In this document: positions 1-64,000 of the stretch, one piece after another
Layout: each line of letters begins with the position of its first letter
Position numbering within the stretch: position 1 is the first letter of the stretch
Origin: a virus
IMG/VR virus record: IMGVR_UViG_3300036770_005462
Span: 8,103 to 72,102 of that record
Strand: one strand, 5' to 3'
DNA: 64,000 bases
Made by a program: the position numbers and the translations under genes
The notes under the pieces: model-generated
The model's database searches: none
The model's input: the letters and a program-made list of their open reading frames with translations, nothing else
Told to the model about the DNA's origin: nothing

Positions 1-999
1 CTTGGCAAGGATGCCAACTCGCTGATTCAGCACGTCACTGAGCTGAAGAAGACCGAGAAGGGTGCCCGTGCCGTCCTCACGTTGCTGTCGGATCTGACCG
101 GCGACGGCGTTGCGGGTGACCGCACGCTGGAAGGCAACGAAGAGGCGATGCAGACTTCGGATCAAGTGATCCGCATTGACCAGCTCCGTCATGCCAACCG
201 GCACGAAGGTCGCATGGCCGATCAGAAGTCGGTCGTCGAGTTCCGCGGCAATTCGCGCGACGTGCTGGCCTACTGGCTGGCGGACCGCATGGACCAGCTG
301 GCGTTCCTGACGCTGTCCGGCGTGTCGTACGCGAAGAAGAACAACGGCGCGGACCGCGTCGGTTCGGACTTCCCGTTCCTTGAGTTCGCGGCTGATGTGG
401 CGGCTCCGTCCGCCAAGCGCGTCGCGCGCTGGAACGGCACCACGAAGGCGCTGGCGATTGGTGGCGCGACCACCGACGTTGCCACGGCTGACACCCCGTC
501 GTGGGAACTGTTCGTGCAGCTGAAAGCGTATGCCAAGGATCAGTACATCCGCGGCATCAAGCAGGACGGCGAAGAGACGTTCCACGTCTTCCTGACGCCG
601 CAAGCCATGGCCAAGCTGAAACTTGAAGACAAGTTCATGCTGAACGTGCGTCACGCCATGGAGCGCGGTTCGGGTAACCCCCTGTTCACCGGCTCGACGA
701 TCAAGATCGACGGCATGTACTTCCACGAGTTCCGGCACGTGTACAACACGTCCGGTACCGCTTCCAAGTGGGGCGGCGGCTCGGTGGAGGGTTGCCAGAT
801 CCTGTTCTGCGGCGCGCAGGCTCTTGGCATGGCGGACATCGGCAACCCCGAGTGGGTCGAGAAAGGCTTCGACTACGAGAACCAGCAAGGTATCTCGGTG
901 GCGAAGATGCTCGGCTTCCTCAAGCCGAAGTTCAACAGCATCTATGCGGATAACACCACGCAGGACTTCGGTGTGATCTCCGTGTACGTCGCTCAGTAA
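1..999 (+). CDS. Putative major capsid protein, 5'-truncated at the window edge; the frame is open from nt 1
   Basis: Frame-1 ORF with no stop between nt 1 and the stop at 997-999. It sits first in the structural arm and is followed by a small co-expressed gene and a strong terminator, as is typical for a capsid gene. There is no diagnostic motif, so the call rests on position and composition only. Confidence 0.45.
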   Translation, partial: LGKDANSLIQHVTELKKTEKGARAVLTLLSDLTGDGVAGDRTLEGNEEAMQTSDQVIRIDQLRHANRHEGRMADQKSVVEFRGNSRDVLAYWLADRMDQLAFLTLSGVSYAKKNNGADRVGSDFPFLEFAADVAAPSAKRVARWNGTTKALAIGGATTDVATADTPSWELFVQLKAYAKDQYIRGIKQDGEETFHVFLTPQAMAKLKLEDKFMLNVRHAMERGSGNPLFTGSTIKIDGMYFHEFRHVYNTSGTASKWGGGSVEGCQILFCGAQALGMADIGNPEWVEKGFDYENQQGISVAKMLGFLKPKFNSIYADNTTQDFGVISVYVAQ

Positions 1000-1011
1000 C
1001 GGAGGAATCAC

Positions 1012-1455
1012 ATGGCTCTCAAGAAAGCTAGCCGGACCGCCCAGCGCGTTCTGTCGGCCGAGTTCGACTTCAACTTCAACGACACCATGGTTCCGGCCGC
1101 TGGTGGCGCTGCGGTTGACTTCGGCGCGACCAACATCGCGTCGACGGTCTTCGAAGTTATCAACCTTCCGATCAACGCCGTGGTTGTTGGCGGGGCAATC
1201 ACCCGCTCGACGGCCTTCGACGCCGCGACGTACACGGTGTCGGTCGGCGATTCGGGTTCGGCCACTCGCTATCTGGGTGCGACCGATGTCAAGGGCGCAG
1301 GCACGACCGCGCTGGTTCCGACCGGCTACGTCAACGCCGGTGGCCTGAACGTCCAGATCACCGTCGTCGCCGCTGACGTGTGCACCACCGGTGCCGCCAA
1401 ACTGCGTGTCGACTACGTCATTGCCGGACGTGCCGACGAGGTCTACCCGTCGTAG
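1012..1455 (+). CDS. Small virion protein, possibly a capsid decoration or head protein
   Basis: SD GGAGGAATCAC lies upstream of the ATG at 1012. It is followed immediately by a strong GC hairpin terminator. The product is 147 aa, rich in Ala/Gly/Thr/Val, and looks beta-rich. Confidence 0.5.
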   Translation: MALKKASRTAQRVLSAEFDFNFNDTMVPAAGGAAVDFGATNIASTVFEVINLPINAVVVGGAITRSTAFDAATYTVSVGDSGSATRYLGATDVKGAGTTALVPTGYVNAGGLNVQITVVAADVCTTGAAKLRVDYVIAGRADEVYPS

Positions 1456-1465
1456 TTGCAGTAAA

Positions 1466-1496
1466 GCCGGGGGCTTCGGCCCCCGGCCTTTCCTTT
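1466..1496 (+). terminator. Rho-independent terminator
   Basis: GCCGGGGGC-TTCG-GCCCCCGGC is a perfect 9-bp stem with a tetraloop, followed by the T-rich run CTTTCCTTT. Confidence 0.8.
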
Positions 1497-1514
1497 AACC
1501 CTTGGAGCTAGCCC

Positions 1515-1931
1515 ATGCCGATGATGCAGTTGCACCGGTCGTTTCGTCTCGCGACCCTGAAAGGCCACTCGGTGCGTTTCGAAAAGAACACGCCGACGCA
1601 TGTGCCGAATGAAGTAGTGGCGGAAGCCATCGCGATTGGCGCGATTGTCGTGGATGGTGAAGAATTCGATGTAACCCCGAAGGACGCGCCGAAGCCGAAT
1701 GCGGGTCCTGCGGAAGCAGCAGTTCGCGAAGAGCAGATTCTTGACGCGATCAACGCGCTGGTGATGGAGAACGACCGCGAGTCGTTTACCGCCGGCGGCA
1801 TTCCGAAGGACAAGGCAGTGTCCGGGCTGGTTGGATACCGAGTGCAGAAGAGCGAAGTGATGGCGGTGTGGATGAAGCGCTCGGAACTGATCGCCGCGGG
1901 GCAGCTTACGGCTAACGGCATGCCGGTCTAA
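1515..1931 (+). CDS. Hypothetical protein in the structural arm
   Basis: 138-aa ORF starting right after the terminator, in the same orientation as its neighbours. Confidence 0.5.
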   Translation: MPMMQLHRSFRLATLKGHSVRFEKNTPTHVPNEVVAEAIAIGAIVVDGEEFDVTPKDAPKPNAGPAEAAVREEQILDAINALVMENDRESFTAGGIPKDKAVSGLVGYRVQKSEVMAVWMKRSELIAAGQLTANGMPV

Positions 1932-2612
1932 ATGGATTCCAGCGAGCTGTACGACCGCTTCCGCAGCGACGTCTACGATACGGCCTCGCCGTATCTGTGG
2001 TCGGACGTCGAGGTGTTCCAGTACATGGACGCCGCGCAGAAGATGTTGTGCCGGCTCACTGGCGGAATCGCCGACTACACGTCGACGATCACGCAGATCC
2101 CCATCGTTGCGACGGAAGCGTGGGTCTCCTACGACCCGCGCATCCTGAAGATCACGCGCGCCAACCGCCTGTCGGACTTCAAGAAGGTCGACGTGCTGAA
2201 CGTCGAGGATCTGGACCGCATGGGCGGCAGCGACGACTACGGCGTGGTCCGGACGTACAAGTTCGACCTGTCGACCGGCCCCGTCGAGGCCATCGTCACC
2301 AACCTCGAAGCGAAGAAGGTGCGCCTGATCAAGGTGCCGGAAGCGAACGACACGCTGCAGCTGGCGGTGTACCGCCTGCCGCTGGTGACGGTCAACGACA
2401 CGGACATGCAGTTCGAAGTGGACGAGGTCCACCACGAGTATCTGCTGTACTGGATGAAGAAGCTGGCGTTCAGCAAACAGGACGCCGAGACGCGCAACGA
2501 CAAGCAGGCCGCGGCTAACGAGCTGGCCTTCCGCCAGTACTGCGATCAGGTCCGGCAGGAACGCGAGCGGCGCGAACACAAACCGCGGCAGGTTGCGTAC
2601 GGGGGTATTTGA
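1932..2612 (+). CDS. Hypothetical virion/morphogenesis protein
   Basis: 226-aa ORF. Its stop is adjacent to the next start (TAA then ATG), suggesting translational coupling. Confidence 0.55.
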   Translation: MDSSELYDRFRSDVYDTASPYLWSDVEVFQYMDAAQKMLCRLTGGIADYTSTITQIPIVATEAWVSYDPRILKITRANRLSDFKKVDVLNVEDLDRMGGSDDYGVVRTYKFDLSTGPVEAIVTNLEAKKVRLIKVPEANDTLQLAVYRLPLVTVNDTDMQFEVDEVHHEYLLYWMKKLAFSKQDAETRNDKQAAANELAFRQYCDQVRQERERREHKPRQVAYGGI

Positions 2613-3037
2613 TGGCGAGTGTCATCTACAACAGCTTTCCTGAAGACCTCGCCCGCGGCGCGATTGATCTCGACACCGACACGATCAAGGTGATGCTGGT
2701 CGAGGCGACGTACGTGCCGAACATCGACACGCACACCAAGCGCTCGGACATCACCAACGAGGTGGTCGGTTCGGGCTACGTGGCCGGCGGCGAAACGGTG
2801 GTGGTCACGATCACGAAAGACACCGCCAACGACCGCGTCGACATCACGCTGGGTGGCCATGTCTGGAACCCCGCCACGATTACCGCGCGTCGCGCCGTCT
2901 ACTACAAATCGCGTGGCGGTTTGGCGAGCGCTGATGAGATAATCGCTTGCATCGAGTTTGCGCAGGATGTTTCGAGTTCCAGCGCAGAATGGACGCTGAC
3001 TGCGTCGACCCTTCGTTTCCAAAACACCGCAATTTGA
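2609..3037 (+). CDS. Hypothetical virion protein
   Basis: 142-aa ORF whose start overlaps the previous stop (ATGA). Confidence 0.5.
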   Translation: MMASVIYNSFPEDLARGAIDLDTDTIKVMLVEATYVPNIDTHTKRSDITNEVVGSGYVAGGETVVVTITKDTANDRVDITLGGHVWNPATITARRAVYYKSRGGLASADEIIACIEFAQDVSSSSAEWTLTASTLRFQNTAI

Positions 3038-3048
3038 GGGAGGCGTAA

Positions 3049-3549
3049 ATGCCCATCGTATCTGGTGATATCCACTACCGCCTCTCTGGCGGTGCCGCTA
3101 ACTCCGACCACAACGCTTCGTTGGGCGGGGCCAAGTCGTCTGTTTCGGCTACGACCAACTCGCTGTTCGACGACGTGTCGGGTGCTGAGTCGGCCGCTGG
3201 CACGGTCGAGTACCGTTGCGTGTACATCCACAACAACCACGGTACGTTGCAGCTGCAGAACCCGAAGATCTACGTGCAGGCCAACACGCCGTCCGGCACT
3301 ACGACCATCGATCTGGCGCTTGGCTCCTCGGCTGTCGACGGCACCGAGCAAACCATTGCGGACGAGATCACCGCGCCAACCGGCCTGACGTGGGTCACCA
3401 ACGCCACGAACTACGCGACCGGTGTGGCGCTGACTAGCTTGAACGCCGGCTCGCACCGCGCCGTGTGGATTCGTCGTACAGTCAACGCGGGCACTTCCGC
3501 CGCGACCGACACGTACACTCTGCGCGTCGAAGGCGACACCGCTCCGTAA
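3049..3549 (+). CDS. Hypothetical virion protein
   Basis: 166-aa ORF with SD GGGAGG upstream; the product is Thr/Ser/Ala rich. Confidence 0.5.
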   Translation: MPIVSGDIHYRLSGGAANSDHNASLGGAKSSVSATTNSLFDDVSGAESAAGTVEYRCVYIHNNHGTLQLQNPKIYVQANTPSGTTTIDLALGSSAVDGTEQTIADEITAPTGLTWVTNATNYATGVALTSLNAGSHRAVWIRRTVNAGTSAATDTYTLRVEGDTAP

Positions 3550-3567
3550 CTCTGAACAGGATCTGAC

Positions 3568-3861
3568 ATGGCTATCGTTACCGTTGTACTGAACACGGCC
3601 GTTCGGCCGTTCCCGTTCGGCACCGTCGCCGGCCCCCTGAAGGTCACGCTGAAGAGCGCGACCGGCGAGGAAGTCTTTCTTGAACAGGACGTCGGCCCGT
3701 TCGTGTTCTCGGACGTCGCAGTCGGCACCTACACGGTGTCGGCAGAGCGTACTGACGCAGGCGGCGTTCGTCTCGGCGACGCCGTGAGCGTGGAGTTCGT
3801 GGTGAATCCCAGCACCACGGAGATCCTCGTTCCGATCAGCATGGTGGTGACGCAGGGGTGA
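3568..3861 (+). CDS. Hypothetical small virion protein
   Basis: 97-aa ORF preceded by AGGA. Confidence 0.45.
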   Translation: MAIVTVVLNTAVRPFPFGTVAGPLKVTLKSATGEEVFLEQDVGPFVFSDVAVGTYTVSAERTDAGGVRLGDAVSVEFVVNPSTTEILVPISMVVTQG

Positions 3862-3874
3862 AGAGGGGCGGCAT

Positions 3875-3897
3875 CAAGGCGCTCAGGGAGCGCCTTG
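3875..3897 (+). promoter_or_regulatory. Perfect 10-bp stem-loop (CAAGGCGCTC-AGG-GAGCGCCTTG) in the intergenic region
   Basis: Read directly from the sequence. There is no clean U-tract downstream. It could be an RNA stability or processing element, or an attenuator. Confidence 0.4.
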
Positions 3898-3973
3898 CTC
3901 GTTTCCTTGCAAAGCTTCGGCGCAAGCCCGTGAAGATAGCTGTGCCGCGGTCAATCGTGGCTAAACAGGAGCT

Positions 3974-4393
3974 GTGATGGACGCAGATATTGTTGCTGCA
4001 CTGGGGTCGACCCCGACGGCGATGGAGAAGCTGTACGCGGAGGCCATCGAGGACTCGCGGCTGAACACGGTCAAGTGGGACGAAGAGCGCCAGCGTCTGG
4101 CGGAATTTCGCGCCGCCATGACTGAGTACATGACGTGGTTCAAGACGGAGTACGGCAAGCTTCCGCCTGAACTGTTCGATGACCACGACCGGCTGTATTC
4201 GAATTGCGTGATGCAGGGCCTTGAGATTCGCAAGCAGTCGATGACCACTGCCACCACGCAAAGCACGATGGACGACGTGATCAACGACGGCTTCCGCCTC
4301 GGCGGCGAGATCTTCCGTCGCATTCAGGCGCGGCGCGCGATGGTGACGGCCGGCACGCTGGACCCGACTGCAGTGCCGCCTGCTGTGATCTGA
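3974..4393 (+). CDS. Hypothetical protein (likely ATG start at 3977)
   Basis: SD AGGAG lies 6 nt upstream of the ATG at 3977. The 139-aa product is followed by a terminator. Confidence 0.5.
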   Translation: MMDADIVAALGSTPTAMEKLYAEAIEDSRLNTVKWDEERQRLAEFRAAMTEYMTWFKTEYGKLPPELFDDHDRLYSNCVMQGLEIRKQSMTTATTQSTMDDVINDGFRLGGEIFRRIQARRAMVTAGTLDPTAVPPAVI

Positions 4394-4413
4394 TAGCTGA
4401 GGGTGGGAACCCA

Positions 4414-4449
4414 AAGGGCCTTCGGCGCATAGCCCTAGGCCCTTTTTTA
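4414..4449 (+). terminator. Rho-independent terminator
   Basis: AGGGCC...GGCCCT stem followed by TTTTTTAT. Confidence 0.65.
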
Positions 4450-4460
4450 TAGGCGTTTCG

Positions 4461-5789
4461 ATGCTGCTAGAAACTTCTCTTAACCGCCAGCCAGCGAGTA
4501 ATCCGTCCGGCGCAGGCGTGTGGTCGGAAATAGCGGTCATTTCTCAGGTGCCGTCGTGGGCTACTGGGCTATACATTACTGGTCAGGGTAGCAACAGTTC
4601 CGGCGGCTACACCATCGGTGTGCGTCGTATTGGGCAGTCGTGGTCGCCAGTTAGCACCATGTGGGGGTATTCGCAGCGCGGATTCTTTGTTGAGATTGAC
4701 CCCGCAACGCGGAAAATTCAGCAGTACATCACGCAGACGACGTTCTGCAATCCGTATATTTTTGGATACTTTGGCCACGAAGCTGGCTGGCTCCATCCGG
4801 CGACGCAGCTTACCGCTACGCTGAATCAGCAGTGGGAAACGTATTCTTTTTCCCCCACTAACGGCGATCCGTGCAGCGCGGTGCTGTTGGAAGTCGTTGG
4901 CTCGACGGCGTTTGCGTTTCGGTACAAGGGCACAAGTATCGACATATCGGGGACGCTCGAAGGTGGCGGCGATAGTTTTATTGTTCCCGTTAATGCCAGT
5001 GGCGAATTCGAATTAAAAATGGATTCCGGCGTTTCTGCATACATCGTCGGCTATTTGAAAACGGGCGTGACTGCGTTCACTACTGCGCAGGAGCTTACTG
5101 TTACCCCACTGAACTCGTCGAATACGTACACCTCTCCTGCGATACCGCTCTCGGCGCGGGGGCGCAGTGGAATCGCACTGATAAAGAACATCGACGGCCC
5201 CGCTACTACAAATCGAAGTGCGATTTTGTACCATAAGGACTACACGTCGTTTCCGTGGGGTGGGGCCAATCTTTATGAGCCGGGGGCTATTGCACCCGTC
5301 TTCGCCGGACCAAAGCCGTCCAACGGGCTGTATTACTCGCCGTATTGCAACGCCAACCTCGGCATCTATTACATCGCAATGCTGGAAGATGTAGCGGAGC
5401 CTCCGCCGCCGAAGCAGTACCCGGCAGAAGACGTTACTGACGGCGGATGGTTGCCGTCCGAAAACGGTGCCGATTTGGCAGTGATGTTGGCGGACAACGA
5501 CGGCGACAAGTACATTTATGCGCGCGAGCCAACTACGTGCGAGGTGCTTCTTCTTCCGTTTGTCGATCCTGCCAGCAGCACGGGGCACACTGTGCAGTGT
5601 CGTATGTGGGTCGACGCAGGCACCCGCAACGTCAAGGTGTTTCTGATGCAGGGGGCCACTGAGAAGGCGTCGTGGACGCAGGAGGTCACGACGACGGCTA
5701 CTGTGTACACCTTTACGTTGTCCGGTGCGCAAGCGGACTCGATCACCGATTACGCCGCGCTGCGGCTTAAATTCGAATTGATGGCGTAA
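4461..5789 (+). CDS. Tail fibre / receptor-binding-like protein, paralog A; its C-terminal module is shared with the next two genes
   Basis: 442 aa. The C-terminal ~120 aa (DGGWLPSENG...LSGAQADSITDYAALRLKFE) is clearly homologous to the C-terminus of 5790..7073 and to an internal segment of 7073..10702. GC looks lower than in the flanking genes. Confidence 0.55.
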   Translation: MLLETSLNRQPASNPSGAGVWSEIAVISQVPSWATGLYITGQGSNSSGGYTIGVRRIGQSWSPVSTMWGYSQRGFFVEIDPATRKIQQYITQTTFCNPYIFGYFGHEAGWLHPATQLTATLNQQWETYSFSPTNGDPCSAVLLEVVGSTAFAFRYKGTSIDISGTLEGGGDSFIVPVNASGEFELKMDSGVSAYIVGYLKTGVTAFTTAQELTVTPLNSSNTYTSPAIPLSARGRSGIALIKNIDGPATTNRSAILYHKDYTSFPWGGANLYEPGAIAPVFAGPKPSNGLYYSPYCNANLGIYYIAMLEDVAEPPPPKQYPAEDVTDGGWLPSENGADLAVMLADNDGDKYIYAREPTTCEVLLLPFVDPASSTGHTVQCRMWVDAGTRNVKVFLMQGATEKASWTQEVTTTATVYTFTLSGAQADSITDYAALRLKFELMA

Positions 5790-7073
5790 ATGCCGACGTT
5801 TCTCCCCACCCCCATCCAGCTCACGCCGGTTTCCGGCGGGGTGTGGGAGACCCACGACCTGTCGGCGCACATCCCTGCTGGCGCGGCGGGGGCTCACATG
5901 GTGCTTGCGGGCGACGGCAGCTTCGACTACACGAACTGTGGGATTCGCCCCGTTGGTTCCACCAACGGCTTGCTATGGCAGCGGGCTGGGGTGAAGCACC
6001 ACTACTTCGTTGCGCTGAACGCCAACCGCGAAGTTCAGACCTACGTTAGCTCCGGCGGGCGGGCGTGGATCGTGGGGTATTTCAGTACCGACGAAGCGGT
6101 GTTCTTCACCGACGCCGTTTCAGTCGCGGCGACCGCGGTCGATACATGGGAAACGAAAAATATTAACGGTTCGACCGGCGCTGATCCAGTGTTGGCCGTC
6201 ATGGGCTACAACCGCGGCACGGGCAACACGTCCCCGACGAACCTTGGTTTCCGGTGCACCGGCGAAACGTATACGCCTATCGGAACCAGCGGCAGCGCCA
6301 CGTTCATCATTCCGTGCGACGGTTCAAAGCAGTTCGATATCTACACTGCAAACACTGCGCATACGTTCATGATCACGGGCTACATAAAGACCGGCTTCAC
6401 GGCAAACGCGCCCGTAGATGTGTCGACGAACAGCACGTATGGTACGAAGACCGCCCCCGCTCGCGGCGCGGTAGCAATACAGATAGACACGAATTACGCC
6501 GGCGGCAGCGGGGCAATTCGCCCCAGCTCGACGTACACGACGGCTGCACATGGCACGGGGTTCGGTAACGCCGGCCTGTCCGGTGGCATTGTGCAGACTA
6601 CGGCTTTGCGGAAGTTCGACACGTACTGCCAGAGCGCTACGCCGATCATGTACCGCATCGGGTACTTCACGGACACAATTACGCCGGATGCTCGGTACGG
6701 GCGTCCGACGGAAGATGTGGCGAAGGGAAGCTGGGTGCCGACGTCCGGGTCAACGCTGTCGCCTATGTTAGATGAGACATCGGCAGACGACGCGGACCTC
6801 GTATATACATATTCCGCAACTTCGGGCGAAGTGGTATTGAGTCCGATCACGGACCCGGCGACTAGCTCCGGGCATTCGTTGCGCGTGCGTGCGCGTTCGG
6901 ATCAGCTGCCTAAAAATCTGCGCGTAACGTTGCTACAGGACACCACGCAGATTGCACAGTGGACGGAAGCGCTGTCGGACTCATGGACTACGCACTTCTT
7001 CCCGCTGTCCGGCGCGCAGATTGACGCAATTACCGACTACGGCTTGCTCGTGGTGAGGATCGAGTCCCTGTAA
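5790..7073 (+). CDS. Tail fibre / receptor-binding-like protein, paralog B
   Basis: 427 aa. The start abuts the previous stop (TAA ATG). Its C-terminus (GSWVPTSGS...LSGAQIDAITDYGLLVVRIES) is paralogous to that of the previous gene. Confidence 0.55.
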   Translation: MPTFLPTPIQLTPVSGGVWETHDLSAHIPAGAAGAHMVLAGDGSFDYTNCGIRPVGSTNGLLWQRAGVKHHYFVALNANREVQTYVSSGGRAWIVGYFSTDEAVFFTDAVSVAATAVDTWETKNINGSTGADPVLAVMGYNRGTGNTSPTNLGFRCTGETYTPIGTSGSATFIIPCDGSKQFDIYTANTAHTFMITGYIKTGFTANAPVDVSTNSTYGTKTAPARGAVAIQIDTNYAGGSGAIRPSSTYTTAAHGTGFGNAGLSGGIVQTTALRKFDTYCQSATPIMYRIGYFTDTITPDARYGRPTEDVAKGSWVPTSGSTLSPMLDETSADDADLVYTYSATSGEVVLSPITDPATSSGHSLRVRARSDQLPKNLRVTLLQDTTQIAQWTEALSDSWTTHFFPLSGAQIDAITDYGLLVVRIESL

Positions 7074-10000
7074 TGGCGATCAGTTTCGTCTCCGCTGGCG
7101 CAGTAGCCTACACGAGTCAGAACGGCTCGAGCATTTCTGTTCCGTATCCGGCGAACATTGCGAATGGAGACGGCGTTGTTCTGATCTGCGGCATGAAGCC
7201 GGCGACGGCGAACGGCGGCACGTTCCCGACGTTGACCGGTTTCTCCGTAGCTGCCTCACTGTACGCCGCGGGCGGGTACGGGACTACGAAGGGGAACGAT
7301 ACCGGCAACACTAACGCCGTTGCGTACTTCCGCCCGTGCGACGGGACGGAAACCGGCAACCTCACGGTCTCCGTAAGCGACAGCAACATCGCGTGGGGCG
7401 TGATGTTGCGCTTCACGAAGACGGCCGGGACAGAGTGGAACTGGGACTGGGACGGCACGTGGGGCCAAGATACCACTGCTGGCACGGCTGTTTCGGTACT
7501 GCTTGATGCGGATGGCATTGGGGGTATCAGCTACAGGCCCGGCGACTTCTTCGTCGTCGGGATGTGTATTCCGACCGATGCTTCGACGCCGAATCAGTTC
7601 TCCGCGCACAGCATTTCGCTGACGAACGTCACGTTTAGCTCGGTGACGGAGGTCGTCGAGCCGGATTCGTCGGCCGGTCAGGACATTGGTGGCTTCGTCA
7701 CGTACGGATCGGTTACCGCCGCTACGAACAGCGAGGTTATTGGCGACCCCACTTACACCGCAACTGCGGGCGGCACGACGACGAACGTGCGCGGCCCGTT
7801 GGTGCTCGTTCGGTTTCGTGAGTACAAAGTCGTCAGTTCGGATCTGTCGGACGAGTACGGCGTCACTGGCGCGGTTAAGACGGACTACGCCGATTCGTAC
7901 GGCATTTTCCAGCCACAACGCGCGGCGGTGTCGTGGATCGAGTTCGACGTCGCGGACACGAAAGTTGTCTCTGACCTGTCGGACTCGTACATAACGGGCA
8001 CGACGGTACGGATTTACTCGGCTTCCTTTGCGACAAACTATGACGCCAACGTAACCGCCGTTACTTCGAGCCTCGCAGATCAGTACAACATATACGACGG
8101 CTCATCGAACCAGACAGTAACCAGCGACTACGCAGATTCGTATGAAATTTCCGGCGCAGTTACGTCCGACTACGCCGACTCCTACGGTGTTAGCGTTGGC
8201 GTTACTAGTGACTACGACGATTCGTATGCCATTGGTATCAGTGTCACTAGTGACTACGCTGACTCCTACGTTGTTAGCGCTAGCGTTACTAGTGACTACG
8301 ATGATTCGTACGCCGTCGGTACTAGTGTCGTTAGTGACTACGCCGACTCCTACGTCGTTCACGTAGCGGCTACGTCGGATTACGCCGATTCGTACGTTCT
8401 CAATTCGCAAATCACGAACGACCTCGCGGACGAGTATGTGGTCCGCACCGGCGTCACCAGCGACTACGCCGACACGTTCAATGTCGTCGCTTACAAGGGT
8501 CGCCCGAACGCGCCCAAGTCCGACGGCGGGTGGTTGCCGTCCACCGGCGGGCAGCTGTATGCCTGTATTGATGAAGTCACGCCGGATGACGTCGACTACA
8601 TCTACACCACCGGCGAAGTCCTCGGCAGCGTCTACATCGACGGGATGTCGGACCCCGGGTCCGACTTCGCACACGTGCTGTCGGTCCGGGCGTGGGCCGC
8701 GGTCGGCGCAACGCTGCCGGTTTACCTCGTTGTCAGTTTCTATCAGGAGAACGGCCCCGCTCTGCTGACGAGCGAGGTTGTGGAGCTGTCGGAAAACCCT
8801 GCGACGTTCCGGTTTACGGTGCCGACGTCGCAGTCGTCGCTGATTACTGACTACAACAACCCCGGCAAGAAGTTCGTAGTCGAGTTCCAAGCGGACCGCA
8901 TCGGTGCGCCGGCCTTCGAAGCGCGGATCTCGTGGATCGAGGTCGACGTTGCGGCGACTACGTTCCCCGTCGTAAACAACCTTGCCGACGAGTACGTCGT
9001 TAACGAGCGCGTCACCAGCGATCTGGCCGACGAGTACGTGGTGCGGCAGAGCGTGTCGAGCGATCTGGCGGATTCCTACTCTGTTAGCGCGCCGGTGTGG
9101 GCGGATCTCGCGGACGAGTACGTCGTTGCGACGTCGCTCAACAGCGATCTTGCGGATTCGTACATTGTTTATGCGCTGGTCAATCAGGACTTGCTGGACG
9201 AGTACCTCGTCTATGTGCGGACCAGCGCCGATTACGACGACTTGTACGTCCTCCGTCAGGGGGTCTCGCAAGACCTGAACGATGAGTTCGTGGTCATTGG
9301 GCGAGTCTCGTCAGACCTCGCTGATTCGTACAACGTCGAGCAGGCTGCTGGAAAGGTTACCAGCGACTACGACGACTCGTATGTCGTCCGCAACGTCGTT
9401 ACGTCGGATCTCGACGATTCGTACTTCATCACGACGCTGGTCACGACTGACTACGCGGATGAATATGTAGTCCGCGCGGCAGTCACGACCGACTACGCAG
9501 ATGAGTACGTAGTCAATGCGCCGGTTACGTCCGACTACGCGGATGAATATGTAGTCCGCAACGTCGTTACGTCGGACTACGCGGATGAATATGTAGTCAC
9601 GGGTCGCGTTACTAGCGACTACGACGACTCGTATGGAATCGCAGGCGTCGCGACCGGCGACTACGATGATTCGTACGTCGTTGCTGTCCGCGTTACCGGC
9701 GACCTCGCTGACGAGTACATCGTTCGCAACGGCGTTACGTCGGACTTCGCTGACGAGTACCTCGTTGCTTCGTCTGTCACCAGCGATCTGGCGGATAGCT
9801 ATGGCGTCGCCGGGCTTGTCACTTCTGATTACGACGACTCGTATGTCGTTCGCACCAGCGTCACGTCCGATCTCGACGACTCGTACGCCATCCGCAACGT
9901 CGTCACGTCGGATCTGGCTGACGAGTACCTCGTAATTGCGCGGGTCAGCAGCGACCTCGATGACTCGTACCTCGTCGAGGAAGTCGGCAAAGTCAGCAAC

Positions 10001-10702
10001 GACCTCGCTGATGAGTACGTCGTCCGCAACGTCGTTACGTCAGATCTCGACGATACGTACATTGTCCGTACAAGCGCCGCGTCGGACCTCGTCGATGAGT
10101 ACGTCGTCAATGCGCGGGTCAGCAGCGACCTGTCTGATTCATACAACGTCGAGGAAGTTGGCCGGGTCAGCAGCGACCTCGCCGACGAGTACGTCGTCCG
10201 CGAAGGCGTCGCTTCCAGTCTTGACGACTCTTACATCGTCCGGACTACAGTCACCCAAGATCTGGTGGATTCCTACCAGATCGCGGCACAGGCCAGCGGC
10301 GCGACCCTCGTTGTAAGTGGTGGCTTACTGCCGGGTAGTGCTACCGGTCAAGCCGTCGCGGCCGGTAGTGTCGTAAACTACCAACTGTCGCTGATTCCCG
10401 GCGCGGCCAGTGTTTCGGTCGTGGCTTCGGGGGCTACGTTAGTAGTCACTAACTCGCTGGTCAGCGGCACGGCGGTCGGCGCTGCACTTGCCAACGGCGC
10501 GCTGCTGGTAGTAACGAAGGCGCTGATCCCGGGCACGGCGGAGGGGTCGTATCCCTTCGAGGGGTACACCCCGGACCACGTGTATATGGTGCCGGCGGAA
10601 CGGCGCGGATACATCGTGCCCGAGGAGTATCGAACGCACGAGGCGACTGCCGAAGACCGCCTCTATGTGGTGAACGGAGAAACTCGGAATCAACAGGTGT
10701 AG
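7073..10702 (+). CDS. Large repetitive tail fibre/spike-like protein (1209 aa) built from about 40 tandem 14-aa acidic repeats in two blocks
   Basis: The start overlaps the previous stop (TAATG). Repeats of consensus x-V-T-S-D-[YL]-[AD]-D-[SE]-Y-[VI]-V-x-x occur in two arrays separated by the shared DGGWLP...SWIEVDV module. Confidence 0.7.
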   Translation: MAISFVSAGAVAYTSQNGSSISVPYPANIANGDGVVLICGMKPATANGGTFPTLTGFSVAASLYAAGGYGTTKGNDTGNTNAVAYFRPCDGTETGNLTVSVSDSNIAWGVMLRFTKTAGTEWNWDWDGTWGQDTTAGTAVSVLLDADGIGGISYRPGDFFVVGMCIPTDASTPNQFSAHSISLTNVTFSSVTEVVEPDSSAGQDIGGFVTYGSVTAATNSEVIGDPTYTATAGGTTTNVRGPLVLVRFREYKVVSSDLSDEYGVTGAVKTDYADSYGIFQPQRAAVSWIEFDVADTKVVSDLSDSYITGTTVRIYSASFATNYDANVTAVTSSLADQYNIYDGSSNQTVTSDYADSYEISGAVTSDYADSYGVSVGVTSDYDDSYAIGISVTSDYADSYVVSASVTSDYDDSYAVGTSVVSDYADSYVVHVAATSDYADSYVLNSQITNDLADEYVVRTGVTSDYADTFNVVAYKGRPNAPKSDGGWLPSTGGQLYACIDEVTPDDVDYIYTTGEVLGSVYIDGMSDPGSDFAHVLSVRAWAAVGATLPVYLVVSFYQENGPALLTSEVVELSENPATFRFTVPTSQSSLITDYNNPGKKFVVEFQADRIGAPAFEARISWIEVDVAATTFPVVNNLADEYVVNERVTSDLADEYVVRQSVSSDLADSYSVSAPVWADLADEYVVATSLNSDLADSYIVYALVNQDLLDEYLVYVRTSADYDDLYVLRQGVSQDLNDEFVVIGRVSSDLADSYNVEQAAGKVTSDYDDSYVVRNVVTSDLDDSYFITTLVTTDYADEYVVRAAVTTDYADEYVVNAPVTSDYADEYVVRNVVTSDYADEYVVTGRVTSDYDDSYGIAGVATGDYDDSYVVAVRVTGDLADEYIVRNGVTSDFADEYLVASSVTSDLADSYGVAGLVTSDYDDSYVVRTSVTSDLDDSYAIRNVVTSDLADEYLVIARVSSDLDDSYLVEEVGKVSNDLADEYVVRNVVTSDLDDTYIVRTSAASDLVDEYVVNARVSSDLSDSYNVEEVGRVSSDLADEYVVREGVASSLDDSYIVRTTVTQDLVDSYQIAAQASGATLVVSGGLLPGSATGQAVAAGSVVNYQLSLIPGAASVSVVASGATLVVTNSLVSGTAVGAALANGALLVVTKALIPGTAEGSYPFEGYTPDHVYMVPAERRGYIVPEEYRTHEATAEDRLYVVNGETRNQQV
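8140..8480 (+). repeat. Tandem 42-bp (14-codon) imperfect repeats, block 1, about 8 units
   Basis: Repeated ...GTTACTAGTGACTACGCYGAYTCSTACG... units are visible in the DNA. They encode SVTSDYADSYVV-like units. Confidence 0.8.
8960..10290 (+). repeat. Tandem 42-bp (14-codon) imperfect repeats, block 2, about 30 units
   Basis: Units such as VTSDLADEYVVRN, VTSDYADEYVV and VSSDLADSYNVEE recur continuously. The array casts a long spurious antisense ORF at 8102..9271. Confidence 0.8.
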
Positions 10703-10705
10703 CCC

Positions 10706-11023
10706 ATGGCAGACACGTTCGTCGTTACAGTCGGGAAGCCGACCATCACCAAGGACCCCAACGCAGTTCTTGACTATTCCATCGACTGGACAGACTGGCT
10801 ACTGGCGGCTGCGCCAGACGACACCATCCAAATTCACCAAGTCATTCTCCAAGCCGATACCGATTTGGTAGTAGAGCAGAGCGCCGTCGTCGGCGGCACC
10901 CGCGTTACCTTTTGGCTGTCCGGCGGCACTGCCGGCACAACGGAGCGCGTTGTGTGTCGCATTACCACAGTTGATGGGCGGGTCGATGATCGCTCGGTGT
11001 GGTTGAAGATCAAGGAGCGGTAG
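10706..11023 (+). CDS. Hypothetical small protein
   Basis: 105-aa ORF lying 3 nt after the fibre gene stop. Confidence 0.45.
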   Translation: MADTFVVTVGKPTITKDPNAVLDYSIDWTDWLLAAAPDDTIQIHQVILQADTDLVVEQSAVVGGTRVTFWLSGGTAGTTERVVCRITTVDGRVDDRSVWLKIKER

Positions 11024-11024
11024 A

Positions 11025-11378
11025 GTGAGCTTAGAGTCACACGACCTCGACGTCGCCGGAAAACTCGGCGGTCTGGCCGCGGAACTCGCCGGCATGAAGA
11101 ACACATTGGGGAATCACATTACAGACGAAGACATTCGGGACGAGAAGATCCTGAAGCTTGTGACAGAGATCCGCGAGGCTCTGCCCAGTATGGAGACGCA
11201 CCGGCAACACCATGACGCCATCGAGCTTTGGCTGATGCGTCAAAAGAAGCGCCAAGAGATCCTTGACAAGATCTTGGCGGAATCCGGCAAGAGCGTTTTC
11301 ATCGCCCTCCTAGGTGCGCTCTGCTTTCTATTGTGGGAGGGCCTGAAAGTGGGGCTTCGTGCAAAAGGCGTCTCTTGA
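11025..11378 (+). CDS. Holin-like protein or membrane-anchored small protein (single C-terminal TM)
   Basis: 117 aa. The N-terminus is charged and helical, and the C-terminus carries a hydrophobic segment FIALLGALCFLLWEGL. It lies immediately upstream of the lysozyme gene. Confidence 0.35.
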   Translation: MSLESHDLDVAGKLGGLAAELAGMKNTLGNHITDEDIRDEKILKLVTEIREALPSMETHRQHHDAIELWLMRQKKRQEILDKILAESGKSVFIALLGALCFLLWEGLKVGLRAKGVS

Positions 11379-11525
11379 CGACCTGCAAGGGCATCGGGAC
11401 TTTTGGCTCCGAATGGCGGTGCATACCGTTGCTTTTCTGATCGGCATGTTGCTGGCATTTTGGATTTTCTAACCGTCTCATTCTCTTGTTAGAATCGGAG
11501 TGGGCGTTCACTCGCCAAGGGGTAA

Positions 11526-12629
11526 TTGTGTGCGGAGCGTGCCGTGACTAGTCGGATGCCGCGTTGGGAGCAGGCGCTAGCCCATCCCAATGTTCGGGCA
11601 TTCCTTCGCGTCATTCGCCAAGGCGAGTCGAACCAGACTGACAACGCTTACCGCATGATGTTCGGTGGTGAGCTGTTTGAGGGTAGCTTCGCCGATCACC
11701 CCCGCCGCAAGATCACCAAGCCGCTGGGCGGCAAGCCCATAACGAGTTCCGCGGCCGGGGCCTATCAGTTTTTGGAGCGGACGTGGACGTCGCTGGTGGC
11801 GCTCTACGGTTTCTCCGACTTCAGCCCCAAGAATCAGGACCTTGGCGCGGTTGCGCTGATCGAGGGCCGAAAGGCGCTCGACGACGTGCTGGCCGGGAAG
11901 TTTGATGTTGCAGTGCGCAAATGCGCTTTGGAGTGGGCAAGTCTCCCCGGCAGTCCGTACGGACAGCCGATGATGTCCATCGAAAAGGCGCGCCAGCTTT
12001 ACGTATCGTTTGGCGGGGAGTTCGCTCCCGCCGCCCCTGTTCCGAAATCGGAGGCTGCTGTGGCCCTTCCCCTTCTTGGCATTGCAGCCGCTGTGCTGCC
12101 CTCCCTGATCCAAGCCGCGCCGGATCTTCTCAAGATCTTCAACGATCCGGACAACCCGGACAAGACCAGCCGCGAGCGCGACGCCGAGTTGGCCGTCAAG
12201 GTGTTGGAGATCGCCAAGGAAGCTACGGGCGCGACCACCGTTGAAGAGGTCATTCCCGCGGTGCAGTCGCCGGAAGGCCAAGAGGCGTTCCGCGAGGCCG
12301 TCAAGAGTGAGTGGTTCCAGCTGCAGCAAGCGACTGAAAAGTCCGTCGACACCGCCCGCAAGTACGCGGTTGAGTACGCCCAGATCAAGAACGTACGGAC
12401 ACTGTTCGGCAAGTGGTTCCGGATCACGTTCCTTGAGTTCCTGTCGCTGGTGTTCGTGGTGATCAGCGCCGGGGGCGCTTACATGGTGCTGACCGATGAG
12501 TCCTTCGGGGAGCAGATGCGTGGCGCGGTGATTACGCTGATCCTGATCGGCGGCTTTACCGGCGTGCAGAACTTCTGGCTTGGTAGCTCGCTGGGCTCCA
12601 AGATGAAAGAGGACAAGAAGCAGGAGTGA
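11526..12629 (+). CDS. Lambda-R-like lytic transglycosylase (GH104-type lysozyme) with a C-terminal double-TM extension; the start is ambiguous among TTG 11526, GTG 11544 and ATG 11556
   Basis: The N-terminal domain aligns by eye with phage lambda R: GGELFxxxxDHPR...AAGAYQFLxRTW...DFSPKNQD...WASLPGSPYGQ. The C-terminal 100 aa contains two hydrophobic helices (FLEFLSLVFVVISAGGAYMVL and AVITLILIGGFTGVQNFWLG). Confidence 0.75.
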   Translation: MCAERAVTSRMPRWEQALAHPNVRAFLRVIRQGESNQTDNAYRMMFGGELFEGSFADHPRRKITKPLGGKPITSSAAGAYQFLERTWTSLVALYGFSDFSPKNQDLGAVALIEGRKALDDVLAGKFDVAVRKCALEWASLPGSPYGQPMMSIEKARQLYVSFGGEFAPAAPVPKSEAAVALPLLGIAAAVLPSLIQAAPDLLKIFNDPDNPDKTSRERDAELAVKVLEIAKEATGATTVEEVIPAVQSPEGQEAFREAVKSEWFQLQQATEKSVDTARKYAVEYAQIKNVRTLFGKWFRITFLEFLSLVFVVISAGGAYMVLTDESFGEQMRGAVITLILIGGFTGVQNFWLGSSLGSKMKEDKKQE

Positions 12630-12771
12630 CACATCCGGTAGTGCCTAGCTGCGGTGGCCTCGGTGCGAGCTTGGCAGGGCTCTCGTAACCGCAGCACGGA
12701 GGGTCGGCGTTGCTCCGCGCCGATTCCTCCACCTATTTTGCACGAGGCCAGCTATCCGGAAGATATGCCCT

Positions 12772-13182
12772 GTGTGTTCGAAGGAATTCGAACATCGCCG
12801 ATCAGTAGTATGTTGCTCTCACTCTTGCGCTGCGACGCTCCAACACCGGGTTTTGGGCCCCCCGGGCTGGAAAGGCGGGCTGACTAGAGTCAATGGCTAC
12901 CTACGGCAGTATGCGCCGGATCACCCCCACGCAGTCAACAGCTACGTGGCCCAGCACCGGCTCATCATGGAGAAGCACATCGGTCGGTTCCTGCACCCCC
13001 GCGAGCGTGTACACCACAAGAACGGCCAGCGGGATGACAACCGGATCGAGAATCTGGAACTGTGGACGCTGGGCCGAAAGGACCCCCATGGCGTCCGAGT
13101 GGAAGACCTGTTGCGGGAAATGATCCACCAGCACCCCGAATTGGCCGAGCAGATCATCAAAGAACGCGACCCCGACGCCTGA
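12772..13182 (+). CDS. HNH homing endonuclease (HNH_3-like), free-standing
   Basis: Motifs GYLRQY...HRLIMEKHIG...VHHKNGQRDDNRIENLELWT match the HNH/AP2-associated endonuclease core. It is inserted between the lysozyme and a structural gene, with about 140 bp of structured non-coding sequence upstream. Confidence 0.7.
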   Translation: MCSKEFEHRRSVVCCSHSCAATLQHRVLGPPGWKGGLTRVNGYLRQYAPDHPHAVNSYVAQHRLIMEKHIGRFLHPRERVHHKNGQRDDNRIENLELWTLGRKDPHGVRVEDLLREMIHQHPELAEQIIKERDPDA

Positions 13183-13188
13183 AACTCC

Positions 13189-13220
13189 TATAATCCGTCT
13201 AATTTCCGTCTCTCCGTCTG
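13189..13220 (+). promoter_or_regulatory. Consensus -10 box (TATAAT) followed by three direct CCGTCT repeats immediately before the start codon
   Basis: TATAAT lies at 13189-13194. CCGTCT occurs at 13195, 13206 and 13214. The ATG follows at 13221 with no SD sequence. The -35 element is weak. Confidence 0.35.
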
Positions 13221-14408
13221 ATGACTGACTTCAAGATCGCCCCGTTTGGCGGTATCGACACCCACACCCCGGAGCCGTCCGCGACCCCGGGGTTGCTGCG
13301 TGACGCCGTCAATGTGGACATCGACCGAGACGGTGGCGTTGGACGGCGTGACGGGCTACAGGCCACCGCAGTTACGGACCCCGTGTCCGGTGTCTACGGC
13401 TGGCGCAACCAGAACCGGCTGTGCTACGTGTCCGGCGGGAGCTTGAAGCTGTGGAACCCCGCCACCGGTGTCGCAACGACGCTTGGTGCCGTCACTGATA
13501 CGGAAGTCGAGTACGTCGAAGTCAACAGCGAGCTGGTGGTCGGCGGGCTGAATACGCTGGTGGTGGTGCGCAGCGGTCAAGTGCAGGGGCTTGGCGTGGA
13601 AACGCCCCCGCCCCCGCTCGTTGCGACTACACAGGTTGGCGGCTTCACTGCCGGCCGGTACGGCGTGCTGATCACTTTCGTAGCCAGCAACGGCGAAGAA
13701 AGCGGTGCCAGCCCTGCGATCTTTCTCGACGTTGTCGAGGGCGGCGGCATCGAGATTCAGGCGTTGCCGATCCCGCTGGAAGCGAAGGTCACCAAGATCC
13801 GCATCTACCGCACTACGGCCGACGGCGACGCGTTCTACGCTGCGCAAGATGTCGTTCTGCCGCACGCCGAGGCTTTCCTGCTGAGTCAGGGCGCGCCGGG
13901 CGGGCAAGTCTGCACTACGCGGCACACGGTGCGCATGCCCGGCGGCAAGTACTTGCGGTATTGGCGAGGCCGTGTCCTTGTGGCCCGCGGGCCGAACCTC
14001 TACATGAGCGAGCCGATGCGCTACGGGCTTCATGACCCGCGCCACGGGTTCATTCAGTTTCCGAACGTCATCACGTTCATCCAGCCGGTACTTGGCGGGA
14101 TCTTCATTGGTCAGCGTGATGGTGTTGTATTCCTGCGCGGCGCACTTCCGTCCGAGCTGAAAGTCGAAGCTACGGGCGCAGCCGTGCCGGTCCCCGGTTC
14201 CTCCACCGAGATTGACGGCGAGGACATGTCGGGCGACTGGGCGCAGGGCGGACAGAAGTACGCAGTTTGGCTTGGCGAGCGCGGGTACGCAATCGGCACG
14301 CCAAATGGCGACGTGGTGGAGCCGCAGAGTAAGCGGCTTGCCGTTCCTGTCGGGCAGCGCGGCGTCACAGTCGTGCATAACCGCCGCCTGACCACCCTAG
14401 TAACTTGA
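13221..14408 (+). CDS. Virion structural protein (tail/baseplate-like)
   Basis: 395-aa ORF in the structural arm with beta-rich composition. Confidence 0.5.
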   Translation: MTDFKIAPFGGIDTHTPEPSATPGLLRDAVNVDIDRDGGVGRRDGLQATAVTDPVSGVYGWRNQNRLCYVSGGSLKLWNPATGVATTLGAVTDTEVEYVEVNSELVVGGLNTLVVVRSGQVQGLGVETPPPPLVATTQVGGFTAGRYGVLITFVASNGEESGASPAIFLDVVEGGGIEIQALPIPLEAKVTKIRIYRTTADGDAFYAAQDVVLPHAEAFLLSQGAPGGQVCTTRHTVRMPGGKYLRYWRGRVLVARGPNLYMSEPMRYGLHDPRHGFIQFPNVITFIQPVLGGIFIGQRDGVVFLRGALPSELKVEATGAAVPVPGSSTEIDGEDMSGDWAQGGQKYAVWLGERGYAIGTPNGDVVEPQSKRLAVPVGQRGVTVVHNRRLTTLVT

Positions 14409-14422
14409 ACCCCGAGGTAAAG

Positions 14423-15013
14423 ATGAATGACATCCTGAAGCACAAACGGGAGTTCGCGCGGGACTTGCAGGACGGCGCGTACGAACTCACCCCCAGCGGA
14501 CTCCTGTTCCCGAAGATCGGCGCGACCGTTGCCGGCCAATACTTCCACGCCGTTAACGGCGGCGATCTGCAGATCGACAAGAACCTCGTAGTCGACGAGG
14601 GCCTAGCATACTTGCTGGGCGTGTCACTCGGCGCAACGGCGAAAATCAACACGTGGTATCTCGCGCTGTGGAACACCAACGTCACCCCGGCAAGTAACTG
14701 GACCGCGGCGAACTTCGTTGCGACCGCCGGCGAGATCACGTCGTTGACCGAGGGCTACTCCGAAGCCGTGCGCCAAACGTGGACCCCGGGTGCAATCAGC
14801 GGCGGACAGATCGACAACCTTTCGTCGCTGGCATCGTTCACGATTGCAACGGCTACGGCGGTTGAGGTGTACGGCGCGGCGCTGCTGTCGAGCAACGTAC
14901 GCGGCGGCGCTTCAGGCACGCTGTTGTCCGCAGGCCGCTTTGCCACGCCGCGCACGCTGTACGCCGCAGACGTCTTCCAGATCGGCTACCGGCTGACCCT
15001 GTCTGGCGTCTGA
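14423..15013 (+). CDS. Hypothetical virion protein (ATG at 14423 preferred over the upstream alternative start at 14405)
   Basis: SD GAGGTAAAG precedes ATG 14423 (MNDILKH...). Confidence 0.5.
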   Translation: MNDILKHKREFARDLQDGAYELTPSGLLFPKIGATVAGQYFHAVNGGDLQIDKNLVVDEGLAYLLGVSLGATAKINTWYLALWNTNVTPASNWTAANFVATAGEITSLTEGYSEAVRQTWTPGAISGGQIDNLSSLASFTIATATAVEVYGAALLSSNVRGGASGTLLSAGRFATPRTLYAADVFQIGYRLTLSGV

Positions 15014-15019
15014 CCGTGA

Positions 15020-17641
15020 GTGAAGGTATTTGACGGTTTTCGTCTTTCGGCGACGGGCGAGCTTTCAGCGATTGAAGTTGCAATCGCGAAGAAGCTCGCC
15101 CTCGACACTCGCCTAGAAGCAGAAGCCCGCGGGCTGTTTCAGTTCCGCAAGTATCTAGAGCTGCCCGGTGGGGGCTACGCCTATTCCATAAAGGCGGGCG
15201 ATTTCGTCGGTGTCCATGTCGTGCCTTCGCGGCCCGGCAAGGATCAGTACATCTTTCTCCGCATCCCTGACTTCGGCAGTGGTTGGGTTGTCGACGGCAC
15301 GCGGACCCCGGGCGCTACGCCGGAAGATCCGGACACCGTTACGTTTGTGCCGACTGCGGCCACGGTCGAGCGGCTCGTGGATGTAGCAGTGGCCGGCGAG
15401 CAGGAACTTGCCCGCTACGCAGTAAACGCCAACGTCGAAACCCGTGACGATTTGTTCGCGGGCGACACGCAGTACGAGGCCCTGCGCGCTTCGCAATTTT
15501 CCGGAAAGATGCGGAAGCTTGTGCAGTTGCTTATGGGCTTCGGGCGTCCGCCCGAAGGACCCAACAAGTTTCTTACCGTCGCGCAGCAAGTTCTGAAAGC
15601 ATCCGGGGTCAAAGCACCCGAGCCCGACGTTGCTGCGACGAAAGCGTTCACGACCGGCGTGCAGATCGACTACGACAGTCGCTTCTACCGTACGCATGGA
15701 CTGGCACAGGGCGCAGACAATAGTTGGTGGCTGATAGAGGTGTCTGCGCGCGGGCTTCTGGCCATGCCGTTGCAGTACTACCGCTACACCACATCGCCCT
15801 CATTCATAGCAGTGGCTTCGACGATTGACGCCGAAGTTGCTCTGGCGCTTTCGACCTTTGGCGGACTGCCCACGGGCGAGGCAATCTCGCTCGACACTGA
15901 ATTGTTTGGGGCCATGAAGCGCGCAGGGATCGTTAAAGAGCTGCAGCCGGCTTCTGCGATGGAGGCGTTCTACGATCTGAGCCCCATGAGTTCTGCGTGC
16001 GGCTGGGTGTTCAACGACAGCGGCACGGAAGCGCACAACATCGGCTTCGGCACAAATGCGTCCAGTAAGTTAGCAACCGAGCATTGGAAAGTGACGTTTT
16101 CAATCGGGATGCCGATTGATCCGCAGCAGCCCACGGACAGTCCGATCTTTGCCAGTTTGCTGCCGAAGATCGAGGCTGCAACGCCGCCGCCCGGCGTCAC
16201 CATCGACGAAGAAGCGCAGTACAAGCGGATCATTCGCTCCAAACTGCGCTACATGACGAGCGGCGATCTCGGCACTGCTGCGGCTATGGAAGCCCAAGCA
16301 GCGTTTGACTACATTGATTCGGTGCAAGTCGAACGAGTGACGGCCAGCGGTACGGTCGACGCTATGTCCAAGAATGCGTTTTACTATCTAGTGGATGTCG
16401 ACAACGCGGCGCTAGGGGCAGAGTTCAAGATGCACGAGCCGCTCGTCGGCGGCTTGATCAGTTTTGATGGCGACACGTTTAGCGGCGGCGTATCTACGGC
16501 TCCTCACGCGACAAACCCCGCCGTTACCGACTGCCCCATCTTTGTGTACTTCGTCGGCGACACGCTGAAGTACGTTAACTTCTATTGGCAGCAAGGAACG
16601 TTCTACGGCATCGCTACTCCGTACATACCGGAGACAAACATGCCGAACGGGGAGACTTGCGGATACAACCCGTTGACGCGCGTGTTAATCGGAACGGGAT
16701 GGCGACGCGGCGGCGACGGTTACGGACAGGCCCGCTCTCGTATCTACACGTCGGATGTGGATGAGCGCGTGGTTACTTTTACTGGCTCCCCCGGACGCTG
16801 GTATGAGGAGACTGTCACGGCGACCTATCTGGGCGAGTACACCTATATGTCGCCGACCGAGCTGTTCGGGATGAAGTCATATGCGAACCGAACGCACTAC
16901 AAGTCACGCGCTACTTGGTACGAAGAGAAGTGGAACCGGGAAGTTACTACGCATGCAGTAGTGCCGCAGGGGACGCGAAGCGGCTGCTTCATCTGTGTTA
17001 TCGATGCTTTTGACCAGCACTACCGAGAGGAGTTTTTCTACGACGTTGAAGCTTTCGGAAATAGTTGGAGCAGCGCGCTGTGGCGCATTCCGGCGGATAC
17101 TCCCGAGGGCGACAAGGCACTTGCTACTGCTAACGGCGCACCTGCATGTGCGATGGACCAAGACGAGTGGCGGCACGATACGCCGGAAGATAACGGCGGC
17201 GATACCAGCTGTCAGATTCCTACGTCTGGCGTGTGGAATACGCTATGGTTTGCAGAGTGCGACGTTTTTCAGCCGGGCGGCACCCAGCTAACTGGTAGCG
17301 GCAACTCTCCGCTGATCGAGGATTATCAGAACTTGACGCCGACGGCGACTTACAAGTTGTATGCGAGCTTCGAATTCGTCAACGGCGGGGTAACGCAGGA
17401 GATTCACTCCGGAACGACGACCGACATGAATACGATCAATATCTGGCAGCGTTTTGCATTCAACGCGTTTGACGGGCGGCAGCAGTGCTCGACGACGCAT
17501 AATAGTTTCGGGTCGGGCACTACGGTTGTATCTCAGACGGGCCCTAACGGCTGGGGCCCCGGGTTGCAGATCGGCAGTCCGATGGACACATACATTCAGC
17601 AGCAACGCGTGGCGTTTGTGGGGGTGGTAAATGGCGACTGA
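15020..17641 (+). CDS. Large virion protein (873 aa), tail tube/nozzle/spike-like
   Basis: Long ORF with a GTG start. The product is Cys- and Trp-containing and beta-rich. It lies between the fibre genes and the internal-protein genes. Confidence 0.5.
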   Translation: MKVFDGFRLSATGELSAIEVAIAKKLALDTRLEAEARGLFQFRKYLELPGGGYAYSIKAGDFVGVHVVPSRPGKDQYIFLRIPDFGSGWVVDGTRTPGATPEDPDTVTFVPTAATVERLVDVAVAGEQELARYAVNANVETRDDLFAGDTQYEALRASQFSGKMRKLVQLLMGFGRPPEGPNKFLTVAQQVLKASGVKAPEPDVAATKAFTTGVQIDYDSRFYRTHGLAQGADNSWWLIEVSARGLLAMPLQYYRYTTSPSFIAVASTIDAEVALALSTFGGLPTGEAISLDTELFGAMKRAGIVKELQPASAMEAFYDLSPMSSACGWVFNDSGTEAHNIGFGTNASSKLATEHWKVTFSIGMPIDPQQPTDSPIFASLLPKIEAATPPPGVTIDEEAQYKRIIRSKLRYMTSGDLGTAAAMEAQAAFDYIDSVQVERVTASGTVDAMSKNAFYYLVDVDNAALGAEFKMHEPLVGGLISFDGDTFSGGVSTAPHATNPAVTDCPIFVYFVGDTLKYVNFYWQQGTFYGIATPYIPETNMPNGETCGYNPLTRVLIGTGWRRGGDGYGQARSRIYTSDVDERVVTFTGSPGRWYEETVTATYLGEYTYMSPTELFGMKSYANRTHYKSRATWYEEKWNREVTTHAVVPQGTRSGCFICVIDAFDQHYREEFFYDVEAFGNSWSSALWRIPADTPEGDKALATANGAPACAMDQDEWRHDTPEDNGGDTSCQIPTSGVWNTLWFAECDVFQPGGTQLTGSGNSPLIEDYQNLTPTATYKLYASFEFVNGGVTQEIHSGTTTDMNTINIWQRFAFNAFDGRQQCSTTHNSFGSGTTVVSQTGPNGWGPGLQIGSPMDTYIQQQRVAFVGVVNGD

Positions 17642-18728
17642 GTTCGAAGAAATTGCTGACGAATACAACCTCGTAGAATATTACGTCGCTGGTCCGTTCT
17701 TCATCGACCATCTCGGCACTATGTCCGACGCGGCAACGGTTGGGCGTATTGCCTCGTGGCTATATGAAGTTCGCGCGGCTGCGGATTCCGTCCCGGCCCT
17801 CAAGCTTACGTCGCACCTGACGGAAACACCGAAGATTACGGACTCCGTGCAGTCCGTTGCGCGGGTGCTGATCAGCGAAACGCCCAAGTACGCCGAAACG
17901 CAGCAGATCAGCCGCTACCTGCTGGTGCAGGACACGCGCAGCGCCACGGAAACGGTTACCCCCAAGACAATTGCCACCAAGACACTGCTGGACGGGCTCG
18001 AAGCGCTGGACGCGGCTTATGTCAGTAAGAAGGCAACCTTACTGGAAGCCGCCCAGATCACGGATTCCGTAACCTTCAGCTCCCAAATTCTGCGGCAGGT
18101 TTTTGACGCTCTGGCCGCGGCGGAGGTGGTTACCCAAGCCGCTCGTGTCGGCATCGAGCTGGACGACGAGCTGGAAATCACCGACGCGGCGCTGCCCAGC
18201 GCCCAGACCTCGTCCAGCGTGACCGAGGATCTCTTGTACGTTGAGGATTCGCTGGTCCCGACGTCTTCCGAAGCGTGGACGGCGAACACCGACGGCTGGC
18301 AGATGAGCAAGTACGACCGGCTCCCCATGGGGGCGTCGCTGGCTGCGCTGGGGGGCTACCGGTACACCGGGGCTCTGACGGGGCTTACCAAGTTTGACCA
18401 AGCGGTGGCGGTGTCCGGGGCCACGTTCACGTCCCTGTGGTCGGATCTTGGCGATGACCATCTCAAACTGCCCCGATCCCTCTATCTGGGATATACAAGT
18501 GAGCAACCACTTACTGTTACAATGTTCGTCACGAAGAGCGGGCAAGACTTCGGCTATCCGTACGTCATGCCCGCGCAGCTGGCCGACTCCATGCTTCCGG
18601 GGCGGCTGATGCTAGGTCGGGGCCTGCGTAGCCGGTACTTCAAGTACCAAGTGGAGAACACGGGCGGTGGTTATTTCTACATCGACACCGCGTTGATCGA
18701 CGCGGACGTCTCGACGAGGCGCATCTAA
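17631..18728 (+). CDS. Virion protein (365 aa)
   Basis: Overlaps the previous gene by 11 nt; its stop is adjacent to the next ATG. Confidence 0.5.
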   Translation: MATEFEEIADEYNLVEYYVAGPFFIDHLGTMSDAATVGRIASWLYEVRAAADSVPALKLTSHLTETPKITDSVQSVARVLISETPKYAETQQISRYLLVQDTRSATETVTPKTIATKTLLDGLEALDAAYVSKKATLLEAAQITDSVTFSSQILRQVFDALAAAEVVTQAARVGIELDDELEITDAALPSAQTSSSVTEDLLYVEDSLVPTSSEAWTANTDGWQMSKYDRLPMGASLAALGGYRYTGALTGLTKFDQAVAVSGATFTSLWSDLGDDHLKLPRSLYLGYTSEQPLTVTMFVTKSGQDFGYPYVMPAQLADSMLPGRLMLGRGLRSRYFKYQVENTGGGYFYIDTALIDADVSTRRI

Positions 18729-20612
18729 ATGCCGTTGCCCCCGCAAGAATTCTTCATCGACAAGGTCTACGACGGCGTCGTAGACGAGCTTGAGCGCCTC
18801 AATACCGACACCGACGAGTACAAGGCCCTCTTCGAGTCCGTGCTGGGGTCACTGGCCGCAGCGCCTTTGCCGGTGCTGCCGCCGATCAGCTCGTTTTCGG
18901 ACCCGGCGGCGCTACCGGCGTCGGCGCTGCTGAACGTCACCAAGCCGACTGGCCCGGCAATCGATCTGGTCGGCATGAACATGCCGGCCGATCCCGCCAC
19001 GCTGGATCTGGCGGCGGATATCGCGGCGCTGATCACCTCGGTGCCGGAATTCAATCCGAGCGTTCTCGGGCTGAATCTCCCCAACGCGCCTGCCCCCATC
19101 GACACCAGCGGCCTGCCGCTGCGCCCCGACGTCGACGGCGCTATTACCCTGCCGGTGGCTCCCGATCTGAGCCTGCCGAGCATGGGTGCGCTCACCCCCA
19201 TCGTCATTCCGGAGTTCGTGTTCCCGACGCTGCCGACGTTCACCGAGACCATGCCGGTGCTGACGGCGCAAGCGCCGGACACGAATGTGGCGTGGGCCGA
19301 GCCTGCCTACGACAGCGAGCAGTTCAACGAGATCTGGCTGCGCGTCAAGGAAATGATGGCGGGCTCGCGTGGCTTGCCCCCGGCCGTCGAAGCCGCCCTG
19401 TTCGAACGCACCCGCGGGCGCGATGCGACCGCTGCATCGACGGCTGTAAAGGAAGCGTACGAGGCGTTTGCTGGCCGCGGCTACTCCATGCCGCCCGGCA
19501 TGCTGGTGAAACAGGTCAACGCGGTCATCGAGGACAGCCAGCTAAAGGCCAACGCGACCAACCGCGAGATCTACATCAAGAGCCACGAACTGCTGATATC
19601 TCAGCTGAACGTCGCTATCGAGCGCGGGCTGGCGCTGGAACAGATCAATTTCCAAGCCTTCACCAACGTGATGACCCGCTTGCTGGACATTACGAAATTC
19701 CGTGTGGAGTCCGCGATCTCTGTGTTCAACGCCGAAGTACAGGCGTTCAACATCCGCACGCAGGCGTACAACGTAGCGGCACAGGTGTTCAAGATCCTGA
19801 TCGACGCCGCACTTACGAAGCTCGAAGAGTTCCGGGCGCGCATCGAGGCGCAGAAAGCCATCGGCCAGCTGAACCAGCAAGTCGTGGACATCTACACCGC
19901 GCAGCTGGGCGCTGTCGAGACCAAGGTCAAAGCCTACGTCGCGACCATGGAAGGCGCGAAAGTGCAGACCGAGATCGTCAAGGCACAGATCGACGCTTAC
20001 CGGGGAGACATCCAAGCCTATGCCGCTCGCCTCGACGCCGACAAGACCCGCTTCGAAGCGTACGAAACACAGGTCAAGGGAGAGTCGGCCAAGGCCGGAA
20101 TCCTCGAAGCTGAAGCCCGGGCCTACGCTTCCCGCGTACAAGCCCTCGACGTAGCCGGCACGCTGTCGATGAAGAAGATCGACGCGAAGATCGAGAAGGC
20201 CAAGCTCGATACGCAGCAGTTCGCGGTGAAGGTCACGGCCGAGCGAGACCGCATAACCGCCCAAGCGGAGCAGTTCCGCGCGCTGGTGTCGAAGTACGCA
20301 GCTGATGTGCAGTCGTATGGCACCGAGCTGCAGAACAACGTCGCCACCCGCGAGCTGGACGTCAAGCGGCTTGAGGCGAGCCTGCGCAACGCCATTGCGC
20401 GGTACGAAGTAGAACTGAAGAAGTACGACGGCGAGACCAGCCGGATCATCGAGCTGGCACGGCTGAATCTGGAAAGCCTGCGGACGATGGCGCAGTACGC
20501 GGCGCAGCTTGCCGCGGGCGCGATGAGCGCGCGGAATATCAGTATGGGTGTATCTGGGCAGGGTCAGGGCTCTGACTCTCTCAACTACAACTACAACTAC
20601 AACTACGCGTAG
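18729..20612 (+). CDS. Coiled-coil internal virion / ejection-like protein (627 aa) ending in NYNYNYNYA
   Basis: The C-terminal 400 aa is heptad-like and Ala/Gln/Glu/Lys rich. The 3' end contains (AACTAC)x4. Confidence 0.5.
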   Translation: MPLPPQEFFIDKVYDGVVDELERLNTDTDEYKALFESVLGSLAAAPLPVLPPISSFSDPAALPASALLNVTKPTGPAIDLVGMNMPADPATLDLAADIAALITSVPEFNPSVLGLNLPNAPAPIDTSGLPLRPDVDGAITLPVAPDLSLPSMGALTPIVIPEFVFPTLPTFTETMPVLTAQAPDTNVAWAEPAYDSEQFNEIWLRVKEMMAGSRGLPPAVEAALFERTRGRDATAASTAVKEAYEAFAGRGYSMPPGMLVKQVNAVIEDSQLKANATNREIYIKSHELLISQLNVAIERGLALEQINFQAFTNVMTRLLDITKFRVESAISVFNAEVQAFNIRTQAYNVAAQVFKILIDAALTKLEEFRARIEAQKAIGQLNQQVVDIYTAQLGAVETKVKAYVATMEGAKVQTEIVKAQIDAYRGDIQAYAARLDADKTRFEAYETQVKGESAKAGILEAEARAYASRVQALDVAGTLSMKKIDAKIEKAKLDTQQFAVKVTAERDRITAQAEQFRALVSKYAADVQSYGTELQNNVATRELDVKRLEASLRNAIARYEVELKKYDGETSRIIELARLNLESLRTMAQYAAQLAAGAMSARNISMGVSGQGQGSDSLNYNYNYNYA

Positions 20613-20620
20613 GTGGGTGG

Positions 20621-23311
20621 ATGAAGAAGGTCAAATCGAACGTCACGCAGGACTTCAACACCAAGCGCGGTCTGCGTATGTACGCGGATGGCGGGCTCGT
20701 CGGCACCGCTGCCACGGGTCTGCGCAACCGGCATAACCAGATCGACGCTGCGGTGAACGGCGCGCCTACGGCGCAGCCCGCGGTGGCGACGAAGCCTGTA
20801 GCGCCCGCTCCTGCGCCGGCCCCCGCAAAGCCCATCGAGAAGCCCGCTCGCGTGTTCGGCGTCCCTATCGGTGGCCCGGTCGGCAGCGCCCTGCGCAAGC
20901 TGGGCATGAAGGACGGCGGCGAGGTGAAGGGCCCCGGCGGTCCGCGGGACGACAAAGTGCCGGCGAAGGGCCCGCAAGGCGAGCGCGTGCAGCTGTCGAA
21001 CGGCGAATATGTGCTGCCGTGGGAGACCGTCGACGCGCTTGGCGGCGCGGAAGAGCTGGACGAGCTGGTACGTGAGACCACGGGCCGCGAGCCCGGCCCG
21101 AAAGTCATTGGCGGCGTGCCGCACGCTGCGGCTGGCTGGGGTCTGAAGAAGGCGCTTGGCAACACCGACGTGGTGGAAGCGACTGCCGCTGATTTCGAAG
21201 CGGCGGGCGGCACCAAGCCCGCCAAGCCGGCGACACCGGTGCAGTCCGCTGCGCCGTCGAACCTCGGTTCCCGGTACGAGGCGTGGCGCAACAAGGCCAC
21301 TAGCGCTCTGCGCCGTGGCATCGACGTCGCTGGGCCGAAGGTGAGAGAAGTCGTCGGCGACCTGCGTGGTGCTGCTTCCGTTGGCGCAGAGGACGGCGCA
21401 GCTGCTGGAAGAGCCGCCGCGGCAAACGTCGGCGGGCGTGTGGGTCCGGCCCTCGGCGCAGTACAGGGTGCGGTGGAGAAAATCCCCGGCGTCGCCCCGT
21501 CGGTGAAGGGCGTGACCGTGGCCGACGCCACGCTGAATGACTTCGCCAAGGCACGTGCTGCCAGCGACCCGGCGTATCAGGACGTTACACAGCGCGCCGC
21601 GGCGAATCGCGCGCGGATGCCGGGCTCGATTGCGTCTTCGACGCAGACTGTGGCCCCCGGTGGTGGTGGCGGAACCCCGCCGTCGCCCCCGGGCGGAGGT
21701 GGCGGAGGTGGTGGCAAGCCCCCGGTAGGCGGCGCGCCGAAGTGGTATCAGCCGTCGGGCTTCGGTGCCAAGGCGTCGACCAAGCTCGTCGGTGCGGCCG
21801 GCAAACTCGGCGCTCCGCTCGCTATTGGCTCCGCAATTCCTGCCACCGCCGACATGGACGTGGACGCGCAAGCGCGGAACATGGGTGTTACGCTCGACCG
21901 CGACAACAGCGCGTGGGACATGGCCAAGGAGTTCTACGTCCGCGGCGCTGGCGCGCTGCGCAACATCGCCAGCAACGCCTCGTTCGGTCTGGTCGATCAA
22001 GCGCCGCGGCTGAACCCGCCCGAAGGCGCGCAACCCGCCGGTCCCGCTCTTGCCGCGGCTGGTCCTGCCGGTGCGAATCCTGACGTGCGTCGGGCGCTGA
22101 TTGATATGGGCGTGGACGATCCGTCGCGTCCGCCGGTGCCGCAGAACATGCGCGGTGACATATTGCGCAGCGCACGTCCTGATCCGGGTGCGTACATCAA
22201 CTTCGGCAACTATGGCGGCAACGCCGACGTGTACGGCACGGCGTCGCGCCCGGGCGGTCGGGTCAACAACTTCGCGGCCTCGGGTGGCCCGGGCAACGGC
22301 CCCGGCTACGACATGCAGCGCAACCTCGAATCCATGGCGCGCGCCAACGCGATTCGACAATCGATGATCGACTCCCAGCCGCAAGGCTCGCCGAGCGAGT
22401 TTCGCGACACGTCCGCAGCAGCCGAGACCGACGCCTTCGGCAAGACTGCAGCGCAGCGGCAGGAAGAGTCGGACGACTACAACTTGCGTCTGGCGATGAC
22501 GCGCGCCGGCAGCGGGCCGATCCCCGCCGGTTTGCGCGCGCAGCAAACGGCCATGTTGAACAACAAGTCCGAAGAAAAGCGCAACGCGCTGGACAACCAG
22601 ACGCGTACCCGCGGGCAGGATTTGTCCTACGACCTCGGCCTGCGCGGCGACCGCACGCAGCAGCGCGGCCAGAACATGACGTACGACCTCGGCATGCGCC
22701 GTGACGACACCGAACGATACGGTGTGGATTCCGTTGCGGGCAGCAACCGCGCGCGCCTGCGGCTCGATGCGGCCAAAGCCAACATGGAAACGGGCGACCG
22801 CCGTGCCACGGTTATGCGCGATGAGCTGAAGGACTTCGTGGGCCTTAACGTCAAAGACGGCAACACGGCCGAGAACCAAGAGCGGTTCAACCGGATCTAC
22901 CGCACGGCTGCAGCAACCGTCGGCAAAAACGGCATCGACCTGTCGCAGCTCGACCCGAACATTCGTACTGAGATCTACAAGCTTGCGGACCGCAAAGAGA
23001 AGATCGACGGCGAAAACGCAGCGCTCATCAACCAGCTGCTTGAATCCGTTGGCGTACGCGGGCGCAGCTTCCGGAGCGACAACGTGCTGGACTACGAGCC
23101 GAATCGCTTCGAGCGCGGGCGCTTCGGCGACACGTACTACTCCAACACCGGCGAGCAGTCGTATCAGCAAGTCGTCGGCGACGGTACGGACAAGGCCGGT
23201 CCGAGCTGGCAAGTGTGGACTGGGCAGACGCCTTCGCTGGAAGGGGCCCGCCGCGCTGACCGGCTTCAACAAGAAGAGCGTGAACGGATTCTTCGTAACG
23301 GGGGTCGTTAA
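20621..23311 (+). CDS. Gly/Pro/Ala-rich internal virion protein (896 aa)
   Basis: Low-complexity tracts such as GGGGGTPPSPPGGGGGGGGKPPVGG are present. Its TAA stop overlaps the next ATG (TAATG). The antisense 889-aa ORF at 20603..23272 is Arg-rich shadow. Confidence 0.55.
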   Translation: MKKVKSNVTQDFNTKRGLRMYADGGLVGTAATGLRNRHNQIDAAVNGAPTAQPAVATKPVAPAPAPAPAKPIEKPARVFGVPIGGPVGSALRKLGMKDGGEVKGPGGPRDDKVPAKGPQGERVQLSNGEYVLPWETVDALGGAEELDELVRETTGREPGPKVIGGVPHAAAGWGLKKALGNTDVVEATAADFEAAGGTKPAKPATPVQSAAPSNLGSRYEAWRNKATSALRRGIDVAGPKVREVVGDLRGAASVGAEDGAAAGRAAAANVGGRVGPALGAVQGAVEKIPGVAPSVKGVTVADATLNDFAKARAASDPAYQDVTQRAAANRARMPGSIASSTQTVAPGGGGGTPPSPPGGGGGGGGKPPVGGAPKWYQPSGFGAKASTKLVGAAGKLGAPLAIGSAIPATADMDVDAQARNMGVTLDRDNSAWDMAKEFYVRGAGALRNIASNASFGLVDQAPRLNPPEGAQPAGPALAAAGPAGANPDVRRALIDMGVDDPSRPPVPQNMRGDILRSARPDPGAYINFGNYGGNADVYGTASRPGGRVNNFAASGGPGNGPGYDMQRNLESMARANAIRQSMIDSQPQGSPSEFRDTSAAAETDAFGKTAAQRQEESDDYNLRLAMTRAGSGPIPAGLRAQQTAMLNNKSEEKRNALDNQTRTRGQDLSYDLGLRGDRTQQRGQNMTYDLGMRRDDTERYGVDSVAGSNRARLRLDAAKANMETGDRRATVMRDELKDFVGLNVKDGNTAENQERFNRIYRTAAATVGKNGIDLSQLDPNIRTEIYKLADRKEKIDGENAALINQLLESVGVRGRSFRSDNVLDYEPNRFERGRFGDTYYSNTGEQSYQQVVGDGTDKAGPSWQVWTGQTPSLEGARRADRLQQEERERILRNGGR

Positions 23312-26300
23312 TGGCGGGGCTTCGGCTTTACTCTCTTCCGCCTGAAGAGGAGCGCCCGCTTACCCCGTACGAACAGGCGGTACGCGGTGTCGATTCCTCG
23401 GGCGGTGAGTTCGGCCGGGGCGTAACTTCTGGCTTGCTTGGCGCTTTCGGTGGCGGCTACAACGCTACTGCGGGTGCCTTTCAGGAAGCGATGGGCGGCG
23501 ACCCCACGCGTTCCTACGACACGTCGCGAGGGCTGCTGCGCCGCGCCGGACAGGCCGCGCCCATCGTCAACAACTGGGACAAGGTCAATGGTGTTGGCGA
23601 CTTTCTCGATTACGCTGCGGGCGCTGCCGGACAAGGACTGGCATCGACGGCTCCGGGCGTAGCGGCGACGCTGCTGACTCGCAGTCCGCGGGTTGGCCTC
23701 GCCACGATGTTTCCGATGGAAATGGGCGAGTCAGTTGCAGCGACTCGCTTTGACCCCAGCATCCAGCAGCCCGACACTGCGACCATGCTGAGTGGCGCGG
23801 CCACTAAAGGCGCAGTGAATACCGCCATCGAGGCGGTGCCGTTCATGAACATCTTTGGTCGCGGTCCGCTGCGCCCGTTGATGAAAGCGGCAACGATGCC
23901 CGCTCGCGCTGGTGGACACATGCTGGCGGAAGGCGGCACCGAGCTGGCGCAACAGCGGGTCGGACAGCTTGCGCAGGACTACATGGTTCCGGGGCGCGAC
24001 ACCAGCGAAGACAACATGGAGTTGCGCGAGGCGTTTCTGCAAGGCACGCTGGGCGCAACCCCGTTCGCTGGCATGTCCCTCGCCGGCCACGCAGCGCGCG
24101 ATGCGGGCGTTGGAATGTCGAGTGCAATCGACAAGCTGTTTCCAGCAAAGGGCGAACCGACGGCGCTGGACGACCTCATCGAGTCGACGAAGAGCGTCGG
24201 TACGAAGCTGAAAGAGAAGTTCGACCCGGTCCTCGGCAAGGACACGGCCGAGACGATGGAGAACCTGCGCAAGCCGGTCGACGTCGACGCGCTGAACGAA
24301 GGCAAGCAGTTCAACCTGATGCGCCCCGGCGTGGACACGGCTGAAGACGACATCAAGAAGAAGCACAGCTTCCTGCGGCAGCAGCTGGGCAACAAGCACA
24401 CGTGGCTGGCCGAGCCGCTGGCGAAGGCGATGGACCGCTACCTACGTGGCGACACGCCGGGCGGCGACGACGCCAAGTTCAAGCAGGCGATCCTTGAAGC
24501 GTTCGACGGCAACGTCGAGCGGGCCAACGGCGTCATGGAACACTTCGCCAAGGCCGTCGAAGACTTCAGCGGCACGCTGGGCGAGCGCACCACGATCTAC
24601 GACACGGCGCGTGAGCCGTCGTGGGGCGACCGCGAGGCAGACGACGACACCGCGGCTGCGCCGGAAGGTCCGGCTATCGAGGAAGGCGGGCAGGAGTACA
24701 CGCCCAAGGCCAACTACCGCTTCGCCGGCACGGGCCGTCTGCGCCCGTACGAGAACCGCGCACAGGCTGGTGCGGCCCGCCGCGCGCTGGGAGCGGCTGA
24801 GGGCTCGAAGGTCAAAGTGCGCACGATGCTCGACTGGGCCCAAGAGCGTGGCAAGGACCCGGACAAGGCCCTGACCGACATGATCGGCGGACTGCGCTAC
24901 GACCTGAACGACATCCAGAAGCGGCTTCAGGATCGCGACATGCCGAAGGAGCAGCGCGAAGACTTGTTGCAACGCAGTAACGAGATCGTGTCGCTGCTGC
25001 GCAAGGCGATCCCGACAACTGACCCCGACACGGGCGAGATCACGGACTCCGCGACCGAGCGGCTGTCGAAGCTGTTCGTGCTGCGCGGCGAGGCTCTGCC
25101 GGCCGACGACCTGACTGCCACGTCGGAAGAGATCGCTGCCTACGCTGACAAGCGCGAGGCGTTTGGCGGGGCCAAGGGCGCGATGGTCAAGTTCCGCGCG
25201 CCGAACGGCAAGGTGCAGAACTTCAACGCGCGGCAGATCCTCGACCTCGGTCTGAAGTCGTGGAGCAAGCGCAACCCGGATCAGAAGTTCGTCGATGGCC
25301 CGGCGCACTGGCGGCGCGTGTATGAAGACGGCATCGCACGGCTGACGAACGCCGGGTACGTCCCGGATCAGTCGGAGCGCAACGGCGCGTTCCGTCCGTC
25401 GCTTGTCGTGCGCGACGGCGAGACCTACGGCGGGCTGGTTGAGAAGACGGCGCAAAGCGGCCAGACATTCGACGCGCTGCGCGACGAACAGTTTGGCGCA
25501 GACGCTGCGGCGGACCAGCGTGCCATCCTGAGCGAGCCGATGCAGGCGTCGCCGCAGGAGATTGCGGCACGTAAAGCGGAGGGCTGGGTTCCGCCGACGG
25601 TGGCTCCGGAAGAACAGAGTTCTGGCCGCGGCGACCGCATGGTCGAGACGAATCTGCTGAACCGCGAGAGCCAGCAGGGACCGGAAGGCAACGTCGGCGA
25701 GGGCTTCGACCCGACGCTGAACACGCTGCGCGATCAGGACCCGGACGGCCCGCGGCTGTTTGACGAGAACATCGTCAACAGCGCGAATCCCGACTTCGCC
25801 CCCGAGCGCCTCGAAGACACGCTGGCCAAGCCATACATGGTTCCGGACAAGCGGGCCAAGGGCGGCGCACGCAAGGCCAAGGGCGAGGAAGTCCGTGTCT
25901 CAGGCGCTCCGCTGGCGCAGCCGCAGGCTGCGACCGGTAGCAACTTGGAGAAGCTGCAGGGGCTGAAGGACCACATCGAGGCGTACCGCGCCAACCTAGA
26001 ACAGCGCGGCATCGACCCGACGAAGGCCCCGACGATGCGCCTGTTGCTCAAGCGCATGGCCGAGCTGGAAGCCGAGCGCACGAAGCTGACGAAGGAAGAC
26101 GTCGCCGCGGAGGAATCCGTAGCCGACACCGCCGCGCGCGAGGAAGCTAACCGTGCGCTCAAGCGGGAAGAGGCTGCGGCCGAGAAAACGCGCATGGCGG
26201 AAGTCACCAAGACACAGGTGATCGAGCCAGCGGAAAAACCCAAGGCTGCTCCAAAGAAATCCAAGAAGAAAGCCAAGGGCTACCGCTACGAGATCAAAGA

Positions 26301-29300
26301 CGACATGACCGAAGACGAGGTCGGCGAGACGCGCCGCCTCGAATTGATCAACGACCTGAAGAAGGCCGGCGGGGTCAACCTGCAGGACGTCATGGACGTT
26401 ATTGGCGAGCGCAAAGCCCGCGGCGTGAAGGTCATGCCGGGGCTGTTCACCAAGACCGGCATGCGCGTCGACATGCTCGCCGAGTGGATGGCCGAGAACG
26501 GCTACATCGCCGACGAGAGCGAGACCGACAAGGCGTGGGACATCGTCCGCGCCGCCACGGACAAGCAGGGCGTCTTCAAGATCGAGGATCAGGACGACCT
26601 CGGCCGTCGCCGCTTCGAAGAGCGGGCGAACAAGGAATACAGCCGGATGGATCTGTCCGGCGGGGCCGGCCAGAAGCTTACGGCCGACGAACGGCAGGCA
26701 CTGATCAAGGAGATCGTGCGGCTGCGCGGCACGCAGCTGCAGATCGCGTTCAAGGAGTTCGCCCAGATGGGTCCGGCCAAGCTGGACGCCAAGGGCAACC
26801 CGATCCTTGACGCCAACGGCGACCCGGTGCGGCAGGGTGCGTCTGGCGAGTGGTCGAAGGACAAGACCGCTGCCCACGCGCAGAAGATCATCACGCTGGC
26901 TGTCGACATTGGCTTTTCCAACGCGATGTCGGTTGCGCACCACGAGGCGGTGCACGACTTCTTCGCGGCGCTGCGCAGTGCGGATTCCTCGCCGGAAATG
27001 CGCAACATCGCCATGACTATCGAGCGTGTTGCGGAATTACCACACATCCGGAAACAGCTCGAAACGCTGCTGAAAAAGCACCCGGAAGCGCTGGAACAGC
27101 TCAAAAACCCTGAAGAGCGCGCAGCCTACCTGTTCCAGTTCTGGAAGGCGGGCCTCATCAAGGATCTGGCTCCATCGGCGCGCAATTGGTTCGAACGTCT
27201 GCTGAAGTTCCTCCGCGACGTGCTGGGCATCGTGTCGCTGGAAGAGAAGGGCGAGAAGCTGATGCTGGCGCTGGACGCCGGCAAGTTCACTGACGCCAGC
27301 ACCGTCGGTCGCGTGGTGGCCCAGATGAAGCTGGAAACCGCCGGCGACAAGCTGCAGCGCGTGGCTCCTGCGCTGTGGCATGTCGGAAACGTCGTCATGG
27401 CGAGCGTCACCGACCGCATGCGGCTGACTGAGGTGCCGGCCATCATGGCAATCGCCGACCGCCTGCACCGGGATGTCAGTCGGCAGACTGGCATGCGGGA
27501 CGACCGCCGCCCGGGGGCTACGAAAGCTGACCGGCGTAACGACCCCACCGAGCAGACCGACTTCCTTGACGCCAAGCAGCGCGCTAGCGGTATCTGGTAC
27601 TCGCAGCTGCTGAACCTGTTTCAGGGGGCCGACAAGTTCCAGATCGCCGACGCGCTGGAAGCGCTGCAGTCGCAGGAAGACAGCACGGACCCGATGGTGG
27701 TCAAGATCCGCGCCTTCCTGAAGCGCTTTCACGAGTACCTGTCGAAGGCTGACGTGATGGTCATGGACGACAGCCCGTACGAGAAGATCGACTCGAAGGG
27801 CAAGACCGTGTGGGTCTCGGGCGACGCAGCGCGGCGCTGGGTCCCGATTGCCGAGCGGCAAGTCGGGAACTACTTCCCGCGTTCGTGGGACCGCGAGAAG
27901 ATCATGGCCCACAAGGACGCGTTCGTGGACCTGATCGTGCAGAAGGGCCGCGAGGGCAACAAGACCGTGACGCGCGAGCGGGCACTGGAAATCTTCGACA
28001 CGATGACCAGCGCCGAGCAGGACGAGATCGCGGACGGCGCGGCGTTCACGCCGTACCTGATGAGCGCCAACACCCGGGCGCTGCGCTTCATTACCAAGGA
28101 CAACGCCAAGGACTTCGCCAAGTTCCAGAAGAAGGACATGGTGGCGATCCTGTCCACGTACACCTATCAGGCCGTGCACCGGGCGGAGTTCACCCGCTAC
28201 TTCGGCCATGACGGGCAGTGGATCAGGGAGAAGCTGGCGGAGGCCGAAGCTCAGGGTGCTACGCCCGAGCAGATGGCGACCGCGCGCAAGGGCGTCGAAG
28301 CCATGCTGGGCTCGCTGGGCCGCGACATGACTGAAGGCACCCGCAAGCTGATGACCTCGCTGATGGCGTACGAGAACATCGTGCTGCTGCCGCTGGCGCT
28401 GGTGAACAACTTCATGGACGTGCTGCAGATCGGGCTGCGTACCGGCGACCTGACCGAGTCATTCAACGCCATGAAGCAGGGGGTCATCGGCTTGAAGCGG
28501 CAGATCATGCGGGAGGGCCCGGACGAAGCCGAGCAGTTCTCGCGCTTGCTGGGCATGATCGACGAGAACGTCGAGCTGGCCAGCTACGGCATGCTGTACG
28601 ACGGTCACTTCATGGGCGGCATGGCGAAGAAGGTCAGCGACAAGTTCTTCCGCTGGAACGGCATGGCGACGTGGAACACGCGCATGCGCGTGGCGGCGAC
28701 GCAGGCCGGGGTGCGCTTCATCGAGCGGCACGCCGACAAGGCGCTGAAGGGTGACGAGCAGTCGATCCGCTGGCTGAAAGAGCTGGGGCTGGAAAAGAGC
28801 GACGTGCGGCGCGACAGCAACGGCAAGCCGATGTTCAAGCGCGAAGACTGGGCGCAGAAGCTGAACAAGCCGGTCGACAGCAAGGAAGTCATCGCCGCCG
28901 CTGACCGCATGCAGAAGGCGCTGTTCCTGTTCGTCGACAGTGCCGTGATCCGGCCCTCCGCGGCGCACCGGCCGATCTGGGGCTCCGATCCGCACTGGAT
29001 GCTGGTGTTCCACCTGAAACAGTTCACGTACAGCTTCCAGCAGGTGGTGCTGAAGTACACCCGCAAGGAACTGCAGCACGGCAACAGCTTCCCGGCCATC
29101 GCACTGATGATGTACGTGCCGTTCGCGATGGTGACCGACCTTACCCGGTCGGCCATCGTCGGACGCCCAATCGACTTCTCGCTAAGTGGGTTAATGGGTA
29201 GCGCAGTACGCAATTCGGCCGTGCTGGGTACTGGCACCTTCGGCATCGACGCGTGGAACGACCTTGGCAAGAATCAGGTGCCGGGCGCGTCGTTCCTCGG

Positions 29301-29430
29301 ACCCACGGCAGGTCACGCAATTCAGCTGCTGCAAACCATCGCCGGAAGCCCGCAGGACAGCATGTCACAGGCGGTCTTGCGCTCGCTGCCGGCTTCGCCA
29401 ATCCTGCGTGGTATCGATGCCCGGATCTGA
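23311..29430 (+). CDS. Giant virion-associated protein (2039 aa), likely an internal/ejection protein
   Basis: Uninterrupted 6.1-kb ORF, translationally coupled to the upstream gene. It contains a lone HExxH (AHHEAVHDF) at about residue 1220. No RNAP motifs are recognised. Confidence 0.6.
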   Translation: MAGLRLYSLPPEEERPLTPYEQAVRGVDSSGGEFGRGVTSGLLGAFGGGYNATAGAFQEAMGGDPTRSYDTSRGLLRRAGQAAPIVNNWDKVNGVGDFLDYAAGAAGQGLASTAPGVAATLLTRSPRVGLATMFPMEMGESVAATRFDPSIQQPDTATMLSGAATKGAVNTAIEAVPFMNIFGRGPLRPLMKAATMPARAGGHMLAEGGTELAQQRVGQLAQDYMVPGRDTSEDNMELREAFLQGTLGATPFAGMSLAGHAARDAGVGMSSAIDKLFPAKGEPTALDDLIESTKSVGTKLKEKFDPVLGKDTAETMENLRKPVDVDALNEGKQFNLMRPGVDTAEDDIKKKHSFLRQQLGNKHTWLAEPLAKAMDRYLRGDTPGGDDAKFKQAILEAFDGNVERANGVMEHFAKAVEDFSGTLGERTTIYDTAREPSWGDREADDDTAAAPEGPAIEEGGQEYTPKANYRFAGTGRLRPYENRAQAGAARRALGAAEGSKVKVRTMLDWAQERGKDPDKALTDMIGGLRYDLNDIQKRLQDRDMPKEQREDLLQRSNEIVSLLRKAIPTTDPDTGEITDSATERLSKLFVLRGEALPADDLTATSEEIAAYADKREAFGGAKGAMVKFRAPNGKVQNFNARQILDLGLKSWSKRNPDQKFVDGPAHWRRVYEDGIARLTNAGYVPDQSERNGAFRPSLVVRDGETYGGLVEKTAQSGQTFDALRDEQFGADAAADQRAILSEPMQASPQEIAARKAEGWVPPTVAPEEQSSGRGDRMVETNLLNRESQQGPEGNVGEGFDPTLNTLRDQDPDGPRLFDENIVNSANPDFAPERLEDTLAKPYMVPDKRAKGGARKAKGEEVRVSGAPLAQPQAATGSNLEKLQGLKDHIEAYRANLEQRGIDPTKAPTMRLLLKRMAELEAERTKLTKEDVAAEESVADTAAREEANRALKREEAAAEKTRMAEVTKTQVIEPAEKPKAAPKKSKKKAKGYRYEIKDDMTEDEVGETRRLELINDLKKAGGVNLQDVMDVIGERKARGVKVMPGLFTKTGMRVDMLAEWMAENGYIADESETDKAWDIVRAATDKQGVFKIEDQDDLGRRRFEERANKEYSRMDLSGGAGQKLTADERQALIKEIVRLRGTQLQIAFKEFAQMGPAKLDAKGNPILDANGDPVRQGASGEWSKDKTAAHAQKIITLAVDIGFSNAMSVAHHEAVHDFFAALRSADSSPEMRNIAMTIERVAELPHIRKQLETLLKKHPEALEQLKNPEERAAYLFQFWKAGLIKDLAPSARNWFERLLKFLRDVLGIVSLEEKGEKLMLALDAGKFTDASTVGRVVAQMKLETAGDKLQRVAPALWHVGNVVMASVTDRMRLTEVPAIMAIADRLHRDVSRQTGMRDDRRPGATKADRRNDPTEQTDFLDAKQRASGIWYSQLLNLFQGADKFQIADALEALQSQEDSTDPMVVKIRAFLKRFHEYLSKADVMVMDDSPYEKIDSKGKTVWVSGDAARRWVPIAERQVGNYFPRSWDREKIMAHKDAFVDLIVQKGREGNKTVTRERALEIFDTMTSAEQDEIADGAAFTPYLMSANTRALRFITKDNAKDFAKFQKKDMVAILSTYTYQAVHRAEFTRYFGHDGQWIREKLAEAEAQGATPEQMATARKGVEAMLGSLGRDMTEGTRKLMTSLMAYENIVLLPLALVNNFMDVLQIGLRTGDLTESFNAMKQGVIGLKRQIMREGPDEAEQFSRLLGMIDENVELASYGMLYDGHFMGGMAKKVSDKFFRWNGMATWNTRMRVAATQAGVRFIERHADKALKGDEQSIRWLKELGLEKSDVRRDSNGKPMFKREDWAQKLNKPVDSKEVIAAADRMQKALFLFVDSAVIRPSAAHRPIWGSDPHWMLVFHLKQFTYSFQQVVLKYTRKELQHGNSFPAIALMMYVPFAMVTDLTRSAIVGRPIDFSLSGLMGSAVRNSAVLGTGTFGIDAWNDLGKNQVPGASFLGPTAGHAIQLLQTIAGSPQDSMSQAVLRSLPASPILRGIDARI

Positions 29431-29433
29431 CCG

Positions 29434-29859
29434 ATGTACTGCATTCGGGAAGTCGACGGTGATGAGGAGGCCGAGGTCATCGGGGAGCTGCATCGTATCT
29501 GCCTGCCGCATGACGAGCTGCCATCGACCACTGACGGTTGGTGGTGGCTCGCCTATGCGGGTGACGTAGCCGTCGGCTACGCCGGCATGCGGGATGCCAA
29601 GAGTGAGCCCGGAGCGGCGTTTCTCTGCATCGCCGGCGTAGTTCCCGAACACCGCGGCAAGGGCCTGCAGCGCAGGCTGATCAGGGTCCGGGTGCAGAAG
29701 GCGCGCCGCTTGATGAAGCGCGCCGTAATCTCCTACACGATGGACAACGCGCCGAGCGGCAACAACCTGATCGCTTGCGGCTTCCGTTTATACAGCCCAG
29801 ACAAGCGCTGGGAGGGCGGGGATGTGGCCTACTGGCGCAGACTTCTGGTGAATGACTAG
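29434..29859 (+). CDS. GNAT family N-acetyltransferase (141 aa)
   Basis: Acetyl-CoA binding motif VVPEHRGKGLQRRLI (Q/R-x-x-G-x-G/A). The size matches a single-domain GNAT. The start lies 4 nt after the giant gene stop. Confidence 0.65.
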   Translation: MYCIREVDGDEEAEVIGELHRICLPHDELPSTTDGWWWLAYAGDVAVGYAGMRDAKSEPGAAFLCIAGVVPEHRGKGLQRRLIRVRVQKARRLMKRAVISYTMDNAPSGNNLIACGFRLYSPDKRWEGGDVAYWRRLLVND

Positions 29860-29896
29860 GCATAGAATCCGGCGAGCCGGCTTACTGCCAGAGAAA

Positions 29897-29930
29897 AAGA
29901 GCCGGGATCACCGGCTCTTTACTTTTTTCT
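29897..29930. terminator. Bidirectional rho-independent terminator at the convergence point of the two arms
   Basis: AAAGAGCCGG-GATCA-CCGGCTCTTT hairpin with T-runs on both strands (ACTTTTTTCT on +, and a TTTTCTCT equivalent on -). Confidence 0.8.
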
Positions 29931-30331
29931 TACGCGAAGATGGCTTTCAGCCGCTTCGTAACTGACTTTGTCGGAGCCCCGGGCAGGTAGCTCCAATCGG
30001 CTCCCGGCGGACCGTAGCGCATCAGCATGCTGTGCACGTTCGGCCAGTTCGGTTCGCTCTGCGTCTTGGCTTCTATTCGCTCTCTCGTGCGCCCGCGAAT
30101 GAGGCCGTAGGCCATGTGCGTGTCACGCGCTTCCTTACGCACGTTGATCACGCGATGGCGATGCAGATCGTTCCGCAGCTGGCCCCATGAACGCTTTTCT
30201 TCCTTACGGATGATGTGCGATTCGGCCACCAGCGTTTTCAATTTCACCCGCAGCATTTCGCGGCGGTCAAGCATCTTGCCTTCTTTGTCTTGCATGTCTA
30301 TCTCCAAGTGGTGAATGAATGATCTCGCCAT
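29930..30331 (-). CDS. Hypothetical protein (133 aa), last gene of the minus arm
   Basis: ORF ending at the bidirectional terminator. Confidence 0.45.
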   Translation of the reverse strand: MARSFIHHLEIDMQDKEGKMLDRREMLRVKLKTLVAESHIIRKEEKRSWGQLRNDLHRHRVINVRKEARDTHMAYGLIRGRTRERIEAKTQSEPNWPNVHSMLMRYGPPGADWSYLPGAPTKSVTKRLKAIFA

Positions 30332-30376
30332 CTAGGAGATAGGCGGGGCTCTAATGCATTCAGGTCATGGTGTGTC

Positions 30377-30447
30377 CTTGGCGGTTCCGGTGGGAGTCGA
30401 ACCCACTGTATTTCGGGATTGAAAGCCCGATACTCACCCTGACGGAA
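30377..30447 (-). tRNA. tRNA-like element with a canonical acceptor stem, T-arm and CCA but an aberrant D/anticodon region
   Basis: Minus-strand read: GGTTCCG...GTGGG-TTCGACT-CCCAC-CGGAACC-G-CCA. The acceptor stem is a perfect 7 bp and the T-loop is TTCGACT. However, the only stem available for the anticodon arm (TCGGG/CCCGA) encloses an 8-nt loop CTTTCAAT, and no D-stem can be drawn. Confidence 0.4.
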
Positions 30448-30452
30448 CCGAA

Positions 30453-31094
30453 TTACGGCAACCTGCAGAGGGCTACGGTATCGATACGACCGTTCACGCT
30501 GCAATAGCGATACGGGTCTTTGCCAACGCTGTTTGTAATGCAATTGCATTGCGTGCCGGCTTGCACCGTGCCGTTTGATGGCGACACCAGCGCGCCGCTA
30601 CGCGTTGCGTAGGTAGGCCGCAGCCCGGTGCCTGCTACCGCGTACACCGCGCGCGACGGCGGCGTGTTCAGCGCCATTGCGGCGAATACTGCTTCGCACA
30701 GCTGTTTGTCGGCCGCGTTCTGCGCAATCGCTTCAGCACACGTGTGTCCGGTGTCTGCCCACGCAGCGGTGATCTCGTTGATCTTCGCCCGCGGGTCGGC
30801 TGCGCTAGTGATCGCTTTCGTGGCTTTCGCCAGCAGCTCGTCGAGTGAGACTTCACCGGACTTTGCCAGCAGCGTTGGGATCGCGGAAGCAGGCAGGCTA
30901 CGGAAGTAGCCAACCCATTTCGCGCCGTCCCAGCAGTACCAATACAGCGCAGTTCCGTCGGAGCGCCACAACTGAAACGGCAGCTTCGTCGGATAAGCTT
31001 TGTCGGGGTCCAGCGTGGGGTAACACGCTGGCGTCAGCTGGGCGTTTGCTGCAGTGCAAACAATCAGAAGCAAGGCGGCGATCAGGGTGCGCAT
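30453..31094 (-). CDS. Secreted/periplasmic Cys-containing protein (213 aa) with an N-terminal signal peptide
   Basis: MRTLIAALLLIVCTAANA-Q has the form of a signal peptide. The protein contains 8+ Cys. Confidence 0.5.
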   Translation of the reverse strand: MRTLIAALLLIVCTAANAQLTPACYPTLDPDKAYPTKLPFQLWRSDGTALYWYCWDGAKWVGYFRSLPASAIPTLLAKSGEVSLDELLAKATKAITSAADPRAKINEITAAWADTGHTCAEAIAQNAADKQLCEAVFAAMALNTPPSRAVYAVAGTGLRPTYATRSGALVSPSNGTVQAGTQCNCITNSVGKDPYRYCSVNGRIDTVALCRLP

Positions 31095-31432
31095 GTGGGA
31101 CCGTCTACGTATTTTTCAGGCTCAATTGGACCGTACCGCCATGCCCCGGTCAAGCGCTGATGAACGAGGAATCCGGCGATCTCTTCCTTGAATATATCTA
31201 CAAGGTAAAGGGGCGGGTTGGACCACATTTCATCCCCGGCTTTCAGCCAGACAGGTGTTTCGTACTGTTCCAGCTCTATGGAATCGTGTATTTCAACCTT
31301 CTTGCGCGTCCGCACGGCGATCCACAAGGTATACGCCTCGTCTGTCTGGTCGTTGAAGAAAAACAGCTGGCGTCTGGTGTTTGAAAACGGCACGTTGTGC
31401 ACGGACCAACCGTTGCGCTCTGCAATCTTCAT
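31082..31432 (-). CDS. Hypothetical protein (116 aa)
   Basis: ORF only. Confidence 0.4.
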   Translation of the reverse strand: MKIAERNGWSVHNVPFSNTRRQLFFFNDQTDEAYTLWIAVRTRKKVEIHDSIELEQYETPVWLKAGDEMWSNPPLYLVDIFKEEIAGFLVHQRLTGAWRYGPIEPEKYVDGPTCAP

Positions 31433-31857
31433 CGCTTGGACGTGATAACGACGTGCACGTTGGGTAGATCGATGACTACCGAATCGCCCTCGACGTGCAC
31501 CGCTGGCTTTTTCGCAATTGGAAGTTCCGCGACTACGGAGTGCCGCGGCTGCGCGTCGTAAGCGCGCGCTTGCATTTCGGCAAGTTCAGCCGGGTGCAAC
31601 ACACGGCGGAAGTTCGCGGGCTTCCAGCTGTATGCCCACTTGGCTTGGCTATGCGGCGTCTTTAACGCGGGCTCTCGAAAGAGATAGCCACGCCGCCACA
31701 GATTGCCAAGCGCATCGGATACTGCGTTGACATCTGCAGCGATAGCTCGCACTTCGGGTACATCGAACAACGTTACACACGTCTGGGGATGCGTCTGGGT
31801 TTTGAGAACCCGTTCCAGTACGTGATACAGATTTCGCTCAGAAGGCAGGGTGCCCAT
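31429..31857 (-). CDS. Hypothetical protein (142 aa)
   Basis: ORF only. Confidence 0.4.
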   Translation of the reverse strand: MGTLPSERNLYHVLERVLKTQTHPQTCVTLFDVPEVRAIAADVNAVSDALGNLWRRGYLFREPALKTPHSQAKWAYSWKPANFRRVLHPAELAEMQARAYDAQPRHSVVAELPIAKKPAVHVEGDSVVIDLPNVHVVITSKR

Positions 31858-31906
31858 CTGATACCTCCCTGTGGTTGGCAGACCAATGGAGGATCAAGCG
31901 ATCCAA

Positions 31907-32128
31907 TCAGCGTCTCATTCTGCTCAAATGCTCTTTCCGGGTCTGACATTCTATACAGGTATGGTACCCGTGTAGAAGCCTTGGTTTCGATACCTCGTCT
32001 CCGCAGTCCGAACAACTACTACCGTTCCAGTCTGCGGGCGGAGGATTCCGTTTGGTAGCAAGAGATATTCCCCTTTCAATCTCCGCGTCGGTCAACTTCG
32101 CGGCTAGTTCGAAATCTTTTTCGTCCAT
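31907..32128 (-). CDS. TraR/DksA-family C4 zinc-finger protein
   Basis: CSDCGDEV...17 aa...CIEC spacing with an acidic N-terminus, at the size typical of phage TraR-like proteins (73 aa). Confidence 0.6.
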   Translation of the reverse strand: MDEKDFELAAKLTDAEIERGISLATKRNPPPADWNGSSCSDCGDEVSKPRLLHGYHTCIECQTRKEHLSRMRR

Positions 32129-32176
32129 ACAAGTATGCCTCTGACACTATTGCGACGATCAGAATCGACGTCGTGG

Positions 32177-32632
32177 TTATCCGATAGATAGCAGAGACAA
32201 CTTTGGCTGCGACAAAAACGTTGCCGGGGAATGGCATGCGCGTACACCTATTTGACTACGAATCCAAGTCGCCAATCCTTGGCGCGATTGGAGGTGCATC
32301 AGATATTCAGCCGGTGTTACGCCTGCCTCCCACCGCTCCGGTGGAATGATGACGGCTCCGTCAGGCGACCCAACGACCACGATTACGTTCCTACCTTCAG
32401 CTAGGCGATTCACTAGCCAGTATTTCTGGCGTTCAGATAGGTCGGGTACGATCCGCGCTGCCTTCGGTATCTTGGGTATGTATTTGTACTCGACCCACAT
32501 ATCCCCACGGTCACCCGAGTACCACGTATCAGCGGTGCCCGAGCGATAGGGATTGTTCATCTTCTCCACATGAACATCGGAGAGATACCGGTTCACAGAC
32601 CGGATGAACGTATTTTCAGGTTTTGCGGCCAA
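32177..32632 (-). CDS. Hypothetical protein, possibly a PD-(D/E)xK / VRR-NUC-like nuclease
   Basis: Has a D...DMWVEYK motif resembling a D-x(n)-E-x-K nuclease core. This is weak evidence. Confidence 0.3.
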   Translation of the reverse strand: MAAKPENTFIRSVNRYLSDVHVEKMNNPYRSGTADTWYSGDRGDMWVEYKYIPKIPKAARIVPDLSERQKYWLVNRLAEGRNVIVVVGSPDGAVIIPPERWEAGVTPAEYLMHLQSRQGLATWIRSQIGVRACHSPATFLSQPKLSLLSIG

Positions 32633-33170
32633 GTACGATGGATTGCAGTTGAACCTGCAAGTCCTCGATGGAACTGTTGTTGTCGATTACAACATCAAGC
32701 GGGGAAACCCGCACGCCGTTCTCGGACGAGTGCGCATTGACGGAAGCGGCATTGATGCGACGTAGATGAATCACTTTGCCGCCAAGGCTGCGCACCCAGT
32801 GCGCTTCGTTCTCGAAACGAATATCAGAGACCACCATCCCTGCGCCGCGCTCCAATAAGCGTCCGCGAGCGATGGTAAGCCAGATATCAGGAGCGACCAG
32901 CTGACGGCCCCATTCGGTGCCGAGCGTTTGCCACAGGTACCGCGGGCTACGTCCACCAAACGCCGGAATCGGATCTTCCTTATGCTCGATCCAGTATGGA
33001 TCAGCCGGGTCGATGCCAAAGCCGGCGCGAATCATGTCCTTGATGGGGTCTGCGAGGCCGTAGCGATAGCCGCCTGTCATCCCGATGATCAACTCCGCAG
33101 CGGTGTCCTTACCGCTGCGGGCGGGACCGGCAATGCCGATAACAGGAAACTTCATCGTACCTGTTGCCAA
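32616..33170 (-). CDS. Deoxynucleoside monophosphate kinase (phage dNMP kinase family)
   Basis: N-terminal P-loop IGIAGPARSGKDT; the product is 184 aa. Confidence 0.6.
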   Translation of the reverse strand: MATGTMKFPVIGIAGPARSGKDTAAELIIGMTGGYRYGLADPIKDMIRAGFGIDPADPYWIEHKEDPIPAFGGRSPRYLWQTLGTEWGRQLVAPDIWLTIARGRLLERGAGMVVSDIRFENEAHWVRSLGGKVIHLRRINAASVNAHSSENGVRVSPLDVVIDNNSSIEDLQVQLQSIVLGRKT

Positions 33171-33673
33171 ATGGCCTGCAAGTGAAGCGCCTGAGACAGT
33201 GCGTCATCAAGCGCATTGTGAGCGGTACCGATCTGGGGCTTAGGCACCCCGGGGTACATCGCCTTGACGGTGCGGTAACAACGCACGTTGTAGAAGCGCC
33301 ATGGAATGCCGCCCTGCACGTCGTTGTACGCGGTTTCGAGAATAGGCACATCAAACGCTGCGCCATTGGACCATACGTTCACGGTGTCTTGATCGCTACC
33401 GATGAACAGTCCCAAGTCATACAGCCCCACAGCCAATGAATGTTTGTGCGGGCCGTCGCTGAACACACGCTTGGCATCGTCGCCTTGATCGACCCACCAC
33501 GCGAGCGTTTGCGGGGAGATCTTGCGCGTGCCGTGATCCAGCTGGTCTTGTATATCCAATTCGAGATACAGCTTGCTGACGATTTCCGTTTCGGTAAAAC
33601 GGACTGCCCCAATGCTGAGGATGACCGCGCGCGGATCAGTCCCCAGTGTCTCTAAGTCCACCATCAAGTGCAT
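33152..33673 (-). CDS. DnaQ-like 3'-5' exonuclease (DEDD family)
   Basis: Exo I motif MVDLETLG near the N-terminus and an H-x4-D (AHNALDD) motif near the C-terminus. Confidence 0.6.
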   Translation of the reverse strand: MHLMVDLETLGTDPRAVILSIGAVRFTETEIVSKLYLELDIQDQLDHGTRKISPQTLAWWVDQGDDAKRVFSDGPHKHSLAVGLYDLGLFIGSDQDTVNVWSNGAAFDVPILETAYNDVQGGIPWRFYNVRCYRTVKAMYPGVPKPQIGTAHNALDDALSQALHLQAIWQQVR

Positions 33674-33741
33674 GACTTCCCCGAGGTCGTTAATTGTTGT
33701 TGTGAAAAAGAGGCGGGGGATTTGCTCCCCCGCCGTAACCC

Positions 33742-34485
33742 CTACCGCTGAACTCGGGCCGCGGAACGGCTCGGGGTGCGGGAAGCAGGGGAGGAGACAT
33801 CTTGAGCGGGCTGCTGCATCGCGGAATAATCCGGCTCAGTCAGCAACCGACGCCGCGCTTCTTCCATGCGCGCGACGGATTCGGCCAGCCGCGTATTCAC
33901 TTGCGGGTTGCCGAAGCGCAAAGTGGCATACGTTTCCTTCGGGTCGAAACCAATGGTGGTCACGACTTTCACCGGCGGCGCGTTGAAGTTGGCCGCGATG
34001 GAAGCAACGTACGTGTCGAATGGCTTGATGCCGGTCGGGCTGGTCTGCAACAGCCAGAGCGGTGTGTCAGCCGAGAAATCAACGGGCAGAACAGCCAGCA
34101 AGCGGGAGTTCTTGCACGCCTTGCCGCGGCCACCCGGACCTGTACCCCACACGTTGTGCGGGCAGGCGGAGCAGAAGTCGGCTTGCTTGGCGATGCTCTT
34201 GTCGCTTGGCTGCATTTGCGACACGTCTTCGCCGATGGAGTAGCAATCTGGCGGGACGATTTCGTTGCGGTCGAAGCTCCCCGAGTAGTACTGATTCATC
34301 GAGACGAAGTCCACGATGATGGCCTCGAAGGGACCGGGCGACTGCGTGCCGTCCGGGAACTTGAACATCTTGTTTTGCAGGACTTTGATGCGGTCGCCGC
34401 TGGGCTTGCTGATCTTGCTGGCGAGTTCCGCCGCCTTCTTGGCCAGCAGCTCGTCGTAATTGACGATTTCGTTAGACATTGTCAC
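33742..34485 (-). CDS. Hypothetical DNA-binding protein with a zinc-ribbon (CSACPH...GRGKACKN)
   Basis: CxxC...C-K-N cysteine pattern. Lies in the replication module. Confidence 0.35.
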   Translation of the reverse strand: MTMSNEIVNYDELLAKKAAELASKISKPSGDRIKVLQNKMFKFPDGTQSPGPFEAIIVDFVSMNQYYSGSFDRNEIVPPDCYSIGEDVSQMQPSDKSIAKQADFCSACPHNVWGTGPGGRGKACKNSRLLAVLPVDFSADTPLWLLQTSPTGIKPFDTYVASIAANFNAPPVKVVTTIGFDPKETYATLRFGNPQVNTRLAESVARMEEARRRLLTEPDYSAMQQPAQDVSSPASRTPSRSAARVQR

Positions 34486-34497
34486 CTCTGAACCTAG

Positions 34498-34866
34498 TTA
34501 AAGACTAGTAGTGCGCACAGTGCGCTTTGTGAACGGCACAACCCCGGGGATTCTGCCGTTTTTCTCAAACAACTCCCTGCAGCCATTGACTGAAGGGCGT
34601 CGGTCAAGAAGATGGAAGTAATCGTGGCGCTTGATATAGTCGTAGAACTGATCCCAGTCCTGCACGCTGGGCTTGATGCTCTCGACAATCGAGACAGTGG
34701 CCATCGAGCCGGTGGAACGCTGCACGCCTTGTGCGTCCATCAGCTCGATCAACTGCTCTTCTTCGCCTGCGATTTCTTGTTCAATCTCTTCAACGATCTG
34801 CTGTGCGATCTTTTTCTTCTGCTTCAATTGCATCAGACGGTCGATGCGTTCACCAATTGTTAACAC
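34498..34866 (-). CDS. Hypothetical protein (122 aa) with an acidic coiled-coil N-terminus
   Basis: ORF only. Confidence 0.4.
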   Translation of the reverse strand: MLTIGERIDRLMQLKQKKKIAQQIVEEIEQEIAGEEEQLIELMDAQGVQRSTGSMATVSIVESIKPSVQDWDQFYDYIKRHDYFHLLDRRPSVNGCRELFEKNGRIPGVVPFTKRTVRTTSL

Positions 34867-34875
34867 GAGGGAATC

Positions 34876-35406
34876 CTAGTCGAGGATTTGATGCAGGGCT
34901 CGATACAGCTCTCTGGCCGAGTCTTCACTGATAGTCCGTGCTTCGCCCTGACCTAGGTCAATTGTAATTTTGACTTGGCGTTCAACGCGGACTGCAATGG
35001 TAGTCGGTTTGTCGGTTTTCGCAACAGGCACCGAGACTTTTTTGGCAACGGCTTTTGGTTTCGCCGCACGGTCTTTGTATTTCTGCAACGCCCGTTGCGC
35101 GTGTGCATCGTACTTCGCCATTTCGGTGGCGATCTGCAAGCCCTTCTTGGAAGTCAGGCAGTAGTAGCGATACCGCAACCCGTAGCCGCACGCCTTATTC
35201 TCGGCAACTCGAATGATGTCGTGCGCTTTCCATAGTGCCGTGAAATGCGACGAGGCATGCTCGACATTGGGGAAGCGTTTCGGATCAAGGTCGAACAGAT
35301 CGGTCGAAGAAAGACCGTCGTCTCCTGCAGCGTCGATCAGGGAGAGGACGTACTTCTTCGCCTCCCCCTTATTTTGAGTAGTAGCGGGCATACTTTCCTT
35401 CTGCAT
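34876..35406 (-). CDS. Hypothetical protein (176 aa) with a Lys-rich C-terminus
   Basis: ORF only. Confidence 0.4.
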   Translation of the reverse strand: MQKESMPATTQNKGEAKKYVLSLIDAAGDDGLSSTDLFDLDPKRFPNVEHASSHFTALWKAHDIIRVAENKACGYGLRYRYYCLTSKKGLQIATEMAKYDAHAQRALQKYKDRAAKPKAVAKKVSVPVAKTDKPTTIAVRVERQVKITIDLGQGEARTISEDSARELYRALHQILD

Positions 35407-37201
35407 TGACAGGTAGATCAGGAGCCCATGCGGGCGGGGTTTTCATCACCCGAAGTCCGAAGTCGAGTGCAGCATCGGCTTCGTCCTCCGGGACGATGTA
35501 GGAAATCTCATCATGCGTCATCATCACCACGCGATACCGTTTAGCAATTTCAAGCATCTGGTCTGCTACCACACATCGCGCTAGGGCTTGTACAGCATTT
35601 TCGGTGAGCAATCCACCGTACAGCTTGACAGGCAACCCACGCTGATTGCGATAGTGACAGTCGATATAGCGACCAGACCATTCGTTGAAAAAGCCAGTGA
35701 TGTCGTTGTAGTGAATGGCGAGGCCGGAAGGAAGAATCATCTGTTCCTTCTCGACTCGCAACGCCTTGAAGTCGAATCCCTGCCCGCCAAGAATCATGAA
35801 CGCCATCAACTGTTCCATCGACTTCCATAGTCGACAGATATGCTCGTTGAACTCGCGATAGACGTTTACGATCTTTTGGCACTCTGACAATTCAAGCTGA
35901 CGCGGATTGAATTTGTCAGTAGCTAGTGTCTCTTGTAGTTTTTGTGCGCCCATCCCATACCCGAGCGCGAGTACCACGATCTTCCCCAATTGCCGTTCAT
36001 CGTCCGTGATGTCCGCGACGGCTTTCTGAAAGATTTTCGAGGCCATGACTCGATAGATGTCGGGGCCTTCGCGGCGGTCGTAACGACGGAAGATATCGAG
36101 CTTCTCATCGTCGCCAGCCAGCCACAGATTCATTCGAGCTTCGATCTGCGCCGAATCAACGGTGCAGACGACGAACCCCTCTGGGGCCAAAATAGATTTA
36201 CGCAGCTCTCCCTTTTGGGGGAGATTCTGCATGTTCATCTTGTTGCCAGCTGACCAGCGCGTCGTATGCGCGCCGCAGTACTGCAGCAGCACAGGCAAGC
36301 GCCAGCCGTTCTTGCCGGCATGGAGGAAGCGGTTGGCGCGCGTTTCGCCAAGCGTGGACTTCACGGCCAGCCGGGCGTCGATCACGTCCCGCAGGTTGCC
36401 GCTGGCTTTGTCACGTAGCGCCAGAAAGTCCACGTCCTTCTTGGCGAAGGCATACGTCATCTTGCCGGTGGTAAGGCTGCGCTTCATGGGCGGTTCCACG
36501 CCCAGCTCGCGCAGCAGATCAGCAAACTCGTCAGCAGAAGACAGCTGGTCGGCACGAACGCCGGCGCGCAGTACCTTGGCGACTTTCTGGCCGACTTCGC
36601 GTTCCAGTTCTGCTTCGACCCGCGGAAGGTCGACCAGCAGGATCGGATCGCAGAACATGCGCAGGGTCAGGTCGATCAGGTCGCGTTCGGCTGCAGGCAC
36701 TTTCGGGCATAGATACTTGTATGCCTCGCGCATGATCCAGACGTCTTGCACGCCATACTCGGCTAAATCGATCAGCTCGTCTTCGGTCAGGTCGCGCTTG
36801 CCCTTGGTGTCTTCGAGCTTGCCCTTGATCTTGCCGGGCAGTTTCAGACGGGCAGCAACTTCGTCGAGCCGATGCAGGACGTTGGCTCCCCAATGCGCGC
36901 GGGACAGCAGCATGGTGTCGCAGTAGCGCGCCGGGATCTTGCCGTAGTGATGCGATAGGATGAATCCATCGAATGCGGTGTTGTGACAGATAAGTTCTAT
37001 CTCGTCCCAATCCCATTCGTCGAACAGCTTCTGCAGGCTTTCGGTGGAGGCCCACTGCAGTGGGCCGTCATCGAACGCCCACTGCACCATGTGGGCCTTA
37101 AACCGTTCGTCGCGGATGTACTCGCTGGTCGACATCTTGGCCGACGACAGCGTGTAGCCCTTGTCGTAAAACGTCTCGAAATCTAGAAACAGCTTTTTCA
37201 T
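35369..37201 (-). CDS. Family A DNA polymerase with an N-terminal 3'-5' exonuclease domain
   Basis: Exo I motif LDFETFYD, a motif B-like RQLGKIVVLALGYGMGAQKL, and motif C MMTHDEISY. Confidence 0.8.
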   Translation of the reverse strand: MKKLFLDFETFYDKGYTLSSAKMSTSEYIRDERFKAHMVQWAFDDGPLQWASTESLQKLFDEWDWDEIELICHNTAFDGFILSHHYGKIPARYCDTMLLSRAHWGANVLHRLDEVAARLKLPGKIKGKLEDTKGKRDLTEDELIDLAEYGVQDVWIMREAYKYLCPKVPAAERDLIDLTLRMFCDPILLVDLPRVEAELEREVGQKVAKVLRAGVRADQLSSADEFADLLRELGVEPPMKRSLTTGKMTYAFAKKDVDFLALRDKASGNLRDVIDARLAVKSTLGETRANRFLHAGKNGWRLPVLLQYCGAHTTRWSAGNKMNMQNLPQKGELRKSILAPEGFVVCTVDSAQIEARMNLWLAGDDEKLDIFRRYDRREGPDIYRVMASKIFQKAVADITDDERQLGKIVVLALGYGMGAQKLQETLATDKFNPRQLELSECQKIVNVYREFNEHICRLWKSMEQLMAFMILGGQGFDFKALRVEKEQMILPSGLAIHYNDITGFFNEWSGRYIDCHYRNQRGLPVKLYGGLLTENAVQALARCVVADQMLEIAKRYRVVMMTHDEISYIVPEDEADAALDFGLRVMKTPPAWAPDLPVNAEGKYARYYSK

Positions 37202-37663
37202 CTATGACTGGACTACGAAGGCATTCTCGCTGCGTTTGGTTATCTTGATCTCTGCGCCAGCAGCGGCGAGCTGCATCATGGCTACTGCGCGATCAGGCCA
37301 TTCATACGTGTTGCCTTCCCAGTTCAAATGAACGAACGCGCCGACATTCTTGGATGGTTCATTGAAGTGCACGATGAAGTGGTCGCCGTTAGCCACTTTC
37401 TTGCGAATGATGTCCAGCAAGTTTTTGATCGTTGGCTTGGGCGTTGCGTCCTGCACGGCTTTCTGCATTTCGTACTCGGCCTTCATCTTCTGCATTTCAA
37501 GATTCAGCTTCGCCACTTCCAGATCCATCATCATTTTGTCGTGCAGCAGACGAAAAGCGCAGTTTTCTGAGCTTGATTCTGAATCCTCGGGCGGCGAATT
37601 TGATGGCAAGAGTTTCCGCATCGAATTCATCAAACCGGTACCAAGCTGCACTAGTCGCTCCAT
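37202..37663 (-). CDS. Hypothetical protein (153 aa)
   Basis: Its stop is adjacent to the polymerase start. Confidence 0.4.
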   Translation of the reverse strand: MERLVQLGTGLMNSMRKLLPSNSPPEDSESSSENCAFRLLHDKMMMDLEVAKLNLEMQKMKAEYEMQKAVQDATPKPTIKNLLDIIRKKVANGDHFIVHFNEPSKNVGAFVHLNWEGNTYEWPDRAVAMMQLAAAGAEIKITKRSENAFVVQS

Positions 37664-37681
37664 AATCGTTGACCCCAGTTA

Positions 37682-39142
37682 CTAGCGCGAACCCGACGAA
37701 TCCGCGGATTTCAACGCGCTTGATACGGCTTGCAGCGTACTGATTACAGGCTTCTTGGAAACGCCAAGCTTCGATTTCCATCGTTCAGGTAACTCCAAGA
37801 GCGACAGCAGATCCATCTGCTTCGCGTCTTTCTCCTGCAAGCGGAGCGCGACGCGCTCCTCGATGGTCCCCGGTGCGATCACGACGATTGTTTCTGTTTT
37901 CTCTTTCTGGCCCGCACGATATATGCGACGGTTGCCTTGGAGCCAGTGTTCGAGGTTGTAGGTCGGACTGGCCCAGATCGTGGCCGTCCCGCGTGTAAGT
38001 GTGAGTCCGTGGGCGGCGGATTTGGGGTGGGCGAGGACGACGCGGTAGAACCCCGCTTGAAAATGCTTGACAGCGTCGTGACGCTCTTTGTCAGTAGACG
38101 AACCATCGATGACCACATATGTGATGCCACGGCTTTCGAACTCCTTGATCAGTTGTTCGCGTTGATGGTCCCATTGAAAGAACACGATGCTGTGCTTGCG
38201 CTCGTCGACTAAATCGGCCACCAGCTCGTAGCGGCCGGTGTCGACGATTCCATACTTGCCAGTGCCGTCGTACACCGCGCCGGATGCGATCTGCAACAGC
38301 TTCGTCATTACCGCCGCGCCGTTGATGGCGTCGACAATTTCGCCGCTGTGCAGCTGGACGATGGCATTTTCTTCCATGTCCTGATACACGCGCATCTGCT
38401 TCGGTGGCAGGTAGTAATTGATCGGGCGCAGCGTGTTTTCGGGAATGTCGATGCAGTCTTCGAACTTGTGACGGATCGTAATGTCTTCGATCATCTTTCC
38501 GACCACCAGCTGGATACCTTCCTTGTCCTGCCACTTGACCATGTTCGGCATAGGACCGACTTGCACCGGCTGGCATACATGCGCACGAAACGAGTAAAAC
38601 GATGTACCGAGGCGCTGGCCGTCGTCCAACACATAGATCTGATTCCAGATGTCCGTGACCGCGTTGGCGTTCGGTGTACCGGTCATGTTGTGCCGGTACT
38701 TGAAGTGCTTCTTGATCTTGTTCAGCGCTTTGCTGCGTTGGCTGGTGTGATGCTTGTACGACGAACTTTCGTCGATGACTAGCATGCCGCCTTCGAACCG
38801 CTTCCAGAAGGACGCTGGCTGCTTGGCCAGCCACTTCACGGCGTCGGTGTTGGTGATGTAGACGTCGGCGTTGGCCTCGAATGCTTCCTCGCGATGTTCC
38901 GAGTAGGCAATGGACGTTTTCAGCTGCGGCGCAAATGAGGCGAAGTCGTCGCCCCATGCGGACCGCAGCAAGCTTTTGGGGGCCAGTACAAGACAACAGC
39001 CCGATCCGCGGACGCGGCGGGCTGCGAATACTTCGATGGCAGTGCGTGTCTTGCCTGTTCCCGGGTCAGAAGCATCAAACGTCCGTTCGCGGTTCAGGAT
39101 GAAATTGATCGAGACCTTCTGGTGTTCGAACAATGGATACAT
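37682..39142 (-). CDS. SF2 (SNF2/DEAD-like) helicase
   Basis: Walker A DPGTGKTRTA, DESS (DExx) box VIDESSSY, and C-terminal helicase motifs. Confidence 0.7.
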   Translation of the reverse strand: MYPLFEHQKVSINFILNRERTFDASDPGTGKTRTAIEVFAARRVRGSGCCLVLAPKSLLRSAWGDDFASFAPQLKTSIAYSEHREEAFEANADVYITNTDAVKWLAKQPASFWKRFEGGMLVIDESSSYKHHTSQRSKALNKIKKHFKYRHNMTGTPNANAVTDIWNQIYVLDDGQRLGTSFYSFRAHVCQPVQVGPMPNMVKWQDKEGIQLVVGKMIEDITIRHKFEDCIDIPENTLRPINYYLPPKQMRVYQDMEENAIVQLHSGEIVDAINGAAVMTKLLQIASGAVYDGTGKYGIVDTGRYELVADLVDERKHSIVFFQWDHQREQLIKEFESRGITYVVIDGSSTDKERHDAVKHFQAGFYRVVLAHPKSAAHGLTLTRGTATIWASPTYNLEHWLQGNRRIYRAGQKEKTETIVVIAPGTIEERVALRLQEKDAKQMDLLSLLELPERWKSKLGVSKKPVISTLQAVSSALKSADSSGSR

Positions 39143-39175
39143 CTAGGCTCCAACCATGCGACTAGTAACGGCTAC

Positions 39176-39214
39176 CCCACAAAAAGAAACGCCCAAGGTT
39201 GTGAGGACCCTTGG
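39176..39214 (-). terminator. Rho-independent terminator (minus strand)
   Basis: On the minus strand, CCCAAGG-(10 nt)-CCTTGGG is followed by CGTTTCTTTTTGTGG. Confidence 0.6.
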
Positions 39215-39368
39215 GACTAGCCTTAGCGCGGCTTCTTCGGTGTGTTCACGCAGGGAAAGGAGTTGGAACCCACGCACACACGGCCGGTGTTTTTCATGGA
39301 CATGCCACCGCCGGCTGGGCACGCCCGGAGAGAACGGTCAAGCTCCGGGAGACCGCACCACCACCACG

Positions 39369-40094
39369 CTATTTCTGCACTCCAACTTGGCAGTGGCCGG
39401 TCCCCTTTGGACCGTAGGGACACCACTTGCAGTTGAAGATATTCGGTTTAGCCGGAAACTCCATGGCATTGGTGATGGTTATGCCTCTCTCATGGAATTT
39501 CTGACGGAAGCGTTCGATGTCATCAAGATCGTAAGTCTTGGATGTGATCTCGTTCTGGTCGGTGTACCAGAATTCAACGATTACTTCTTCTAGTTCTGGG
39601 TTGCGATTCGCAGTACCGACGGCGTACAGCTGTCCTTGCTCGGCATGCTTCACTTCGTTACCGGATTTCTTTCCGGTTTTGTAGTCTATAACAACTGCCT
39701 GCTCGGGATGAAGTCGAACCATCGCATCGAGCTTGACGCGACACCAGACTTCGCGATCCATCCAACCGACGGGTTTCCACTCGCGGTTGATGCCCCATTC
39801 GCCTTCAAGCGAAACCTTGCCCTGCGCATACAGAGTGCGCAGATTTTCGAATTCGGGTTTGAAGTGTTGCAGCTCGGTGATCAGTTCCACGCCGCCGCGA
39901 ACGAACATTTCGGCGGCTTCGTGGATGCGTGTTCCACGGTCGTTGGCATGCTCGGTTTTGCCGGGAGGAAGCGGTCGTTCAGGTTCCGGGATTCGGTCAA
40001 TGAACGCTAACTTCGCTCGGAGGGGACATTGTTCGAAGACAGTCAGACGCGAGTACGACCAAGTTTTGATCACTGAATAACCTGAGAGAGTCAT
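39369..40094 (-). CDS. Cas4/RecB-like PD-(D/E)xK nuclease with a C-terminal Cys cluster
   Basis: VIDYKTGK (E-x-K core) plus a C-terminal CKWCPYG...C cluster typical of Cas4-family Fe-S nucleases. An N-terminal Cys (QCP) is also present. Confidence 0.6.
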   Translation of the reverse strand: MTLSGYSVIKTWSYSRLTVFEQCPLRAKLAFIDRIPEPERPLPPGKTEHANDRGTRIHEAAEMFVRGGVELITELQHFKPEFENLRTLYAQGKVSLEGEWGINREWKPVGWMDREVWCRVKLDAMVRLHPEQAVVIDYKTGKKSGNEVKHAEQGQLYAVGTANRNPELEEVIVEFWYTDQNEITSKTYDLDDIERFRQKFHERGITITNAMEFPAKPNIFNCKWCPYGPKGTGHCQVGVQK

Positions 40095-40134
40095 TAGACT
40101 GGCGCGCAGTATACGTCTCTCTGCAGGTTAGTGC

Positions 40135-40347
40135 TTACTTACTATTGCTCAAAAAGTCCAACTCGCTGTCAGCGATAAGCACGGCACGAATGGCGACGCC
40201 GGGGCTCTCTTGGTTGACGAACTCGATGATGTCTTGAACGTCCCCGACGATGTCGGCTACGCTGGCGTTGCCAAGGTCGTATTCGACGACGAACTCAAAG
40301 CGGTAGGTCTTTTTGGGCGGGGTCGCCGCCGCCTTCTTTGTTGCCAC
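40135..40347 (-). CDS. Hypothetical small protein
   Basis: ORF only. Confidence 0.3.
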   Translation of the reverse strand: MATKKAAATPPKKTYRFEFVVEYDLGNASVADIVGDVQDIIEFVNQESPGVAIRAVLIADSELDFLSNSK

Positions 40348-40500
40348 TAGACACTCCTTCGGGTTGGATAAGCGGCATCAGCAGTACGGTGTCTGCTTGG
40401 TTGAACTTCTTGTCGTGGTAATTCGAGGCTTCGAAAGCGCTGTCGAATGGGCCGTAAATCGTGGGACCCATTTCGGTGAACTTCACAAGTACATGCAGGT

Positions 40501-41649
40501 TCATTCAATCCTCACGACTTCGCCAAAGGGGGGATTTTCGTCGGTGATCATGGCCCACATCACCGGCCATTGCACGTCTCGTTCTTCGGGGTACGTGCCC
40601 CAGCCGTCAGTCAGGTAGATTACGCACTTGGGCTCGATGCCGTTTTCTTCGAGCCACTTGAATGGCGGACGGAAATCCGTACCGCCGCCGCCTTTGGCGT
40701 CGACGAGCGCCGCAGGCAGTTCGTCTCCCACGTCGGCTTCGATTACGCGATGCACGATGGCATCGCAGTCGATGACGTAGATCTTGCTGGGCTGCACGTC
40801 GAGCGCAATGGACTCGATCTCGCCGTTGAACTGACGTAGGGCTTCTGGTGTGCTATAGATCGAACCGGACGTATCGCGGATGATAGCGATGGGCCCCACG
40901 CGCTCGCTGTCGCGTGCCGGCAGGTACAAGCCCTCGCTGATGAAGCGCCGGTTGGCTTTGTTCCAGCTTTCCTCATCCCGAGCTTTTTCGCTGATGAACC
41001 GGCGCAACGGGTGTTTCCACTCGATCTTCGGTTCCAGCGCCTCGTCGAGGAACTTGTCCAGATGTGCGGGCATGCGCCCCGCCATCTTGGCGGCATGACG
41101 CGCTGCAGCGACGGCTTGTCGCCACTCGGATTCAGCCTGCTTGTTCAGGACGTCCTGCGACTGCTTACCGTCGTTGGGCGTGTCCCGTACTTCGCCACAG
41201 CCGCCGGGGTCGTCGCCTTCCTTGTCCCAGCCGCCGGGAGGTTCAGGCAGCTGCGTGTAGATCTGCTCGGCGCTCATGTTGGCGTACTGCGGGCTTTCCA
41301 GTGCGCCGTCCGGCAGCTTGTACTTCTTGCTGATCAGTGGATTCAGCGCGTAGTCGCACGCGACATTCCACTTCTTGTGGTGCCGGTTACCACGGCGCGT
41401 GTGATGAAGTAGGGCCGGGTGCATCAGTTCGTGTACGAGTAGCCCTCGACGTTCTTCGCCTGTCAGGCTCAGAACGTACTTCATGTTGTAGCCGATGGTT
41501 GCGCCGTCGCACCACGCGGTGTCGCACGTTGGGTCCTCGCGCATCTTCATGCGCAACGCCAATACCCCATAGAAGGGCTCGGACATGACGAGTTCAGTCC
41601 GGGCCTTCACCATGGGGTTTACGTTGGTGAGGATCTTAGCTGGCATCAA
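40501..41649 (-). CDS. Zn-metallopeptidase-like (HELMH) + von Willebrand factor A domain protein, partner of the MoxR ATPase
   Basis: HELMH motif at about residue 83. The C-terminal half (IRDTSGSIYS...VIYLTDGWG) is VWA-like with a MIDAS-like DxSGS. Confidence 0.55.
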   Translation of the reverse strand: MMPAKILTNVNPMVKARTELVMSEPFYGVLALRMKMREDPTCDTAWCDGATIGYNMKYVLSLTGEERRGLLVHELMHPALLHHTRRGNRHHKKWNVACDYALNPLISKKYKLPDGALESPQYANMSAEQIYTQLPEPPGGWDKEGDDPGGCGEVRDTPNDGKQSQDVLNKQAESEWRQAVAAARHAAKMAGRMPAHLDKFLDEALEPKIEWKHPLRRFISEKARDEESWNKANRRFISEGLYLPARDSERVGPIAIIRDTSGSIYSTPEALRQFNGEIESIALDVQPSKIYVIDCDAIVHRVIEADVGDELPAALVDAKGGGGTDFRPPFKWLEENGIEPKCVIYLTDGWGTYPEERDVQWPVMWAMITDENPPFGEVVRIE

Positions 41650-41869
41650 CGATTTCCCTTGCGCGCTTACGGCCGGTATCGGTCAGTGCGACGTACGACG
41701 TGCCGTTAATTTGCCCATCGTAATCGATGAAACTGTATGCCTTCAGATCTTCAAGTCGCGATACCACCAGCGGAATCGACATATTGGTACGTCGAGCGAT
41801 CTTCTTGACGCTGCCGTTGAAGTCGACCAGCTGCTTCAGGATCGGGCCGTAGTATTCCTTCGTGATCAT
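41636..41869 (-). CDS. Small winged-helix-like DNA-binding protein
   Basis: 77 aa with an HTH-like segment. Confidence 0.3.
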   Translation of the reverse strand: MITKEYYGPILKQLVDFNGSVKKIARRTNMSIPLVVSRLEDLKAYSFIDYDGQINGTSYVALTDTGRKRAREIVDAS

Positions 41870-42456
41870 TTGGCGAGAATTGCAGATTTGGTCAAGGCAG
41901 TTTGAAGGGCCGGATCAAGCGCGGTAATTTCCTTGCTGCGCTTTTCTGCTTTCTTGTTGTGTTCAGCCAGAATGTCGGCTGGCACATGCATCAGCACAGT
42001 TGGCCAGACGGCGATCACTTGCTTTAGCGACAAGCACTTCTTCAGCAGCGTTTCGAGCCCTTGCTTCAGTACGACTTTCTCGTCGACCAGCGTTTTACGT
42101 CGTTGCAGCATCGGCTCGATGATGTGCCAGTCCGATGCGTTTTCGTCGTGTATCGCTACTCGGACCGAACTGTCCGGATAGGGATATGCCTGTGTCTTGT
42201 CGGGGCTGACCATCCACTCGAAATGCATCGGACGGTCGATCTTCACGTTGAAATACGACAGCTGTTTGAAGTACTTCGGCGGGACGCCTTTCATTGCTTC
42301 GATATCGGCAGTTGGAACGACCATTTTGTACAGGCGGTCGGCCGGAAAGAACGTTTTGATCTCTGTTTCTAGCTTGGTGATCTGCTGCGTCAATCCATTG
42401 CAGGCGGATGTGATGATCTTCGTACGAAGATCGTCGTTCAAGCGGACGTTTGCCAT
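41866..42456 (-). CDS. Hypothetical protein (196 aa)
   Basis: ORF coupled to its neighbours. Confidence 0.4.
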   Translation of the reverse strand: MANVRLNDDLRTKIITSACNGLTQQITKLETEIKTFFPADRLYKMVVPTADIEAMKGVPPKYFKQLSYFNVKIDRPMHFEWMVSPDKTQAYPYPDSSVRVAIHDENASDWHIIEPMLQRRKTLVDEKVVLKQGLETLLKKCLSLKQVIAVWPTVLMHVPADILAEHNKKAEKRSKEITALDPALQTALTKSAILAK

Positions 42457-42465
42457 AGGCTCCTA

Positions 42466-43572
42466 CTAGGTTATTGCTTCTGCGTTGCGAGCGGCCCAAC
42501 TATTGAATGCCTTGGTATCGGCCAGTTCGGGAATCCGAGTGACCGAATCTTTCACTAGCGTCACGCCGAACTCCGTCGGTAGACGATCTGCATACTGGAT
42601 CACGCGTTCGAAGTTGTCGGACGTGGACTTGACGGCCAGACCGGACACCGTGGCGTACAGCGTGGCAGGCTCTTCCGGCACCGGCGCGTTGCCCGGGTTC
42701 ATCAAAATGTTGTCGAGGTTCGGTGCGCGGCGCGAGTACTTCATGTACTCGACGAATTTCGCTGCTGGGCCCTCGCCTACTACCGAGCCGTAGGTCTCGT
42801 ACTCGACTTCCGCCGGAATCCCCGCGGACAACAGACGAGAAAGGAAGGCCCAGCTGCGTGGTGTGGCGAATGCGCGGGCATCCTTGGCGCGTTGTTGCAT
42901 CTGTTGTTGACGGACTTTGTCGTCACCAACATCGAATTCGTTCAGGAGATCGGGGGCGGAGGAGATAAAGCCGAGAACGTCCGAGTGGACGCCATGAGTG
43001 AGTGCCCAATGCCGCCAGTCATCCAGATTCACTTCCACTTCGATGTGGATGAACCGGTTGCGCAGCGCCATTGGCATCTGGTTGACTATGGATCGATCCT
43101 GTAAGCGGTTACCCGCAGCGAGGACGGCCCATCCAGCTGGCAGTTCGTAATTACCCAGCCGTCGGTCGAGGACCAATTGATATGCAGCGGCCATCGTTCC
43201 GACACTGCCGCTGTTGATTTCGTCGAGGAACAGGATTCCACGGCTGTCGAGGTCGTGGGGAAGAAAGTCAGGGGGGTTCCAGACCGTGCGTCCGTTTTCG
43301 CGGTGCGGTATTCCACGGAGGTCGACGCTGTCGAGCTGGCTGATTCGAACGTCCCGCAGCTCCAAACCGTGATCTTCACAGAGCTGCCTCACGAGGTCGG
43401 ACTTTCCGATCCCGGGTGGGCCCCACATCATCGCGGGAATCTTCGCTAGTACTGCTGTTCGAAGTACGGCTGACGCCTGACTGGGACGCATGCAACGAGG
43501 CTCCTTGCTGGTTACTACGAATGAACATTCGAACGAGTGCCGCGAATGCAGCAACTCCGAGAGATACATCAA
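42466..43572 (-). CDS. MoxR-like AAA+ ATPase
   Basis: Walker A MWGPPGIGKS, Walker B ILFLDEIN, and sensor/Arg AGNRLQDRS...ALRNRF. Confidence 0.7.
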   Translation of the reverse strand: MMYLSELLHSRHSFECSFVVTSKEPRCMRPSQASAVLRTAVLAKIPAMMWGPPGIGKSDLVRQLCEDHGLELRDVRISQLDSVDLRGIPHRENGRTVWNPPDFLPHDLDSRGILFLDEINSGSVGTMAAAYQLVLDRRLGNYELPAGWAVLAAGNRLQDRSIVNQMPMALRNRFIHIEVEVNLDDWRHWALTHGVHSDVLGFISSAPDLLNEFDVGDDKVRQQQMQQRAKDARAFATPRSWAFLSRLLSAGIPAEVEYETYGSVVGEGPAAKFVEYMKYSRRAPNLDNILMNPGNAPVPEEPATLYATVSGLAVKSTSDNFERVIQYADRLPTEFGVTLVKDSVTRIPELADTKAFNSWAARNAEAIT

Positions 43573-43883
43573 GCGCTATTACTAGGGGGTTCATATCGAG
43601 AGTAGTTCCGGAAAAAGCGATGCAGATTCATGGCAGCGATGCAGCCAAGTCCTCCGCCAAGCCCGACAGGGACAACAATCCATCCCCACCCCATATGGGC
43701 TACGTTCGCTATGACAAACACTTCGGTGAGGGCCATACCCATGGATGTCGGCATGACCCACCAGACCTTGTGATGCACTACGTTCAGCTGCTGCAAGGCT
43801 TTCAGCAGCACGAAGAAGAAGCTGGCAAAGAATGCGAGAACGAGGTTAAGCAGGAGCATCGTGATCACGCTTAACCGCGCCAC
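43569..43883 (-). CDS. Small membrane protein (3 TM)
   Basis: Hydrophobic throughout. Confidence 0.4.
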   Translation of the reverse strand: MARLSVITMLLLNLVLAFFASFFFVLLKALQQLNVVHHKVWWVMPTSMGMALTEVFVIANVAHMGWGWIVVPVGLGGGLGCIAAMNLHRFFRNYSRYEPPSNSA

Positions 43884-44112
43884 GGGGCGTGATGTAGTAT
43901 TCCCCGATCTCGGTTCCCATGACGGTCTTGCCGTTCAGCAGGTCAAACATTGTTTGACTGTCTGCAGGCACATCTACCAAATGAATCTTCACTTCGTTAC
44001 GTATTGCGTCGATACCGTTAAGTCGGATCTTGAAGCGAATATAAATTCGCATTTCTGCTTCTGTGCGTGTGAAGACGAGGAAATCATCGCCTTGAATTCG
44101 AATGAATCTCAT
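43846..44112 (-). CDS. Hypothetical protein (88 aa)
   Basis: ORF only. Confidence 0.35.
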   Translation of the reverse strand: MRFIRIQGDDFLVFTRTEAEMRIYIRFKIRLNGIDAIRNEVKIHLVDVPADSQTMFDLLNGKTVMGTEIGEYYITPRGAVKRDHDAPA

Positions 44113-44113
44113 C

Positions 44114-44230
44114 TAGCGGTTCCTTCGCTGCAGTAACCATTCAACGGTGCCAATCACTATAGCCAGTGACCACAGCACGACGCCGGCAATGAATGCTCGG
44201 ATTGTTCTGAACCATTGCCGGCGATTCATG
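44114..44230 (-). CDS. Possible 38-aa single-TM peptide (MNRRQWFRTIRAFIAGVVLWSLAIVIGTVEWLLQRRNR)
   Basis: Found by reading the minus strand. Not in the ORF track because it is under 60 aa. Confidence 0.25.
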
Positions 44231-44235
44231 GCTTT

Positions 44236-44799
44236 CTAGTGGGTGGTAGGGGTTGGCATGGCCATCGTGCCGGTCATCTGGCCTTGGTCGGTTCCTGCGC
44301 CGAATTCCTTGCGCTCACCCATCAGGAAACCTTCCTTGACGGGCTGCATGATGATGCGCGTACCTTCGAGCGTATGAATCTGCAGCATCACGCATTCAGA
44401 AGCCGTAGGGTCTGCGGCTAGCGAACCGGGTCGATACTCCTCGACCTTGGAAGCGTCATGCTCTTCCTTCATGAACGCTTCAATGATGACGATGACGGCT
44501 TTGACTGCGCCTTGCTTGCCGTCACTCCACGGCACGGACCGCGGGATGTCGTTGGCGAGGCACTTCTTGATGATGAACATCAGCTGTTCCTTGCCGATAG
44601 GATTCTTCTGATTGAAGAATTTCTCTGCCAGCTCGCCGGGCATGACGGCGATGGACGGAAGCGTTTCGTCTTCGTTCAGGCGGCAGAACGCCACCATGGG
44701 CGATACGACAGGAGCGCGTCCTTGCTTGTGTTCCTCTTGGTAGAACTCGACGGCCTTGTCCAGCAATTCCTTGCCGGCTGTTTCAATGCGGGCGTCCAT
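44236..44799 (-). CDS. Hypothetical protein (likely start MDARIE, SD AGGAGAGGAG)
   Basis: A strong SD precedes the internal ATG of the 194-aa ORF. Confidence 0.45.
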   Translation of the reverse strand: MDARIETAGKELLDKAVEFYQEEHKQGRAPVVSPMVAFCRLNEDETLPSIAVMPGELAEKFFNQKNPIGKEQLMFIIKKCLANDIPRSVPWSDGKQGAVKAVIVIIEAFMKEEHDASKVEEYRPGSLAADPTASECVMLQIHTLEGTRIIMQPVKEGFLMGERKEFGAGTDQGQMTGTMAMPTPTTH

Positions 44800-44861
44800 T
44801 GCTCCTCTCCTGAAAGACAAAAGCCACCGCGAACGGTGGCTTCGGATTGAATTTGTTGGGG

Positions 44862-45158
44862 CTAGTGGAACGTTCCTTTTTCCTGTGGGTCATCCGGGTC
44901 TGGGAACATTTCGTCGAGCGTCATCAACTGACTAGCCGCGAGGGTTTTCAGCGTTGCCTCATCACCCGCCATGTATTCAACAATAGAGAGGTGATTGGAC
45001 TTTGCGTTTTGAAGGGTACCAACCACCACCAGAATTCCATGGATGAGAGCTGGATCGAGAGAGTGAAGCCTGCCGAGAATCTGGGCGAGCTGCTCTTCTC
45101 TGGTTCCATGGACTTCTGTGACGCCTGCAGCGGCTGGAGGGTTACTTTTTTTCGCCAA
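44862..45158 (-). CDS. Hypothetical protein (98 aa)
   Basis: ORF only. Confidence 0.35.
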   Translation of the reverse strand: MAKKSNPPAAAGVTEVHGTREEQLAQILGRLHSLDPALIHGILVVVGTLQNAKSNHLSIVEYMAGDEATLKTLAASQLMTLDEMFPDPDDPQEKGTFH

Positions 45159-45483
45159 TTGCTAATTCCGGTACACACGCGAGTAACTGGGGTCTTTCGA
45201 ACCCTTCCTCGCGTAGAAAGGCTTCAATACGCCGACTTTCTTCGTCGGACCCGGAATACTTTCCATCTAGCCCAAGCCGGGTTGCCGTCACACCTGAATG
45301 ATGGACGAAAACCACGACATAAGCGGATACGGCCATGTGTCAGGTTCCTTGATCTTTGTCAGATCTTACACTTCCGACGCGCTCTCGCAAGACCGCGAAC
45401 AGAGCCCGAGCGCCGATTACCGCAAGAATCGCGGCGGCGGTCGCGTATAGCCACCATGGGGTCATTTTTTGGGGGGGTTCCAA

Positions 45484-45969
45484 TCAAGAGTCGGGGTTAT
45501 CACGGGACGGGCCTTCAATGCGTGCGTTCGATTCCCCTTCTGCTGCCCTTTCGCCATGCTGTCCGGCCGATACAGAAATAATGGACCGCCCTCGGCTAAG
45601 TGACTTGGGGATGTCGGTTTCGCCAGTGAACTGCGTATAAGCGTACTGGACCGCTTTTTCGTGGCCTTCGACGGCTTCTTGCCATGTGGCGTACCGCCAA
45701 CAGGTTTGGTCAAACGAACCTCCAAAAATCATTGTTTCAAACAAGATCGGCGGACCTTCGCCGAAAGAATGGTCTAGTGCTAGAAATACAGTGCTGATCT
45801 GGACGCCAAGAAAGAGTTCGGTAAAAGCTACGCGGCGGTCGTTTTCCCACCACTCATCCGATGGCTTCCAATCGTCTGGGGCTGGTTCAGGAGTCTTGTC
45901 CCACGCCAGCCGCCACCACAGCGGGCGCGTATTCATCCTTGGGTCCTGTGATGTAAAACTTAGCGACAC
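45484..45969 (-). CDS. Hypothetical Trp-rich protein (161 aa)
   Basis: ORF only. Confidence 0.35.
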   Translation of the reverse strand: MSLSFTSQDPRMNTRPLWWRLAWDKTPEPAPDDWKPSDEWWENDRRVAFTELFLGVQISTVFLALDHSFGEGPPILFETMIFGGSFDQTCWRYATWQEAVEGHEKAVQYAYTQFTGETDIPKSLSRGRSIISVSAGQHGERAAEGESNARIEGPSRDNPDS

Positions 45970-46106
45970 GGAACTTCATCTGAGCCTTACGGTGGGCGAT
46001 TTCGGCTTCCGTGGCATTGCGGGGGAGGTGATACGAGCGCTCGTATTTCTCGATGAAGCGCTCGCAGGCTTCGCGGGTCACCCCGCGGTAGTACACGATG
46101 TCGCGG

Positions 46107-46457
46107 TCACCAAACAGTCGTGCGACGGGTGACGGCCCAAGGACCTTCCACGGTCGTTTCTGTTTGTGTGGTGGGCCCTTCAGCGTCTCCTTCTGCGGGA
46201 GGACTCCACGGCGTTGGTCTTTTACTTTTACTAGTTCCTCTTCCCACCAGCTCATTCTTGATTCCTTCAAGAGTGGCGATGCGCTGTTCCAGAAATGCTT
46301 GGCGCGCTCGCAGGGCTGTGTTTTCCTTGTTGATTACAGCAATGGTGGCTAGCAATTCGAGGTTGACGCGACGCATTGACTCGTCACTCCACCAGCGTTT
46401 ATCGCCGGCGTTTATGACGACGGGAAGGAATTCCGCAGGTTCAACGTTTCGTGCCAC
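46107..46457 (-). CDS. Hypothetical protein (116 aa)
   Basis: Overlaps the alternative ORF 45887..46270; which of the two is real is unresolved. Confidence 0.3.
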   Translation of the reverse strand: MARNVEPAEFLPVVINAGDKRWWSDESMRRVNLELLATIAVINKENTALRARQAFLEQRIATLEGIKNELVGRGTSKSKRPTPWSPPAEGDAEGPTTQTETTVEGPWAVTRRTTVW

Positions 46458-46698
46458 TCCGCTGCTTTTCCTCGTCGGCTAGCATCTGAGCCAGCATTTC
46501 TACAGCGTGTTGGTGTTTCTTACGCTGCAAGTATTCGTTGAGTTGCTGGTTACAAAACCATCCCAAAAGGAAGGTATTCCCCAGCATCAAATACATCCAC
46601 GGCTCCGCAGCGTGTTTGTACAGAAAGTGAGCGACCACTGCGGCATTGAAGAATAACAGACCGCCGAGAACGGCGTCTAGCCAAGGGAGCCACTTCAT
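46441..46698 (-). CDS. Small membrane protein (2 TM)
   Basis: Hydrophobic. Confidence 0.4.
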   Translation of the reverse strand: MKWLPWLDAVLGGLLFFNAAVVAHFLYKHAAEPWMYLMLGNTFLLGWFCNQQLNEYLQRKKHQHAVEMLAQMLADEEKQRSGTKR

Positions 46699-46776
46699 GG
46701 GAACTATTTCAGGCTGGGGATCTGGAAGTGCTTCATCATGTCCTGCAGGACCCGAGCGATCTCGGGAACAGGATGT

Positions 46777-47187
46777 TCAGGGGAGGCCGTCTTCTCCAAC
46801 TTCTTGTTTGGCATCTCGTTGTTCGGCGTCTTTGCGGCGGGCCCATTCATCCTCTTGCTCCTTGAAAAAATCGGTGATGTGGTAGGCCAATTCAATGGCC
46901 TGAAAAAAATTCAAATATTCGATGTCGTCAGAGGACTCAGGATTGTAAAGCAGTACTTTGTCGCTATCGAAATTGACTGCTAGCGCTCTTGCTTCATCTG
47001 ATGTACGAGTCAGAAGCCATTGAGATAGCCGCAGCATTTCATTTTTGCTACCGTGAATCACGTTGAATTGCGTGGCGGTGCCGTCGTAGCGCGGTGTGAA
47101 GTCGTCGTTGTCGACGTATCGGCCGATGCAGTAAGGCCGTATACGGCTGACTTCATCGATACGTTGTAGGCGATAGAACGGGCTCAT
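46777..47187 (-). CDS. Hypothetical protein (136 aa)
   Basis: ORF only. Confidence 0.4.
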   Translation of the reverse strand: MSPFYRLQRIDEVSRIRPYCIGRYVDNDDFTPRYDGTATQFNVIHGSKNEMLRLSQWLLTRTSDEARALAVNFDSDKVLLYNPESSDDIEYLNFFQAIELAYHITDFFKEQEDEWARRKDAEQRDAKQEVGEDGLP

Positions 47188-47190
47188 GGC

Positions 47191-47298
47191 TTACCACCCG
47201 TTGCGTTTGCGGCCTCGTTTACTCAGCCGCGAAGCTTTGTACCACAGCAGGATGTAGATCCGGTTGCGGCGCTTTCTGATGCTGTTTCCTCGGGTCAT
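47191..47298 (-). CDS. Possible 35-aa highly basic peptide (MTRGNSIRKRRNRIYILLWYKASRLSKRGRKRNGW)
   Basis: A good SD GGAGAAAAAC sits before the ATG. Not in the ORF track. Confidence 0.3.
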   Translation of the reverse strand: MTRGNSIRKRRNRIYILLWYKASRLSKRGRKRNGW

Positions 47299-47307
47299 GT
47301 TTTTCTC

Positions 47308-47637
47308 CTACGGTTTATCCCTTGCAGGGGATATACGTGATTTATCCCCCGCAAGGGCTTTGATAGCGCAATGACGTACGGCTTGAATGCCGCGCGGTCT
47401 GCCGCATGCGCACGCATCTTTTACAGCGCACATTCCTTGGATGCGATCAAGTGCAGTTCGCAGGCGCTCAATTTCGGCCATGAGTGCCAATTCACGTTCG
47501 GCTCCCATGCCATTTAAGCGAGCTTGTTCTTCTAGCTCGCCCGTAAGTAAATCGTATGTTTCGCTGTTGACGTAGTCTTCTAGCCTGAAGCCGTCAGTGC
47601 CTTCTGCAGTTCTCGCATCTTCCGGTTTGCTCGCCAT
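47308..47637 (-). CDS. Hypothetical protein (109 aa)
   Basis: ORF only. Confidence 0.4.
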   Translation of the reverse strand: MASKPEDARTAEGTDGFRLEDYVNSETYDLLTGELEEQARLNGMGAERELALMAEIERLRTALDRIQGMCAVKDACACGRPRGIQAVRHCAIKALAGDKSRISPARDKP

Positions 47638-47975
47638 GTTCTAGCCCTTTCCGCCATGCTTTTCTTTGGCCGTGGCGCGTCTTTGCCTTCGCCCCAGTGG
47701 TACACGATGATGGTTGGCCTGCCATAGGCATTACGTTCCCATCCACCAATGTGGATGAGTTTGAATTTGTTATGCCAGATGGCAAGCCATTCTCTTACCG
47801 TTTGCGGATGAAGTCCGCTTTCGTCGGCAAGTTCCTGAATCGTGGCATGCCCATGTTCAATCAAGTACTTCAACATCATGCCGTACGACAAAGCGTTGAC
47901 TTTGACTAGGGGCTTACGCCCCGGTGCATGTGGGGCACCAATTTTCATGCCGGCACTTTCTCGACTTCTGCCCAC
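47580..47975 (-). CDS. HTH DNA-binding protein (putative early transcriptional regulator)
   Basis: HTH-like segment ATIQELADESGLHPQTVREWL. Confidence 0.45.
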   Translation of the reverse strand: MGRSRESAGMKIGAPHAPGRKPLVKVNALSYGMMLKYLIEHGHATIQELADESGLHPQTVREWLAIWHNKFKLIHIGGWERNAYGRPTIIVYHWGEGKDAPRPKKSMAERARTWRANRKMRELQKALTASG

Positions 47976-48726
47976 GCTACGGGATGACAGACTTCCTTGG
48001 TGTCGATATCGATGCAGTACGAATACATGCCATCGATATTGCCCAGTCGCAACACTCGACCGGCGTGATACTTGCCAATGTCGGGTGGCGCGTTAGTGTC
48101 TTCGATAAGACGGAAGTGATCACCACTATCTAAGTCGTACAGCTTCATGGTCGTCTAGCGATGTAACCTTGCGGCTCATCGTCCTCGGATTGCAACTTTT
48201 GAAACTCTTCATTTGCTTTGTTTTTATCTTCAAAGCAATACCGCTTGCTCCACCCCCACCGGTCGCAGCCGACGTAAACCGCCCGAGTAAATAGCAAATC
48301 CCCGATTGCGGCGATAGAGCCGTCGGGGAGAATTCGTACTTCTCGATATTCCTGTCGAAGCCATTCGACAAGTTCAATGCACTCGGGCGTTGTTCTCGTC
48401 GGCGGTGTGGTAGGTGTGGTTTTCTTCGGACTCTTTGTCTCCGCTGGTGAAACCGGCCGGATCGACTCCGATGATGTGTTCTGGTCCGAATCGGACTTCG
48501 TCGTCATATTCCAGCCCGTGTGCGTCAGTGTTAACGAGATCGTTGCGCACAACGCCAACGAACCGGTTGTCTTCGATGGCTGTAATAGCGACCCAAAAAC
48601 GCTCACCGCCGCCTTTGGCTTTCACACCGATCTTGACCATATCGCCAACGCTTGCGCCGTAGCGATAGATCCAGCCGGGAATCTCGAAGGTGGCGGGATG
48701 CAGTGCGGCCATTTCCTCGCCATTGA

Positions 48727-48996
48727 TCAGTTCGTACACAGTTCCTTCTCCTTCTCTGTGACGATATCGGTTTTGGGGCCGGCGATGGGCTGCAAAGCGA
48801 ATTCCGGACCGCGGTCCCATAACCGGCGATAAAGTTGAATGCCGGGAGAAAACGTCCACCACAGATCTTTTTTACCCCGCTTGCCGGTGTAATACTCCGG
48901 ACAGGAACAACGCTCGCCAAGAGTGACGAGCTTGCCGTTGTGCTGAGGATATTTCGGCGTGTGGACGATACAGATGACGCCCGGGGCATGTTTCAT
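48727..48996 (-). CDS. Hypothetical Cys-containing small protein (89 aa)
   Basis: ORF only. Confidence 0.35.
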   Translation of the reverse strand: MKHAPGVICIVHTPKYPQHNGKLVTLGERCSCPEYYTGKRGKKDLWWTFSPGIQLYRRLWDRGPEFALQPIAGPKTDIVTEKEKELCTN

Positions 48997-49004
48997 TTCT
49001 CCCC

Positions 49005-49178
49005 CTAACTACTGCGGCGAGCGGTGCCTTCTTCGGGAGACCGCTTTAGGGTTTCTTCCTTCTGCGGCGGCTTCGACTCTTCCTTATTGCTAGTGACGAA
49101 TCCGCTGACTATCGCGATGAGAATGCCAGCGATAGCTAGCATAATCAGTACTTCGATGATGGTGAATCCGCGTTTCAT
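49005..49178 (-). CDS. Type IV pilin/pseudopilin-like small protein (57 aa) with a prepilin N-terminal motif
   Basis: MKRGFTIIEVLIMLAIAGILIAIV matches the prepilin cleavage/methylation motif (G-F-T-[LI]-I-E). Its ATG overlaps the SPFH stop (ATGA). Not in the ORF track because it is under 60 aa. Confidence 0.5.
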   Translation of the reverse strand: MKRGFTIIEVLIMLAIAGILIAIVSGFVTSNKEESKPPQKEETLKRSPEEGTARRSS

Positions 49179-49987
49179 TTGCCAACCCCTTGTAGGTTGA
49201 TGAAAGGCAAAGCACCGCTACCGAAGTTATAGTTCGGCAGCTTGCCGTCCCACTTCTGTACCGCTTCATACTCGACCAGCTTCGGATTTGATGCTAGTGC
49301 ATTGGCGCGGATACGCATCGATTCCGCTTGTGCTTGTGCTGTGATGACCGCTTGCTTGGCTTGTTCCTGCACTTGCACAGTTTTGTTCTTCTCTTCGATG
49401 GCGCGTTGCACAGCCACGACCTTGTCTTCGACCGATTTCTCGAATTCCTTGTGATACTGGATGTTCACGAGCTCGATGCGGTCGAAGATGACGTTGCGAG
49501 TTGCAAGTGCTTCGGTGATAGCGGTTTGAATCTCCGCTGTAGCTTTAGCTCGATGTTCGATCAGGTCGACGGCGTCGTAAGTGCCGATTACCTGCTTCAT
49601 GATGCCGCTGACTACTTGCGGAACTAGAGCGGTTTCCCACTGGCGTCCCACGTCCCGATAGACCGTGTGCGCCTCATTCGGATTCAGATGGAAGTTCATC
49701 ACGTACTTGATGTCCGCTTGCTGGACATCCTTGGTGTACGTGTTGGCGGTACCGTCCCACTTCTGCACTTGCACGTTGATCTCGACAATCTTCGTGGTAA
49801 GCGGATTGAAGAAGTACAGCCCCTCGGTCAAGGAGCCCGCTTCTTTGTCGACTTCACCGAAGCGGATTTGCACGCCACGGTGTCCCGTGTCGACCTGTTC
49901 GACACCGGCACAGCCGCCGATGACGCCCGCAAGCAGAACGATGGACAACAGTCCACCGATGGCGAGCCATTTCCCCATGCCTTCCAT
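49175..49987 (-). CDS. SPFH/band-7 (stomatin/prohibitin/HflKC-like) membrane protein
   Basis: N-terminal TM followed by the SPFH core (GHRGVQIRFGEV...TKDVQQADIKYVMNF...) and a C-terminal coiled coil. Confidence 0.65.
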   Translation of the reverse strand: MEGMGKWLAIGGLLSIVLLAGVIGGCAGVEQVDTGHRGVQIRFGEVDKEAGSLTEGLYFFNPLTTKIVEINVQVQKWDGTANTYTKDVQQADIKYVMNFHLNPNEAHTVYRDVGRQWETALVPQVVSGIMKQVIGTYDAVDLIEHRAKATAEIQTAITEALATRNVIFDRIELVNIQYHKEFEKSVEDKVVAVQRAIEEKNKTVQVQEQAKQAVITAQAQAESMRIRANALASNPKLVEYEAVQKWDGKLPNYNFGSGALPFINLQGVGK

Positions 49988-49989
49988 GC

Positions 49990-50094
49990 TTACTTCCTTT
50001 TGTTTGTGGGTTGAAAGACCGCGGCGACCAGCAGACCAACCGCAACGCCGACGCCGAAGAGAATTGCGCCGACAAAAACAGAACCGAGGACCAT
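49990..50094 (-). CDS. 34-aa single-TM peptide (MVLGSVFVGAILFGVGVAVGLLVAAVFQPTNKRK) translationally coupled upstream of the SPFH gene
   Basis: SD GGAGAAACCTC precedes the ATG. Its TAA stop is followed 2 nt later by the SPFH ATG. Not in the ORF track. Confidence 0.45.
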   Translation of the reverse strand: MVLGSVFVGAILFGVGVAVGLLVAAVFQPTNKRK

Positions 50095-50382
50095 GAGGTT
50101 TCTCCGTTGATGAATTCTTGCCAGTTACCCTCGTCTGGCGGCTGCGCGTTGAGGAATCGGCGGGGCCCCGCTATTCCGCGGCAGTCGGGGAAGGTGGACA
50201 AATAGGAGGGTACACACCCCCGCCGATGTTTCTGTCTATCGGTCAGAGACAGAGGGTTCACGTCCGAAGACAGTACCCACAACGATCAGACTTTCGGTGC
50301 TGACCAACCGAGAGGCGGAGACTGCCGCATCAGATCCGGGCATCCGATCCCGGCAACGGAGGGTTCTAATAGCACCCACAAC

Positions 50383-50793
50383 TCAGGAGGCCCGGGCCAT
50401 CGAAGGCATGCGGCTGTCCACATCGGACTCCGCAGGGGCCGAAACTTGTTCGACCAGCTCGATCAGTTCATTCAGCTGGCGTTGTAGTTCAGCGTTCTCC
50501 TGCTCCTGAATGTAGAACGCTCGCATCAGTCCGCCGGACACGAAACCTGCCAGACCGACCAGCACCATGGTCTCGATAGCCCAGTGCAGCAATCCGGGGC
50601 CGGCGAATATAACAAGCCCGAGGCTCACCCAGTGAGACATGCAATAAGGGCAGCTGAACAAGTAGTGCAGCATGTCCCACTGCCGCAGCTTCAGATGCGT
50701 CCTGATCGGTTCCGTAATGTGCGTTTTGGTGATCGTGAAGGAGATCGCTCCCGCGGCGACTCCCAGTGCCAGTAGCGTCAGCCATTCCATGAT
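50383..50793 (-). CDS. Membrane protein (about 135 aa, likely start MEWLTLL) with a C-terminal coiled coil
   Basis: Multi-TM N-terminus containing an SCPYC motif. Its ATG lies 3 nt after the stop of the upstream K/E-rich gene. Confidence 0.45.
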   Translation of the reverse strand: MMEWLTLLALGVAAGAISFTITKTHITEPIRTHLKLRQWDMLHYLFSCPYCMSHWVSLGLVIFAGPGLLHWAIETMVLVGLAGFVSGGLMRAFYIQEQENAELQRQLNELIELVEQVSAPAESDVDSRMPSMARAS

Positions 50794-50799
50794 CACCGT

Positions 50800-51005
50800 C
50801 CGCAGCAACTGCGCCCGCAGCACAGGAACTCGCGCTCGCGGGCGCGTTTGGCCTTGCGCTCTTCTTCCTCGCGCTTGGCGCGTTTGGCCGCTTCGATGGC
50901 TTTCGCACGGGCTTCGGCGACTTTGGCAAGCAGCACTTCGTCGGCAGACAGCTCGGTTTCGGGTTTGGGAGCGTCGCCTTCGTTAGGCTTGCGCTGTTTC
51001 AACAT
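50800..51005 (-). CDS. Small K/E/R-rich protein ending in a CCGRSCCGR motif (about 67 aa from MLKQRK)
   Basis: Its start (ATG) is adjacent to the AAA ATPase stop (TGAACATG). It has a charged helical body and a C-terminal CC-x3-CC. Confidence 0.4.
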
Positions 51006-52419
51006 GTTCAACGGTCCTTGTGTGATGCAATGCGTTAAGAGCCGCAATTTCACGCGGGCCCGCAAAGTCAGTCAGGGCCTCGCTGTGATCGACGTTGGTG
51101 TTGGCGATGAAGATGGACTTGACTGCCCGATGAACGTCGTCCGGCAGGACTCCGCTTGCCTTCGACGAACCCGCCGCAAGGTCGCGGTGGAGCGCATTGC
51201 TGGTTGCGTGTTCAACCGCTCCCACGATAAGCGCTCCACTGACCAGATGGGAGAGGCAAAAGCGACTCCGAGTCCGGTCCGAGAATGCGACGTCGTAATA
51301 CGCATGCTCAGGAGCGAAAAGCGCGTCGGTGAGCGTAGAAGCAAGGCTCGGCACGTCATGACCTTCTGCAATCGTGGTGGTTGAGAAGGCGAGCCGGGCA
51401 ATTTCCAGTGTTGAACGAATATCGGGACGCGATACGCGTATCTTTCGATCCATGCGGCCTTCGCGCGTGATGGCGCTGTCCAGAGACGACGCGCGGTTAG
51501 TCGCGACGACAACAATCGCGCCATTTTCGTCGAGCCCATCCATCTCAGCCAGAAATGTCGGGACAACGGTTTTTTCCATGAACGCATGACGATTGCTTCG
51601 GGAGCCAAGAAGGGCATCTGCTTCATCGATGAAAATCACGGCTGGTGTGCCGGTCTCCTTCTGATGGAATCGGGCGTCGGCGAAGATATCGCGAATGCGC
51701 GACTCCGTCACGCCGACGTACTCGTTCAGCAGTTCTGCGCCTTTGATGTAGATAAAACGGGTTTTTGTGCCGCCAACAGCCGTGGCGAGTGCCTTGCCCA
51801 GCATGGTCTTGCCGCAGCCGGGCGGGCCTTCGAGTAGCACGCCTTTGATGGGGCGCTTGCCGTAGCCTTTGTACAGCTCCGGATACTTCCGCGGTAATTC
51901 GACGGCCTCGATCAGTGCCAGCTTGGCGTCGTGAGCCCCGCCGATGTCATCCCACGTGACGTTGGTTGACGCCGTGAAGATGTATTGCTCGGCCTTGTTG
52001 GGGTAGTGCGCCACGATCACCATGCCGTTGGTGTCGAGGACAACCTTGTCGCCTTCCTTGATGGTCTTGCCGAAGCTGCCACGCAAGACGGTGCGTTCCA
52101 TGCCGTTGATGCTGATCTCGACGATCTGGCCGTCGAGTTCACGAGTCACTGGCACCAGCTCGCCCATGCGCGCCGGAAAATCCAGATGATCGACATATTG
52201 CATCGATTTGGGATGCAGCAGAATGCTGTCGCCGGAAGCAACCGCGGCTTCCTTGGGTTTGCCGATCCGGAGCATAGCTCCGCCGGCAGCGATCAACATG
52301 TATGTCTTGCCGGTGGCAAGCACAGTTCCGACAGGCAACGGAGCTTGTGCAATCCGTTCCAGTTCGCCTGACAGTTCTTCGACTTGAGACTGCAACTCCT
52401 TGACAGCGGTAGCGCTCAT
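50983..52419 (-). CDS. Classical-clade AAA+ ATPase with an N-terminal coiled coil and an OB-like domain (PAN/ARC/Mpa-like architecture)
   Basis: N-terminal coiled coil (ELQSQVEELSGELERI), beta-rich interdomain, Walker A GPPGCGKT, Walker B IIFIDEAD, and second region of homology (SRH) ATNRASSLDSAITREGRMDRKI. There is no C-terminal HbYX motif. Confidence 0.7.
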   Translation of the reverse strand: MSATAVKELQSQVEELSGELERIAQAPLPVGTVLATGKTYMLIAAGGAMLRIGKPKEAAVASGDSILLHPKSMQYVDHLDFPARMGELVPVTRELDGQIVEISINGMERTVLRGSFGKTIKEGDKVVLDTNGMVIVAHYPNKAEQYIFTASTNVTWDDIGGAHDAKLALIEAVELPRKYPELYKGYGKRPIKGVLLEGPPGCGKTMLGKALATAVGGTKTRFIYIKGAELLNEYVGVTESRIRDIFADARFHQKETGTPAVIFIDEADALLGSRSNRHAFMEKTVVPTFLAEMDGLDENGAIVVVATNRASSLDSAITREGRMDRKIRVSRPDIRSTLEIARLAFSTTTIAEGHDVPSLASTLTDALFAPEHAYYDVAFSDRTRSRFCLSHLVSGALIVGAVEHATSNALHRDLAAGSSKASGVLPDDVHRAVKSIFIANTNVDHSEALTDFAGPREIAALNALHHTRTVEHVETAQA

Positions 52420-52659
52420 TCAACTCCCCGGTTGAAAGTAATGCGATAGAAATGCCGGTCTCTCCCGGCTGTCTCCACTTCATTCTGTATCACAGGGTCG
52501 TGTACCAGCTTCTACGCCGGGCACGCGGGATCTGTGCTTTACCCCTCGGGGTCTGTTCTGCCGTCCCACAGCAGCGAGGGGGGAATAGGGTGGGCTACTC
52601 CAACAACGGGGATACTGTGGGGAGCGCTACCGCCCGCCGCCGTTTCGCCCGTTGTACGT

Positions 52660-54056
52660 CTAGTGACTTTCCGTGGTCATCACATCGCGAACGATGTTGC
52701 GGAACTGGCTGTCGAGGCTCGGCAGCTTCTCGGGGCCGCGATCCTTGTTGAGCAGGCGCAGCTGGCCCTGCATCGTGGACGCGGCTTCGATCAGTGCGGC
52801 TTCGGTCAGCATCTTGACCTTCTCGCCGGGCTTCTGCAGCGACAGCTGCGACAACTTCGCCCGCTTGACGACTTCCGCGATCACCGCGGGGATCGTGCCG
52901 GACAGCAGTTCGCCGACCTTGTGCAGGTCGGTGTCCTTGGCCAGCCGGTCGCCTGCGTAGACACGCAGGAGTTTCTCGACGGCAGGACCGTCAGGTTCGG
53001 CCACTTCGATCACGGCGTCGAGACGCCCCGGGCGCAGCATTGCCGGGTTGATGTTTTCGAGGTGGTTCGACGTCAGGATCACCATGATGTTCGCCGACTT
53101 GGTGTCGATGCCATCAATGATGTTCAAGATGTCGTCCATTTCCACCGTGCGTTCGCCGTTGAGCGAGCGGTCGATGTCTTCGCAGAAGATCGCTGCCGCC
53201 GGCTCTTGGTACTGCTTGGCGAAGCTCACTGCGTCGGCCAGTTCGTCGGCACGGCCGACGTAGATGAACGTCACGCCAGCCTCGACTGCGCGTTTGGCGG
53301 CAACTTTCGCTGCCAGTGTCTTGCCGGTGCCGTATTTGCCGCCGAGCAGCACACCGCGCTTGATCGGAATGCCGTTGGCCTTCAGGTCCTTGTGTCGCGT
53401 GATCGGCGTGAACAAGTTCACGTTGATCGAATTCTCGACTTCTTCAGGGAAGACCATCAGCGACTCGTCGACGTCGTCGTGCCGCATGAATTTCGGTTCC
53501 GGCATCGCCAGCCGGTCGCCATCTTCGTCGGTGAAGCGGATCTTGATGGCTTGACCGCGGTAGATCGAGTTCAGCTTCAGATACTCGCGCACTTCCTTGT
53601 ACAGCGCTTTGACGGTGTCTTCGTCCTTGCGCTTGACACTGGCGACGAGCGCGAAGCAGAGCAGGCCATCTTTCTTGTTGGCATCGCACTGCACGTAACC
53701 GTCTTGAATCGTCGGCATGCTGAACCGGCCCCACGGGACGTTGTGCATCTTCCCGGGTCCGATCTCGATGGCGATCATCTGCGGCGGTTGCTTGCCGAAA
53801 AAGCTCGGAACACCTTCCGCCGCGGCCCAGCCGAACTTCTGACGCAGGACTTGTTCCAGCGCGTAAGCGCCGTCCCACGGGAAGACGTTGAACGTCTCGT
53901 TGATGACGACCGGCTCTTCGAGGTACTTCAGCCGGCGATTCAGCAGATCGATGGCGTCCGGAATCTTCATCTTCTCCGGAAGAATCAGTTGCTCGCCGGC
54001 ATGAACAACTTCAGCGACGACAACTTTGGGGCCTTTCTTTTCCAACGTTTCACCCA
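52660..54056 (-). CDS. Second classical AAA+ ATPase with a roughly 250-aa N-terminal domain (likely start MGETLEKK, SD AAGGAG)
   Basis: Walker A GGKYGTGKT, Walker B IFCEDID, and SRH SNHLENINPAMLRPGRLD. The ORF-track start at 54153 is probably an upstream in-frame extension. Confidence 0.7.
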
Positions 54057-54210
54057 TGTGGGCGCTCCTTTTGTGAGTGGAACTACATGACAAGACGCAC
54101 GGCAGGTTTTGCCGACGTTTCCTTCGTGGTCCGCGTAAGCTCGTGCGGTCCAAACTTCGTGAATAGAATTACGATGAAGACGAAGAGCCAGAAAAGAGAG
54201 GCTCCAACGA

Positions 54211-54597
54211 CTACGTCGATGACGGTGATTTTCGAACGCGTTTTACGAGTCGCGGCAGATACTTCGTTTTCAAGATTTGCGCGATCTCTTTGAAGCTGCG
54301 GCCACCGTCGTTCAGCTCGATCAATTCGTCGCGGTCCTCGATGGACAGTCCCAGCTGACGAACTAAGGTAGTGGGCGGATGAGTGTCGTCGCCGTTGTAG
54401 GTGTAGTCCCCGTACTCGTCCTTGACCCATTTCTTGCCTCCTTGATGGGTATGAAGATCGATGGCCACGCCCCAGACGCAAAACTCTCCGTCGGCGTTGT
54501 GCAATGTGCCGTCGCACTGTTGGTATTGGCCGCTTTCGAGCGCGCAGATCCATTGCTTCAGACGACACACCCGGGGGTGCTCTTTCAAATTACCCAT
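54211..54597 (-). CDS. Hypothetical Cys/His-containing protein (128 aa)
   Basis: SD GGGAGAAATTACGC precedes the ATG. Confidence 0.45.
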   Translation of the reverse strand: MGNLKEHPRVCRLKQWICALESGQYQQCDGTLHNADGEFCVWGVAIDLHTHQGGKKWVKDEYGDYTYNGDDTHPPTTLVRQLGLSIEDRDELIELNDGGRSFKEIAQILKTKYLPRLVKRVRKSPSST

Positions 54598-54848
54598 GCG
54601 TAATTTCTCCCGTCTTGGATTTGTCGAATGGCGTGATGAGTAACGCCATATTGTGCAGCGATGACTTTTACGGGGCGTCGATCTGCACGAATCTCACGTA
54701 CTTGACGTTCAGTGAATCGACGCGGGGCCCATGTCTTTGGGCCTGCTTTTTCCAGCAACTCGTTGCCATGCTTCGAGTTGTTGACGTCACGAATCTTCAA
54801 GACACTGCTTGCAGTCTTGTTACCCATGTTCAGGCAGTCGGCTTCCAA
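54585..54848 (-). CDS. Small HTH protein (87 aa)
   Basis: HTH-like segment KVIAAQYGVTHHAIRQI. Confidence 0.4.
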   Translation of the reverse strand: MEADCLNMGNKTASSVLKIRDVNNSKHGNELLEKAGPKTWAPRRFTERQVREIRADRRPVKVIAAQYGVTHHAIRQIQDGRNYAWVI

Positions 54849-55270
54849 GCCCCATCAGCAGTGGGGAAGTTTCGAGAGACTTGAATTTTGCGATCTTCGA
54901 ACATGTCACTGTTCAGTAGACCGGCAGGCCCCTTGCGATAGATGTTCAATGCAAGGTTGAAAGCAGCGCTCCACTGTGCGCCGGACAACCCGAGTTTCCC
55001 AATGATCGGGTTGGTCTGGCTCCATTCAGAGATCTGGTCGAAGAACGCACGCGATTCATCGCGCTTGTCGAACACAGGTTCGACATCGATCTGTTCAGCG
55101 TCGAGATAGCGCAGCACTTCCATCATGGAGATCTGCAGCGCTTGCTCGTAGCCGGGGCCAAGACCGCCCATTTCGATGGTCCACACGGCTTGGCCGGCGT
55201 CCCACCGGCGCAAGTATTCCTTGACCGTGTCGCCGTACAGTGCACCGGCGTATTCGGGTTCGTGTTTCAT
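54830..55270 (-). CDS. Hypothetical protein (146 aa)
   Basis: ORF only. Confidence 0.4.
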   Translation of the reverse strand: MKHEPEYAGALYGDTVKEYLRRWDAGQAVWTIEMGGLGPGYEQALQISMMEVLRYLDAEQIDVEPVFDKRDESRAFFDQISEWSQTNPIIGKLGLSGAQWSAAFNLALNIYRKGPAGLLNSDMFEDRKIQVSRNFPTADGAWKPTA

Positions 55271-55469
55271 AGCGGTTTCATGGCCTCTTCGTACAGCTGC
55301 CCGTACCGGCGCGGCATGATCTCGCCAGTTTCGCGGTGTTGGGCGATCAGTGGCTCGCCGATGCTTTCACACATCCACGAGCCGTCGTCCATTTTGCGAA
55401 TGAGCTTCACGTGCCGGCCGAGATTGGCAGGCTCTTTCGTCTTGACGACGATCATGACGTCGCCGGGCT

Positions 55470-55946
55470 TCATGGCAGTTCCAGTGCGCGCTGCAGATAC
55501 TTCAGTCCTGCGCCTTCATGATGTCCTTCTGCAGCGGATATGGCTAGATTGATCAGCCGTTTCATTTCTTCTATCTTGCCGCTACGACTGGCTTGTGCCA
55601 TGGCGAGCTGTGCTTTCAGCTGTTCATTTTGCGCTGATAGCTCTTCGTATTCGCCGGACTGTGTCAGCCCTTCGAGGGCGCGTTTCTTCAGCGCCATTTC
55701 GAGTTCCTCGACACGTTCGCGCATTTCCTTGAACTGGACATGCGCTTGATGCACAGTGTCCTTGATGCCGATCAACTGCGTGCGCGTGTCGGCAATCAGG
55801 TCGAGTGCGTCGGCGATGACGGCTTTGTACTCGCCGGCGGTGTAATCGCTCGTTGTTGCCTCGGCCATGCGCTGCATGCGCGACAGCAGCAGACGAGACA
55901 GTGGAACTTCAGTTGGAGCGGGCTTGCTCGGCGAGTCGCTTGGCAT
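55470..55946 (-). CDS. Coiled-coil protein (158 aa)
   Basis: Heptad-rich sequence. Confidence 0.4.
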   Translation of the reverse strand: MPSDSPSKPAPTEVPLSRLLLSRMQRMAEATTSDYTAGEYKAVIADALDLIADTRTQLIGIKDTVHQAHVQFKEMRERVEELEMALKKRALEGLTQSGEYEELSAQNEQLKAQLAMAQASRSGKIEEMKRLINLAISAAEGHHEGAGLKYLQRALELP

Positions 55947-56193
55947 TGAGATACTCCATGTATTCGAGCGTGGCTTTGCGCAGATCCGCGTTGCACAGCA
56001 TCGTGGCGCATGCGCCGGCTTTCATCGTGGTCTCGTAGGCTTGCGCTTGCGGTTGCTGGTCGGCGTAATACAGATCGAGCGTGCCGTCCTCGTTGATGAT
56101 GAGGGCGGCTTGCTTGCCGGCGATGGTGATTGTCTGTTCCCCCGCGTACTGCATGGCCTTGATGGGCCGCTTCTTCTTAGTGCCGGTTGTCAT
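55909..56193 (-). CDS. Hypothetical protein (94 aa)
   Basis: ORF only. Confidence 0.35.
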   Translation of the reverse strand: MTTGTKKKRPIKAMQYAGEQTITIAGKQAALIINEDGTLDLYYADQQPQAQAYETTMKAGACATMLCNADLRKATLEYMEYLNAKRLAEQARSN

Positions 56194-56548
56194 GATCCAC
56201 GTTCATGTTTTCGGGGTACGCGCCGGTTTCTTCGGCCTGCTGCAGCTGCATCGCGATGTGCGCGAGGTTCGCTGCCATGGCCAAGGTGATGTGTGCCGGG
56301 CCAAACGTCATGGTCTGCATCTGGCCGCTGTTCTCTTCGTCGCCGGGGATGTCTTGCACCGTGATCAGCACGCCAGCGCGGAGCTTGGTGAAGTCGAGTT
56401 CCTTCAGCCGTTCGGCGAAGTGATTGGCTTTCTCGCGGCCTTTGTCCTCGTTGCTGAACACTTCGATGTGACGCGAGAGAGTCTGGCTGGCCGGCGGTTC
56501 GGGATGCTCTTCGAGAATGTCGGCGAAGCTCTTGGGCTTGGCGGTCAT
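56177..56548 (-). CDS. Hypothetical acidic protein (123 aa)
   Basis: ORF only. Confidence 0.4.
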   Translation of the reverse strand: MTAKPKSFADILEEHPEPPASQTLSRHIEVFSNEDKGREKANHFAERLKELDFTKLRAGVLITVQDIPGDEENSGQMQTMTFGPAHITLAMAANLAHIAMQLQQAEETGAYPENMNVDHDNRH

Positions 56549-56883
56549 CAGTTCATCGCTCCGGTGGCAATCGAGTTACGACTGTGGGGCTCGGAGATCT
56601 GAGCCTGCATGATTCGCAGGATCAGCATCCGGGTTAGCTCGTTGAGAGTCGACATGGGCCCGAGGCAGTGGGTGTAGACGTCGGTGGGGATGCCGCCTTC
56701 TTCGTCGACGATGTTTTCGTCCGGGTTCTGCCGGACGATCACGGTCAGGATCATGCCTTCGACCATGCTGGGTTCAAGGTTGTTCATGAACTCCTGCAGC
56801 TCCCGCACCTTGTTAGTGGTTGCGGTCCGTGAGTTCAGGTCCTCGTGAACCGAGGACACTTCCTCCAGATTTCCGATGCTCAT
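56548..56883 (-). CDS. Hypothetical protein (111 aa)
   Basis: ORF only. Confidence 0.4.
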   Translation of the reverse strand: MSIGNLEEVSSVHEDLNSRTATTNKVRELQEFMNNLEPSMVEGMILTVIVRQNPDENIVDEEGGIPTDVYTHCLGPMSTLNELTRMLILRIMQAQISEPHSRNSIATGAMN

Positions 56884-56895
56884 TGATGCTCCTTG

Positions 56896-59214
56896 TCATT
56901 GCACTTCTTTTTGGGCTTGTGCGAGCCATGTGGGGTCCGATTTCCAGTCGACTTTGATGCCTCGTACTGATTTCGCACCCGACCACACATAGGTCATGTG
57001 GATCTGCTGGTGCTTCAGATATGAGGTGAATTTGTTCGGTGTTTCAGGGCAATTGCCGACGCAGTAGCGAAAGATCGTCATCAATTCGTCGCGAGTGAGC
57101 TTGTCATGCCCAGTCAGGACGATTTCCTTCATCAGTTCCTGATACTTCAAGGTGATCATCTGCTTCGGGTCGTTAGGGATCAGTCCACCCGGAAGCGTTT
57201 TCATTGGTGCAGTAGGCAGCTGGTCGTAGAAGAACTGCAGGTCGCCGTCGCGTAGCGCACGTGCCACGACTTCTGCAGCCTGCATGTTGGTCTCGATCAG
57301 TTCCTGTCGGCCTTGTGTGTTCAGTGGACGCTTGGCGCGTTCCCGGTCCGCGGGGTATGTCATCCAGAAGCTGTACATCTGGTGCAACTCGCCATCGATC
57401 TGGGCAATCTCTGCTTCCGTGATGTTGATGGCTTTCTTCTGGTAGTTACCTACGTTGAAGCGGCGGTCGTCTTGTGCCACGACAATCGGATCGGGCATGT
57501 TCGACGTGAAGATCATGTTGCAGTAGTTGCGCGCCATATACGGTTCGCGATACATCTTGCGAATGCTGATGTGGGGCTCCACCATCAGGTTCTTCAGCTT
57601 GCTGGTGATCTTGGCCTGCTTCAGCGATGCGCTGGTCTGGATCTCGTCGACCACCACCAAGAAGACGTTCTCGAAAAAGCCGGTGAAGTCCTGTTCCAGT
57701 TCCTCCATCCGCTTCATCGTCATGTTCTGGGCACCAAACAATGGCATCAGGATGCGATTCATCAGCAAGCCTTTGCCAGTGCCCTGCGTCCCATGCAAGA
57801 TCCACCCGGTGTAGGTGCGATCCAAGTACTGGAAGATGCACGCCATCCAGTTGTTGAAGTGGTCGACGATCAGGGGGTCGTCGCCACACACGTGGTGGAT
57901 GATCTTGCTGCAGACGGGCGGCATCTTGCGCGTGGGAGTGAATTCGCCCTTCATGAAGGAGCTGGGGCGATAGACGTTCAGCTTCTGTTCGCGCAGATAC
58001 ACCACGGTGCGGTCGTGTGGATCGAAGATGATCCGCCAGTCCGGTACGAAGTCACCTAGCTCGGTGCCGTGCTGCTTCATGAAGTGGCGCAGTTGAGTCT
58101 CGCTGCGCGCCACACTAATTTCCAGTTCGTCGGTTTCTTGGTCGTACCAGCCGTTCCAGTACTGGGCGCTGTTGAAGTCGCGGAAGGCGAGCAAAATGCG
58201 GGAGTTCTGTTGCTTGGCTTGCAGACGTAGTTGAGCGTAATAGTCGGGTACTAGCTCCTCCGTTTTGTAAACGGGCTCGCCCTTGAAGTTGAAGATGAAT
58301 TCGGGGTTGTTCTCGTGGTGCCAGTAGGCGAAGCTGTCACCGCCGTTCAGGTTCAGGTAGACGAAGCCTCGTTCGTGCTTGACGCCTGTCACCACCGCGG
58401 TGTCAGGTTTCGCCATGTATTCGATGGTGTTCTCGACCTTGTACTGGGACGCTCGGCGCTTGGGCAGGTTGGCGTTCTTGCGCAGCTCGTTGATCCGGTC
58501 GTCGATCATCTGTCGAATGGCGGTGGCGCTGGGGATCATTTCAGGCAGGGCGAGGGATGCCTTGGCCTTCTTCACCACTGTGATACGGTTTGGGCCCAGC
58601 GGGTCAGCGATGCCTTCCAGCTGGGGCGGGGCGATGTAGATCAGCTTGTCGTTCTGGCACGTGGTGATGTCGAGCGGCCAGATCAGGGCGCAGCCGGTCT
58701 TGGTAAGCCGGGTGTCGCGGCGCAGCACGTCCAGTGTCAGGTTCTTGTACTGCAGGAACTGCTTCAGCAGGGCTGGGTGGTAGGGCTGGTCAAAGTGCAC
58801 GAACACGTGGCAGCGCAGGCCGGTGGACGAAGGGTCGATGCCGTGGCTGGCGCTGTACTGGGCAACGTAGGAGACGTCGCCAAAGCCCATGTCCTGCATG
58901 AAGAAGTCCGGACTGGCGTAGCCGGCTCCGTCCAGATCGAAACAGCCCCACGCTGTAATCTGGTTGGCGTCGGTTGAGCCAGCCCGGGATTCGGAATTCA
59001 GGGGCGTTGCAAGCAGCCCCTTCAGGAGGCAGTGACCTTGGTCACCGTGCACCTTGATCAGTACAGCAAGGTCATCAAGGGTAGGGGCGGACTCTTCGAA
59101 CGAGGTGAAAGCGTACGCGTTGGGATACGCGGTTTTACTGATAGTGCCATCGGGCAGGCGGCGGTAGGACTTGACCAGCGGAGTCTCGCTGGCCTTCAGG
59201 AAGACCAATTTCAT
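56896..59214 (-). CDS. Primase-helicase (primase/polymerase-like N-terminal region + P-loop NTPase/helicase C-terminal region)
   Basis: 772 aa. The C-terminal half has Walker A LHGTQGTGKGLLMN and a downstream Walker B-like VVVDEIQ, consistent with a D5/SF3-type or DnaB-like helicase fused to an N-terminal primase-like region. Confidence 0.6.
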   Translation of the reverse strand: MKLVFLKASETPLVKSYRRLPDGTISKTAYPNAYAFTSFEESAPTLDDLAVLIKVHGDQGHCLLKGLLATPLNSESRAGSTDANQITAWGCFDLDGAGYASPDFFMQDMGFGDVSYVAQYSASHGIDPSSTGLRCHVFVHFDQPYHPALLKQFLQYKNLTLDVLRRDTRLTKTGCALIWPLDITTCQNDKLIYIAPPQLEGIADPLGPNRITVVKKAKASLALPEMIPSATAIRQMIDDRINELRKNANLPKRRASQYKVENTIEYMAKPDTAVVTGVKHERGFVYLNLNGGDSFAYWHHENNPEFIFNFKGEPVYKTEELVPDYYAQLRLQAKQQNSRILLAFRDFNSAQYWNGWYDQETDELEISVARSETQLRHFMKQHGTELGDFVPDWRIIFDPHDRTVVYLREQKLNVYRPSSFMKGEFTPTRKMPPVCSKIIHHVCGDDPLIVDHFNNWMACIFQYLDRTYTGWILHGTQGTGKGLLMNRILMPLFGAQNMTMKRMEELEQDFTGFFENVFLVVVDEIQTSASLKQAKITSKLKNLMVEPHISIRKMYREPYMARNYCNMIFTSNMPDPIVVAQDDRRFNVGNYQKKAINITEAEIAQIDGELHQMYSFWMTYPADRERAKRPLNTQGRQELIETNMQAAEVVARALRDGDLQFFYDQLPTAPMKTLPGGLIPNDPKQMITLKYQELMKEIVLTGHDKLTRDELMTIFRYCVGNCPETPNKFTSYLKHQQIHMTYVWSGAKSVRGIKVDWKSDPTWLAQAQKEVQ

Positions 59215-59524
59215 GGCAGGTTCAGTGGGGTTGGACTACCGCCAGTTTAGGAGAAAACGAGGGTCTTATGTGAGAAGCGTCTGTTGGGACTTTTTCGATT
59301 CTCACAAAAAGATTGAGATGCAGATTTTTTGCTAGGAAACCGCTGTGAGGATTCTCGAAATGAGATGCACCTAACCCCTTGATTCCTTTACTCTCTCTTA
59401 TTCTCTCATCTTAAAGTAAGAAAAAAGTAACAAAAGAAGAAGAAGAAGAAAGGAGAAGAGAAAGAAGAGATATATATAAAGGATAGGAAGGGGGGTTTTG
59501 TGTGGGATTTTTCGAGACTCAGAC
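59215..59524. other. AT-rich about 300-bp intergenic region with a pyrimidine tract, an 80-bp purine tract including (GAA)5 and ATATATATA, and short repeated TTTCGAGA/GAGATGCA motifs; candidate origin or early promoter region
   Basis: Directly visible in the sequence. It contrasts strongly with the GC-rich surroundings. It lies immediately upstream of the primase-helicase gene. Confidence 0.5.
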
Positions 59525-59950
59525 CTACGGGTTTTCCCGCGGTTGGGTCATTCTCGCCAACAGGTCTCGCGCTTGGGCGACGACTTCTTCGGTGGGTTCC
59601 TGATCCGGATCGTCGTTCGTAGTGGCCTGTTCGACCGCCTGTTTCAGCAGTCCGAAGATGATCTTGTTGCGCAAGGCATCCATGATTTTCTTGTCCTTGT
59701 TGACGACACCGGTGCAGAACTCCAACAGGTAGTCGTCGGCGAGGTCGTCAAACAGGGCACGCAGCTTCGGACGGTGCTCCGTCCGGCATTCGTCGTGACC
59801 GCAGTCGTGCGACTCGATGATGGTTTCGATGACCCCGGCGGTTTTCATGACGCCGCTGTACAGAATGGGGTACTTGATGGCGATCTCCGCCATGCTCAGT
59901 TTGGGCAACTCTTTGCCGTCGTTCCGTTCGAATTCCATGTGGTGTCCCAT
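59525..59950 (-). CDS. Hypothetical acidic protein (141 aa)
   Basis: ORF only. Confidence 0.4.
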   Translation of the reverse strand: MGHHMEFERNDGKELPKLSMAEIAIKYPILYSGVMKTAGVIETIIESHDCGHDECRTEHRPKLRALFDDLADDYLLEFCTGVVNKDKKIMDALRNKIIFGLLKQAVEQATTNDDPDQEPTEEVVAQARDLLARMTQPRENP

Positions 59951-60013
59951 GTGGCCCGGGGCCTGTGAAGGAAATGGGTCAGGGGTGGTCAGCCCCTGAC
60001 CCGCCTGCTGTGG

Positions 60014-61150
60014 TTACAGCTTGTCTTCAGCCATGTCCTTGATGCCGCCAAGGTCGACGCCGGTTTCTCGGTCGCGTCGTGCCTGTGCTGCCTTCAGGCG
60101 CTTCTGCAACTGACCCATCTGGGTCTTCACTTCCTTGAACGAGGCGCAATGCTCCTTGACCCAAGCGTCCAGCAGGATCAGCGCGAGTTCGCTGATCATG
60201 AGGTCGGTCATGAGCTTGTCGCGCAGATCTCCTTCGGGCAGACCTGACAGGGTGATTCTGATCTTGCCGGTCTGGGGTGCGACGGAACTCGCGATGTTGT
60301 TGCGCACCCGCAGGATCATCGATTCCTGCATTTCCCGCGGGAGCTTGTTCCAGCCGTTCGCGCTGGGGGCGATGGTCATGCCATCGATCTCGGAGAGCAC
60401 GTCGGCCATGCGGTTGAGGGCTTCGCCTGCGAACCGTTGCCGCTTGCGCAGTTCGTTGGCCAGCGCTTCTTCCTCGCTCGCATTGAACTGCTTCGCGTTT
60501 TCCTTGATCTGCGTCTGCTTGGCCGCGCTCGGGAGCTTGTTGTTCTCGATGCGGTTGCGCAGGGCCGACTCAGCGCTGACGAACTTGAGCGCGAGGTCGG
60601 GGATGCCGCGGTACAGGATGTCCTGACGGCGGGGCAGGTGAGCGTTCTGGCTTTCGACCCCTTCGTACAGGTATGTCCGGGCTTCCTCGCAGGCGAGGGC
60701 AATTTCGAGCGGCTTCAGCGCGGGGGTGAACCCCATGTCTTCGGTCGCGTGGTCGTGCTGTTCCTCGCCGCGGTGCTTCTCATCGCGTTCGTTGCGCTGG
60801 TCGAGCGTGGGCACGCTACCCTTGACGGGCGTGCGGGTGGTGCTACCGAGGTCGGTGCCCGGGATTTCCTGCATGTTGTTCTTCACATGCAAGTCGAGTT
60901 GGAAGACCATCTGGCCGGTGAGCTGGTTGCACATCTTGGTGGCCAGCAGTTGGCCTTCCTCGGTGTGCATGTGCTCGTCCAGCAAGTCGAAGAAGTTGGC
61001 GTGGATCGTCGGAGCCGGCTCTTCGCTGAAGCTTTCCGGCTGGTTTTTGCTAGCGGATTGCACCGCCGCTGCCATGGTGGTGGGCGCGGGGTAGTCGCCG
61101 CTGATCGTTCCGGCAGGGACTTGGATTGTGCGTGGTTCACGGGTGGTCAT
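60014..61150 (-). CDS. Hypothetical protein (378 aa)
   Basis: Long ORF with a charged C-terminal half. Confidence 0.45.
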   Translation of the reverse strand: MTTREPRTIQVPAGTISGDYPAPTTMAAAVQSASKNQPESFSEEPAPTIHANFFDLLDEHMHTEEGQLLATKMCNQLTGQMVFQLDLHVKNNMQEIPGTDLGSTTRTPVKGSVPTLDQRNERDEKHRGEEQHDHATEDMGFTPALKPLEIALACEEARTYLYEGVESQNAHLPRRQDILYRGIPDLALKFVSAESALRNRIENNKLPSAAKQTQIKENAKQFNASEEEALANELRKRQRFAGEALNRMADVLSEIDGMTIAPSANGWNKLPREMQESMILRVRNNIASSVAPQTGKIRITLSGLPEGDLRDKLMTDLMISELALILLDAWVKEHCASFKEVKTQMGQLQKRLKAAQARRDRETGVDLGGIKDMAEDKL

Positions 61151-61597
61151 CGTCGATTTCCTTTTGGTTTACGGTTTGCGTGTGGATGAAGAACAGGTTG
61201 ATTTCGAGTTGTGTCAGTCCTAGTAACAGCAGTCGCTGGGTCATTTCCTCCTTGCAGGCACATCGATCTTCAGGGGTAATGAGTTCCATGGGTTCAGGTT
61301 CCCCATCGTCGTTGAAACCCATTTCGTCGGAAAGAATCCGTATTGCCATCTAGCTCCCCTTGTCTAGAGATAGGCACCGTGCCTACCTCACCCGCCGCGA
61401 TTCGCAAGCCGCCAACGGCGGCATGGGTCAATACTCTCCATGTTCAAGGTAACGCTTGCAGCGTTCGCAGTTGGCCCATTCATGGAGTCGTTCCCAGTCG
61501 GAATTGAATTGGCCATTGATCATCATGGGCACGTATTGCATTGCCCACATGGCGTAGCTTCTCCTGATGAAGAGAAGAATGAGAATGAGGTAGTTGA

Positions 61598-61918
61598 TCA
61601 TTCGAACTCCGCGTTTCTTCCTGACAGCAGATAGATTAGTTGGCACAACTCGTAGCCATCGATCTGGTGGATGATTTGACTATCGGTGCTGTTACCCATT
61701 GCATTGCGAATCAAGCGACGCATATCGCGAGCGATGTTGTCGAGCACGATGTCGTATGACCGCGAGATTTCGGGCGATTTGCTTGGCAGGTACTGCACTG
61801 TTTCGAGGTACATCTGGGCCATGGCTTGCAGCGCGGCGATGACCTTGACTTGTTCGATGTCGTGCGTGCGGTCGGCGTGAAATTGCAGTAGTAGTGTGGA
61901 CATGGCGGTGGCTCTCAC
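61598..61918 (-). CDS. Hypothetical protein (106 aa)
   Basis: ORF only. Confidence 0.35.
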   Translation of the reverse strand: MRATAMSTLLLQFHADRTHDIEQVKVIAALQAMAQMYLETVQYLPSKSPEISRSYDIVLDNIARDMRRLIRNAMGNSTDSQIIHQIDGYELCQLIYLLSGRNAEFE

Positions 61919-61948
61919 ATGAAAAAGGGGGCACGTGGCCCCCTTGGT

Positions 61949-62227
61949 TTAGTTGACGATGCGCGGCAGGTCGCCGCTGCCTCTGTTGGTGTTGGCCGGA
62001 TGTTGCTGGCCTTCGAAGTCGATGTGCAGGATGTTGGTCTCGTGCCGTTTGCACCAGACTTGCAGCCCGTGGTCAGTCCAGCCCGCTTCGATCTGCGCCC
62101 AATCGCGCGGGCTTATGTTGGCTGGCTTGTCTTCCATGCATTGGGCGCAGTGGAAGAATAGCTTGATATGGTTGTTAGCCATACACGATGTCGCAGCGGA
62201 TGCCGCTGGGCGCATACGCCGTGGCAT
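61949..62227 (-). CDS. Small zinc-finger protein (CAQC...C-x-R-H)
   Basis: Cys pattern. Confidence 0.35.
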   Translation of the reverse strand: MPRRMRPAASAATSCMANNHIKLFFHCAQCMEDKPANISPRDWAQIEAGWTDHGLQVWCKRHETNILHIDFEGQQHPANTNRGSGDLPRIVN

Positions 62228-62588
62228 AGCGCGAGAGCGGGCCGAAACTGTCGCGTTCGCCGTCTTGCCAGCGCACGATCTCGAAGCCTTTGGCTTCGAG
62301 CTTGGGCGTCAGCACATCGCGTTCGAATTCGCGATAGTTGTCGTGCAAGTCGTCCGGCTCTTCGTAGTCAGGCAGGATTTTGTAGATCGCGACTCCGATC
62401 ACGTTGCGGACGCTTTCGGCTGCGCGCCGGTCGGTCAACGCCTTTGGCAGCACGTCCGCGCGCCGACGGCGACGTGTTGACGTCAGCTTGCGGGCTGACC
62501 AGACGCGCTTCTGTTTCTTGCGTTGCTGGAATGCGGCTTGCGCTGCTATCCGCCGTGCTTTGTTGCGTTGTGTATTGGCTACGGGCAT
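62175..62588 (-). CDS. Hypothetical protein with an Arg-rich N-terminus (137 aa; the true start may be internal)
   Basis: ORF only. Overlaps the ORF at 62368..62877. Confidence 0.3.
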   Translation of the reverse strand: MPVANTQRNKARRIAAQAAFQQRKKQKRVWSARKLTSTRRRRRADVLPKALTDRRAAESVRNVIGVAIYKILPDYEEPDDLHDNYREFERDVLTPKLEAKGFEIVRWQDGERDSFGPLSRYATAYAPSGIRCDIVYG

Positions 62589-62904
62589 TCAGCTTCTCCT
62601 TCTGGATGATGCGGCCTTGAAGGACGCGGAGTATCCGTGTCAGCCGCATGTCGGTGGGGTTCATGGTGGTGATGGCGTCTGCTGCTAGCTCGTACAAGCT
62701 GGGTACGTCCTTGTCTTTGGTTTTCATGCGAGTCCTTTCGCATTGCCATGCGAGTAGTGCCAGCGTCCCGTGTTCCACGGCTTCGATGACGATGACTGTG
62801 GCGAATGGGTTCATGTCCCATGCCTCCCTGTGGTTGGCCTTAAACCGTGAGCGGGCGGGCGAGCCCACCCAACTCACGGCGATTCGCTGCCTGCCAACGG
62901 CAGG

Positions 62905-63342
62905 CTAGCGGTTGAGGGATGCGAGTTTGCGACGAATGTCGCGCGCATTCGGGTTGTGGGCCGGGCCGTATTGCACGACGCGGCTGATGCGCCAACTGAA
63001 GGCGCGGTAGTCGTACATGGCGTCGACCAATGGGTCGAGCGTTTCTTTGCCGAGGTCGAGGACGATCTTGCCTTCACGGGCGAGGTCGTGCATGTCTTGG
63101 CTCGGCGTGTACGGGGGTTGCCGATCCAGCACAAGGCGAATCATGCTGATCGCGATTTCGCGAGTGGTGGCTAGGCTGCTCATCATTTGATCCTCACTAG
63201 GGCTTGCCGCCAGTCGGCGATGTGCCCGGGGTAGTACTTGCCTTTGTCGATGTACCCCACCGACCAGCGTGCGGCGCTGGTCATGGCGGAGACCATGAAG
63301 CCTGCAACGGCAGCGGCCATGATTCCGCTGAATGTGCCCCAA
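62905..63342 (-). CDS. Hypothetical protein (145 aa)
   Basis: ORF only. Confidence 0.35.
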   Translation of the reverse strand: MGHIQRNHGRCRCRLHGLRHDQRRTLVGGVHRQRQVLPRAHRRLAASPSEDQMMSSLATTREIAISMIRLVLDRQPPYTPSQDMHDLAREGKIVLDLGKETLDPLVDAMYDYRAFSWRISRVVQYGPAHNPNARDIRRKLASLNR

Positions 63343-63482
63343 TGCAGGATGTAGGCGATAACGCTCGCGGCCACGTCAAGGACGAGTGGCCAGCCAAGCG
63401 CATACAGGATGGTGCTGCGGGGCAGCTTCCAGAAGAGGAAGCAGAAGCCCAAGAAGATGATGACGCCTGATTCAATGATCAT
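63183..63482 (-). CDS. Small membrane protein (99 aa)
   Basis: Hydrophobic throughout. Confidence 0.35.
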   Translation of the reverse strand: MIIESGVIIFLGFCFLFWKLPRSTILYALGWPLVLDVAASVIAYILHWGTFSGIMAAAVAGFMVSAMTSAARWSVGYIDKGKYYPGHIADWRQALVRIK

Positions 63483-63575
63483 GCGGTTTGCTCCTAGTGT
63501 GAGTTGTCCCGTGTGATCCGGGCCTCCGCAGTGAAAGCAGGCCCGATATACCGGGCCTGCCTAGAACTGCGAGGG

Positions 63576-63917
63576 TTAGATCTGGGGAACGAAGTCGCCT
63601 TCGCGGACGACGGTGCCGTCGCTCATGGTGGCGATGATTTTGGGTTCGCGTTTGAATTTGCCCGCAATGTTCTTGCGGAACGCGTTGAACGCCTCGACGG
63701 AGCCTTTGATGCGAACGGTGATCCGTTCGCCCGCGCGCTCGTCGTACGCGAGCCAAGCGGCAGCGAGGGCGAGCACGGCGCTCACGAGCCAGAGGCCGAC
63801 GGTGAGCATCCAGCCGAAGACTTCGACGGCCGCGATCAGCATCATGATCGAGAGCGCGATGTTAATAATCGCCGATGCGATGGACAGGGCGAGGGAGACG
63901 GCGTGTTGGGTTTTCAT
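63576..63917 (-). CDS. Membrane protein (113 aa, 2-3 TM) with a soluble C-terminal domain
   Basis: Hydrophobic N-terminal 60 aa. Confidence 0.4.
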   Translation of the reverse strand: MKTQHAVSLALSIASAIINIALSIMMLIAAVEVFGWMLTVGLWLVSAVLALAAAWLAYDERAGERITVRIKGSVEAFNAFRKNIAGKFKREPKIIATMSDGTVVREGDFVPQI

Positions 63918-64000
63918 GAAGCGTCCTTTCGGAGTGGGATGGAAATGGGGGGCTTGGCCCCCCGGGTTGGTGTTACGACTGCGGTTTCTGCGCGCTGCCT

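Follow-up and report, generated by a model that had tools for sequence, protein, structure and literature searches.

The window analysed here, a 64,000-nucleotide stretch of viral DNA, represents a phage genome, encoding a major head protein, an Hc3-like protein, a DNA polymerase A and a primase-like protein. Distant relatives of this phage, at about 40% protein identity, are the F116-like phages of Pseudomonas. A gene for a large, modular, fibre-like protein lies between those for the capsid and the Hc3-like protein, in a slot like that of p50/p51 in F116. This gene, its parts and the genes on either side, all on the plus strand, are as follows.

5790-7073, plus strand: upstream gene, 427 aa, with a C-terminal domain (nt 6666-7070) paralogous to the middle domain below; its product is probably a further fibre or an accessory protein belonging to the same module
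7073-10702, plus strand: whole gene for the 1209-aa modular fibre protein, supported by the list of open reading frames, a GC3 of 0.74 and an identical protein in two Logan metagenome assemblies
7073-7837, plus strand: N-terminal beta-sandwich domain, putative binding head (residues 1-255)
7829-8113, plus strand: degenerate repeat region (residues 253-347) comprising the motif SWIEFDVA, three loose units and roughly one further degenerate unit
8114-8491, plus strand: array 1, nine contiguous 14-aa units (residues 348-473), with Tandem Repeats Finder periods of 42/84 bp at 8168-8396
8492-8965, plus strand: middle globular domain with the motif W-x-P-S-x-G-x-x-L-x-x-x-[IL]-D-E-x-x-x-D-D-x-D-Y-[IV] (residues 474-631)
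8966-10288, plus strand: array 2, 31 units of 14 aa (residues 632-1072)
10289-10699, plus strand: C-terminal tail of 137 aa, candidate attachment end (residues 1073-1209)
10706-11023, plus strand: downstream gene, 105 aa, homologue of the fibre-tail adaptor gp77 of phage GP4 (Pfam PF23148, PDB 8jou_D)

The open reading frame of the fibre gene is present on the plus strand just as a preliminary description of this DNA had given it. Its GC3 is on a par with that of the neighbouring genes, and its ATG shares bases with the stop codon of the upstream gene (TAATG). A pattern scan of the protein identified 43 units spaced by exactly 14 aa save for three insertions of 2-3 aa, grouped as three loose units (residues 253-312), nine contiguous units (348-473) and 31 units (632-1072); a further degenerate unit is seen by eye at about residues 329-342. 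The count of about 40 tandem units in two arrays proposed at the outset is thereby upheld, with 40 units in register (9 + 31) and three to four degenerate ones besides. Array 2 consists of runs of 9, 15, 4 and 3 units with the 2-3 aa insertions in between. Independently of the pattern scan, Tandem Repeats Finder reports periods of 42 and 84 bp. The consensus x-V-T-S-D-[Y/L]-[A/D]-D-[S/E]-Y-V-V-x-x had been read correctly: among the 40 in-register units D8 is invariant, D5 and Y10 each occur in 38, V2 in 34 and V12 in 32, and position 10 is always Y or F and position 12 always V, I or L. The units are also acidic as described, array 2 carrying a net charge of -70 over 441 aa. In the degenerate region, the loose units start at residues 255, 269 and 299, AlphaFold2 pLDDT stays below 50 throughout, and a profile built from foreign family members only (see below) begins its alignment to the fibre at residue 330. 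On reading the translation, the motif SWIE.DVA recurs at residues 620-627, immediately ahead of array 2. Long open reading frames in other frames and on the minus strand over the arrays are a side product of the repeats, and no Rfam families were found in the fibre region.

At the DNA level the picture is different from the long, near-identical 42-bp repeats first described. Pairwise nucleotide identity between units averages 55% and reaches at most 83%, no two places in the gene are identical over 30 nt or more, and only four 24-mers recur. Synonymous codons are mixed at the invariant Asp, Tyr and Val positions (D8, for example, is GAT 20 times and GAC 20 times), which together with the low identity indicates that the repeats are old and conserved as protein, not as DNA. 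Moreover, neighbouring units are no closer in nucleotide sequence than units far apart, and since identity does not drop with distance along the array, there have been no recent duplications. The copies available for comparing repeat number are exact ones of equal length, in the two independent Logan assemblies; megablast against cultured phages gave no match, and scans of IMG/VR and GTDB found no relatives. These results weigh heavily against the earlier suggestion that the repeats are a recombinational cassette whose expansion and contraction alters copy number, and hence shaft length or host range. The wide variation across the family, from about 8 to 60 units per member, does point to expansion and contraction over evolutionary time, but with such divergent units, flat identity along the array and an unchanged gene length in two samples we consider an active cassette very improbable. 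A 28-aa super-repeat of two units, suggested by the 84-bp rows, was rejected as a family-wide feature, being found in 28 of 116 proteins, below chance expectation; the fibre protein itself has a faint even-lag excess, confined to variable positions.

The preliminary description could not assign the repeat to a named family, and our searches bear this out. Neither Pfam, NCBIfam nor the PDB sequences gave a meaningful match to the repeat. The whole protein matches no Pfam family at E<=0.1, and the arrays alone yield chance-level matches (DUF3386, DUF5382_C, YadA_anchor), all under their curated cut-offs. HemolysinCabind is absent from the arrays even at E<=10, and unlike RTX the arrays have a period of 14 without a Gly-rich turn. 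Nor does array 2 have the Gly-X-Y triplets of collagen-like sequences: Gly makes up 3.2% of it and a 3-residue period is absent. Models of Pfam phage tail-fibre repeats, the adenovirus shaft repeat and the hexapeptide beta-helix all failed to match, and no described 14-residue phage fibre repeat was found in the literature searched.

The repeat is nevertheless far from isolated. Word-indexed searches with repeat-only profiles returned nothing, though an exhaustive HMMER scan of 1.84 billion representatives with a 4-unit profile gave hundreds of relatives, so the empty result reflects a limitation of the index and not absence. At E<=1e-3 the scan recovered at least 799 protein clusters (clustered at 50% identity), with 414 at E<=1e-10 and 89 at E<=1e-30. 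When the fibre protein and six other large proteins of the window were scored with a profile free of window sequences, the fibre alone was recognized, at E 1.2e-108. The fibre has exact 14-aa units, the core positions, arrays of at least eight units and a place in a phage structural module, and all seven of the seven family-bearing contigs examined are viral. Judged by profile similarity, the repeat is a member of a very large phage family that has neither a name nor a solved structure.

The family core comprises hydrophobic residues at positions 2 and 12 and an aromatic one at position 10, frequently joined by Asp at position 5; conservation of acidic residues does not extend to the family as a whole. 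In the commonest subtype, S-D-x-D-L-R-W, Asp and Arg could pair. The fibre and members P0142, P0148, P0159, P0161, P0165 and P0185 have instead a less frequent, acidic subtype, S-D-[LY]-[AD]-D-[SE]-Y. DLRW-subtype members match PHROG 6079 ('tail protein') over their arrays at 1e-16 to 1e-24; the fibre has no PHROG hit at E<=0.01, and its link to PHROG 6079 therefore runs via the family profile only. Members typically have an array placed between a variable N-terminal region and a C-tail of mostly 20-80 aa; two arrays parted by a globular domain, as here, are unusual. Members are encoded in various structural settings: P0122 is the last gene behind a Baseplate_J module, P0051 lies between capsid and head-completion genes and P0142 is on a podophage-like contig. 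Further carriers are KVP40 gp15, in its C-terminal extension (E 4.9e-30), and the J-like tail protein of Aeromonas phage AVP3, at its C-terminus (E 6e-15); Aeromonas phage BUCT551 has the repeat too. These settings, together with the adaptor homologue next door, argue for the fibre-like structural role that was first proposed for the protein.

Outside the arrays, the N-terminal domain is of a type common to more than 100 bacterial surface and phage proteins. Its AlphaFold2 model is confident and all-beta, with weak similarity to carbohydrate-binding modules (CBMs) and to accessory domains of glycosidases, and the domain is also found inserted in P0020, a phage J-like protein. The N-terminal regions of DLRW-subtype members look alike by eye, but homology to this domain was rejected (hhalign 0.2% for P0130; a junction match only for P0148). 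The middle domain has no Pfam match and is paralogous to the C-terminal domain of the upstream 427-aa protein (BLASTP, 31% identity over 134 aa, E 3e-13); in P0035, P0031, P0056, P0022 and P0058 the same module sits before the N-domain type. The C-terminal tail, likewise without a Pfam match, is made of four 22-aa Ala/Gly/Val-rich repeats followed by Y-x-V-P-x-E-type motifs. An apparent kinship of these 22-aa repeats with those of P0117 was discarded, because E 0.007 without composition correction is not significant.

The adaptor gene begins 4 nt past the fibre-gene stop codon, placing a gp77-family adaptor in the fibre gene block. Its 105-aa product matches PF23148 at E 6.9e-25, over the curated cut-off, and PDB 8jou_D at E 5.5e-8. 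In phage GP4, 15 copies of gp77 form a ring around the head-to-tail adaptor and hold the fibres in place (PMC11445570). We infer that the present fibre is anchored to the neck or tail by its C-terminal end through the gp77-like adaptor, and the N-terminal domain would therefore face outward. We propose this polarity because of the gene adjacency and of one fusion protein, P0117, on a siphophage-like contig, in which the same N-domain type is joined to a C-terminal Gp77 domain. Compared with the GP4 proteins from the genes flanking gp77, the fibre has no sequence similarity (E>1 by BLASTP for the 568-aa protein encoded upstream of gp77), nor does it resemble F116 p51 in sequence. The upstream open reading frames gave no match to the 325-aa GP4 protein or, for the 442-aa frame, to the solved 439-aa GP4 tail fibre. 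The 427-aa upstream product has no match in Pfam, PHROG, PDB or cultured phages. Beside this anatomy, the preliminary description had passed over the large family, the three globular modules and the adjacent fibre-tail adaptor homologue.

A beta-solenoid or stacked-beta shaft had been suggested for the arrays from the pattern of the unit. When 12 units were modelled as a single chain by AlphaFold2 with a 51-row family alignment, a solenoid-like rod resulted with a regular EEEE---EEEE--- pattern, that is, two 4-residue strands per unit. The beta-rod part of the suggestion thus finds support, but the confidence is only moderate (pLDDT 63.6, pTM 0.50) and the model has no significant fold match among solved structures in the PDB (E >= 0.065), the nearest folds being beta-helices with weak similarity (TM <= 0.44). 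Furthermore, a monomeric solenoid may be wrong in kind, because five large hydrophobic residues in every 14 are hard to bury in a monomeric coil. Even positions 2-12 alternate between hydrophobic and polar across the family, a pattern also compatible with a single long strand per unit, as in a hairpin meander. In a coupling analysis of neighbouring units (1802 pairs; position i with i for a parallel solenoid versus i with 14-i for a hairpin meander), only chain-adjacent couplings over the unit boundary stood out, favouring neither model.

An alternative is a different rod, an obligate trimer built as an intertwined triple beta-helix or beta-spiral in place of the monomeric solenoid. The modest confidence of the monomer prediction despite a family alignment and the high hydrophobic content of each unit both fit a trimer. 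Phage fibres are trimeric as a rule. In GP4 the 15 copies of gp77 and sets of five fibres (PMC11445570) make a ratio consistent with trimeric fibres. The half-unit strand spacing of seven residues would, in addition, suit alternating three-fold prism layers. Against this, shafts of the gp5, endosialidase and adenovirus types show no match in either sequence or fold, and we hold the trimer to be a possible but somewhat improbable solution. Both arrays most likely fold as long, rigid, beta-structured rods. With one coil per unit, as in a solenoid, the rods would measure roughly 4 nm and 15 nm; with two layers per unit in an intertwined trimer, they would be about twice as long.

Taken together, the protein is probably a fibre-like virion protein of an uncultured podophage, whose rod arrays present globular modules and whose C-terminus is anchored via the adaptor. 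The gene would thus encode a large, surface-exposed fibre of the virion, with the rods spacing and presenting the N-terminal beta-sandwich, probably a binding head, and a second beta domain in mid-protein. The repeat family itself is appended to very different virion proteins.

This breadth of carriers (tail tip, neck, stand-alone fibres) also lends itself to the proposal that the arrays are themselves an adhesin and not a passive shaft, making multivalent contacts with host surface polymers or divalent cations. Such a role would parallel that of accessory Ig-like domains on phage structural proteins. It could draw on the variable surface positions 1, 11, 13 and 14, on the dense Asp ladder of the acidic subtype with its nearly invariant D5 and D8, and on the -70 charge of array 2. 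Moreover, KVP40 gp15 and the Aeromonas J-like tail proteins have the array as their distal part, at the very C-terminus and not followed by any other domain. On the other hand, most members carry separate globular domains that resemble functional heads, such as a right-handed beta-helix or a PhoD-like phosphatase, and the fibre has its own, weakly CBM-like N-domain; metal binding, given that acidic residues vary across the family, cannot be the general role. We therefore see adhesive arrays as conceivable but rather doubtful.

The position of the fibre on the virion bears on a further alternative, namely a fibre or whisker of the head or neck (collar) in place of a host-recognizing tail fibre. 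The family relatives P0051 and P0117 are encoded right after the capsid gene and before the head-completion genes, the KVP40 array is on gp15 at the neck, and the GP4 adaptor ring is located at the head-to-tail adaptor (PMC11445570). P0122, however, occupies a classical tail-fibre position behind baseplate genes, and in podophages the neck-attached fibres are the tail fibres, making the distinction a small one; we judge a separate head or neck fibre unlikely.

Returning to the rod that presents globular modules, a bolder version of it can be formulated, which we offer tentatively and do not expect to hold in full. The unit would be a widespread, overlooked virion fibre or adhesion module of an unseen fold class, either a tight solenoid of 14 residues per turn or a new intertwined rod, mounted in reverse polarity, its C-terminal array and tail fixed to the virion (here via a gp77-type adaptor) and its variable N-terminal heads outward, the acidic subtype being stiffened by a divalent-cation ladder at Asp5/Asp8.

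Receptor-binding fibres set phage host range and are engineering targets, and the genes at 4461-11023 form the probable host-recognition apparatus of this phage. Because this family of at least 799 clusters lacks a Pfam or NCBIfam model and a solved structure, and hardly any of its members have a name, neither annotation nor structure-based prediction of host range can at present see what is a common building block of phage fibres. A family model, one structure and tests of function would make many 'hypothetical' phage proteins interpretable, and the arrays could add a new rigid-rod scaffold to protein design.

Among known systems, the tail fibres of the Ralstonia phage GP4 (PDB 8JOU/8JOV; Zheng et al. 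2023, cited in PMC11445570) likewise belong to a podophage of about 60 kb. There, as here, a gp77-type adaptor gene adjoins a fibre gene and several fibre-like genes share one block. In GP4 the solved fibre gene follows the adaptor gene, whereas here the fibre gene precedes it, and the GP4 proteins compared do not align to the 14-aa arrays. The T4 gp5C/VgrG triple beta-helix, the hexapeptide left-handed beta-helices and the RTX beta-roll are also elongated rods of short tandem units with stacked short strands. In RTX the turn Asp residues bind Ca2+, and the acidic subtype has an Asp-x-x-Asp corner in each unit. These beta-solenoid and beta-helix rods, however, have periods of 8, 6/18 and 9/18, in contrast to 14 here without Gly-rich turns, and neither Hexapep, HemolysinCabind nor the Pfam phage fibre repeats match. 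The adenovirus fibre and reovirus sigma1 have a triple beta-spiral with a 15-residue pseudo-repeat as the shaft of a viral attachment fibre. It resembles the present unit in length and in having two short strands, one conserved turn and one variable loop; its hydrophobic spacing differs, and the fibre has no conserved Gly/Pro turn or sequence match to it. Accessory Ig-like domains, reportedly found scattered across phage structural proteins by Fraser et al. in 2006, are likewise a module carried by many unrelated virion proteins (capsid-proximal, neck, tail-tip and fibre), but they are globular, whereas the 14-residue module is a rod of tandem short repeats. PHROG 6079, the KVP40 gp15 extension and the J-like proteins of Aeromonas Casjensviridae give significant profile scores and have the same period and the same core of V2, D5, an aromatic at 10 and V/L at 12.

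The fibre gene is an intact open reading frame with a third-position G+C of 0.74, like that of the genes on both sides. Its ATG overlaps the upstream stop codon (TAATG), and the gene on its 3' side begins 4 nt past its own stop. A pattern scan of the product finds 43 repeat units at exact 14-residue spacing, distributed as follows, with one further degenerate unit:

7073..10702, + strand: fibre gene, 1209 aa
Fibre residues 253-312: three loose units (pattern scan)
Fibre residues ~329-342: additional degenerate unit
Fibre residues 348-473: array 1, nine contiguous units (pattern scan)
Fibre residues 632-1072: array 2, 31 units in runs of 9, 15, 4 and 3 with 2-3-residue insertions between them (pattern scan)

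D8 is found in all 40 in-register units, D5 and Y10 in 38 each, V2 in 34 and V12 in 32, and position 6 is L, Y or F throughout; net charge is -70 over the 441 residues of array 2 and -21 over the 126 of array 1. The scan and the tally of these 40 units bear out the consensus, unit counts and coordinates of the preliminary description. Long open reading frames (up to 389 aa) also lie at window 8102-9271 on the - strand and in other frames over 8100-10300; these are by-products of the 42-bp periodicity, not genes.

The earlier impression that the repeat belongs to no named fibre family also holds: it fails membership tests for all five families considered (RTX, collagen-like, Pfam phage-fibre repeats, hexapeptide and adenovirus shaft). 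No meaningful match to the arrays exists in Pfam, even when they are searched alone at E<=10, in NCBIfam or among PDB sequences, and no solved structure is related to the repeat by sequence. By contrast, an exhaustive scan of 1.84 billion cluster representatives, with a four-unit profile built from window units and those of P0051 (a database protein), returns 799 proteins at an E-value cut-off of 1e-3, of which 414 also pass 1e-10 and 89 pass 1e-30. This family of at least 799 clusters is left blank by current annotation. A word-indexed protein search finds no match for repeat-only profiles; as hundreds of relatives exist, among them P0051, which is in the collection so searched, word-index nulls for short-repeat queries should not be trusted. 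The majority (DLRW) unit is x-V-T-S-D-x-D-L-R-W-x-V-R-N, and the window-type acidic unit, S-D-L-A-D-S-Y-x-[IL]-R-A, is a minority form shared with proteins including P0142, P0148, P0159, P0161, P0165 and P0185. Across 600 family units, positions 2, 6, 8, 10 and 12 are mainly hydrophobic and odd positions mainly polar, the frequencies at 2, 10 and 12 being inflated by their part in the unit selection rule. A 12-unit profile built without any window sequence matches the window fibre (E 1.2e-108), KVP40 gp15 (E 4.9e-30) and the J-like tail protein of Aeromonas phage AVP3 (E 6e-15), and none of six other large window proteins. The alignment of the family profile to the fibre begins at residue 330.

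All 20 family members checked are metagenomic and unnamed or 'hypothetical'; PHROG 6079 ('tail protein') spans the arrays of several DLRW-type members. Family members usually start with a variable region of 200-600 residues, which in P0122 includes a right-handed beta-helix and in P0150 a PhoD-like phosphatase; 8-60 units follow, then a C-terminal tail, usually of 20-80 residues. Genomic contexts are viral in all contigs examined: the P0122 gene is the last one 3' of a Baseplate_J module, those of P0051 and P0117 come after the capsid gene on siphophage-like contigs, and that of P0142 lies on a podophage-like contig. In KVP40, gp15 (451 aa; gene at 1820-3172 of its contig record), a neck/tail-terminator or tail sheath stabilizer/completion protein, carries ~15 units as a C-terminal extension of ~200 aa, and tblastn finds up to eight repeat-bearing places per KVP40-like genome; in Aeromonas Casjensviridae phages, the J-like tail-tip protein ends in ~18 units. 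The arrays may themselves act as adhesins, a reading favoured by their standing as the distal element of the KVP40 and Aeromonas proteins.

At the DNA level the units are not the near-identical 42-bp repeats first described. Mean identity between units is 50% for protein and 55% for DNA (DNA maximum 83%), Tandem Repeats Finder gives matches of only 68-82%, and no exact stretch of >=30 nt is shared anywhere within the gene. Neighbouring units are no more alike than non-neighbouring ones, identity shows no fall-off with increasing separation in the array, and invariant residues use mixed synonymous codons (D8 is encoded by 20 GAT and 20 GAC). Two metagenome assemblies, SRR11566349 and SRR11566350, carry an identical fibre protein; the contig of the second begins within the N-domain (residues 1-255), and from there to the stop codon its length equals that of the window gene. 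The proposal that the repeats are a recombinational cassette, expanding and contracting, is thus poorly supported, given the divergent units, the absence of identity decay and the equal gene length. The same observations, with the mixed codons, indicate that the array is old and kept by selection on the protein pattern, and is neither a recent nor an unstable expansion.

We modelled 12 units (residues 761-928) with AlphaFold2 from a 51-row gapless family alignment (mean pLDDT 63.6, pTM 0.50). In the model the units contribute two strands with strict regularity, one at positions 9-12 ([S/E]-Y-V-V) and one at 2-5 (V-T-S-D), separated by the conserved [Y/L]-[A/D]-D corner and a variable 13-14-1 loop. 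Beta-helices are the nearest folds in Foldseek: tapirin and the left-handed helices of GlmU, LpxA and LpxD in the PDB (all E>=0.065, TM<=0.44), and unannotated solenoid-like viral predictions in BFVD. Of the beta-solenoid or stacked-beta shaft suggested earlier, the model supports, with moderate confidence, an extended stacked-beta rod and does not establish a particular fold. A tight monomeric coil has too small a core for five large hydrophobic side chains in every 14 residues, suggesting an oligomer, and an intertwined trimer may describe the rod better than a monomeric solenoid; judged from sequence, the family-wide hydrophobic-polar alternation over positions 2-12 would also be compatible with a single long strand in each unit.

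A whole-fibre search of 5.8 billion sequences gave 122 matches. Among the best 120 of these, compared by local BLAST, only five proteins align past residue 240, four through the middle domain (residues 474-631), and only P0051 also aligns to the repeats; the remaining alignments are confined to residues 1-250. The N-domain recurs, often in tandem, in proteins named MshQ or DUF6701, such as bacterial proteins of ~1290 aa with N-terminal tandem copies (P0002 residues ~47-290 and 290-520). It is also fused to multihaem cytochromes and to large or giant Patescibacteria surface proteins (P0002-P0018 for all of these), and occurs in a phage J-like host-specificity protein (P0020). In P0117 the N-domain type precedes a series of Ala/Val-rich repeats of 22 residues, with a Gp77 domain at the C-terminus. 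This protein (950 aa, ~fifteen such repeats) is encoded at 10001-12853 of a siphophage-like contig, directly 3' of a 395-aa gene taken as the capsid gene. The middle domain bears the motif W-x-P-S-x-G-x-x-L-x-x-x-[IL]-D-E-x-x-x-D-D-x-D-Y-[IV] and is also found in five otherwise unrelated N-domain-bearing metagenomic proteins, there N-terminal to the N-domain type. No Pfam, PHROG or NCBIfam model covers either domain, and the fibre's N-terminal beta-sandwich appears to be a widespread surface domain without an existing model.

The window is a phage genome. It encodes a major head protein (PHROG 334), an Hc3-like 'head closure' protein and large structural proteins with ~40% identity to F116-like Pseudomonas podophages and, on its other arm, DNA polymerase A, an SNF2 helicase and a primase-like protein; it holds no tRNA genes. 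The fibre gene has no nucleotide match among 50,697 phage records, and no close relative was found in IMG/VR or GTDB genomes. Other genes of the region are:

5790..7073, + strand: 427-aa protein; C-terminal domain (6666-7070) paralogous to the fibre middle domain (31% identity, E 3e-13)
10706..11023, + strand: gp77-like adaptor homologue, 105 aa
11025-11378, + strand: 117-aa protein whose one hydrophobic segment is C-terminal, directly 3' of the adaptor gene
11526-12629, + strand: lysozyme-like protein, 367 aa (PHROG 90)
12772-13182: HNH endonuclease gene, 3' of the 367-aa gene
20621-23311, + strand: 896-aa protein, no Pfam match
23311-29430, + strand: 2039-aa protein, no Pfam match
29434-29859: acetyltransferase-like ORF, 3' of the 2039-aa gene

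The 367-aa protein matches lysozyme/endolysin PHROGs over its first 160 residues and is hydrophobic in its C-terminal part; with the 117-aa protein it may form a lysis cassette or a virion-associated lysin within the structural block. The 2039-aa protein has positional counterparts in F116 (p59, 2129 aa, annotated as a methyltransferase) and in GP4 (its giant DarB-like protein).

The 105-aa product belongs to PF23148, 'Podophage GP4 fiber-tail adaptor protein gp77' (E 6.9e-25), and matches the solved GP4 chain 8jou_D (E 5.5e-8). In the published account of GP4, gp77 is a 93-residue Ig-like protein, 15 copies of which ring the dodecameric head-to-tail adaptor and hold three sets of fibres (PMC11445570). 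As a rival reading, the fibre protein may be better termed a collar or neck fibre. On one side of the GP4 adaptor gene lies the gene for a 568-aa protein and on the other that for the 439-aa tail fibre of solved structure (8jov); the window fibre has no similarity to the former, nor do the ORFs upstream of it resemble the GP4 325-aa protein or the solved tail fibre. In F116, the slot between the capsid and Hc3-like genes, which the fibre occupies in the window, holds p50 and the 987-aa p51; these are unrelated in sequence.

The fibre gene is a structural-module phage gene that encodes two arrays of beta-repeats, whose family is widespread in phages, and two or three globular beta domains, and it adjoins a fibre-tail adaptor homologue. 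Probably, its product is a virion fibre with rod-like arrays. The arrays would fold into rigid rods, ~4 nm and ~15 nm long if a one-coil-per-unit solenoid and about double that if each unit forms two layers of a trimeric prism, keeping the N-terminal beta-sandwich, a probable binding head, away from the particle, while the C-terminal 137 residues would dock on the gp77-like ring at the neck. Classical tail fibres have their N-terminus at the virion. The reverse polarity is put forward tentatively, at somewhat below an even chance, because N-terminal heads are variable and the array and tail conserved family-wide, the fibre and adaptor genes are tightly paired, and P0117 fuses the N-domain type to a C-terminal Gp77 domain. 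RTX beta-rolls bind a ladder of divalent cations. By analogy, such a ladder along the acidic-subtype rod would be reasonable, since each unit has its conserved corner bracketed by the nearly invariant Asp5 and Asp8 and the position-9 Arg beside the Asp residues of the DLRW subtype is absent; it cannot be general to the family, as many members lack acidic residues. Compared with known systems, the protein is of a familiar kind, an attachment fibre whose beta shaft is repetitive and which a small adaptor joins to the phage. Adaptors of this family have been described before; the new element is the repeat, and the interest lies in the repeat family more than in this single fibre gene.

Follow-up and report, generated by a model that had tools for sequence, protein, structure and literature searches.

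A lambda R-type transglycosylase fused to a widespread C-terminal membrane module as the probable lysis enzyme of a phage

The window (the whole 64,000-nt stretch of viral DNA analyzed, positions 8,103 to 72,102 of IMG/VR record IMGVR_UViG_3300036770_005462) was found to encode a lambda R-type (GH104) lytic transglycosylase joined to a C-terminal membrane module, here termed the CTD. The gene probably specifies the lysis enzyme of the phage, an endolysin tethered to the membrane by a domain that is also its holin-like partner. A preliminary description, made from the letters of the window, had offered two readings of this protein, a virion-associated ejection transglycosylase and a membrane-tethered lysis regulator. 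The tethered reading gained support, as the same CTD was found fused to or directly after endolysins of several unrelated folds, CTD genes were found in lysis-cassette positions, and the site of the lysis cassette in the related phage H66 is empty of lysis genes here. The features of the locus are listed in Table 1.

Table 1. Features of the fusion gene and its flanks. Coordinates are those of the window; residue numbers count the TTG as codon 1 unless P0001 is named.
Feature	Coordinates	Strand	Basis
117-aa protein, coiled-coil-like soluble N-terminal part, one C-terminal TM helix (~83-111)	11025..11378	+	ORF, hydropathy
Intergenic gap, 147 nt	11379..11525		Unusual in tightly packed operon
GH104 enzyme-CTD fusion, full-length gene	11526..12629	+	Maximal ORF; P0001 match and homologue search
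GH104 catalytic domain (lytic transglycosylase of lambda R type), lacking an N-terminal signal or SAR segment	11556..12035	+	PDB, Foldseek, phrog_90, hydropathy
Catalytic Glu codon (E34 in TTG numbering = E24 of P0001)	11625..11627	+	Conservation and motif by eye
End of Pro/Ala interdomain linker	12036..12059	+	Shine-Dalgarno-like GGAGG, 12050-12054
H1, weakly hydrophobic Ala/Pro-rich helix, residues 177-199	12054..12122	+	Kyte-Doolittle, AF2
Putative internal in-frame cistron, free CTD of 189 aa from GTG 12060	12060..12629	+	Shine-Dalgarno sequence and family statistic
Net-acidic helical region, 5 helices, predicted cytoplasmic	12138..12401	+	AF2, conserved columns, charge statistics, hhalign
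TM helix 2, residues ~297-324, small-residue SAGGA stretch	12414..12497	+	Kyte-Doolittle, AF2
TM helix 3, residues ~333-354, IGGFTG and invariant W-L-G-S/T-S end motif	12522..12587	+	Kyte-Doolittle, AF2, conservation
HNH endonuclease gene directly 3' of the fusion gene	12772..13182	+	PF13392 3.5e-10, phrog_20891 8.8e-25

The GH104 domain and the fused reading frame

The open reading frame was confirmed and comprises 367 codons with TTG as codon 1. The TTG at 11526 is merely the earliest possible start; a GTG at 11544 has GGAG 6 nt 5' of the codon, and the ATG at 11556 is the start of the database protein P0001 (357 aa), which is 100% identical to the fusion protein. The start of the gene is probably one of the latter two codons.

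The first ~160 residues form a lambda R/GH104 domain. This part matched lambda lysozyme (1am7/3d3d) in the PDB with an E value of 3.4e-19 (phmmer), lambda R with 41% identity over 116 aa (BLASTP), and phrog_90, annotated "endolysin," at 9.4e-39. The AF2 model, a predicted structure with block-mean pLDDT mostly >90 over residues 1 to 160, superimposed on 3d3d with a TM score of 0.86 and an rmsd of 1.9 Å over 152 columns (Foldseek). The motifs GESNQTD (containing the catalytic Glu), AAGAYQF, and EWASLPGSPYGQ, which had been singled out earlier, were all present. The catalytic-Glu motif takes the form GE(G/S)(T/N) in the family, corresponding to SEGT in lambda, and the Glu itself (E24 of P0001) was invariant in 38 homologues. 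Because the BLAST alignment begins just past this residue, its equivalence to Glu19 of lambda R was read by eye, by alignment of the GEGT consensus with SEGT. On the basis of homology, predicted fold, and catalytic Glu, the domain is assigned as a lambda R/GH104 lytic transglycosylase. Pfam and NCBIfam returned no matches for the full protein or for either half, and the GH104 domain itself thus goes undetected by Pfam. The N terminus of the protein, MPRWEQALAHPNVRAF, is polar and has no SAR segment, as Kyte-Doolittle analysis showed no hydrophobic stretch ahead of residue ~170 to 172.

The architecture first described, a lambda R-type enzyme joined to a C-terminal membrane part, was borne out by the reading frame, PDB and PHROGs matches, hydropathy, and AF2. 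It is extremely unlikely that a sequencing frameshift artificially merged an endolysin gene with an adjacent downstream membrane-protein gene. Natural split and fused versions of the pair do differ solely by the reading frame of the linker, but the identical protein was called on 2 independent contigs, a relative with 87% identity is likewise fused, 43 distinct complete fused junctions were recovered from unrelated samples, and the fused length predominates among the 150 cluster representatives listed (HMMER).

A modular membrane domain and its internal start site

Two TM helices had been placed in the last ~100 residues. The hydrophobic helices are present, at ~297 to 324 and ~333 to 354 by Kyte-Doolittle analysis and at 302 to 323 and 329 to 351 in the AF2 model, but the module that contains them measures ~190 aa rather than ~100. 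Beyond the hairpin it includes a third, weakly hydrophobic Ala/Pro-rich segment (H1) and a well-predicted helical region, the order being the weakly hydrophobic helix, an acidic helical region of ~76 residues, and the two-helix membrane hairpin. H1 has a Kyte-Doolittle value of 2.25 here versus a family mean of 1.6, contains 3 prolines, and was modeled as a helix with a pLDDT of about 91 to 93 in the CTD-only model; it may resemble a SAR domain or lie along the surface of the membrane. Within the soluble portion of the CTD, the acidic region is the best conserved; it has motifs including ERN.KAAE and an invariant AR, and its AF2 block-mean pLDDT is 87 to 97 in the core, dropping toward the C-terminal end. 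TM helix 2 has a family mean Kyte-Doolittle value of 2.3, and TM helix 3 is followed by a K-rich tail (12588 to 12626). Across 366 CTDs, the inter-helix loop of ~10 aa is net acidic and the C-terminal tail is net basic. The hairpin is therefore predicted to adopt an N-in/C-in orientation, with both ends cytoplasmic.

The CTD falls in no described holin family, as judged by Pfam on 20 members, PHROGs, and a PDB fold search. The 20 CTDs scanned gave no Pfam family and only scattered sub-threshold matches, the PHROGs match was to phrog_1544 ("unknown function"), and the CTD-only AF2 model gave nothing significant in the PDB and sub-threshold matches only in BFVD (Foldseek). Free or split CTDs of ~175 to 190 aa, with 2 or 3 hydrophobic helices and a net basic tail, nevertheless have holin-like features, while being larger than typical holins.

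The family is large. The full protein had 2468 homologues at an E value of ≤1e-5, and all 120 of those listed were GH104-CTD fusions, with 39 to 87% identity and, in 119, coverage of ≥90% of the query. For the CTD, an exhaustive HMMER search yielded at least 2109 50%-identity cluster representatives at an E value of ≤1e-3, and its position was C-terminal in 150/150 listed matches. Among the matches listed from a CTD-profile search, the module was joined to wall-degrading domains of three unrelated kinds, GH104 (22 cases), GH24 (13 cases), and GH19 (5 cases); the 75 stand-alone calls in the same set are an overestimate, several being fusions that end at a contig edge and were called from an internal Met (L017, L041, and L042). 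A scan of genome contigs gave only 4 loci, and when 50,697 phage records were searched with the CTD by tblastn, the one match was a hypothetical protein of Vibrio phage 11895-B1, in an uninformative context.

In 13 split cases at distinct loci, the stop codon of the GH104 or GH19 gene lies 34 to 37 nt past the start of the CTD gene. A GH24 gene precedes the CTD at L007/L008, and in a siphophage-like contig the CTD lies directly 3' of a GH19 endolysin. A remote homologue, ORF20 of Vibrio phage VHML (hhalign probability 94%, E = 9e-8), sits between a GH108 endolysin, upstream, and the terminase. The CTD genes of L029 and L031 are located just ahead of a terminase-like gene (assigned by eye), while those of L002 and L004 are the last late genes before the integrase. 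Large Gly-rich proteins are neighbors of the gene at L002, and at L027/L028 it lies among large Gly-rich, internal-virion-like proteins beside an SLT-like gene (by eye). The CTD adjoins endolysins as holins do, being fused to or overlapping GH104, GH19, and GH24 enzymes and following GH108 in VHML. It is a modular, lysis-linked domain tied to four endolysin classes.

Within the fusion gene, the sequence GGAGG-N5-GTG was found at 12050 to 12062, at the domain boundary. A Shine-Dalgarno sequence 5 to 9 nt before an in-frame ATG or GTG at the CTD start was present in 46/48 distinct fused genes, compared with 67/983 (6.8%) of the other in-frame start-type codons (Fisher P = 4e-46, for junctions that share phylogeny and are not independent). 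The internal start codon was ATG in 35 and GTG in 11, and information content peaked at −11 to −7 in an otherwise unconserved linker. The split CTD genes start at the same position. In the gene studied here, the Met column of the family is occupied by CTT and the candidate GTG lies 4 codons upstream; the chance of such a site arising here was estimated from background rates at roughly 0.01 to 0.05. This conserved site suggests that one gene probably yields both the enzyme-CTD fusion and a free CTD. Part of the conservation could reflect frequent interconversion of fused and split genes instead of initiation at this site in the fused ones.

Genomic setting and proposed function

The fusion gene is placed between tail-fiber and tail/connector genes. 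The structural genes are syntenic with those of F116/H66, but the block holding the fusion gene has no homology to the matching block of H66. In H66, the holin, GH24 endolysin, and Rz genes sit 3' of the giant gene; the same site in the window holds just an acetyltransferase before the strand switch and no lysis genes. A search for a second muralytic gene turned up none in the window, and none is recorded in the ~9 kb closing the genome; the Pfam part of the search may miss other families, as Pfam misses this GH104. The HNH gene is likely a mobile passenger of the same variable block, outside the lysis function. The giant 2039-aa protein carries an HExxH motif and has a weak phrog "endolysin" match; its C-terminal 500 aa had no PDB relative.

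Two further candidate lysis genes were rejected. A phrog "holin" match at 43569..43883 lies in the early region, before a MoxR-type ATPase gene and a phrog "HNH endonuclease" gene, with no endolysin nearby, and was not accepted as a second cassette. A weak "Rz-like spanin" match at 1012..1455 occupies the position of an H66 virion structural protein. The lipobox scan of the window gave no credible o-spanin candidate.

The upstream 117-aa protein had no match in Pfam, PHROGs, NCBIfam, or the PDB, and the "holin-like" label given to its gene in the preliminary description therefore denotes a candidate only. The protein is a candidate small membrane partner of the cassette, as holin or antiholin. 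A small one-TM protein is also present in most of the related cassettes, and no homology between these small proteins was detectable from one cassette to another. Weak hairpin/T-run sites lie at 11414 to 11455 in the gap between the two genes, where an extended −10-like motif, TGnTAGAAT, was also seen by eye at 11487 to 11495; a promoter scan returned no site.

The reading as an ejection transglycosylase holds that the protein is packaged and ejected and cuts the wall locally, its helices joining a DNA conduit in the inner membrane, like T7 gp16. The location of the gene among tail genes is compatible with such a role, as are the GH104-like domains known in tail hubs (PDB 8kea; phrog_17230) and the Gly-rich neighbors at L027/L028 and L002, with the SLT-like gene at the former. 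The surrounding block, however, is not the F116/H66 block, the H66-type cassette site lacks lysis genes, and no muralytic gene besides this one was detected in the phage. In the siphophage-like contig and VHML, the CTD comes after ordinary endolysins, and elsewhere it precedes terminase-like genes; nor is it obvious what an ejection protein would gain from a conserved internal start for free CTD. No positive evidence for this reading was obtained, the non-homologous block and the GH19-siphophage context tell against it, and it was judged very unlikely.

For the favored reading, that of a tethered endolysin joined to its holin-like partner, the following course of events is proposed. The enzyme, lacking an export signal, would be held at the cytoplasmic face of the inner membrane, off the wall, by the CTD hairpin. 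The CTD would act as a holin-like module that permeabilizes the membrane or marks the site of the lesion, and the upstream one-TM protein possibly takes part in this step. With the membrane breached or de-energized, the tethered enzyme would reach the peptidoglycan and lysis would follow. The internal ribosome-binding site and start would probably add free CTD, such that one gene supplies a tethered endolysin and an untethered membrane partner. Some observations sit less easily with this course: the CTD matches no holin family, the small membrane protein in most cassettes could be the real holin and the CTD then a tether or regulator, the failure to find a spanin leaves the lysis system incompletely explained, and the L027/L028 gene keeps company with internal-virion-like proteins. 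More tentatively, the CTD may represent a large undescribed holin-like family and the fused gene a two-product device, in which the enzyme domain would brake helix crossing and so be antiholin-like, as in lambda S107. If the CTD is a holin, the known holins would be joined by a new and large family, the fused gene would be a compact lysis cassette in itself, possibly useful for engineered lysis, and the blanket annotation of these prophage genes as "glycoside hydrolase family 104 protein" would be corrected.

A different role for the CTD would be that of a reverse anchor of the SAR type, with H1 exporting the enzyme early, the CTD keeping it inactive at the membrane, and a pinholin, perhaps the 117-aa protein, releasing it. 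Such a model has been put forward for LysAP, an endolysin of Acidovorax phage AP1; lysis by LysAP required the C-terminal TMD and reportedly depended on Sec (PMC8879335). Like SAR domains, H1 is rich in Ala and weakly hydrophobic, and a small one-TM protein is encoded beside the fusion gene. H1 nevertheless has three prolines and, with a family mean of 1.6, borderline hydropathy. The Enc34 authors point to the lack of an established export route for a folded N-terminal domain without a signal, here of 170 aa (PMC8943055), and M4Lys lysis was Sec-independent (PMC7143992). In the split variants, moreover, the enzyme is a separate, soluble protein without an anchor, so the role of the CTD cannot be enzyme anchoring alone. 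On balance, the SAR-like model appears rather unlikely.

We also consider it unlikely that the CTD is an accessory factor, either an antiholin or timing regulator of the one-TM protein or a stand-in for the spanin/outer-membrane-disruption step, with fusion to the enzyme ensuring co-expression and co-localization. The occurrence of a small bitopic membrane protein in nearly every cassette, the lack of a detected spanin in the window, and the large conserved soluble helical region, which ordinary holins lack, would all suit such a factor. Yet it is the CTD that is conserved across cassettes and the small membrane proteins that are not, the helical region is predicted to be cytoplasmic, at odds with a spanin-like role, and a regulator fused to three enzyme folds is harder to explain than an export device so fused.

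Comparison with known lysis systems

Lambda R (1am7, 3d3d) has its fold, motifs, and catalytic Glu in common with the enzyme domain; it is a 158-aa soluble protein released by a separate S holin and, unlike the fusion here, has no membrane module. The fusion gene resembles the dual-start holins (lambda S107/S105 and S21 71/68) in its two putative in-frame products with a common C-terminal part. In lambda S107, an N-terminal extension blocks membrane translocation of the first helix, and by analogy the enzyme domain could block that of H1, although the extension is a whole 170-aa enzyme here and a few residues in S107. Two products also arise from internal-start endolysins of Gram-positive systems (Lys170, CTP1L, CD27L, and Ms6 LysA), in which the part common to both is a wall-binding domain, whereas here it is a membrane module. 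The general layout of the CTD resembles that of PF11351 (GTA holin of 3TMs), in which a hydrophobic N-terminal segment, a charged helix, and two TM helices are encoded beside an endolysin. No PF11351 match was obtained in the 20 CTDs scanned with Pfam, and the similarity of the CTD model to a BFVD phage "3TM GTA holin" was non-significant (E = 0.25, probability 0.41, Foldseek).

Like the fusion described here, the Clostridium sporogenes TpeE-family fusion is a natural translational fusion of a holin/export protein with an endolysin, but its order is reversed, with the holin N-terminal and the enzyme C-terminal (PMC9527704). LysAP of the Acidovorax oryzae phage AP1 is, as here, an endolysin with a C-terminal TMD, which was needed for both lysis and membrane localization, and a one-TM holin adjoins it (PMC8879335). 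The named homologues of the fusion protein come from the same genus, Acidovorax. LysAP is set apart by its architecture, being a GH24 enzyme of 227 aa that has one TM helix and lacks the ~190-aa CTD arrangement (PMC8879335).

A C-terminal double TM had been called unusual. This is fair, but precedents exist in Enc34 ORF39, M4Lys, and the endolysins of chi-like phages (PMC8943055, PMC7143992). As in the present protein, the Enc34 ORF39, M4Lys, and Chivirus (Siskin) types have an N-terminal enzyme and a C-terminal two-helix TMD, and their full-length forms are toxic or lytic, their TMD-deleted forms harmless (PMC8943055, PMC7143992). More generally, endolysins that carry a C-terminal TMD depend on it for cell lysis (PMC7143992, PMC8943055, PMC8879335). 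The Enc34-type enzyme has the PHA02564 fold, unrelated to GH104, and its membrane domain, at ~70 aa, compares with ~190 aa and a conserved helical region in the CTD. Homology of the CTD to the Enc34 ORF39 TMD was rejected (hhalign probability 0.13), making the CTD an analogue and not a member. Modular swapping, split genes, and an internal start are not mentioned for the Enc34/M4Lys types in the portions of PMC8943055 and PMC7143992 considered.

Enc34, M4Lys, and LysAP all raise the question of how the wall is reached by an enzyme whose sole membrane domain is C-terminal. The CTD family offers a larger and more informative test set for it, with thousands of members, the same module on three unrelated folds, and natural split and fused versions one reading-frame change apart. 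The best reading is that the CTD-bearing endolysin adds a variant to the known endolysins with C-terminal membrane domains, built on a widespread, uncharacterized module.

Enzyme domain and C-terminal module

The preliminary description had placed a lambda R/GH104-like enzyme in an open reading frame (ORF) among the structural genes. This ORF was confirmed, and the GH104 motifs claimed for it were all present, with PDB and PHROG searches and superposition of an AlphaFold2 (AF2) model in agreement. The probable start is the GTG or the ATG; the TTG is just the first start-type codon after the preceding stop, a GGAG lies 6 nt ahead of the GTG, and an identical database protein (P0001, 357 aa) begins at the ATG. 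The N-terminal ~160 residues matched lambda lysozyme (PDB 1am7/3d3d, E = 3.4e-19) and the "endolysin" family phrog_90 (9.4e-39). An AF2 model of the full protein, with 38 homologues as input, gave a mean pLDDT of 84; most block means in the enzyme domain exceeded 90, and this domain superposed on 3d3d with a TM score of 0.86 and an rmsd of 1.9 Å. The Glu of GESNQTD was invariant across the family, and the family motif GEGT would correspond to lambda SEGT around the catalytic Glu19. This equivalence was assigned by eye, since the BLAST local alignment to lambda starts just past the catalytic Glu position, the next loop being six residues shorter. Hydropathy analysis revealed no hydrophobic segment at the N-terminus, and identity as a SAR endolysin was therefore rejected. 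The enzyme domain is an ordinary GH104 member.

Two C-terminal transmembrane (TM) helices had also been described; both are present, but the C-terminal part is really a module of ~190 residues (CTD). Its three hydrophobic segments span residues 177-199 (H1), 297-324 (TM2), and 333-354 (TM3), and AF2 modeled one helix for each, with five further helices forming a region between H1 and TM2. In a CTD-only model, block-mean pLDDT was 87-97 in the core of the five-helix region. Over 366 CTD-containing proteins, mean 19-residue Kyte-Doolittle maxima were 1.6 (H1), 2.3 (TM2), and 1.77 (TM3); the TM2-TM3 loop (~10 residues) and the ~76-residue middle region were net acidic, and the C-terminal tail was net basic. 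By the positive-inside rule, both ends of the hairpin are predicted to be cytoplasmic, which would place the helical region in the cytoplasm, and the enzyme likewise if H1 is not membrane-spanning. The Ala/Pro-rich H1 (AAVALPLLGIAAAVLPSLIQAAP) contains three prolines, has borderline hydropathy, and would be a marginal TM segment at best.

Features of the window and of two related loci (named where they apply)
Position	Strand	Feature	Match or remark
1932, 2609, 13221, 14405, 15020, 17631, 18729		Structural genes	H66 gp48, gp50, gp54-gp58
7073-10702	+	1209-aa tail-fibre-like protein	
11379-11525		147-nt non-coding gap	Hairpin/T-run sites
11487-11495		TGnTAGAAT	Extended -10-like, by eye
11526-12629	+	GH104-CTD gene	First start-type codon TTG 11526; probable starts GTG 11544 or ATG 11556
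12050-12054	+	GGAGG	5 nt before GTG 12060
12772-13182	+	HNH endonuclease	
18729-20612	+	627-aa structural-module protein	phrog_10969; H66 gp58 homologue
23311-29430	+	2039-aa giant virion protein	Related to H66 gp60 PLxRFG family
29434-29859	+	GNAT acetyltransferase-like ORF	phrog_1249 (weak)
40501-41649	-	Early-region gene	phrog_1314 "HNH endonuclease"
42466-43572	-	MoxR-type ATPase	
43569-43883	-	104-aa three-TM protein, early region	phrog_7045 "holin", 1.6e-14
63183-63917		99-aa and 113-aa membrane proteins	Final genes of the window
L009 4384-5037 / 5001-5534		Split cassette	GH19 enzyme gene / CTD gene
L127 6638-7154		VHML ORF20	As annotated, without TM hairpin
L127 6984-7154		Other-frame ORF overlapping ORF20	Encodes TM-like stretch

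Family spread and the domain boundary

With the full-length protein as query, 2468 proteins scored at E ≤ 1e-5, and among 120 matches listed, 119 covered at least 90% of its length at 39-87% identity. Several homologues came from Acidovorax, Malikia, and Solimonas assemblies, under the NCBI name "glycoside hydrolase family 104 protein." When searched on its own as a profile, the CTD was recovered fused to GH104, to PF00959 (GH24) lysozyme, and to GH19 "chitinase"-type domains, and as proteins of ~175 aa (22, 13, 5, and 75, respectively, among 115 newly listed matches, the 75 including fusions truncated at contig ends). Exhaustive HMMER searching of 1.84 billion cluster representatives gave 2109 CTD matches at E ≤ 1e-3, 727 at 1e-10, and 296 at 1e-30, and the CTD was C-terminal in 150/150 matches listed. 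The only PHROG match of the CTD was phrog_1544 ("unknown function"), and no Pfam family, NCBIfam family, or solved-structure relative was found for it.

True split versions were present at 13 distinct loci (enzyme gene GH104 in 8, GH19 in 5), where the enzyme gene stops 34-37 nt past the ATG of the CTD, in another frame. In the split cassettes L009, L040, and L048-L064, this overlap was always kept, with the endolysin ORF in the +1 frame. That ORF ends in a cationic amphipathic tail, e.g., MPRWLRSFLQLFRR, at the GH19 loci L009 and L040. An uncalled GH24 gene lies ahead of the CTD at L007 and L008. A remote homologue of the helical region was found in Vibrio phage VHML ORF20 (Foldseek probability 1.00, E = 0.016; hhalign against the CTD, probability 94%, E = 9e-8), which directly follows a GH108 endolysin and precedes the terminase genes. 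A frameshift in the old record has probably truncated a full CTD homologue there. The CTD is thus found together with four kinds of endolysin domain whose folds are unrelated, which constitutes a functional link of the Rosetta-stone type to host lysis.

Just ahead of the CTD, within an otherwise hypervariable Pro/Ala linker, a family-wide K-E-x-x-M/V motif is encoded by AAGGAG or GGAG, 5-9 nt, and then ATG or GTG, a start codon that is also the first codon of split CTD genes. Junction loci were drawn from IMG/VR, GTDB genomes, and metagenomes and scored for a Shine-Dalgarno (SD) motif (≥4 nt) located 5-9 nt from an in-frame start. This arrangement was found in 46/48 distinct fused junctions (ATG in 35, GTG in 11), with an SD of at least 5 nt in 39 of the 48, compared with 67/983 (6.8%) and 16/983, respectively, for the remaining in-frame ATG/GTG/TTG codons in these ORFs (Fisher's exact p = 4e-46 for the SD rate, the junctions being related sequences rather than independent events). 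The two exceptions were L007, a split locus broken by an N-run, and a junction carrying AAGGTG. Information content, profiled from start codons chosen for having an SD, was low along the linker, with one peak at -11 to -7 and another at the start codon. Part of this SD conservation could reflect lineages alternating between the two gene arrangements, split and fused. In the window, the family Met column reads CTT, and the GGAGG-GTG site lies four codons upstream of it; from background rates, the probability of its chance origin was estimated at roughly 0.01-0.05. Initiation at this GTG would yield a 189-aa free CTD.

Genome context

The window is the late plus early region of a podophage, with structural genes syntenic with those of Pseudomonas phages F116 and H66, and it also encodes GP4-like fibre proteins (Pfam Gp77, Gp80). 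Contig L038 joins its end to its start, the terminase-portal-capsid genes of L038 adjoining the final genes of the window and preceding its first; the window therefore spans most of the phage genome. Among contigs encoding the identical protein, the longest measures 72,102 bp. Between the gp50-like and gp54-like genes, no homology was detected between the H66 and window blocks. The window block encodes 442-aa, 427-aa, and 1209-aa proteins, a Gp77-like adaptor, a 117-aa TM protein, the GH104-CTD gene, and an HNH endonuclease, whose insertion between the lysis gene and the gp54-like gene suggests a hotspot for mobile insertions. Dozens of 14-residue repeats (e.g., VTSDYADSYVV / SDLADEYVV) make up most of the 1209-aa protein; they are visible in the DNA as 42- and 84-nt tandem arrays, and the protein had no Pfam or PHROG match. 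The gap before the lysis gene may be the scar of an insertion or a late promoter of its own.

In H66, the holin, GH24 endolysin, and Rz-like spanin sit directly after the giant gp60; in the window, the homologous 2039-aa gene is followed, before the strand switch, by just the acetyltransferase-like ORF, at the position of the F116/H66 cassette. PHROG and Pfam scans of the remaining window ORFs detected no second muralytic domain (the Pfam part being non-exhaustive, since Pfam misses GH104 itself), no spanins were found in the window, and no lysozyme family is on record in the ~9 kb closing the genome, which encodes terminase, portal, capsid, and small ORFs. The 104-aa "holin"-matching protein is encoded directly upstream of the MoxR-type ATPase and the phrog_1314-matching protein, the latter VWA or metallopeptidase-like by eye, and no endolysin was found near it. 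The 2039-aa protein combines an HExxH motif (HHEAVHDF) with a weak phrog_7348 "endolysin" match (1.3e-6) at about residues 1513-1625 and may carry an entry-associated hydrolase; its C-terminal 500 aa had no PDB relative. The 627-aa protein gave a sub-threshold Pfam match to the Cas4-like exonuclease Csa1 (PF06023, 2.5e-5).

Elsewhere, the fused gene or CTD was among the last late genes before the integrase (L002, L004), after tail-fibre genes on a siphophage-like contig (L009), or immediately ahead of genes judged terminase-like by eye (L029, L031). Together with VHML, these are typical lysis-cassette places. The context was less clear at L027 and L028, where an SLT-like gene (by eye) and large Gly-rich proteins surround the fused gene.

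Lysis model and related designs

Of the two roles initially proposed, that of a lysis protein gained support from the linkage of the CTD to four endolysin folds, the lysis-cassette placements, and the detection of a single muralytic gene, whereas that of a virion-associated transglycosylase was not supported. Functions of the gene and CTD were inferred from sequence, and the best-supported reading is that the gene encodes the phage's endolysin, tethered via a holin-like membrane module. The enzyme has no export signal, and the hairpin topology would hold it on the cytoplasmic side. Genetically, the CTD behaves as an obligatory membrane partner of the endolysin would, and where the genes are split it must act in trans on a soluble enzyme, which fits a hole- or lesion-forming role better than simple anchoring. 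Free CTD would come from the internal start. In lambda, S105 is a three-TM, N-out protein and S107 is the antiholin. By analogy, H1 at the extreme, uncharged N-terminus of the short form could cross the membrane to give an S105-like topology, and the 170-aa enzyme carried by the long form would block this crossing, paralleling the S107 logic.

In analogous, non-homologous proteins, lysis depends on the C-terminal membrane domain, and the full-length forms can be lytic with no separate holin (PMC7143992, PMC8943055, PMC8879335). No description of the CTD family, the enzyme-fold swapping, or the internal start was found in the searchable literature, whose coverage is incomplete. Being large and uncharacterised, the family gives experiments direct access to a standing question of phage lysis. 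Overall, the design is a variant of the C-terminal-membrane-domain endolysins Enc34, M4Lys, Siskin, and LysAP, relative to which the GH104-CTD combination is new, its ordinary enzyme domain aside; the membrane module of Enc34 is non-homologous to the CTD. The natural holin-endolysin fusions of the TpeE family, reported in six C. sporogenes genome sequences, resemble the GH104-CTD gene but carry the domains in the opposite order (PMC9527704).

What the first reader, a model, noticed from the sequence alone, without database searches (positions are those of the whole stretch)
30377..30447. tRNA-like gene with perfect acceptor/T-arm/CCA but no D-arm and an 8-nt anticodon loop
The 3' half is textbook (GTGGG-TTCGACT-CCCAC, 7-bp acceptor, encoded CCA). 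Only 36 nt lie between the acceptor stem and the T-stem, however. The only stem available for the anticodon arm closes an 8-nt loop CTTTCAAT, and no D-stem can be drawn. Possibilities are a degenerate pseudo-tRNA, a frameshift-suppressor-type tRNA, or a tRNA-mimic used for priming, integration (attP-like) or anti-defence.
Basis: seen in the sequence. Interest (0 to 1): 0.55.

Follow-up and report, generated by a model that had tools for sequence, protein, structure and literature searches.

The report
Armless stop-codon tRNA with partner protein
The odd tRNA-like gene is real and is one member of a large, unannotated family of phage RNAs: tRNAs without a D-arm, carrying a stop-codon anticodon in an enlarged loop, and always found next to the same small uncharacterised protein.

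Summary
The element is on the minus strand, at 30449..30379.

It is neither a decayed tRNA nor an att core. A covariance model built only from 23 other phages, without this window or its close relative, matches it at 80 bits (E 1e-22). Rfam's tRNA model gives 30 bits and ARAGORN finds nothing.

Family members share this architecture:
- a 7-bp acceptor stem;
- a 9-10 nt connector with an invariant G in place of the D-arm;
- a split anticodon helix that covaries;
- an 8-nt loop N-Y-U-[UCA, rarely CUA]-A-N;
- a canonical T-arm, and usually an encoded CCA.

Every D-armless copy found by an RNA pattern alone (17/17) has a homolog of window ORF 29930..30295 immediately downstream. That ORF is a basic helical-hairpin protein with no known family, spanning about 3,300 clusters at 50% identity. 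In other phages the same slot holds ordinary amber, ochre or opal suppressor tRNAs. No other neighbouring gene is conserved.

My best reading is a phage two-part cassette: a non-canonical opal-type (UGA, possibly UGAA) tRNA working with its partner protein. Processing, charging, decoding and protein binding are all inferred. I found no description of it in the literature I searched.

The parts
30379..30449 (-). D-arm-less tRNA-like RNA gene, 71 nt including the encoded CCA
   Evidence: Sequence; RNAfold; Rfam tRNA 30.4 bits; leave-out family model R2 80.2 bits, E 1.3e-22.
30443..30449 (-). Acceptor stem, 5' strand GGTTCCG. It pairs 7/7 with 30383-30389 (CGGAACC). Discriminator G is at 30382 and CCA at 30379-30381.
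   Evidence: All 7 acceptor pairs show double-sided changes across the family. This helix was one of the criteria used to select the sequences.
30434..30442 (-). 9-nt connector TCAGGGTGA that replaces the D-arm. It contains the family-invariant G (nt 12, window 30438) and an adjacent G, which are candidate G18/G19 equivalents for T-loop contacts.
   Evidence: Alignment A2 lists G12 as invariant. The tertiary role is inferred.
30408..30433 (-). Extended anticodon arm: outer 4-bp helix GTAT/ATAC, a 2-nt bulge, inner CGGG/CCCG, and the 8-nt loop CTTTCAAT (30418-30425). The UCA stop anticodon is at 30420-30422, with U 5' and A 3' of it.
   Evidence: The outer helix was not used to pick sequences, is 79.8% paired, and all 4 pairs covary. 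T-A changes to C-G in relative L005.
30390..30406 (-). T-arm GTGGG / TTCGACT / CCCAC
   Evidence: 100% paired in the family, 4 of 5 pairs with double-sided changes.
29930..30295 (-). Partner gene 'ORF121' (121 aa): a basic helical-hairpin protein of unknown family that starts 83 nt downstream of the RNA on the same strand
   Evidence: Homologs adjacent to a stop-type tRNA or tRNA-like element in at least 66/115 loci. 17/17 D-armless RNAs found RNA-first have it downstream. 3,271 clusters at 50% identity. AF2 pLDDT 85. No Pfam, PDB or PHROG match.
30296..30378 (-). Leader of ORF121 with a hairpin that pairs CUAUCUCC (30335-30342) with the Shine-Dalgarno region GGAGAUAG (30298-30305)
   Evidence: RNAfold, z = -2.2. 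A similar hairpin is present in L005, though it is not significant there.
29896..29920 (.). Bidirectional terminator-like hairpin between ORF121 and the convergent GNAT gene. It marks the end of the minus-strand transcription unit.
   Evidence: one terminator-like site found; the shuffles average 1.9, so the hit alone is weak.

Best explanation
The element is a functional, non-canonical phage tRNA that forms a two-component cassette with the small protein encoded 83 nt downstream (ORF121).

Shown:
- It belongs to a large family with conserved architecture. The D-arm is replaced by a 9-10 nt connector with an invariant G, the anticodon helix is extended and bulged, the anticodon loop has 8 nt, the T-arm is canonical, and CCA is usually encoded.
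- The family's loop always presents a stop-codon anticodon flanked by U and A. That is UCA in the window, and CUA or UUA in relatives.
- The family is strictly linked to ORF121 homologs and to nothing else.

Inferred mechanism:
- The RNA is transcribed at the end of the replication-gene operon, since no promoter lies nearby.
- It is cut out by RNase P and 3' trimming, and folds into an L-shape through connector-GG to T-loop contacts.
- The basic ORF121 helical hairpin binds it, perhaps standing in for the missing D-arm.
- It acts in the ribosomal A site at UGA. It would work either as an attenuated opal suppressor or, using U-UCA as a 4-base anticodon, at UGA-A with a +1 shift.
- The result would be read-through or recoding of a few phage or host stop codons during infection.
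For: - Leave-out covariance model R2: 80.2 bits, E 1.3e-22 on the window.
- Covariation on 25 D-armless members: 92.4% of cells paired against 67.1% in shuffles (0/500 reach it), 16/19 pairs with double-sided changes, and slid controls at 42-56%.
- The outer anticodon helix, which was not used to select sequences, covaries at all 4 pairs.
- RNA-first test: 17/17 D-armless hits in IMG/VR have an ORF121-like ORF downstream on the same strand, whereas the 34 ordinary tRNA-Glu genes hit by the same pattern have none.
- Protein-first test: ARAGORN finds CUA, UUA, UCA, 'ttca' and 'tc' tRNAs right next to the gene, and at least 66/115 loci carry a stop-type tRNA or tRNA-like element within 700 nt.
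- D-armless members with amber loops exist (CTTCTAAA, ACTCTAAA, ATTCTAAA). This fixes the anticodon register as N-Y-U-[stop]-A-N and excludes Glu.
- No other flanking gene is conserved.
- The relative L005 keeps the element at 94% identity while its flanks are 76-90% identical, and it has one compensatory pair.
- The window phage lost the neighbouring tRNA-Glu and tRNA-Arg but kept this element.
- 23/33 unique D-armless copies encode CCA.
- In Stenotrophomonas phage Summit, the depositors annotated the tRNA in this slot as 'suppressor tRNA'.
- Suppressor tRNAs occur in only 0.3% of standard-code bacterial genomes (PMC13092985), so the association is far above background.
Against: - There is no direct evidence of transcription, processing, aminoacylation, ribosome binding or protein-RNA contact.
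- TGA is the commonest stop codon in this phage (38 of 82 ORFs called by a simple greedy pick) and is used about as often as in KPP25, which lacks the cassette. An efficient opal suppressor would therefore damage the phage's own proteome.
- No gene with an internal in-frame stop was found.
- The stop codon of ORF121 does not track the tRNA class.
- The discriminator base and acceptor sequence vary across the family, so no single synthetase identity is evident.
- To my knowledge, D-armless tRNAs are known to decode only in mitochondria and decode poorly on bacterial ribosomes.
- Helices 1, 3 and 4 of the covariation test were among the criteria used to pick the sequences.
Confidence: 0.45

Rival explanations
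1. Non-decoding tRNA mimic. The RNA keeps the tRNA shape so that host enzymes process and stabilise it, and its job is to bind ORF121 and/or a host tRNA-binding factor (a nuclease, synthetase, RelA-type sensor or release factor) as a decoy, inhibitor or cofactor. Stop anticodons and oversized loops are selected because they keep the RNA out of sense-codon decoding.
For: - Anticodon class switches often between close ORF121 relatives: 24 of 82 nearest neighbours differ. Any stop anticodon therefore seems to do.
- D-arm loss and 8-nt (also 6-nt) loops would weaken decoding.
- The phage does not avoid TGA stops.
- The discriminator base is not conserved.
- The strict pairing with a basic helical protein recalls RNA-protein complexes.
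Against: - The loop is not merely 'non-sense'. U before and A after the stop anticodon are essentially invariant, as in efficient decoders.
- The alternative occupants of the slot are textbook suppressor loops such as CUCUAAA.
- No target is known, and ORF121 matches no anti-defence or known fold.
Confidence: 0.3
2. A cis-acting processing or regulatory element for ORF121. The tRNA shape recruits RNase P and RNase Z or E to cut the polycistronic transcript (tRNA punctuation). That cut defines the 5' end of the ORF121 mRNA, whose ribosome-binding site sits in a hairpin.
For: - The D-armless form lies typically about 85-170 nt upstream of the gene on the same strand.
- There is no promoter between it and the upstream ORF.
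- An RBS-occluding hairpin sits in the leader.
Against: - Processing does not need a conserved anticodon loop, yet UUCAA is the most conserved part.
- In many loci the equivalent tRNA lies downstream of the gene.
- Processing and a trans-acting role are not mutually exclusive.
Confidence: 0.1
3. Decaying pseudo-tRNA: a copy of a tRNA-Glu(UUC) that lost its 5' D-stem and gained one loop nucleotide, with no function.
For: - The relative L005 has a true tRNA-Glu 2 nt downstream that shares GGGTGAG and the T-loop.
- The Rfam score is marginal and ARAGORN is negative.
Against: - The same 'defects' recur in at least 26 unique sequences from unrelated phages, with compensatory changes.
- R2 gives 80 bits.
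- Amber versions of the same architecture exclude a Glu origin for the loop.
- The element was retained while the real tRNAs were lost.
- Linkage to ORF121 is 17/17.
Confidence: 0.03
4. attP core or integration scar that copies part of a host tRNA.
For: tRNA-derived sequences in phages are often att sites (general knowledge). The host of this phage is unknown, so its tRNAs could not be compared.
Against: - No integrase or recombinase among about 50 ORFs scanned.
- The closest cultured relatives, KPP25 and phiR18, carry neither an annotated integrase nor this element.
- The element has a complete 5' half with a perfect acceptor stem, not just a 3' tRNA fragment.
- The 25-nt 3' end has no exact match in IMG/VR.
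- The partner protein is nearly absent from 185,579 species genomes: 6 hits, all on MAG contigs. These are therefore not typical prophages.
Confidence: 0.02

Closest known systems
Nonsense (opal/amber/ochre) suppressor tRNAs of phages and bacteria
   Same: The loop presents a stop anticodon (UCA) with U on its 5' side and A on its 3' side. In other phages the same genomic slot holds ordinary suppressor tRNAs with loops CUCUAAA, UUUCAAA or UUUUAAC.
   Different: No D-arm, an 8-nt instead of a 7-nt loop, and an extended bulged anticodon helix. It is obligatorily linked to a dedicated small protein. The phage uses the standard code and has many TGA stops.
+1 frameshift-suppressor / quadruplet-decoding tRNAs (sufB2, sufJ, engineered UAGA decoders)
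   Same: 8-nt anticodon loop. Most members fit Y32-U33-[4-nt anticodon]-A37-N38: CU-UUCA-AU here and CU-UCUA-AA in L222. These would read a stop codon plus A.
   Different: Known examples are point mutants or engineered versions of full cloverleaf tRNAs that read sense quadruplets. Here some relatives have C at the would-be position 33 (CCUUCAAU, ACUUCAAA), the body lacks a D-arm, and the target would be a stop codon.
D-arm-lacking mitochondrial tRNAs, e.g. metazoan mt-tRNA-Ser(AGY) and Ascaris mt-tRNA-Ser(UCU) (PMC7609411)
   Same: A short connector replaces the D-arm, while the acceptor and T-arm are kept. The anticodon helix is lengthened.
   Different: Those are organellar, decode sense codons, and use co-evolved synthetases, EF-Tu and ribosomes. 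This family is encoded by phages of bacteria and carries stop anticodons in an 8-nt loop.
tmRNA tRNA-like domain with SmpB
   Same: A tRNA-like RNA with a reduced D region paired with a dedicated small basic protein. In tmRNA the protein compensates for missing tRNA parts on the ribosome.
   Different: There is no mRNA-like domain and the anticodon arm is present. ARAGORN and Rfam give no tmRNA hit. ORF121 shows no similarity to SmpB. The analogy is functional speculation only.
Yeast mt-tRNA-Thr(UAG) with an 8-nt anticodon loop (PMC7609411)
   Same: A natural tRNA with an enlarged 8-nt loop that still decodes triplets and reassigns a codon family.
   Different: It has a full cloverleaf, is mitochondrial, reads sense codons, and has no partner protein.

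Membership tests
Canonical tRNA (Rfam RF00005) | 7-bp acceptor stem, 5-bp T-stem with a TPsiC-type 7-nt loop, 3' NCCA | tested here: met
Canonical tRNA (Rfam RF00005) | D-arm (3-4 bp stem plus loop) | tested here: not met
   Only 9 nt lie between the acceptor and the anticodon helix. Rfam aligns a single pair, and RNAfold draws none.
Canonical tRNA (Rfam RF00005) | 5-bp anticodon stem with a 7-nt loop | tested here: not met
   8-nt loop CTTTCAAT on an 8-bp bulged helix.
Canonical tRNA (Rfam RF00005) | Score at or above the curated threshold, and detection by a tRNA finder | tested here: inconclusive
   Rfam 30.4 bits against a gathering score of 29. ARAGORN standard mode finds nothing.
Canonical tRNA (Rfam RF00005) | Aminoacylation and use in translation | not testable with these tools
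   Needs acid-gel or periodate assays and reporters.
New family: D-armless 8-nt-loop phage tRNA-like RNA (models R1/R2) | Full-length match to a model built without the window or its close relative | tested here: met
   R2: 80.2 bits, E 1.3e-22, model positions 1-70.
New family: D-armless 8-nt-loop phage tRNA-like RNA (models R1/R2) | Loop N-Y-U-[stop anticodon]-A-N | tested here: met
   C-U-U-UCA-A-U. CTTTCAAT is the commonest loop, with 35 unique sequences.
New family: D-armless 8-nt-loop phage tRNA-like RNA (models R1/R2) | ORF121-family gene adjacent on the same strand | tested here: met
   ORF 29930..30295 starts 83 nt downstream. 17/17 in the RNA-first set.
Nonsense suppressor tRNA | Stop anticodon flanked by U33 and a purine at position 37 | tested here: met
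   U-UCA-A. The register is fixed by the CUA and UUA relatives.
Nonsense suppressor tRNA | Phage genes that need suppression (in-frame stops), or avoidance of the cognate stop codon | tested here: not met
   No interrupted genes. TGA accounts for 38 of 82 stops, compared with 47/87 in KPP25.
Nonsense suppressor tRNA | Read-through activity | not testable with these tools
   Needs reporter assays or proteomics.
+1 frameshift suppressor / quadruplet decoder | 8-nt loop with a 4-nt anticodon between U33 and a purine at position 37 | tested here: inconclusive
   The window fits CU-UUCA-AU. Relatives CCUUCAAU and ACUUCAAA would have C at position 33.
Phage attP / tRNA-fragment integration site | Adjacent integrase, and only the 3' portion of a host tRNA | tested here: not met
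   No integrase. The full 5' half is present.
Phage attP / tRNA-fragment integration site | Exact identity to a host tRNA 3' end | not tested
   The host is unknown. The 25-nt 3' end has no exact match in IMG/VR.
tmRNA / SmpB | tRNA-like domain plus an mRNA-like tag ORF and pseudoknots | tested here: not met
   ARAGORN and Rfam give no tmRNA hit. The element is only 71 nt.

The most novel reading that the evidence does not exclude
Phages carry a natural two-component recoding device. A D-arm-less tRNA with an expanded loop reads a stop codon, possibly stop plus A as a quadruplet with a +1 shift. It works only together with a dedicated small protein (the ORF121 family) that replaces the missing D-arm or escorts it to the ribosome. 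This would be the first protein-assisted, armless decoder outside mitochondria. It would be a mobile cassette that phages swap between UGA, UAG and UAA specificity.
Probability: 0.25. Interest if true: 0.9.

Novelty: new variant of a known kind. Interest (0 to 1): 0.8.

Why it matters
- D-arm-less tRNAs have been regarded as a mitochondrial oddity. A widespread, conserved armless tRNA family in phages of bacteria would change that picture.
- It also shows that standard tRNA finders miss a whole class of viral tRNA genes.
- The strict pairing with a protein family of about 3,300 clusters at 50% identity gives that large 'hypothetical protein' family its first functional lead.
- If the pair decodes stop codons or quadruplets, it is a natural orthogonal tRNA-plus-cofactor system of direct interest for genetic-code expansion.
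- It would also be a new way for standard-code phages to manipulate translation termination.
- Cultured carriers exist (Stenotrophomonas phages DLP5, DLP3 and Summit; Agrobacterium phages OLIVR1-3), so the question can be tested directly.

Tried and rejected
- **Exact 3'-half scan.** The 25-nt 3' half has 0 hits in IMG/VR.
- **Upstream ORF213 as a handle.** It found one relative (L001, 64% identity), which has neither the RNA nor ORF121 in the 8.6 kb held. ORF213 is therefore an unrelated insertion.
- **KPP25, the nearest cultured relative (42% primase identity).** It has no tRNA, no element and no ORF121, so it served as a negative comparator.
- **ARAGORN mitochondrial mode.** Its 84-nt model uses an upstream 5/7 acceptor stem that is not conserved in L005. 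I rejected it in favour of the 71-nt model.
- **tRNA-Glu reading of the loop (UUC).** Rejected, because D-armless relatives carry CUA in the same register, and ordinary tRNA-Glu genes hit by the same pattern never have ORF121.
- **ORF121's own stop codon as the suppression target.** It shows no correlation with tRNA class.
- **Search for genes split by one stop codon.** It found only ordinary same-frame neighbours.
- **TGAA excess after minus-strand genes (16/27).** About 7 of the 16 are ATGA start/stop overlaps followed by A, so it is not evidence for quadruplet use.
- **My generic hairpin classifier.** It mis-assigned arms, so I discarded it and replaced it with a motif-anchored script.
- **A third conserved gene in the neighbourhood.** None was found.
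- **blastn of the 71 nt against cultured phages.** Only T-arm fragments matched, at E about 0.6.
- **Literature.** Six full-text searches found no description of this RNA-protein pair.

Full report
**1. The observation**

Its sequence is GGTTCCG-TCAGGGTGA-GTATCGGG-CTTTCAAT-CCCGAAATAC-A-GTGGG-TTCGACT-CCCAC-CGGAACC-G-CCA.

- RNAfold gives a three-way junction at -25.7 kcal/mol. It has a perfect 7-bp acceptor stem, no D-arm, an 8-bp anticodon helix with a 2-nt bulge, an 8-nt loop and a canonical T-arm.
- ARAGORN finds no tRNA in the whole window.
- Rfam's tRNA model just passes its threshold, at 30.4 bits against 29.
- ARAGORN in mitochondrial mode calls an anticodon 'ttca'. It does so through a longer model whose acceptor stem is poorer and is not conserved in the relative.

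The description is correct. Taken alone, the element is only marginally tRNA-like.

**2. Context**

The window is a phage.

- Structural genes run on the + strand to 29859, and replication genes run on the - strand from about 63.3 kb down to 29930.
- The nearest cultured relatives are Pseudomonas phages KPP25 and phiR18, at 42% identity in the primase-like protein.
- No integrase was found among about 50 ORFs.
- The element starts 3 nt after the stop of a 213-aa secreted-type ORF.
- It ends 83 nt before a 121-aa ORF (29930..30295, 'ORF121'), the last gene before a terminator-like hairpin at 29896-29920.
- No promoter-like site lies nearby, so the element is probably co-transcribed with its neighbours.

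**3. Close relatives**

- The same phage occurs as a 72-kb Logan contig (L004).
- A relative, L005/L006, has 84% identity in ORF121 and 76-90% DNA identity in the flanks. It carries the element at 94% identity.
- Of its four substitutions, two form a compensatory T-A to C-G exchange in the outer anticodon helix.
- In that relative the element is followed by a normal tRNA-Glu(UUC), and ORF121 is followed by a tRNA-Arg(UCU).
- The window phage has lost both ordinary tRNAs but kept the odd one.
- KPP25 has neither the element nor ORF121.

**4. The key result: a family**

I searched for ORF121 homologs in three collections:

| Collection | Loci found |
|---|---|
| IMG/VR | 79 |
| Metagenomes | 53 |
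| Species genomes (all on MAG contigs) | 6 |

- ARAGORN on these loci found unusual tRNAs right beside the gene. Their anticodons were CUA, UUA, UCA, 4-nt 'ttca' (an 8-nt loop) or 2-nt 'tc'.
- A motif search then uncovered many elements that ARAGORN had missed and that share the window's architecture.
- At least 26 unique sequences have only 13-15 nt between the acceptor and the GGG of the anticodon stem. That is too short for a D-arm.
- These typically lie about 85-170 nt upstream of the ORF121 homolog on the same strand.
- About 18 more have a D-arm and the same 8-nt loop.

**5. Structure support**

I aligned 25 D-armless members (A2) and counted pairs.

- The proposed structure is 92.4% paired, against 67.1% in shuffles; none of 500 shuffles reaches it.
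- 16 of 19 pairs show double-sided changes.
- Sliding the 3' partner by 1-3 columns drops pairing to 42-56%.

Helices 1, 3 and 4 were among the criteria used to pick the sequences, so they are biased towards pairing. The outer anticodon helix was not a criterion. It is still 79.8% paired, and all four of its pairs covary (GTAT/ATAC, GCAT/ATGC, GCGG/CCGC, GGGC/GCCC).

The invariant positions are one connector G, the inner GG/CC, UUUCAA and the T-loop. The connector G and the adjacent G are plausible G18/G19 equivalents; that is an inference.

A model built without the window or L005 (R2) still scores the window element at 80.2 bits, E 1.3e-22, over its full length.

**6. Linkage tested from the RNA side**

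A pattern covering only the loop and the T-arm pulled 80 IMG/VR loci, and 76 of them could be parsed. An HMM of ORF121 was then run on the flanks.

| Class of hit | Number | With an ORF121-like ORF |
|---|---|---|
| D-armless | 17 | 17 (same strand, downstream) |
| With a D-arm and an ORF121 neighbour (8-nt loop in those inspected) | 25 | 25 |
| Ordinary tRNA-Glu (7-nt loop closed by G.U, typical Glu D-arm) | 34 | 0 |

- From the protein side, a strict script finds a stop-type tRNA or tRNA-like element within 700 nt in 66 of 115 loci with adequate flanks. ARAGORN and the covariance model add more.
- No other flanking gene recurs. The unit is a two-gene cassette that moves between very different phage backgrounds.

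**7. What the loop is**

The 8-nt loops across the family are:

- Opal type: CUUUCAAU (35 unique), AUUUCAAC, CCUUCAAU, ACUUCAAA.
- Amber type, in D-armless members: CUUCUAAA, ACUCUAAA, AUUCUAAA.
- Ochre type, in a cloverleaf member: AUUUUAAC.

The common rule is N-Y-U-[UCA | CUA | UUA]-A-N, that is, a stop anticodon with U before it and A after it. This excludes a Glu (UUC) reading.

Most loops also fit the quadruplet layout Y-U-[U+stop anticodon]-A-N, which would read stop plus A. The variants with C at the would-be position 33 leave this open.

Other occupants of the same slot have textbook 7-nt suppressor loops (CUCUAAA, UUUCAAA, CUUCAAA). In phage Summit the depositors annotated that tRNA as a 'suppressor tRNA'. 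In Agrobacterium phage OLIVR1, a tRNA with the 8-nt loop GCCCUAAC precedes the homolog and is annotated tRNA-Val.

Anticodon class shows some phylogenetic signal but switches often: 58 nearest neighbours share it and 24 differ.

**8. The partner protein**

- ORF121 is predicted with confidence (pLDDT 85) as a long basic helical hairpin plus short helices.
- It has no PHROG, Pfam, PDB-sequence or specific fold match.
- A profile search finds 3,271 clusters at 50% identity, 2,087 of them at E <= 1e-10.
- Only 10 cultured phage records carry it, and it is almost absent from bacterial genomes.

**9. Mechanism**

What is shown is a conserved, structured, tRNA-shaped RNA with a stop anticodon in an enlarged loop, genetically coupled to one protein family.

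What I infer is this sequence of events: excision by tRNA-processing enzymes, an L-shaped fold, binding by ORF121, and action at UGA (or UGA-A) on the ribosome.

Three observations count against a strong general suppressor:
- TGA ends 38 of 82 ORFs here (simple greedy ORF calls), similar to KPP25.
- No gene is interrupted by a stop.
- The discriminator base varies across the family.

This leaves room for an attenuated or context-specific decoder, or for the main rival, a non-decoding mimic or cofactor whose stop anticodon keeps it away from sense codons. The pseudo-tRNA and att explanations are effectively excluded.

One candidate target is worth testing. The 2039-aa virion protein ends in UGA-C and is followed, one codon later and in the same frame, by the 141-aa GNAT ORF. 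The junction is identical in L005.

**10. Novelty**

- The review of non-canonical tRNAs lists D-armless tRNAs only for mitochondria, and an 8-nt loop only for yeast mt-tRNA-Thr (PMC7609411).
- Suppressor tRNAs occur in 0.3% of standard-code bacterial genomes (PMC13092985).
- Six full-text searches found nothing on this RNA-protein pair.
- That is a limited library, so prior description elsewhere cannot be excluded.

I rate the element as a new variant of a known kind (tRNA / suppressor tRNA). There is a real chance that the RNA-protein pair is a new type of recoding or tRNA-mimic system.

Noticed in passing
L005 4838-4912 and 5374-5449; window 30370-30378: The close relative carries a normal tRNA-Glu(UUC) 2 nt after the element and a tRNA-Arg(UCU) just after ORF121. 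Both are missing from the window phage. After its CCA the window reads AGGAC..., which matches the first bases (GGAC) of the lost tRNA-Glu and may be a deletion scar.
   Followed up: partly
window 29428-29436 (and L005 5990-5998): The 2039-aa virion protein ends in TGA-C and is followed, one codon later and in the same frame, by the ATG of a 141-aa GNAT acetyltransferase ORF with no obvious Shine-Dalgarno sequence. The junction ATC TGA CCG ATG is identical in the relative. UGA read-through would fuse an acetyltransferase to a probable ejected virion protein, which makes it a candidate target of the opal-type RNA.
   Followed up: partly
window 30298-30342 (minus strand): The ORF121 leader folds into a hairpin that pairs CUAUCUCC with the Shine-Dalgarno region GGAGAUAG (z = -2.2). 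L005 can form a similar hairpin, though it is not significant there. This suggests translational control of the partner protein.
   Followed up: partly
window 30453-31094 (minus strand): A 213-aa Cys-rich ORF with an N-terminal signal-like segment sits directly upstream of the element. It is absent at this position in the close relative L005 and present at 64% identity in an unrelated context in IMG/VR contig L001. It appears to be a mobile 'moron'-type insertion with no family match.
   Followed up: partly
window, minus-strand genes 31-62 kb: 16 of 27 TGA stops are followed by A (TGAA), while 0 of 14 TAA stops are. About 7 of the 16 are ATGA start/stop overlaps followed by an A-rich second codon. 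The remainder is unexplained and coincides with the UGAA that a 4-base UUCA anticodon would read.
   Followed up: partly
window 37199-37204: The 153-aa ORF 37202..37663 ends in TAG directly abutting, in the same frame, the ATG of the 610-aa family-A DNA polymerase. KPP25 also annotates its polymerase in two pieces. This may be a split or read-through polymerase.
   Followed up: no
L227 (Agrobacterium phage OLIVR1, NC_055840.1 40274-40918): In this N4-like phage the tRNA upstream of the ORF121 homolog is annotated tRNA-Val but has the 8-nt loop GCCCUAAC (ARAGORN 'ccta'). The ORF121 homolog is annotated 'putative structural protein', which hints that the protein might be found in virions.
   Followed up: partly
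L016 1092-1166; L021, L045, L046, L060, L074, L115, L117: Many cloverleaf members of the 8-nt-loop class have atypical D-arms. These are either a 4-bp stem with a 7-nt loop of the form NAAGGCG/CAGGGCG, or in L016 a 6-bp D-stem with a 3-nt loop that recalls tRNA-Sec. They look like intermediates between a full cloverleaf and the armless form.
   Followed up: no
window 40501-41649 (minus strand): A 382-aa HNH endonuclease (phrog_1314) sits inside the replication module. It is probably a homing endonuclease and is unrelated to the finding.
   Followed up: no
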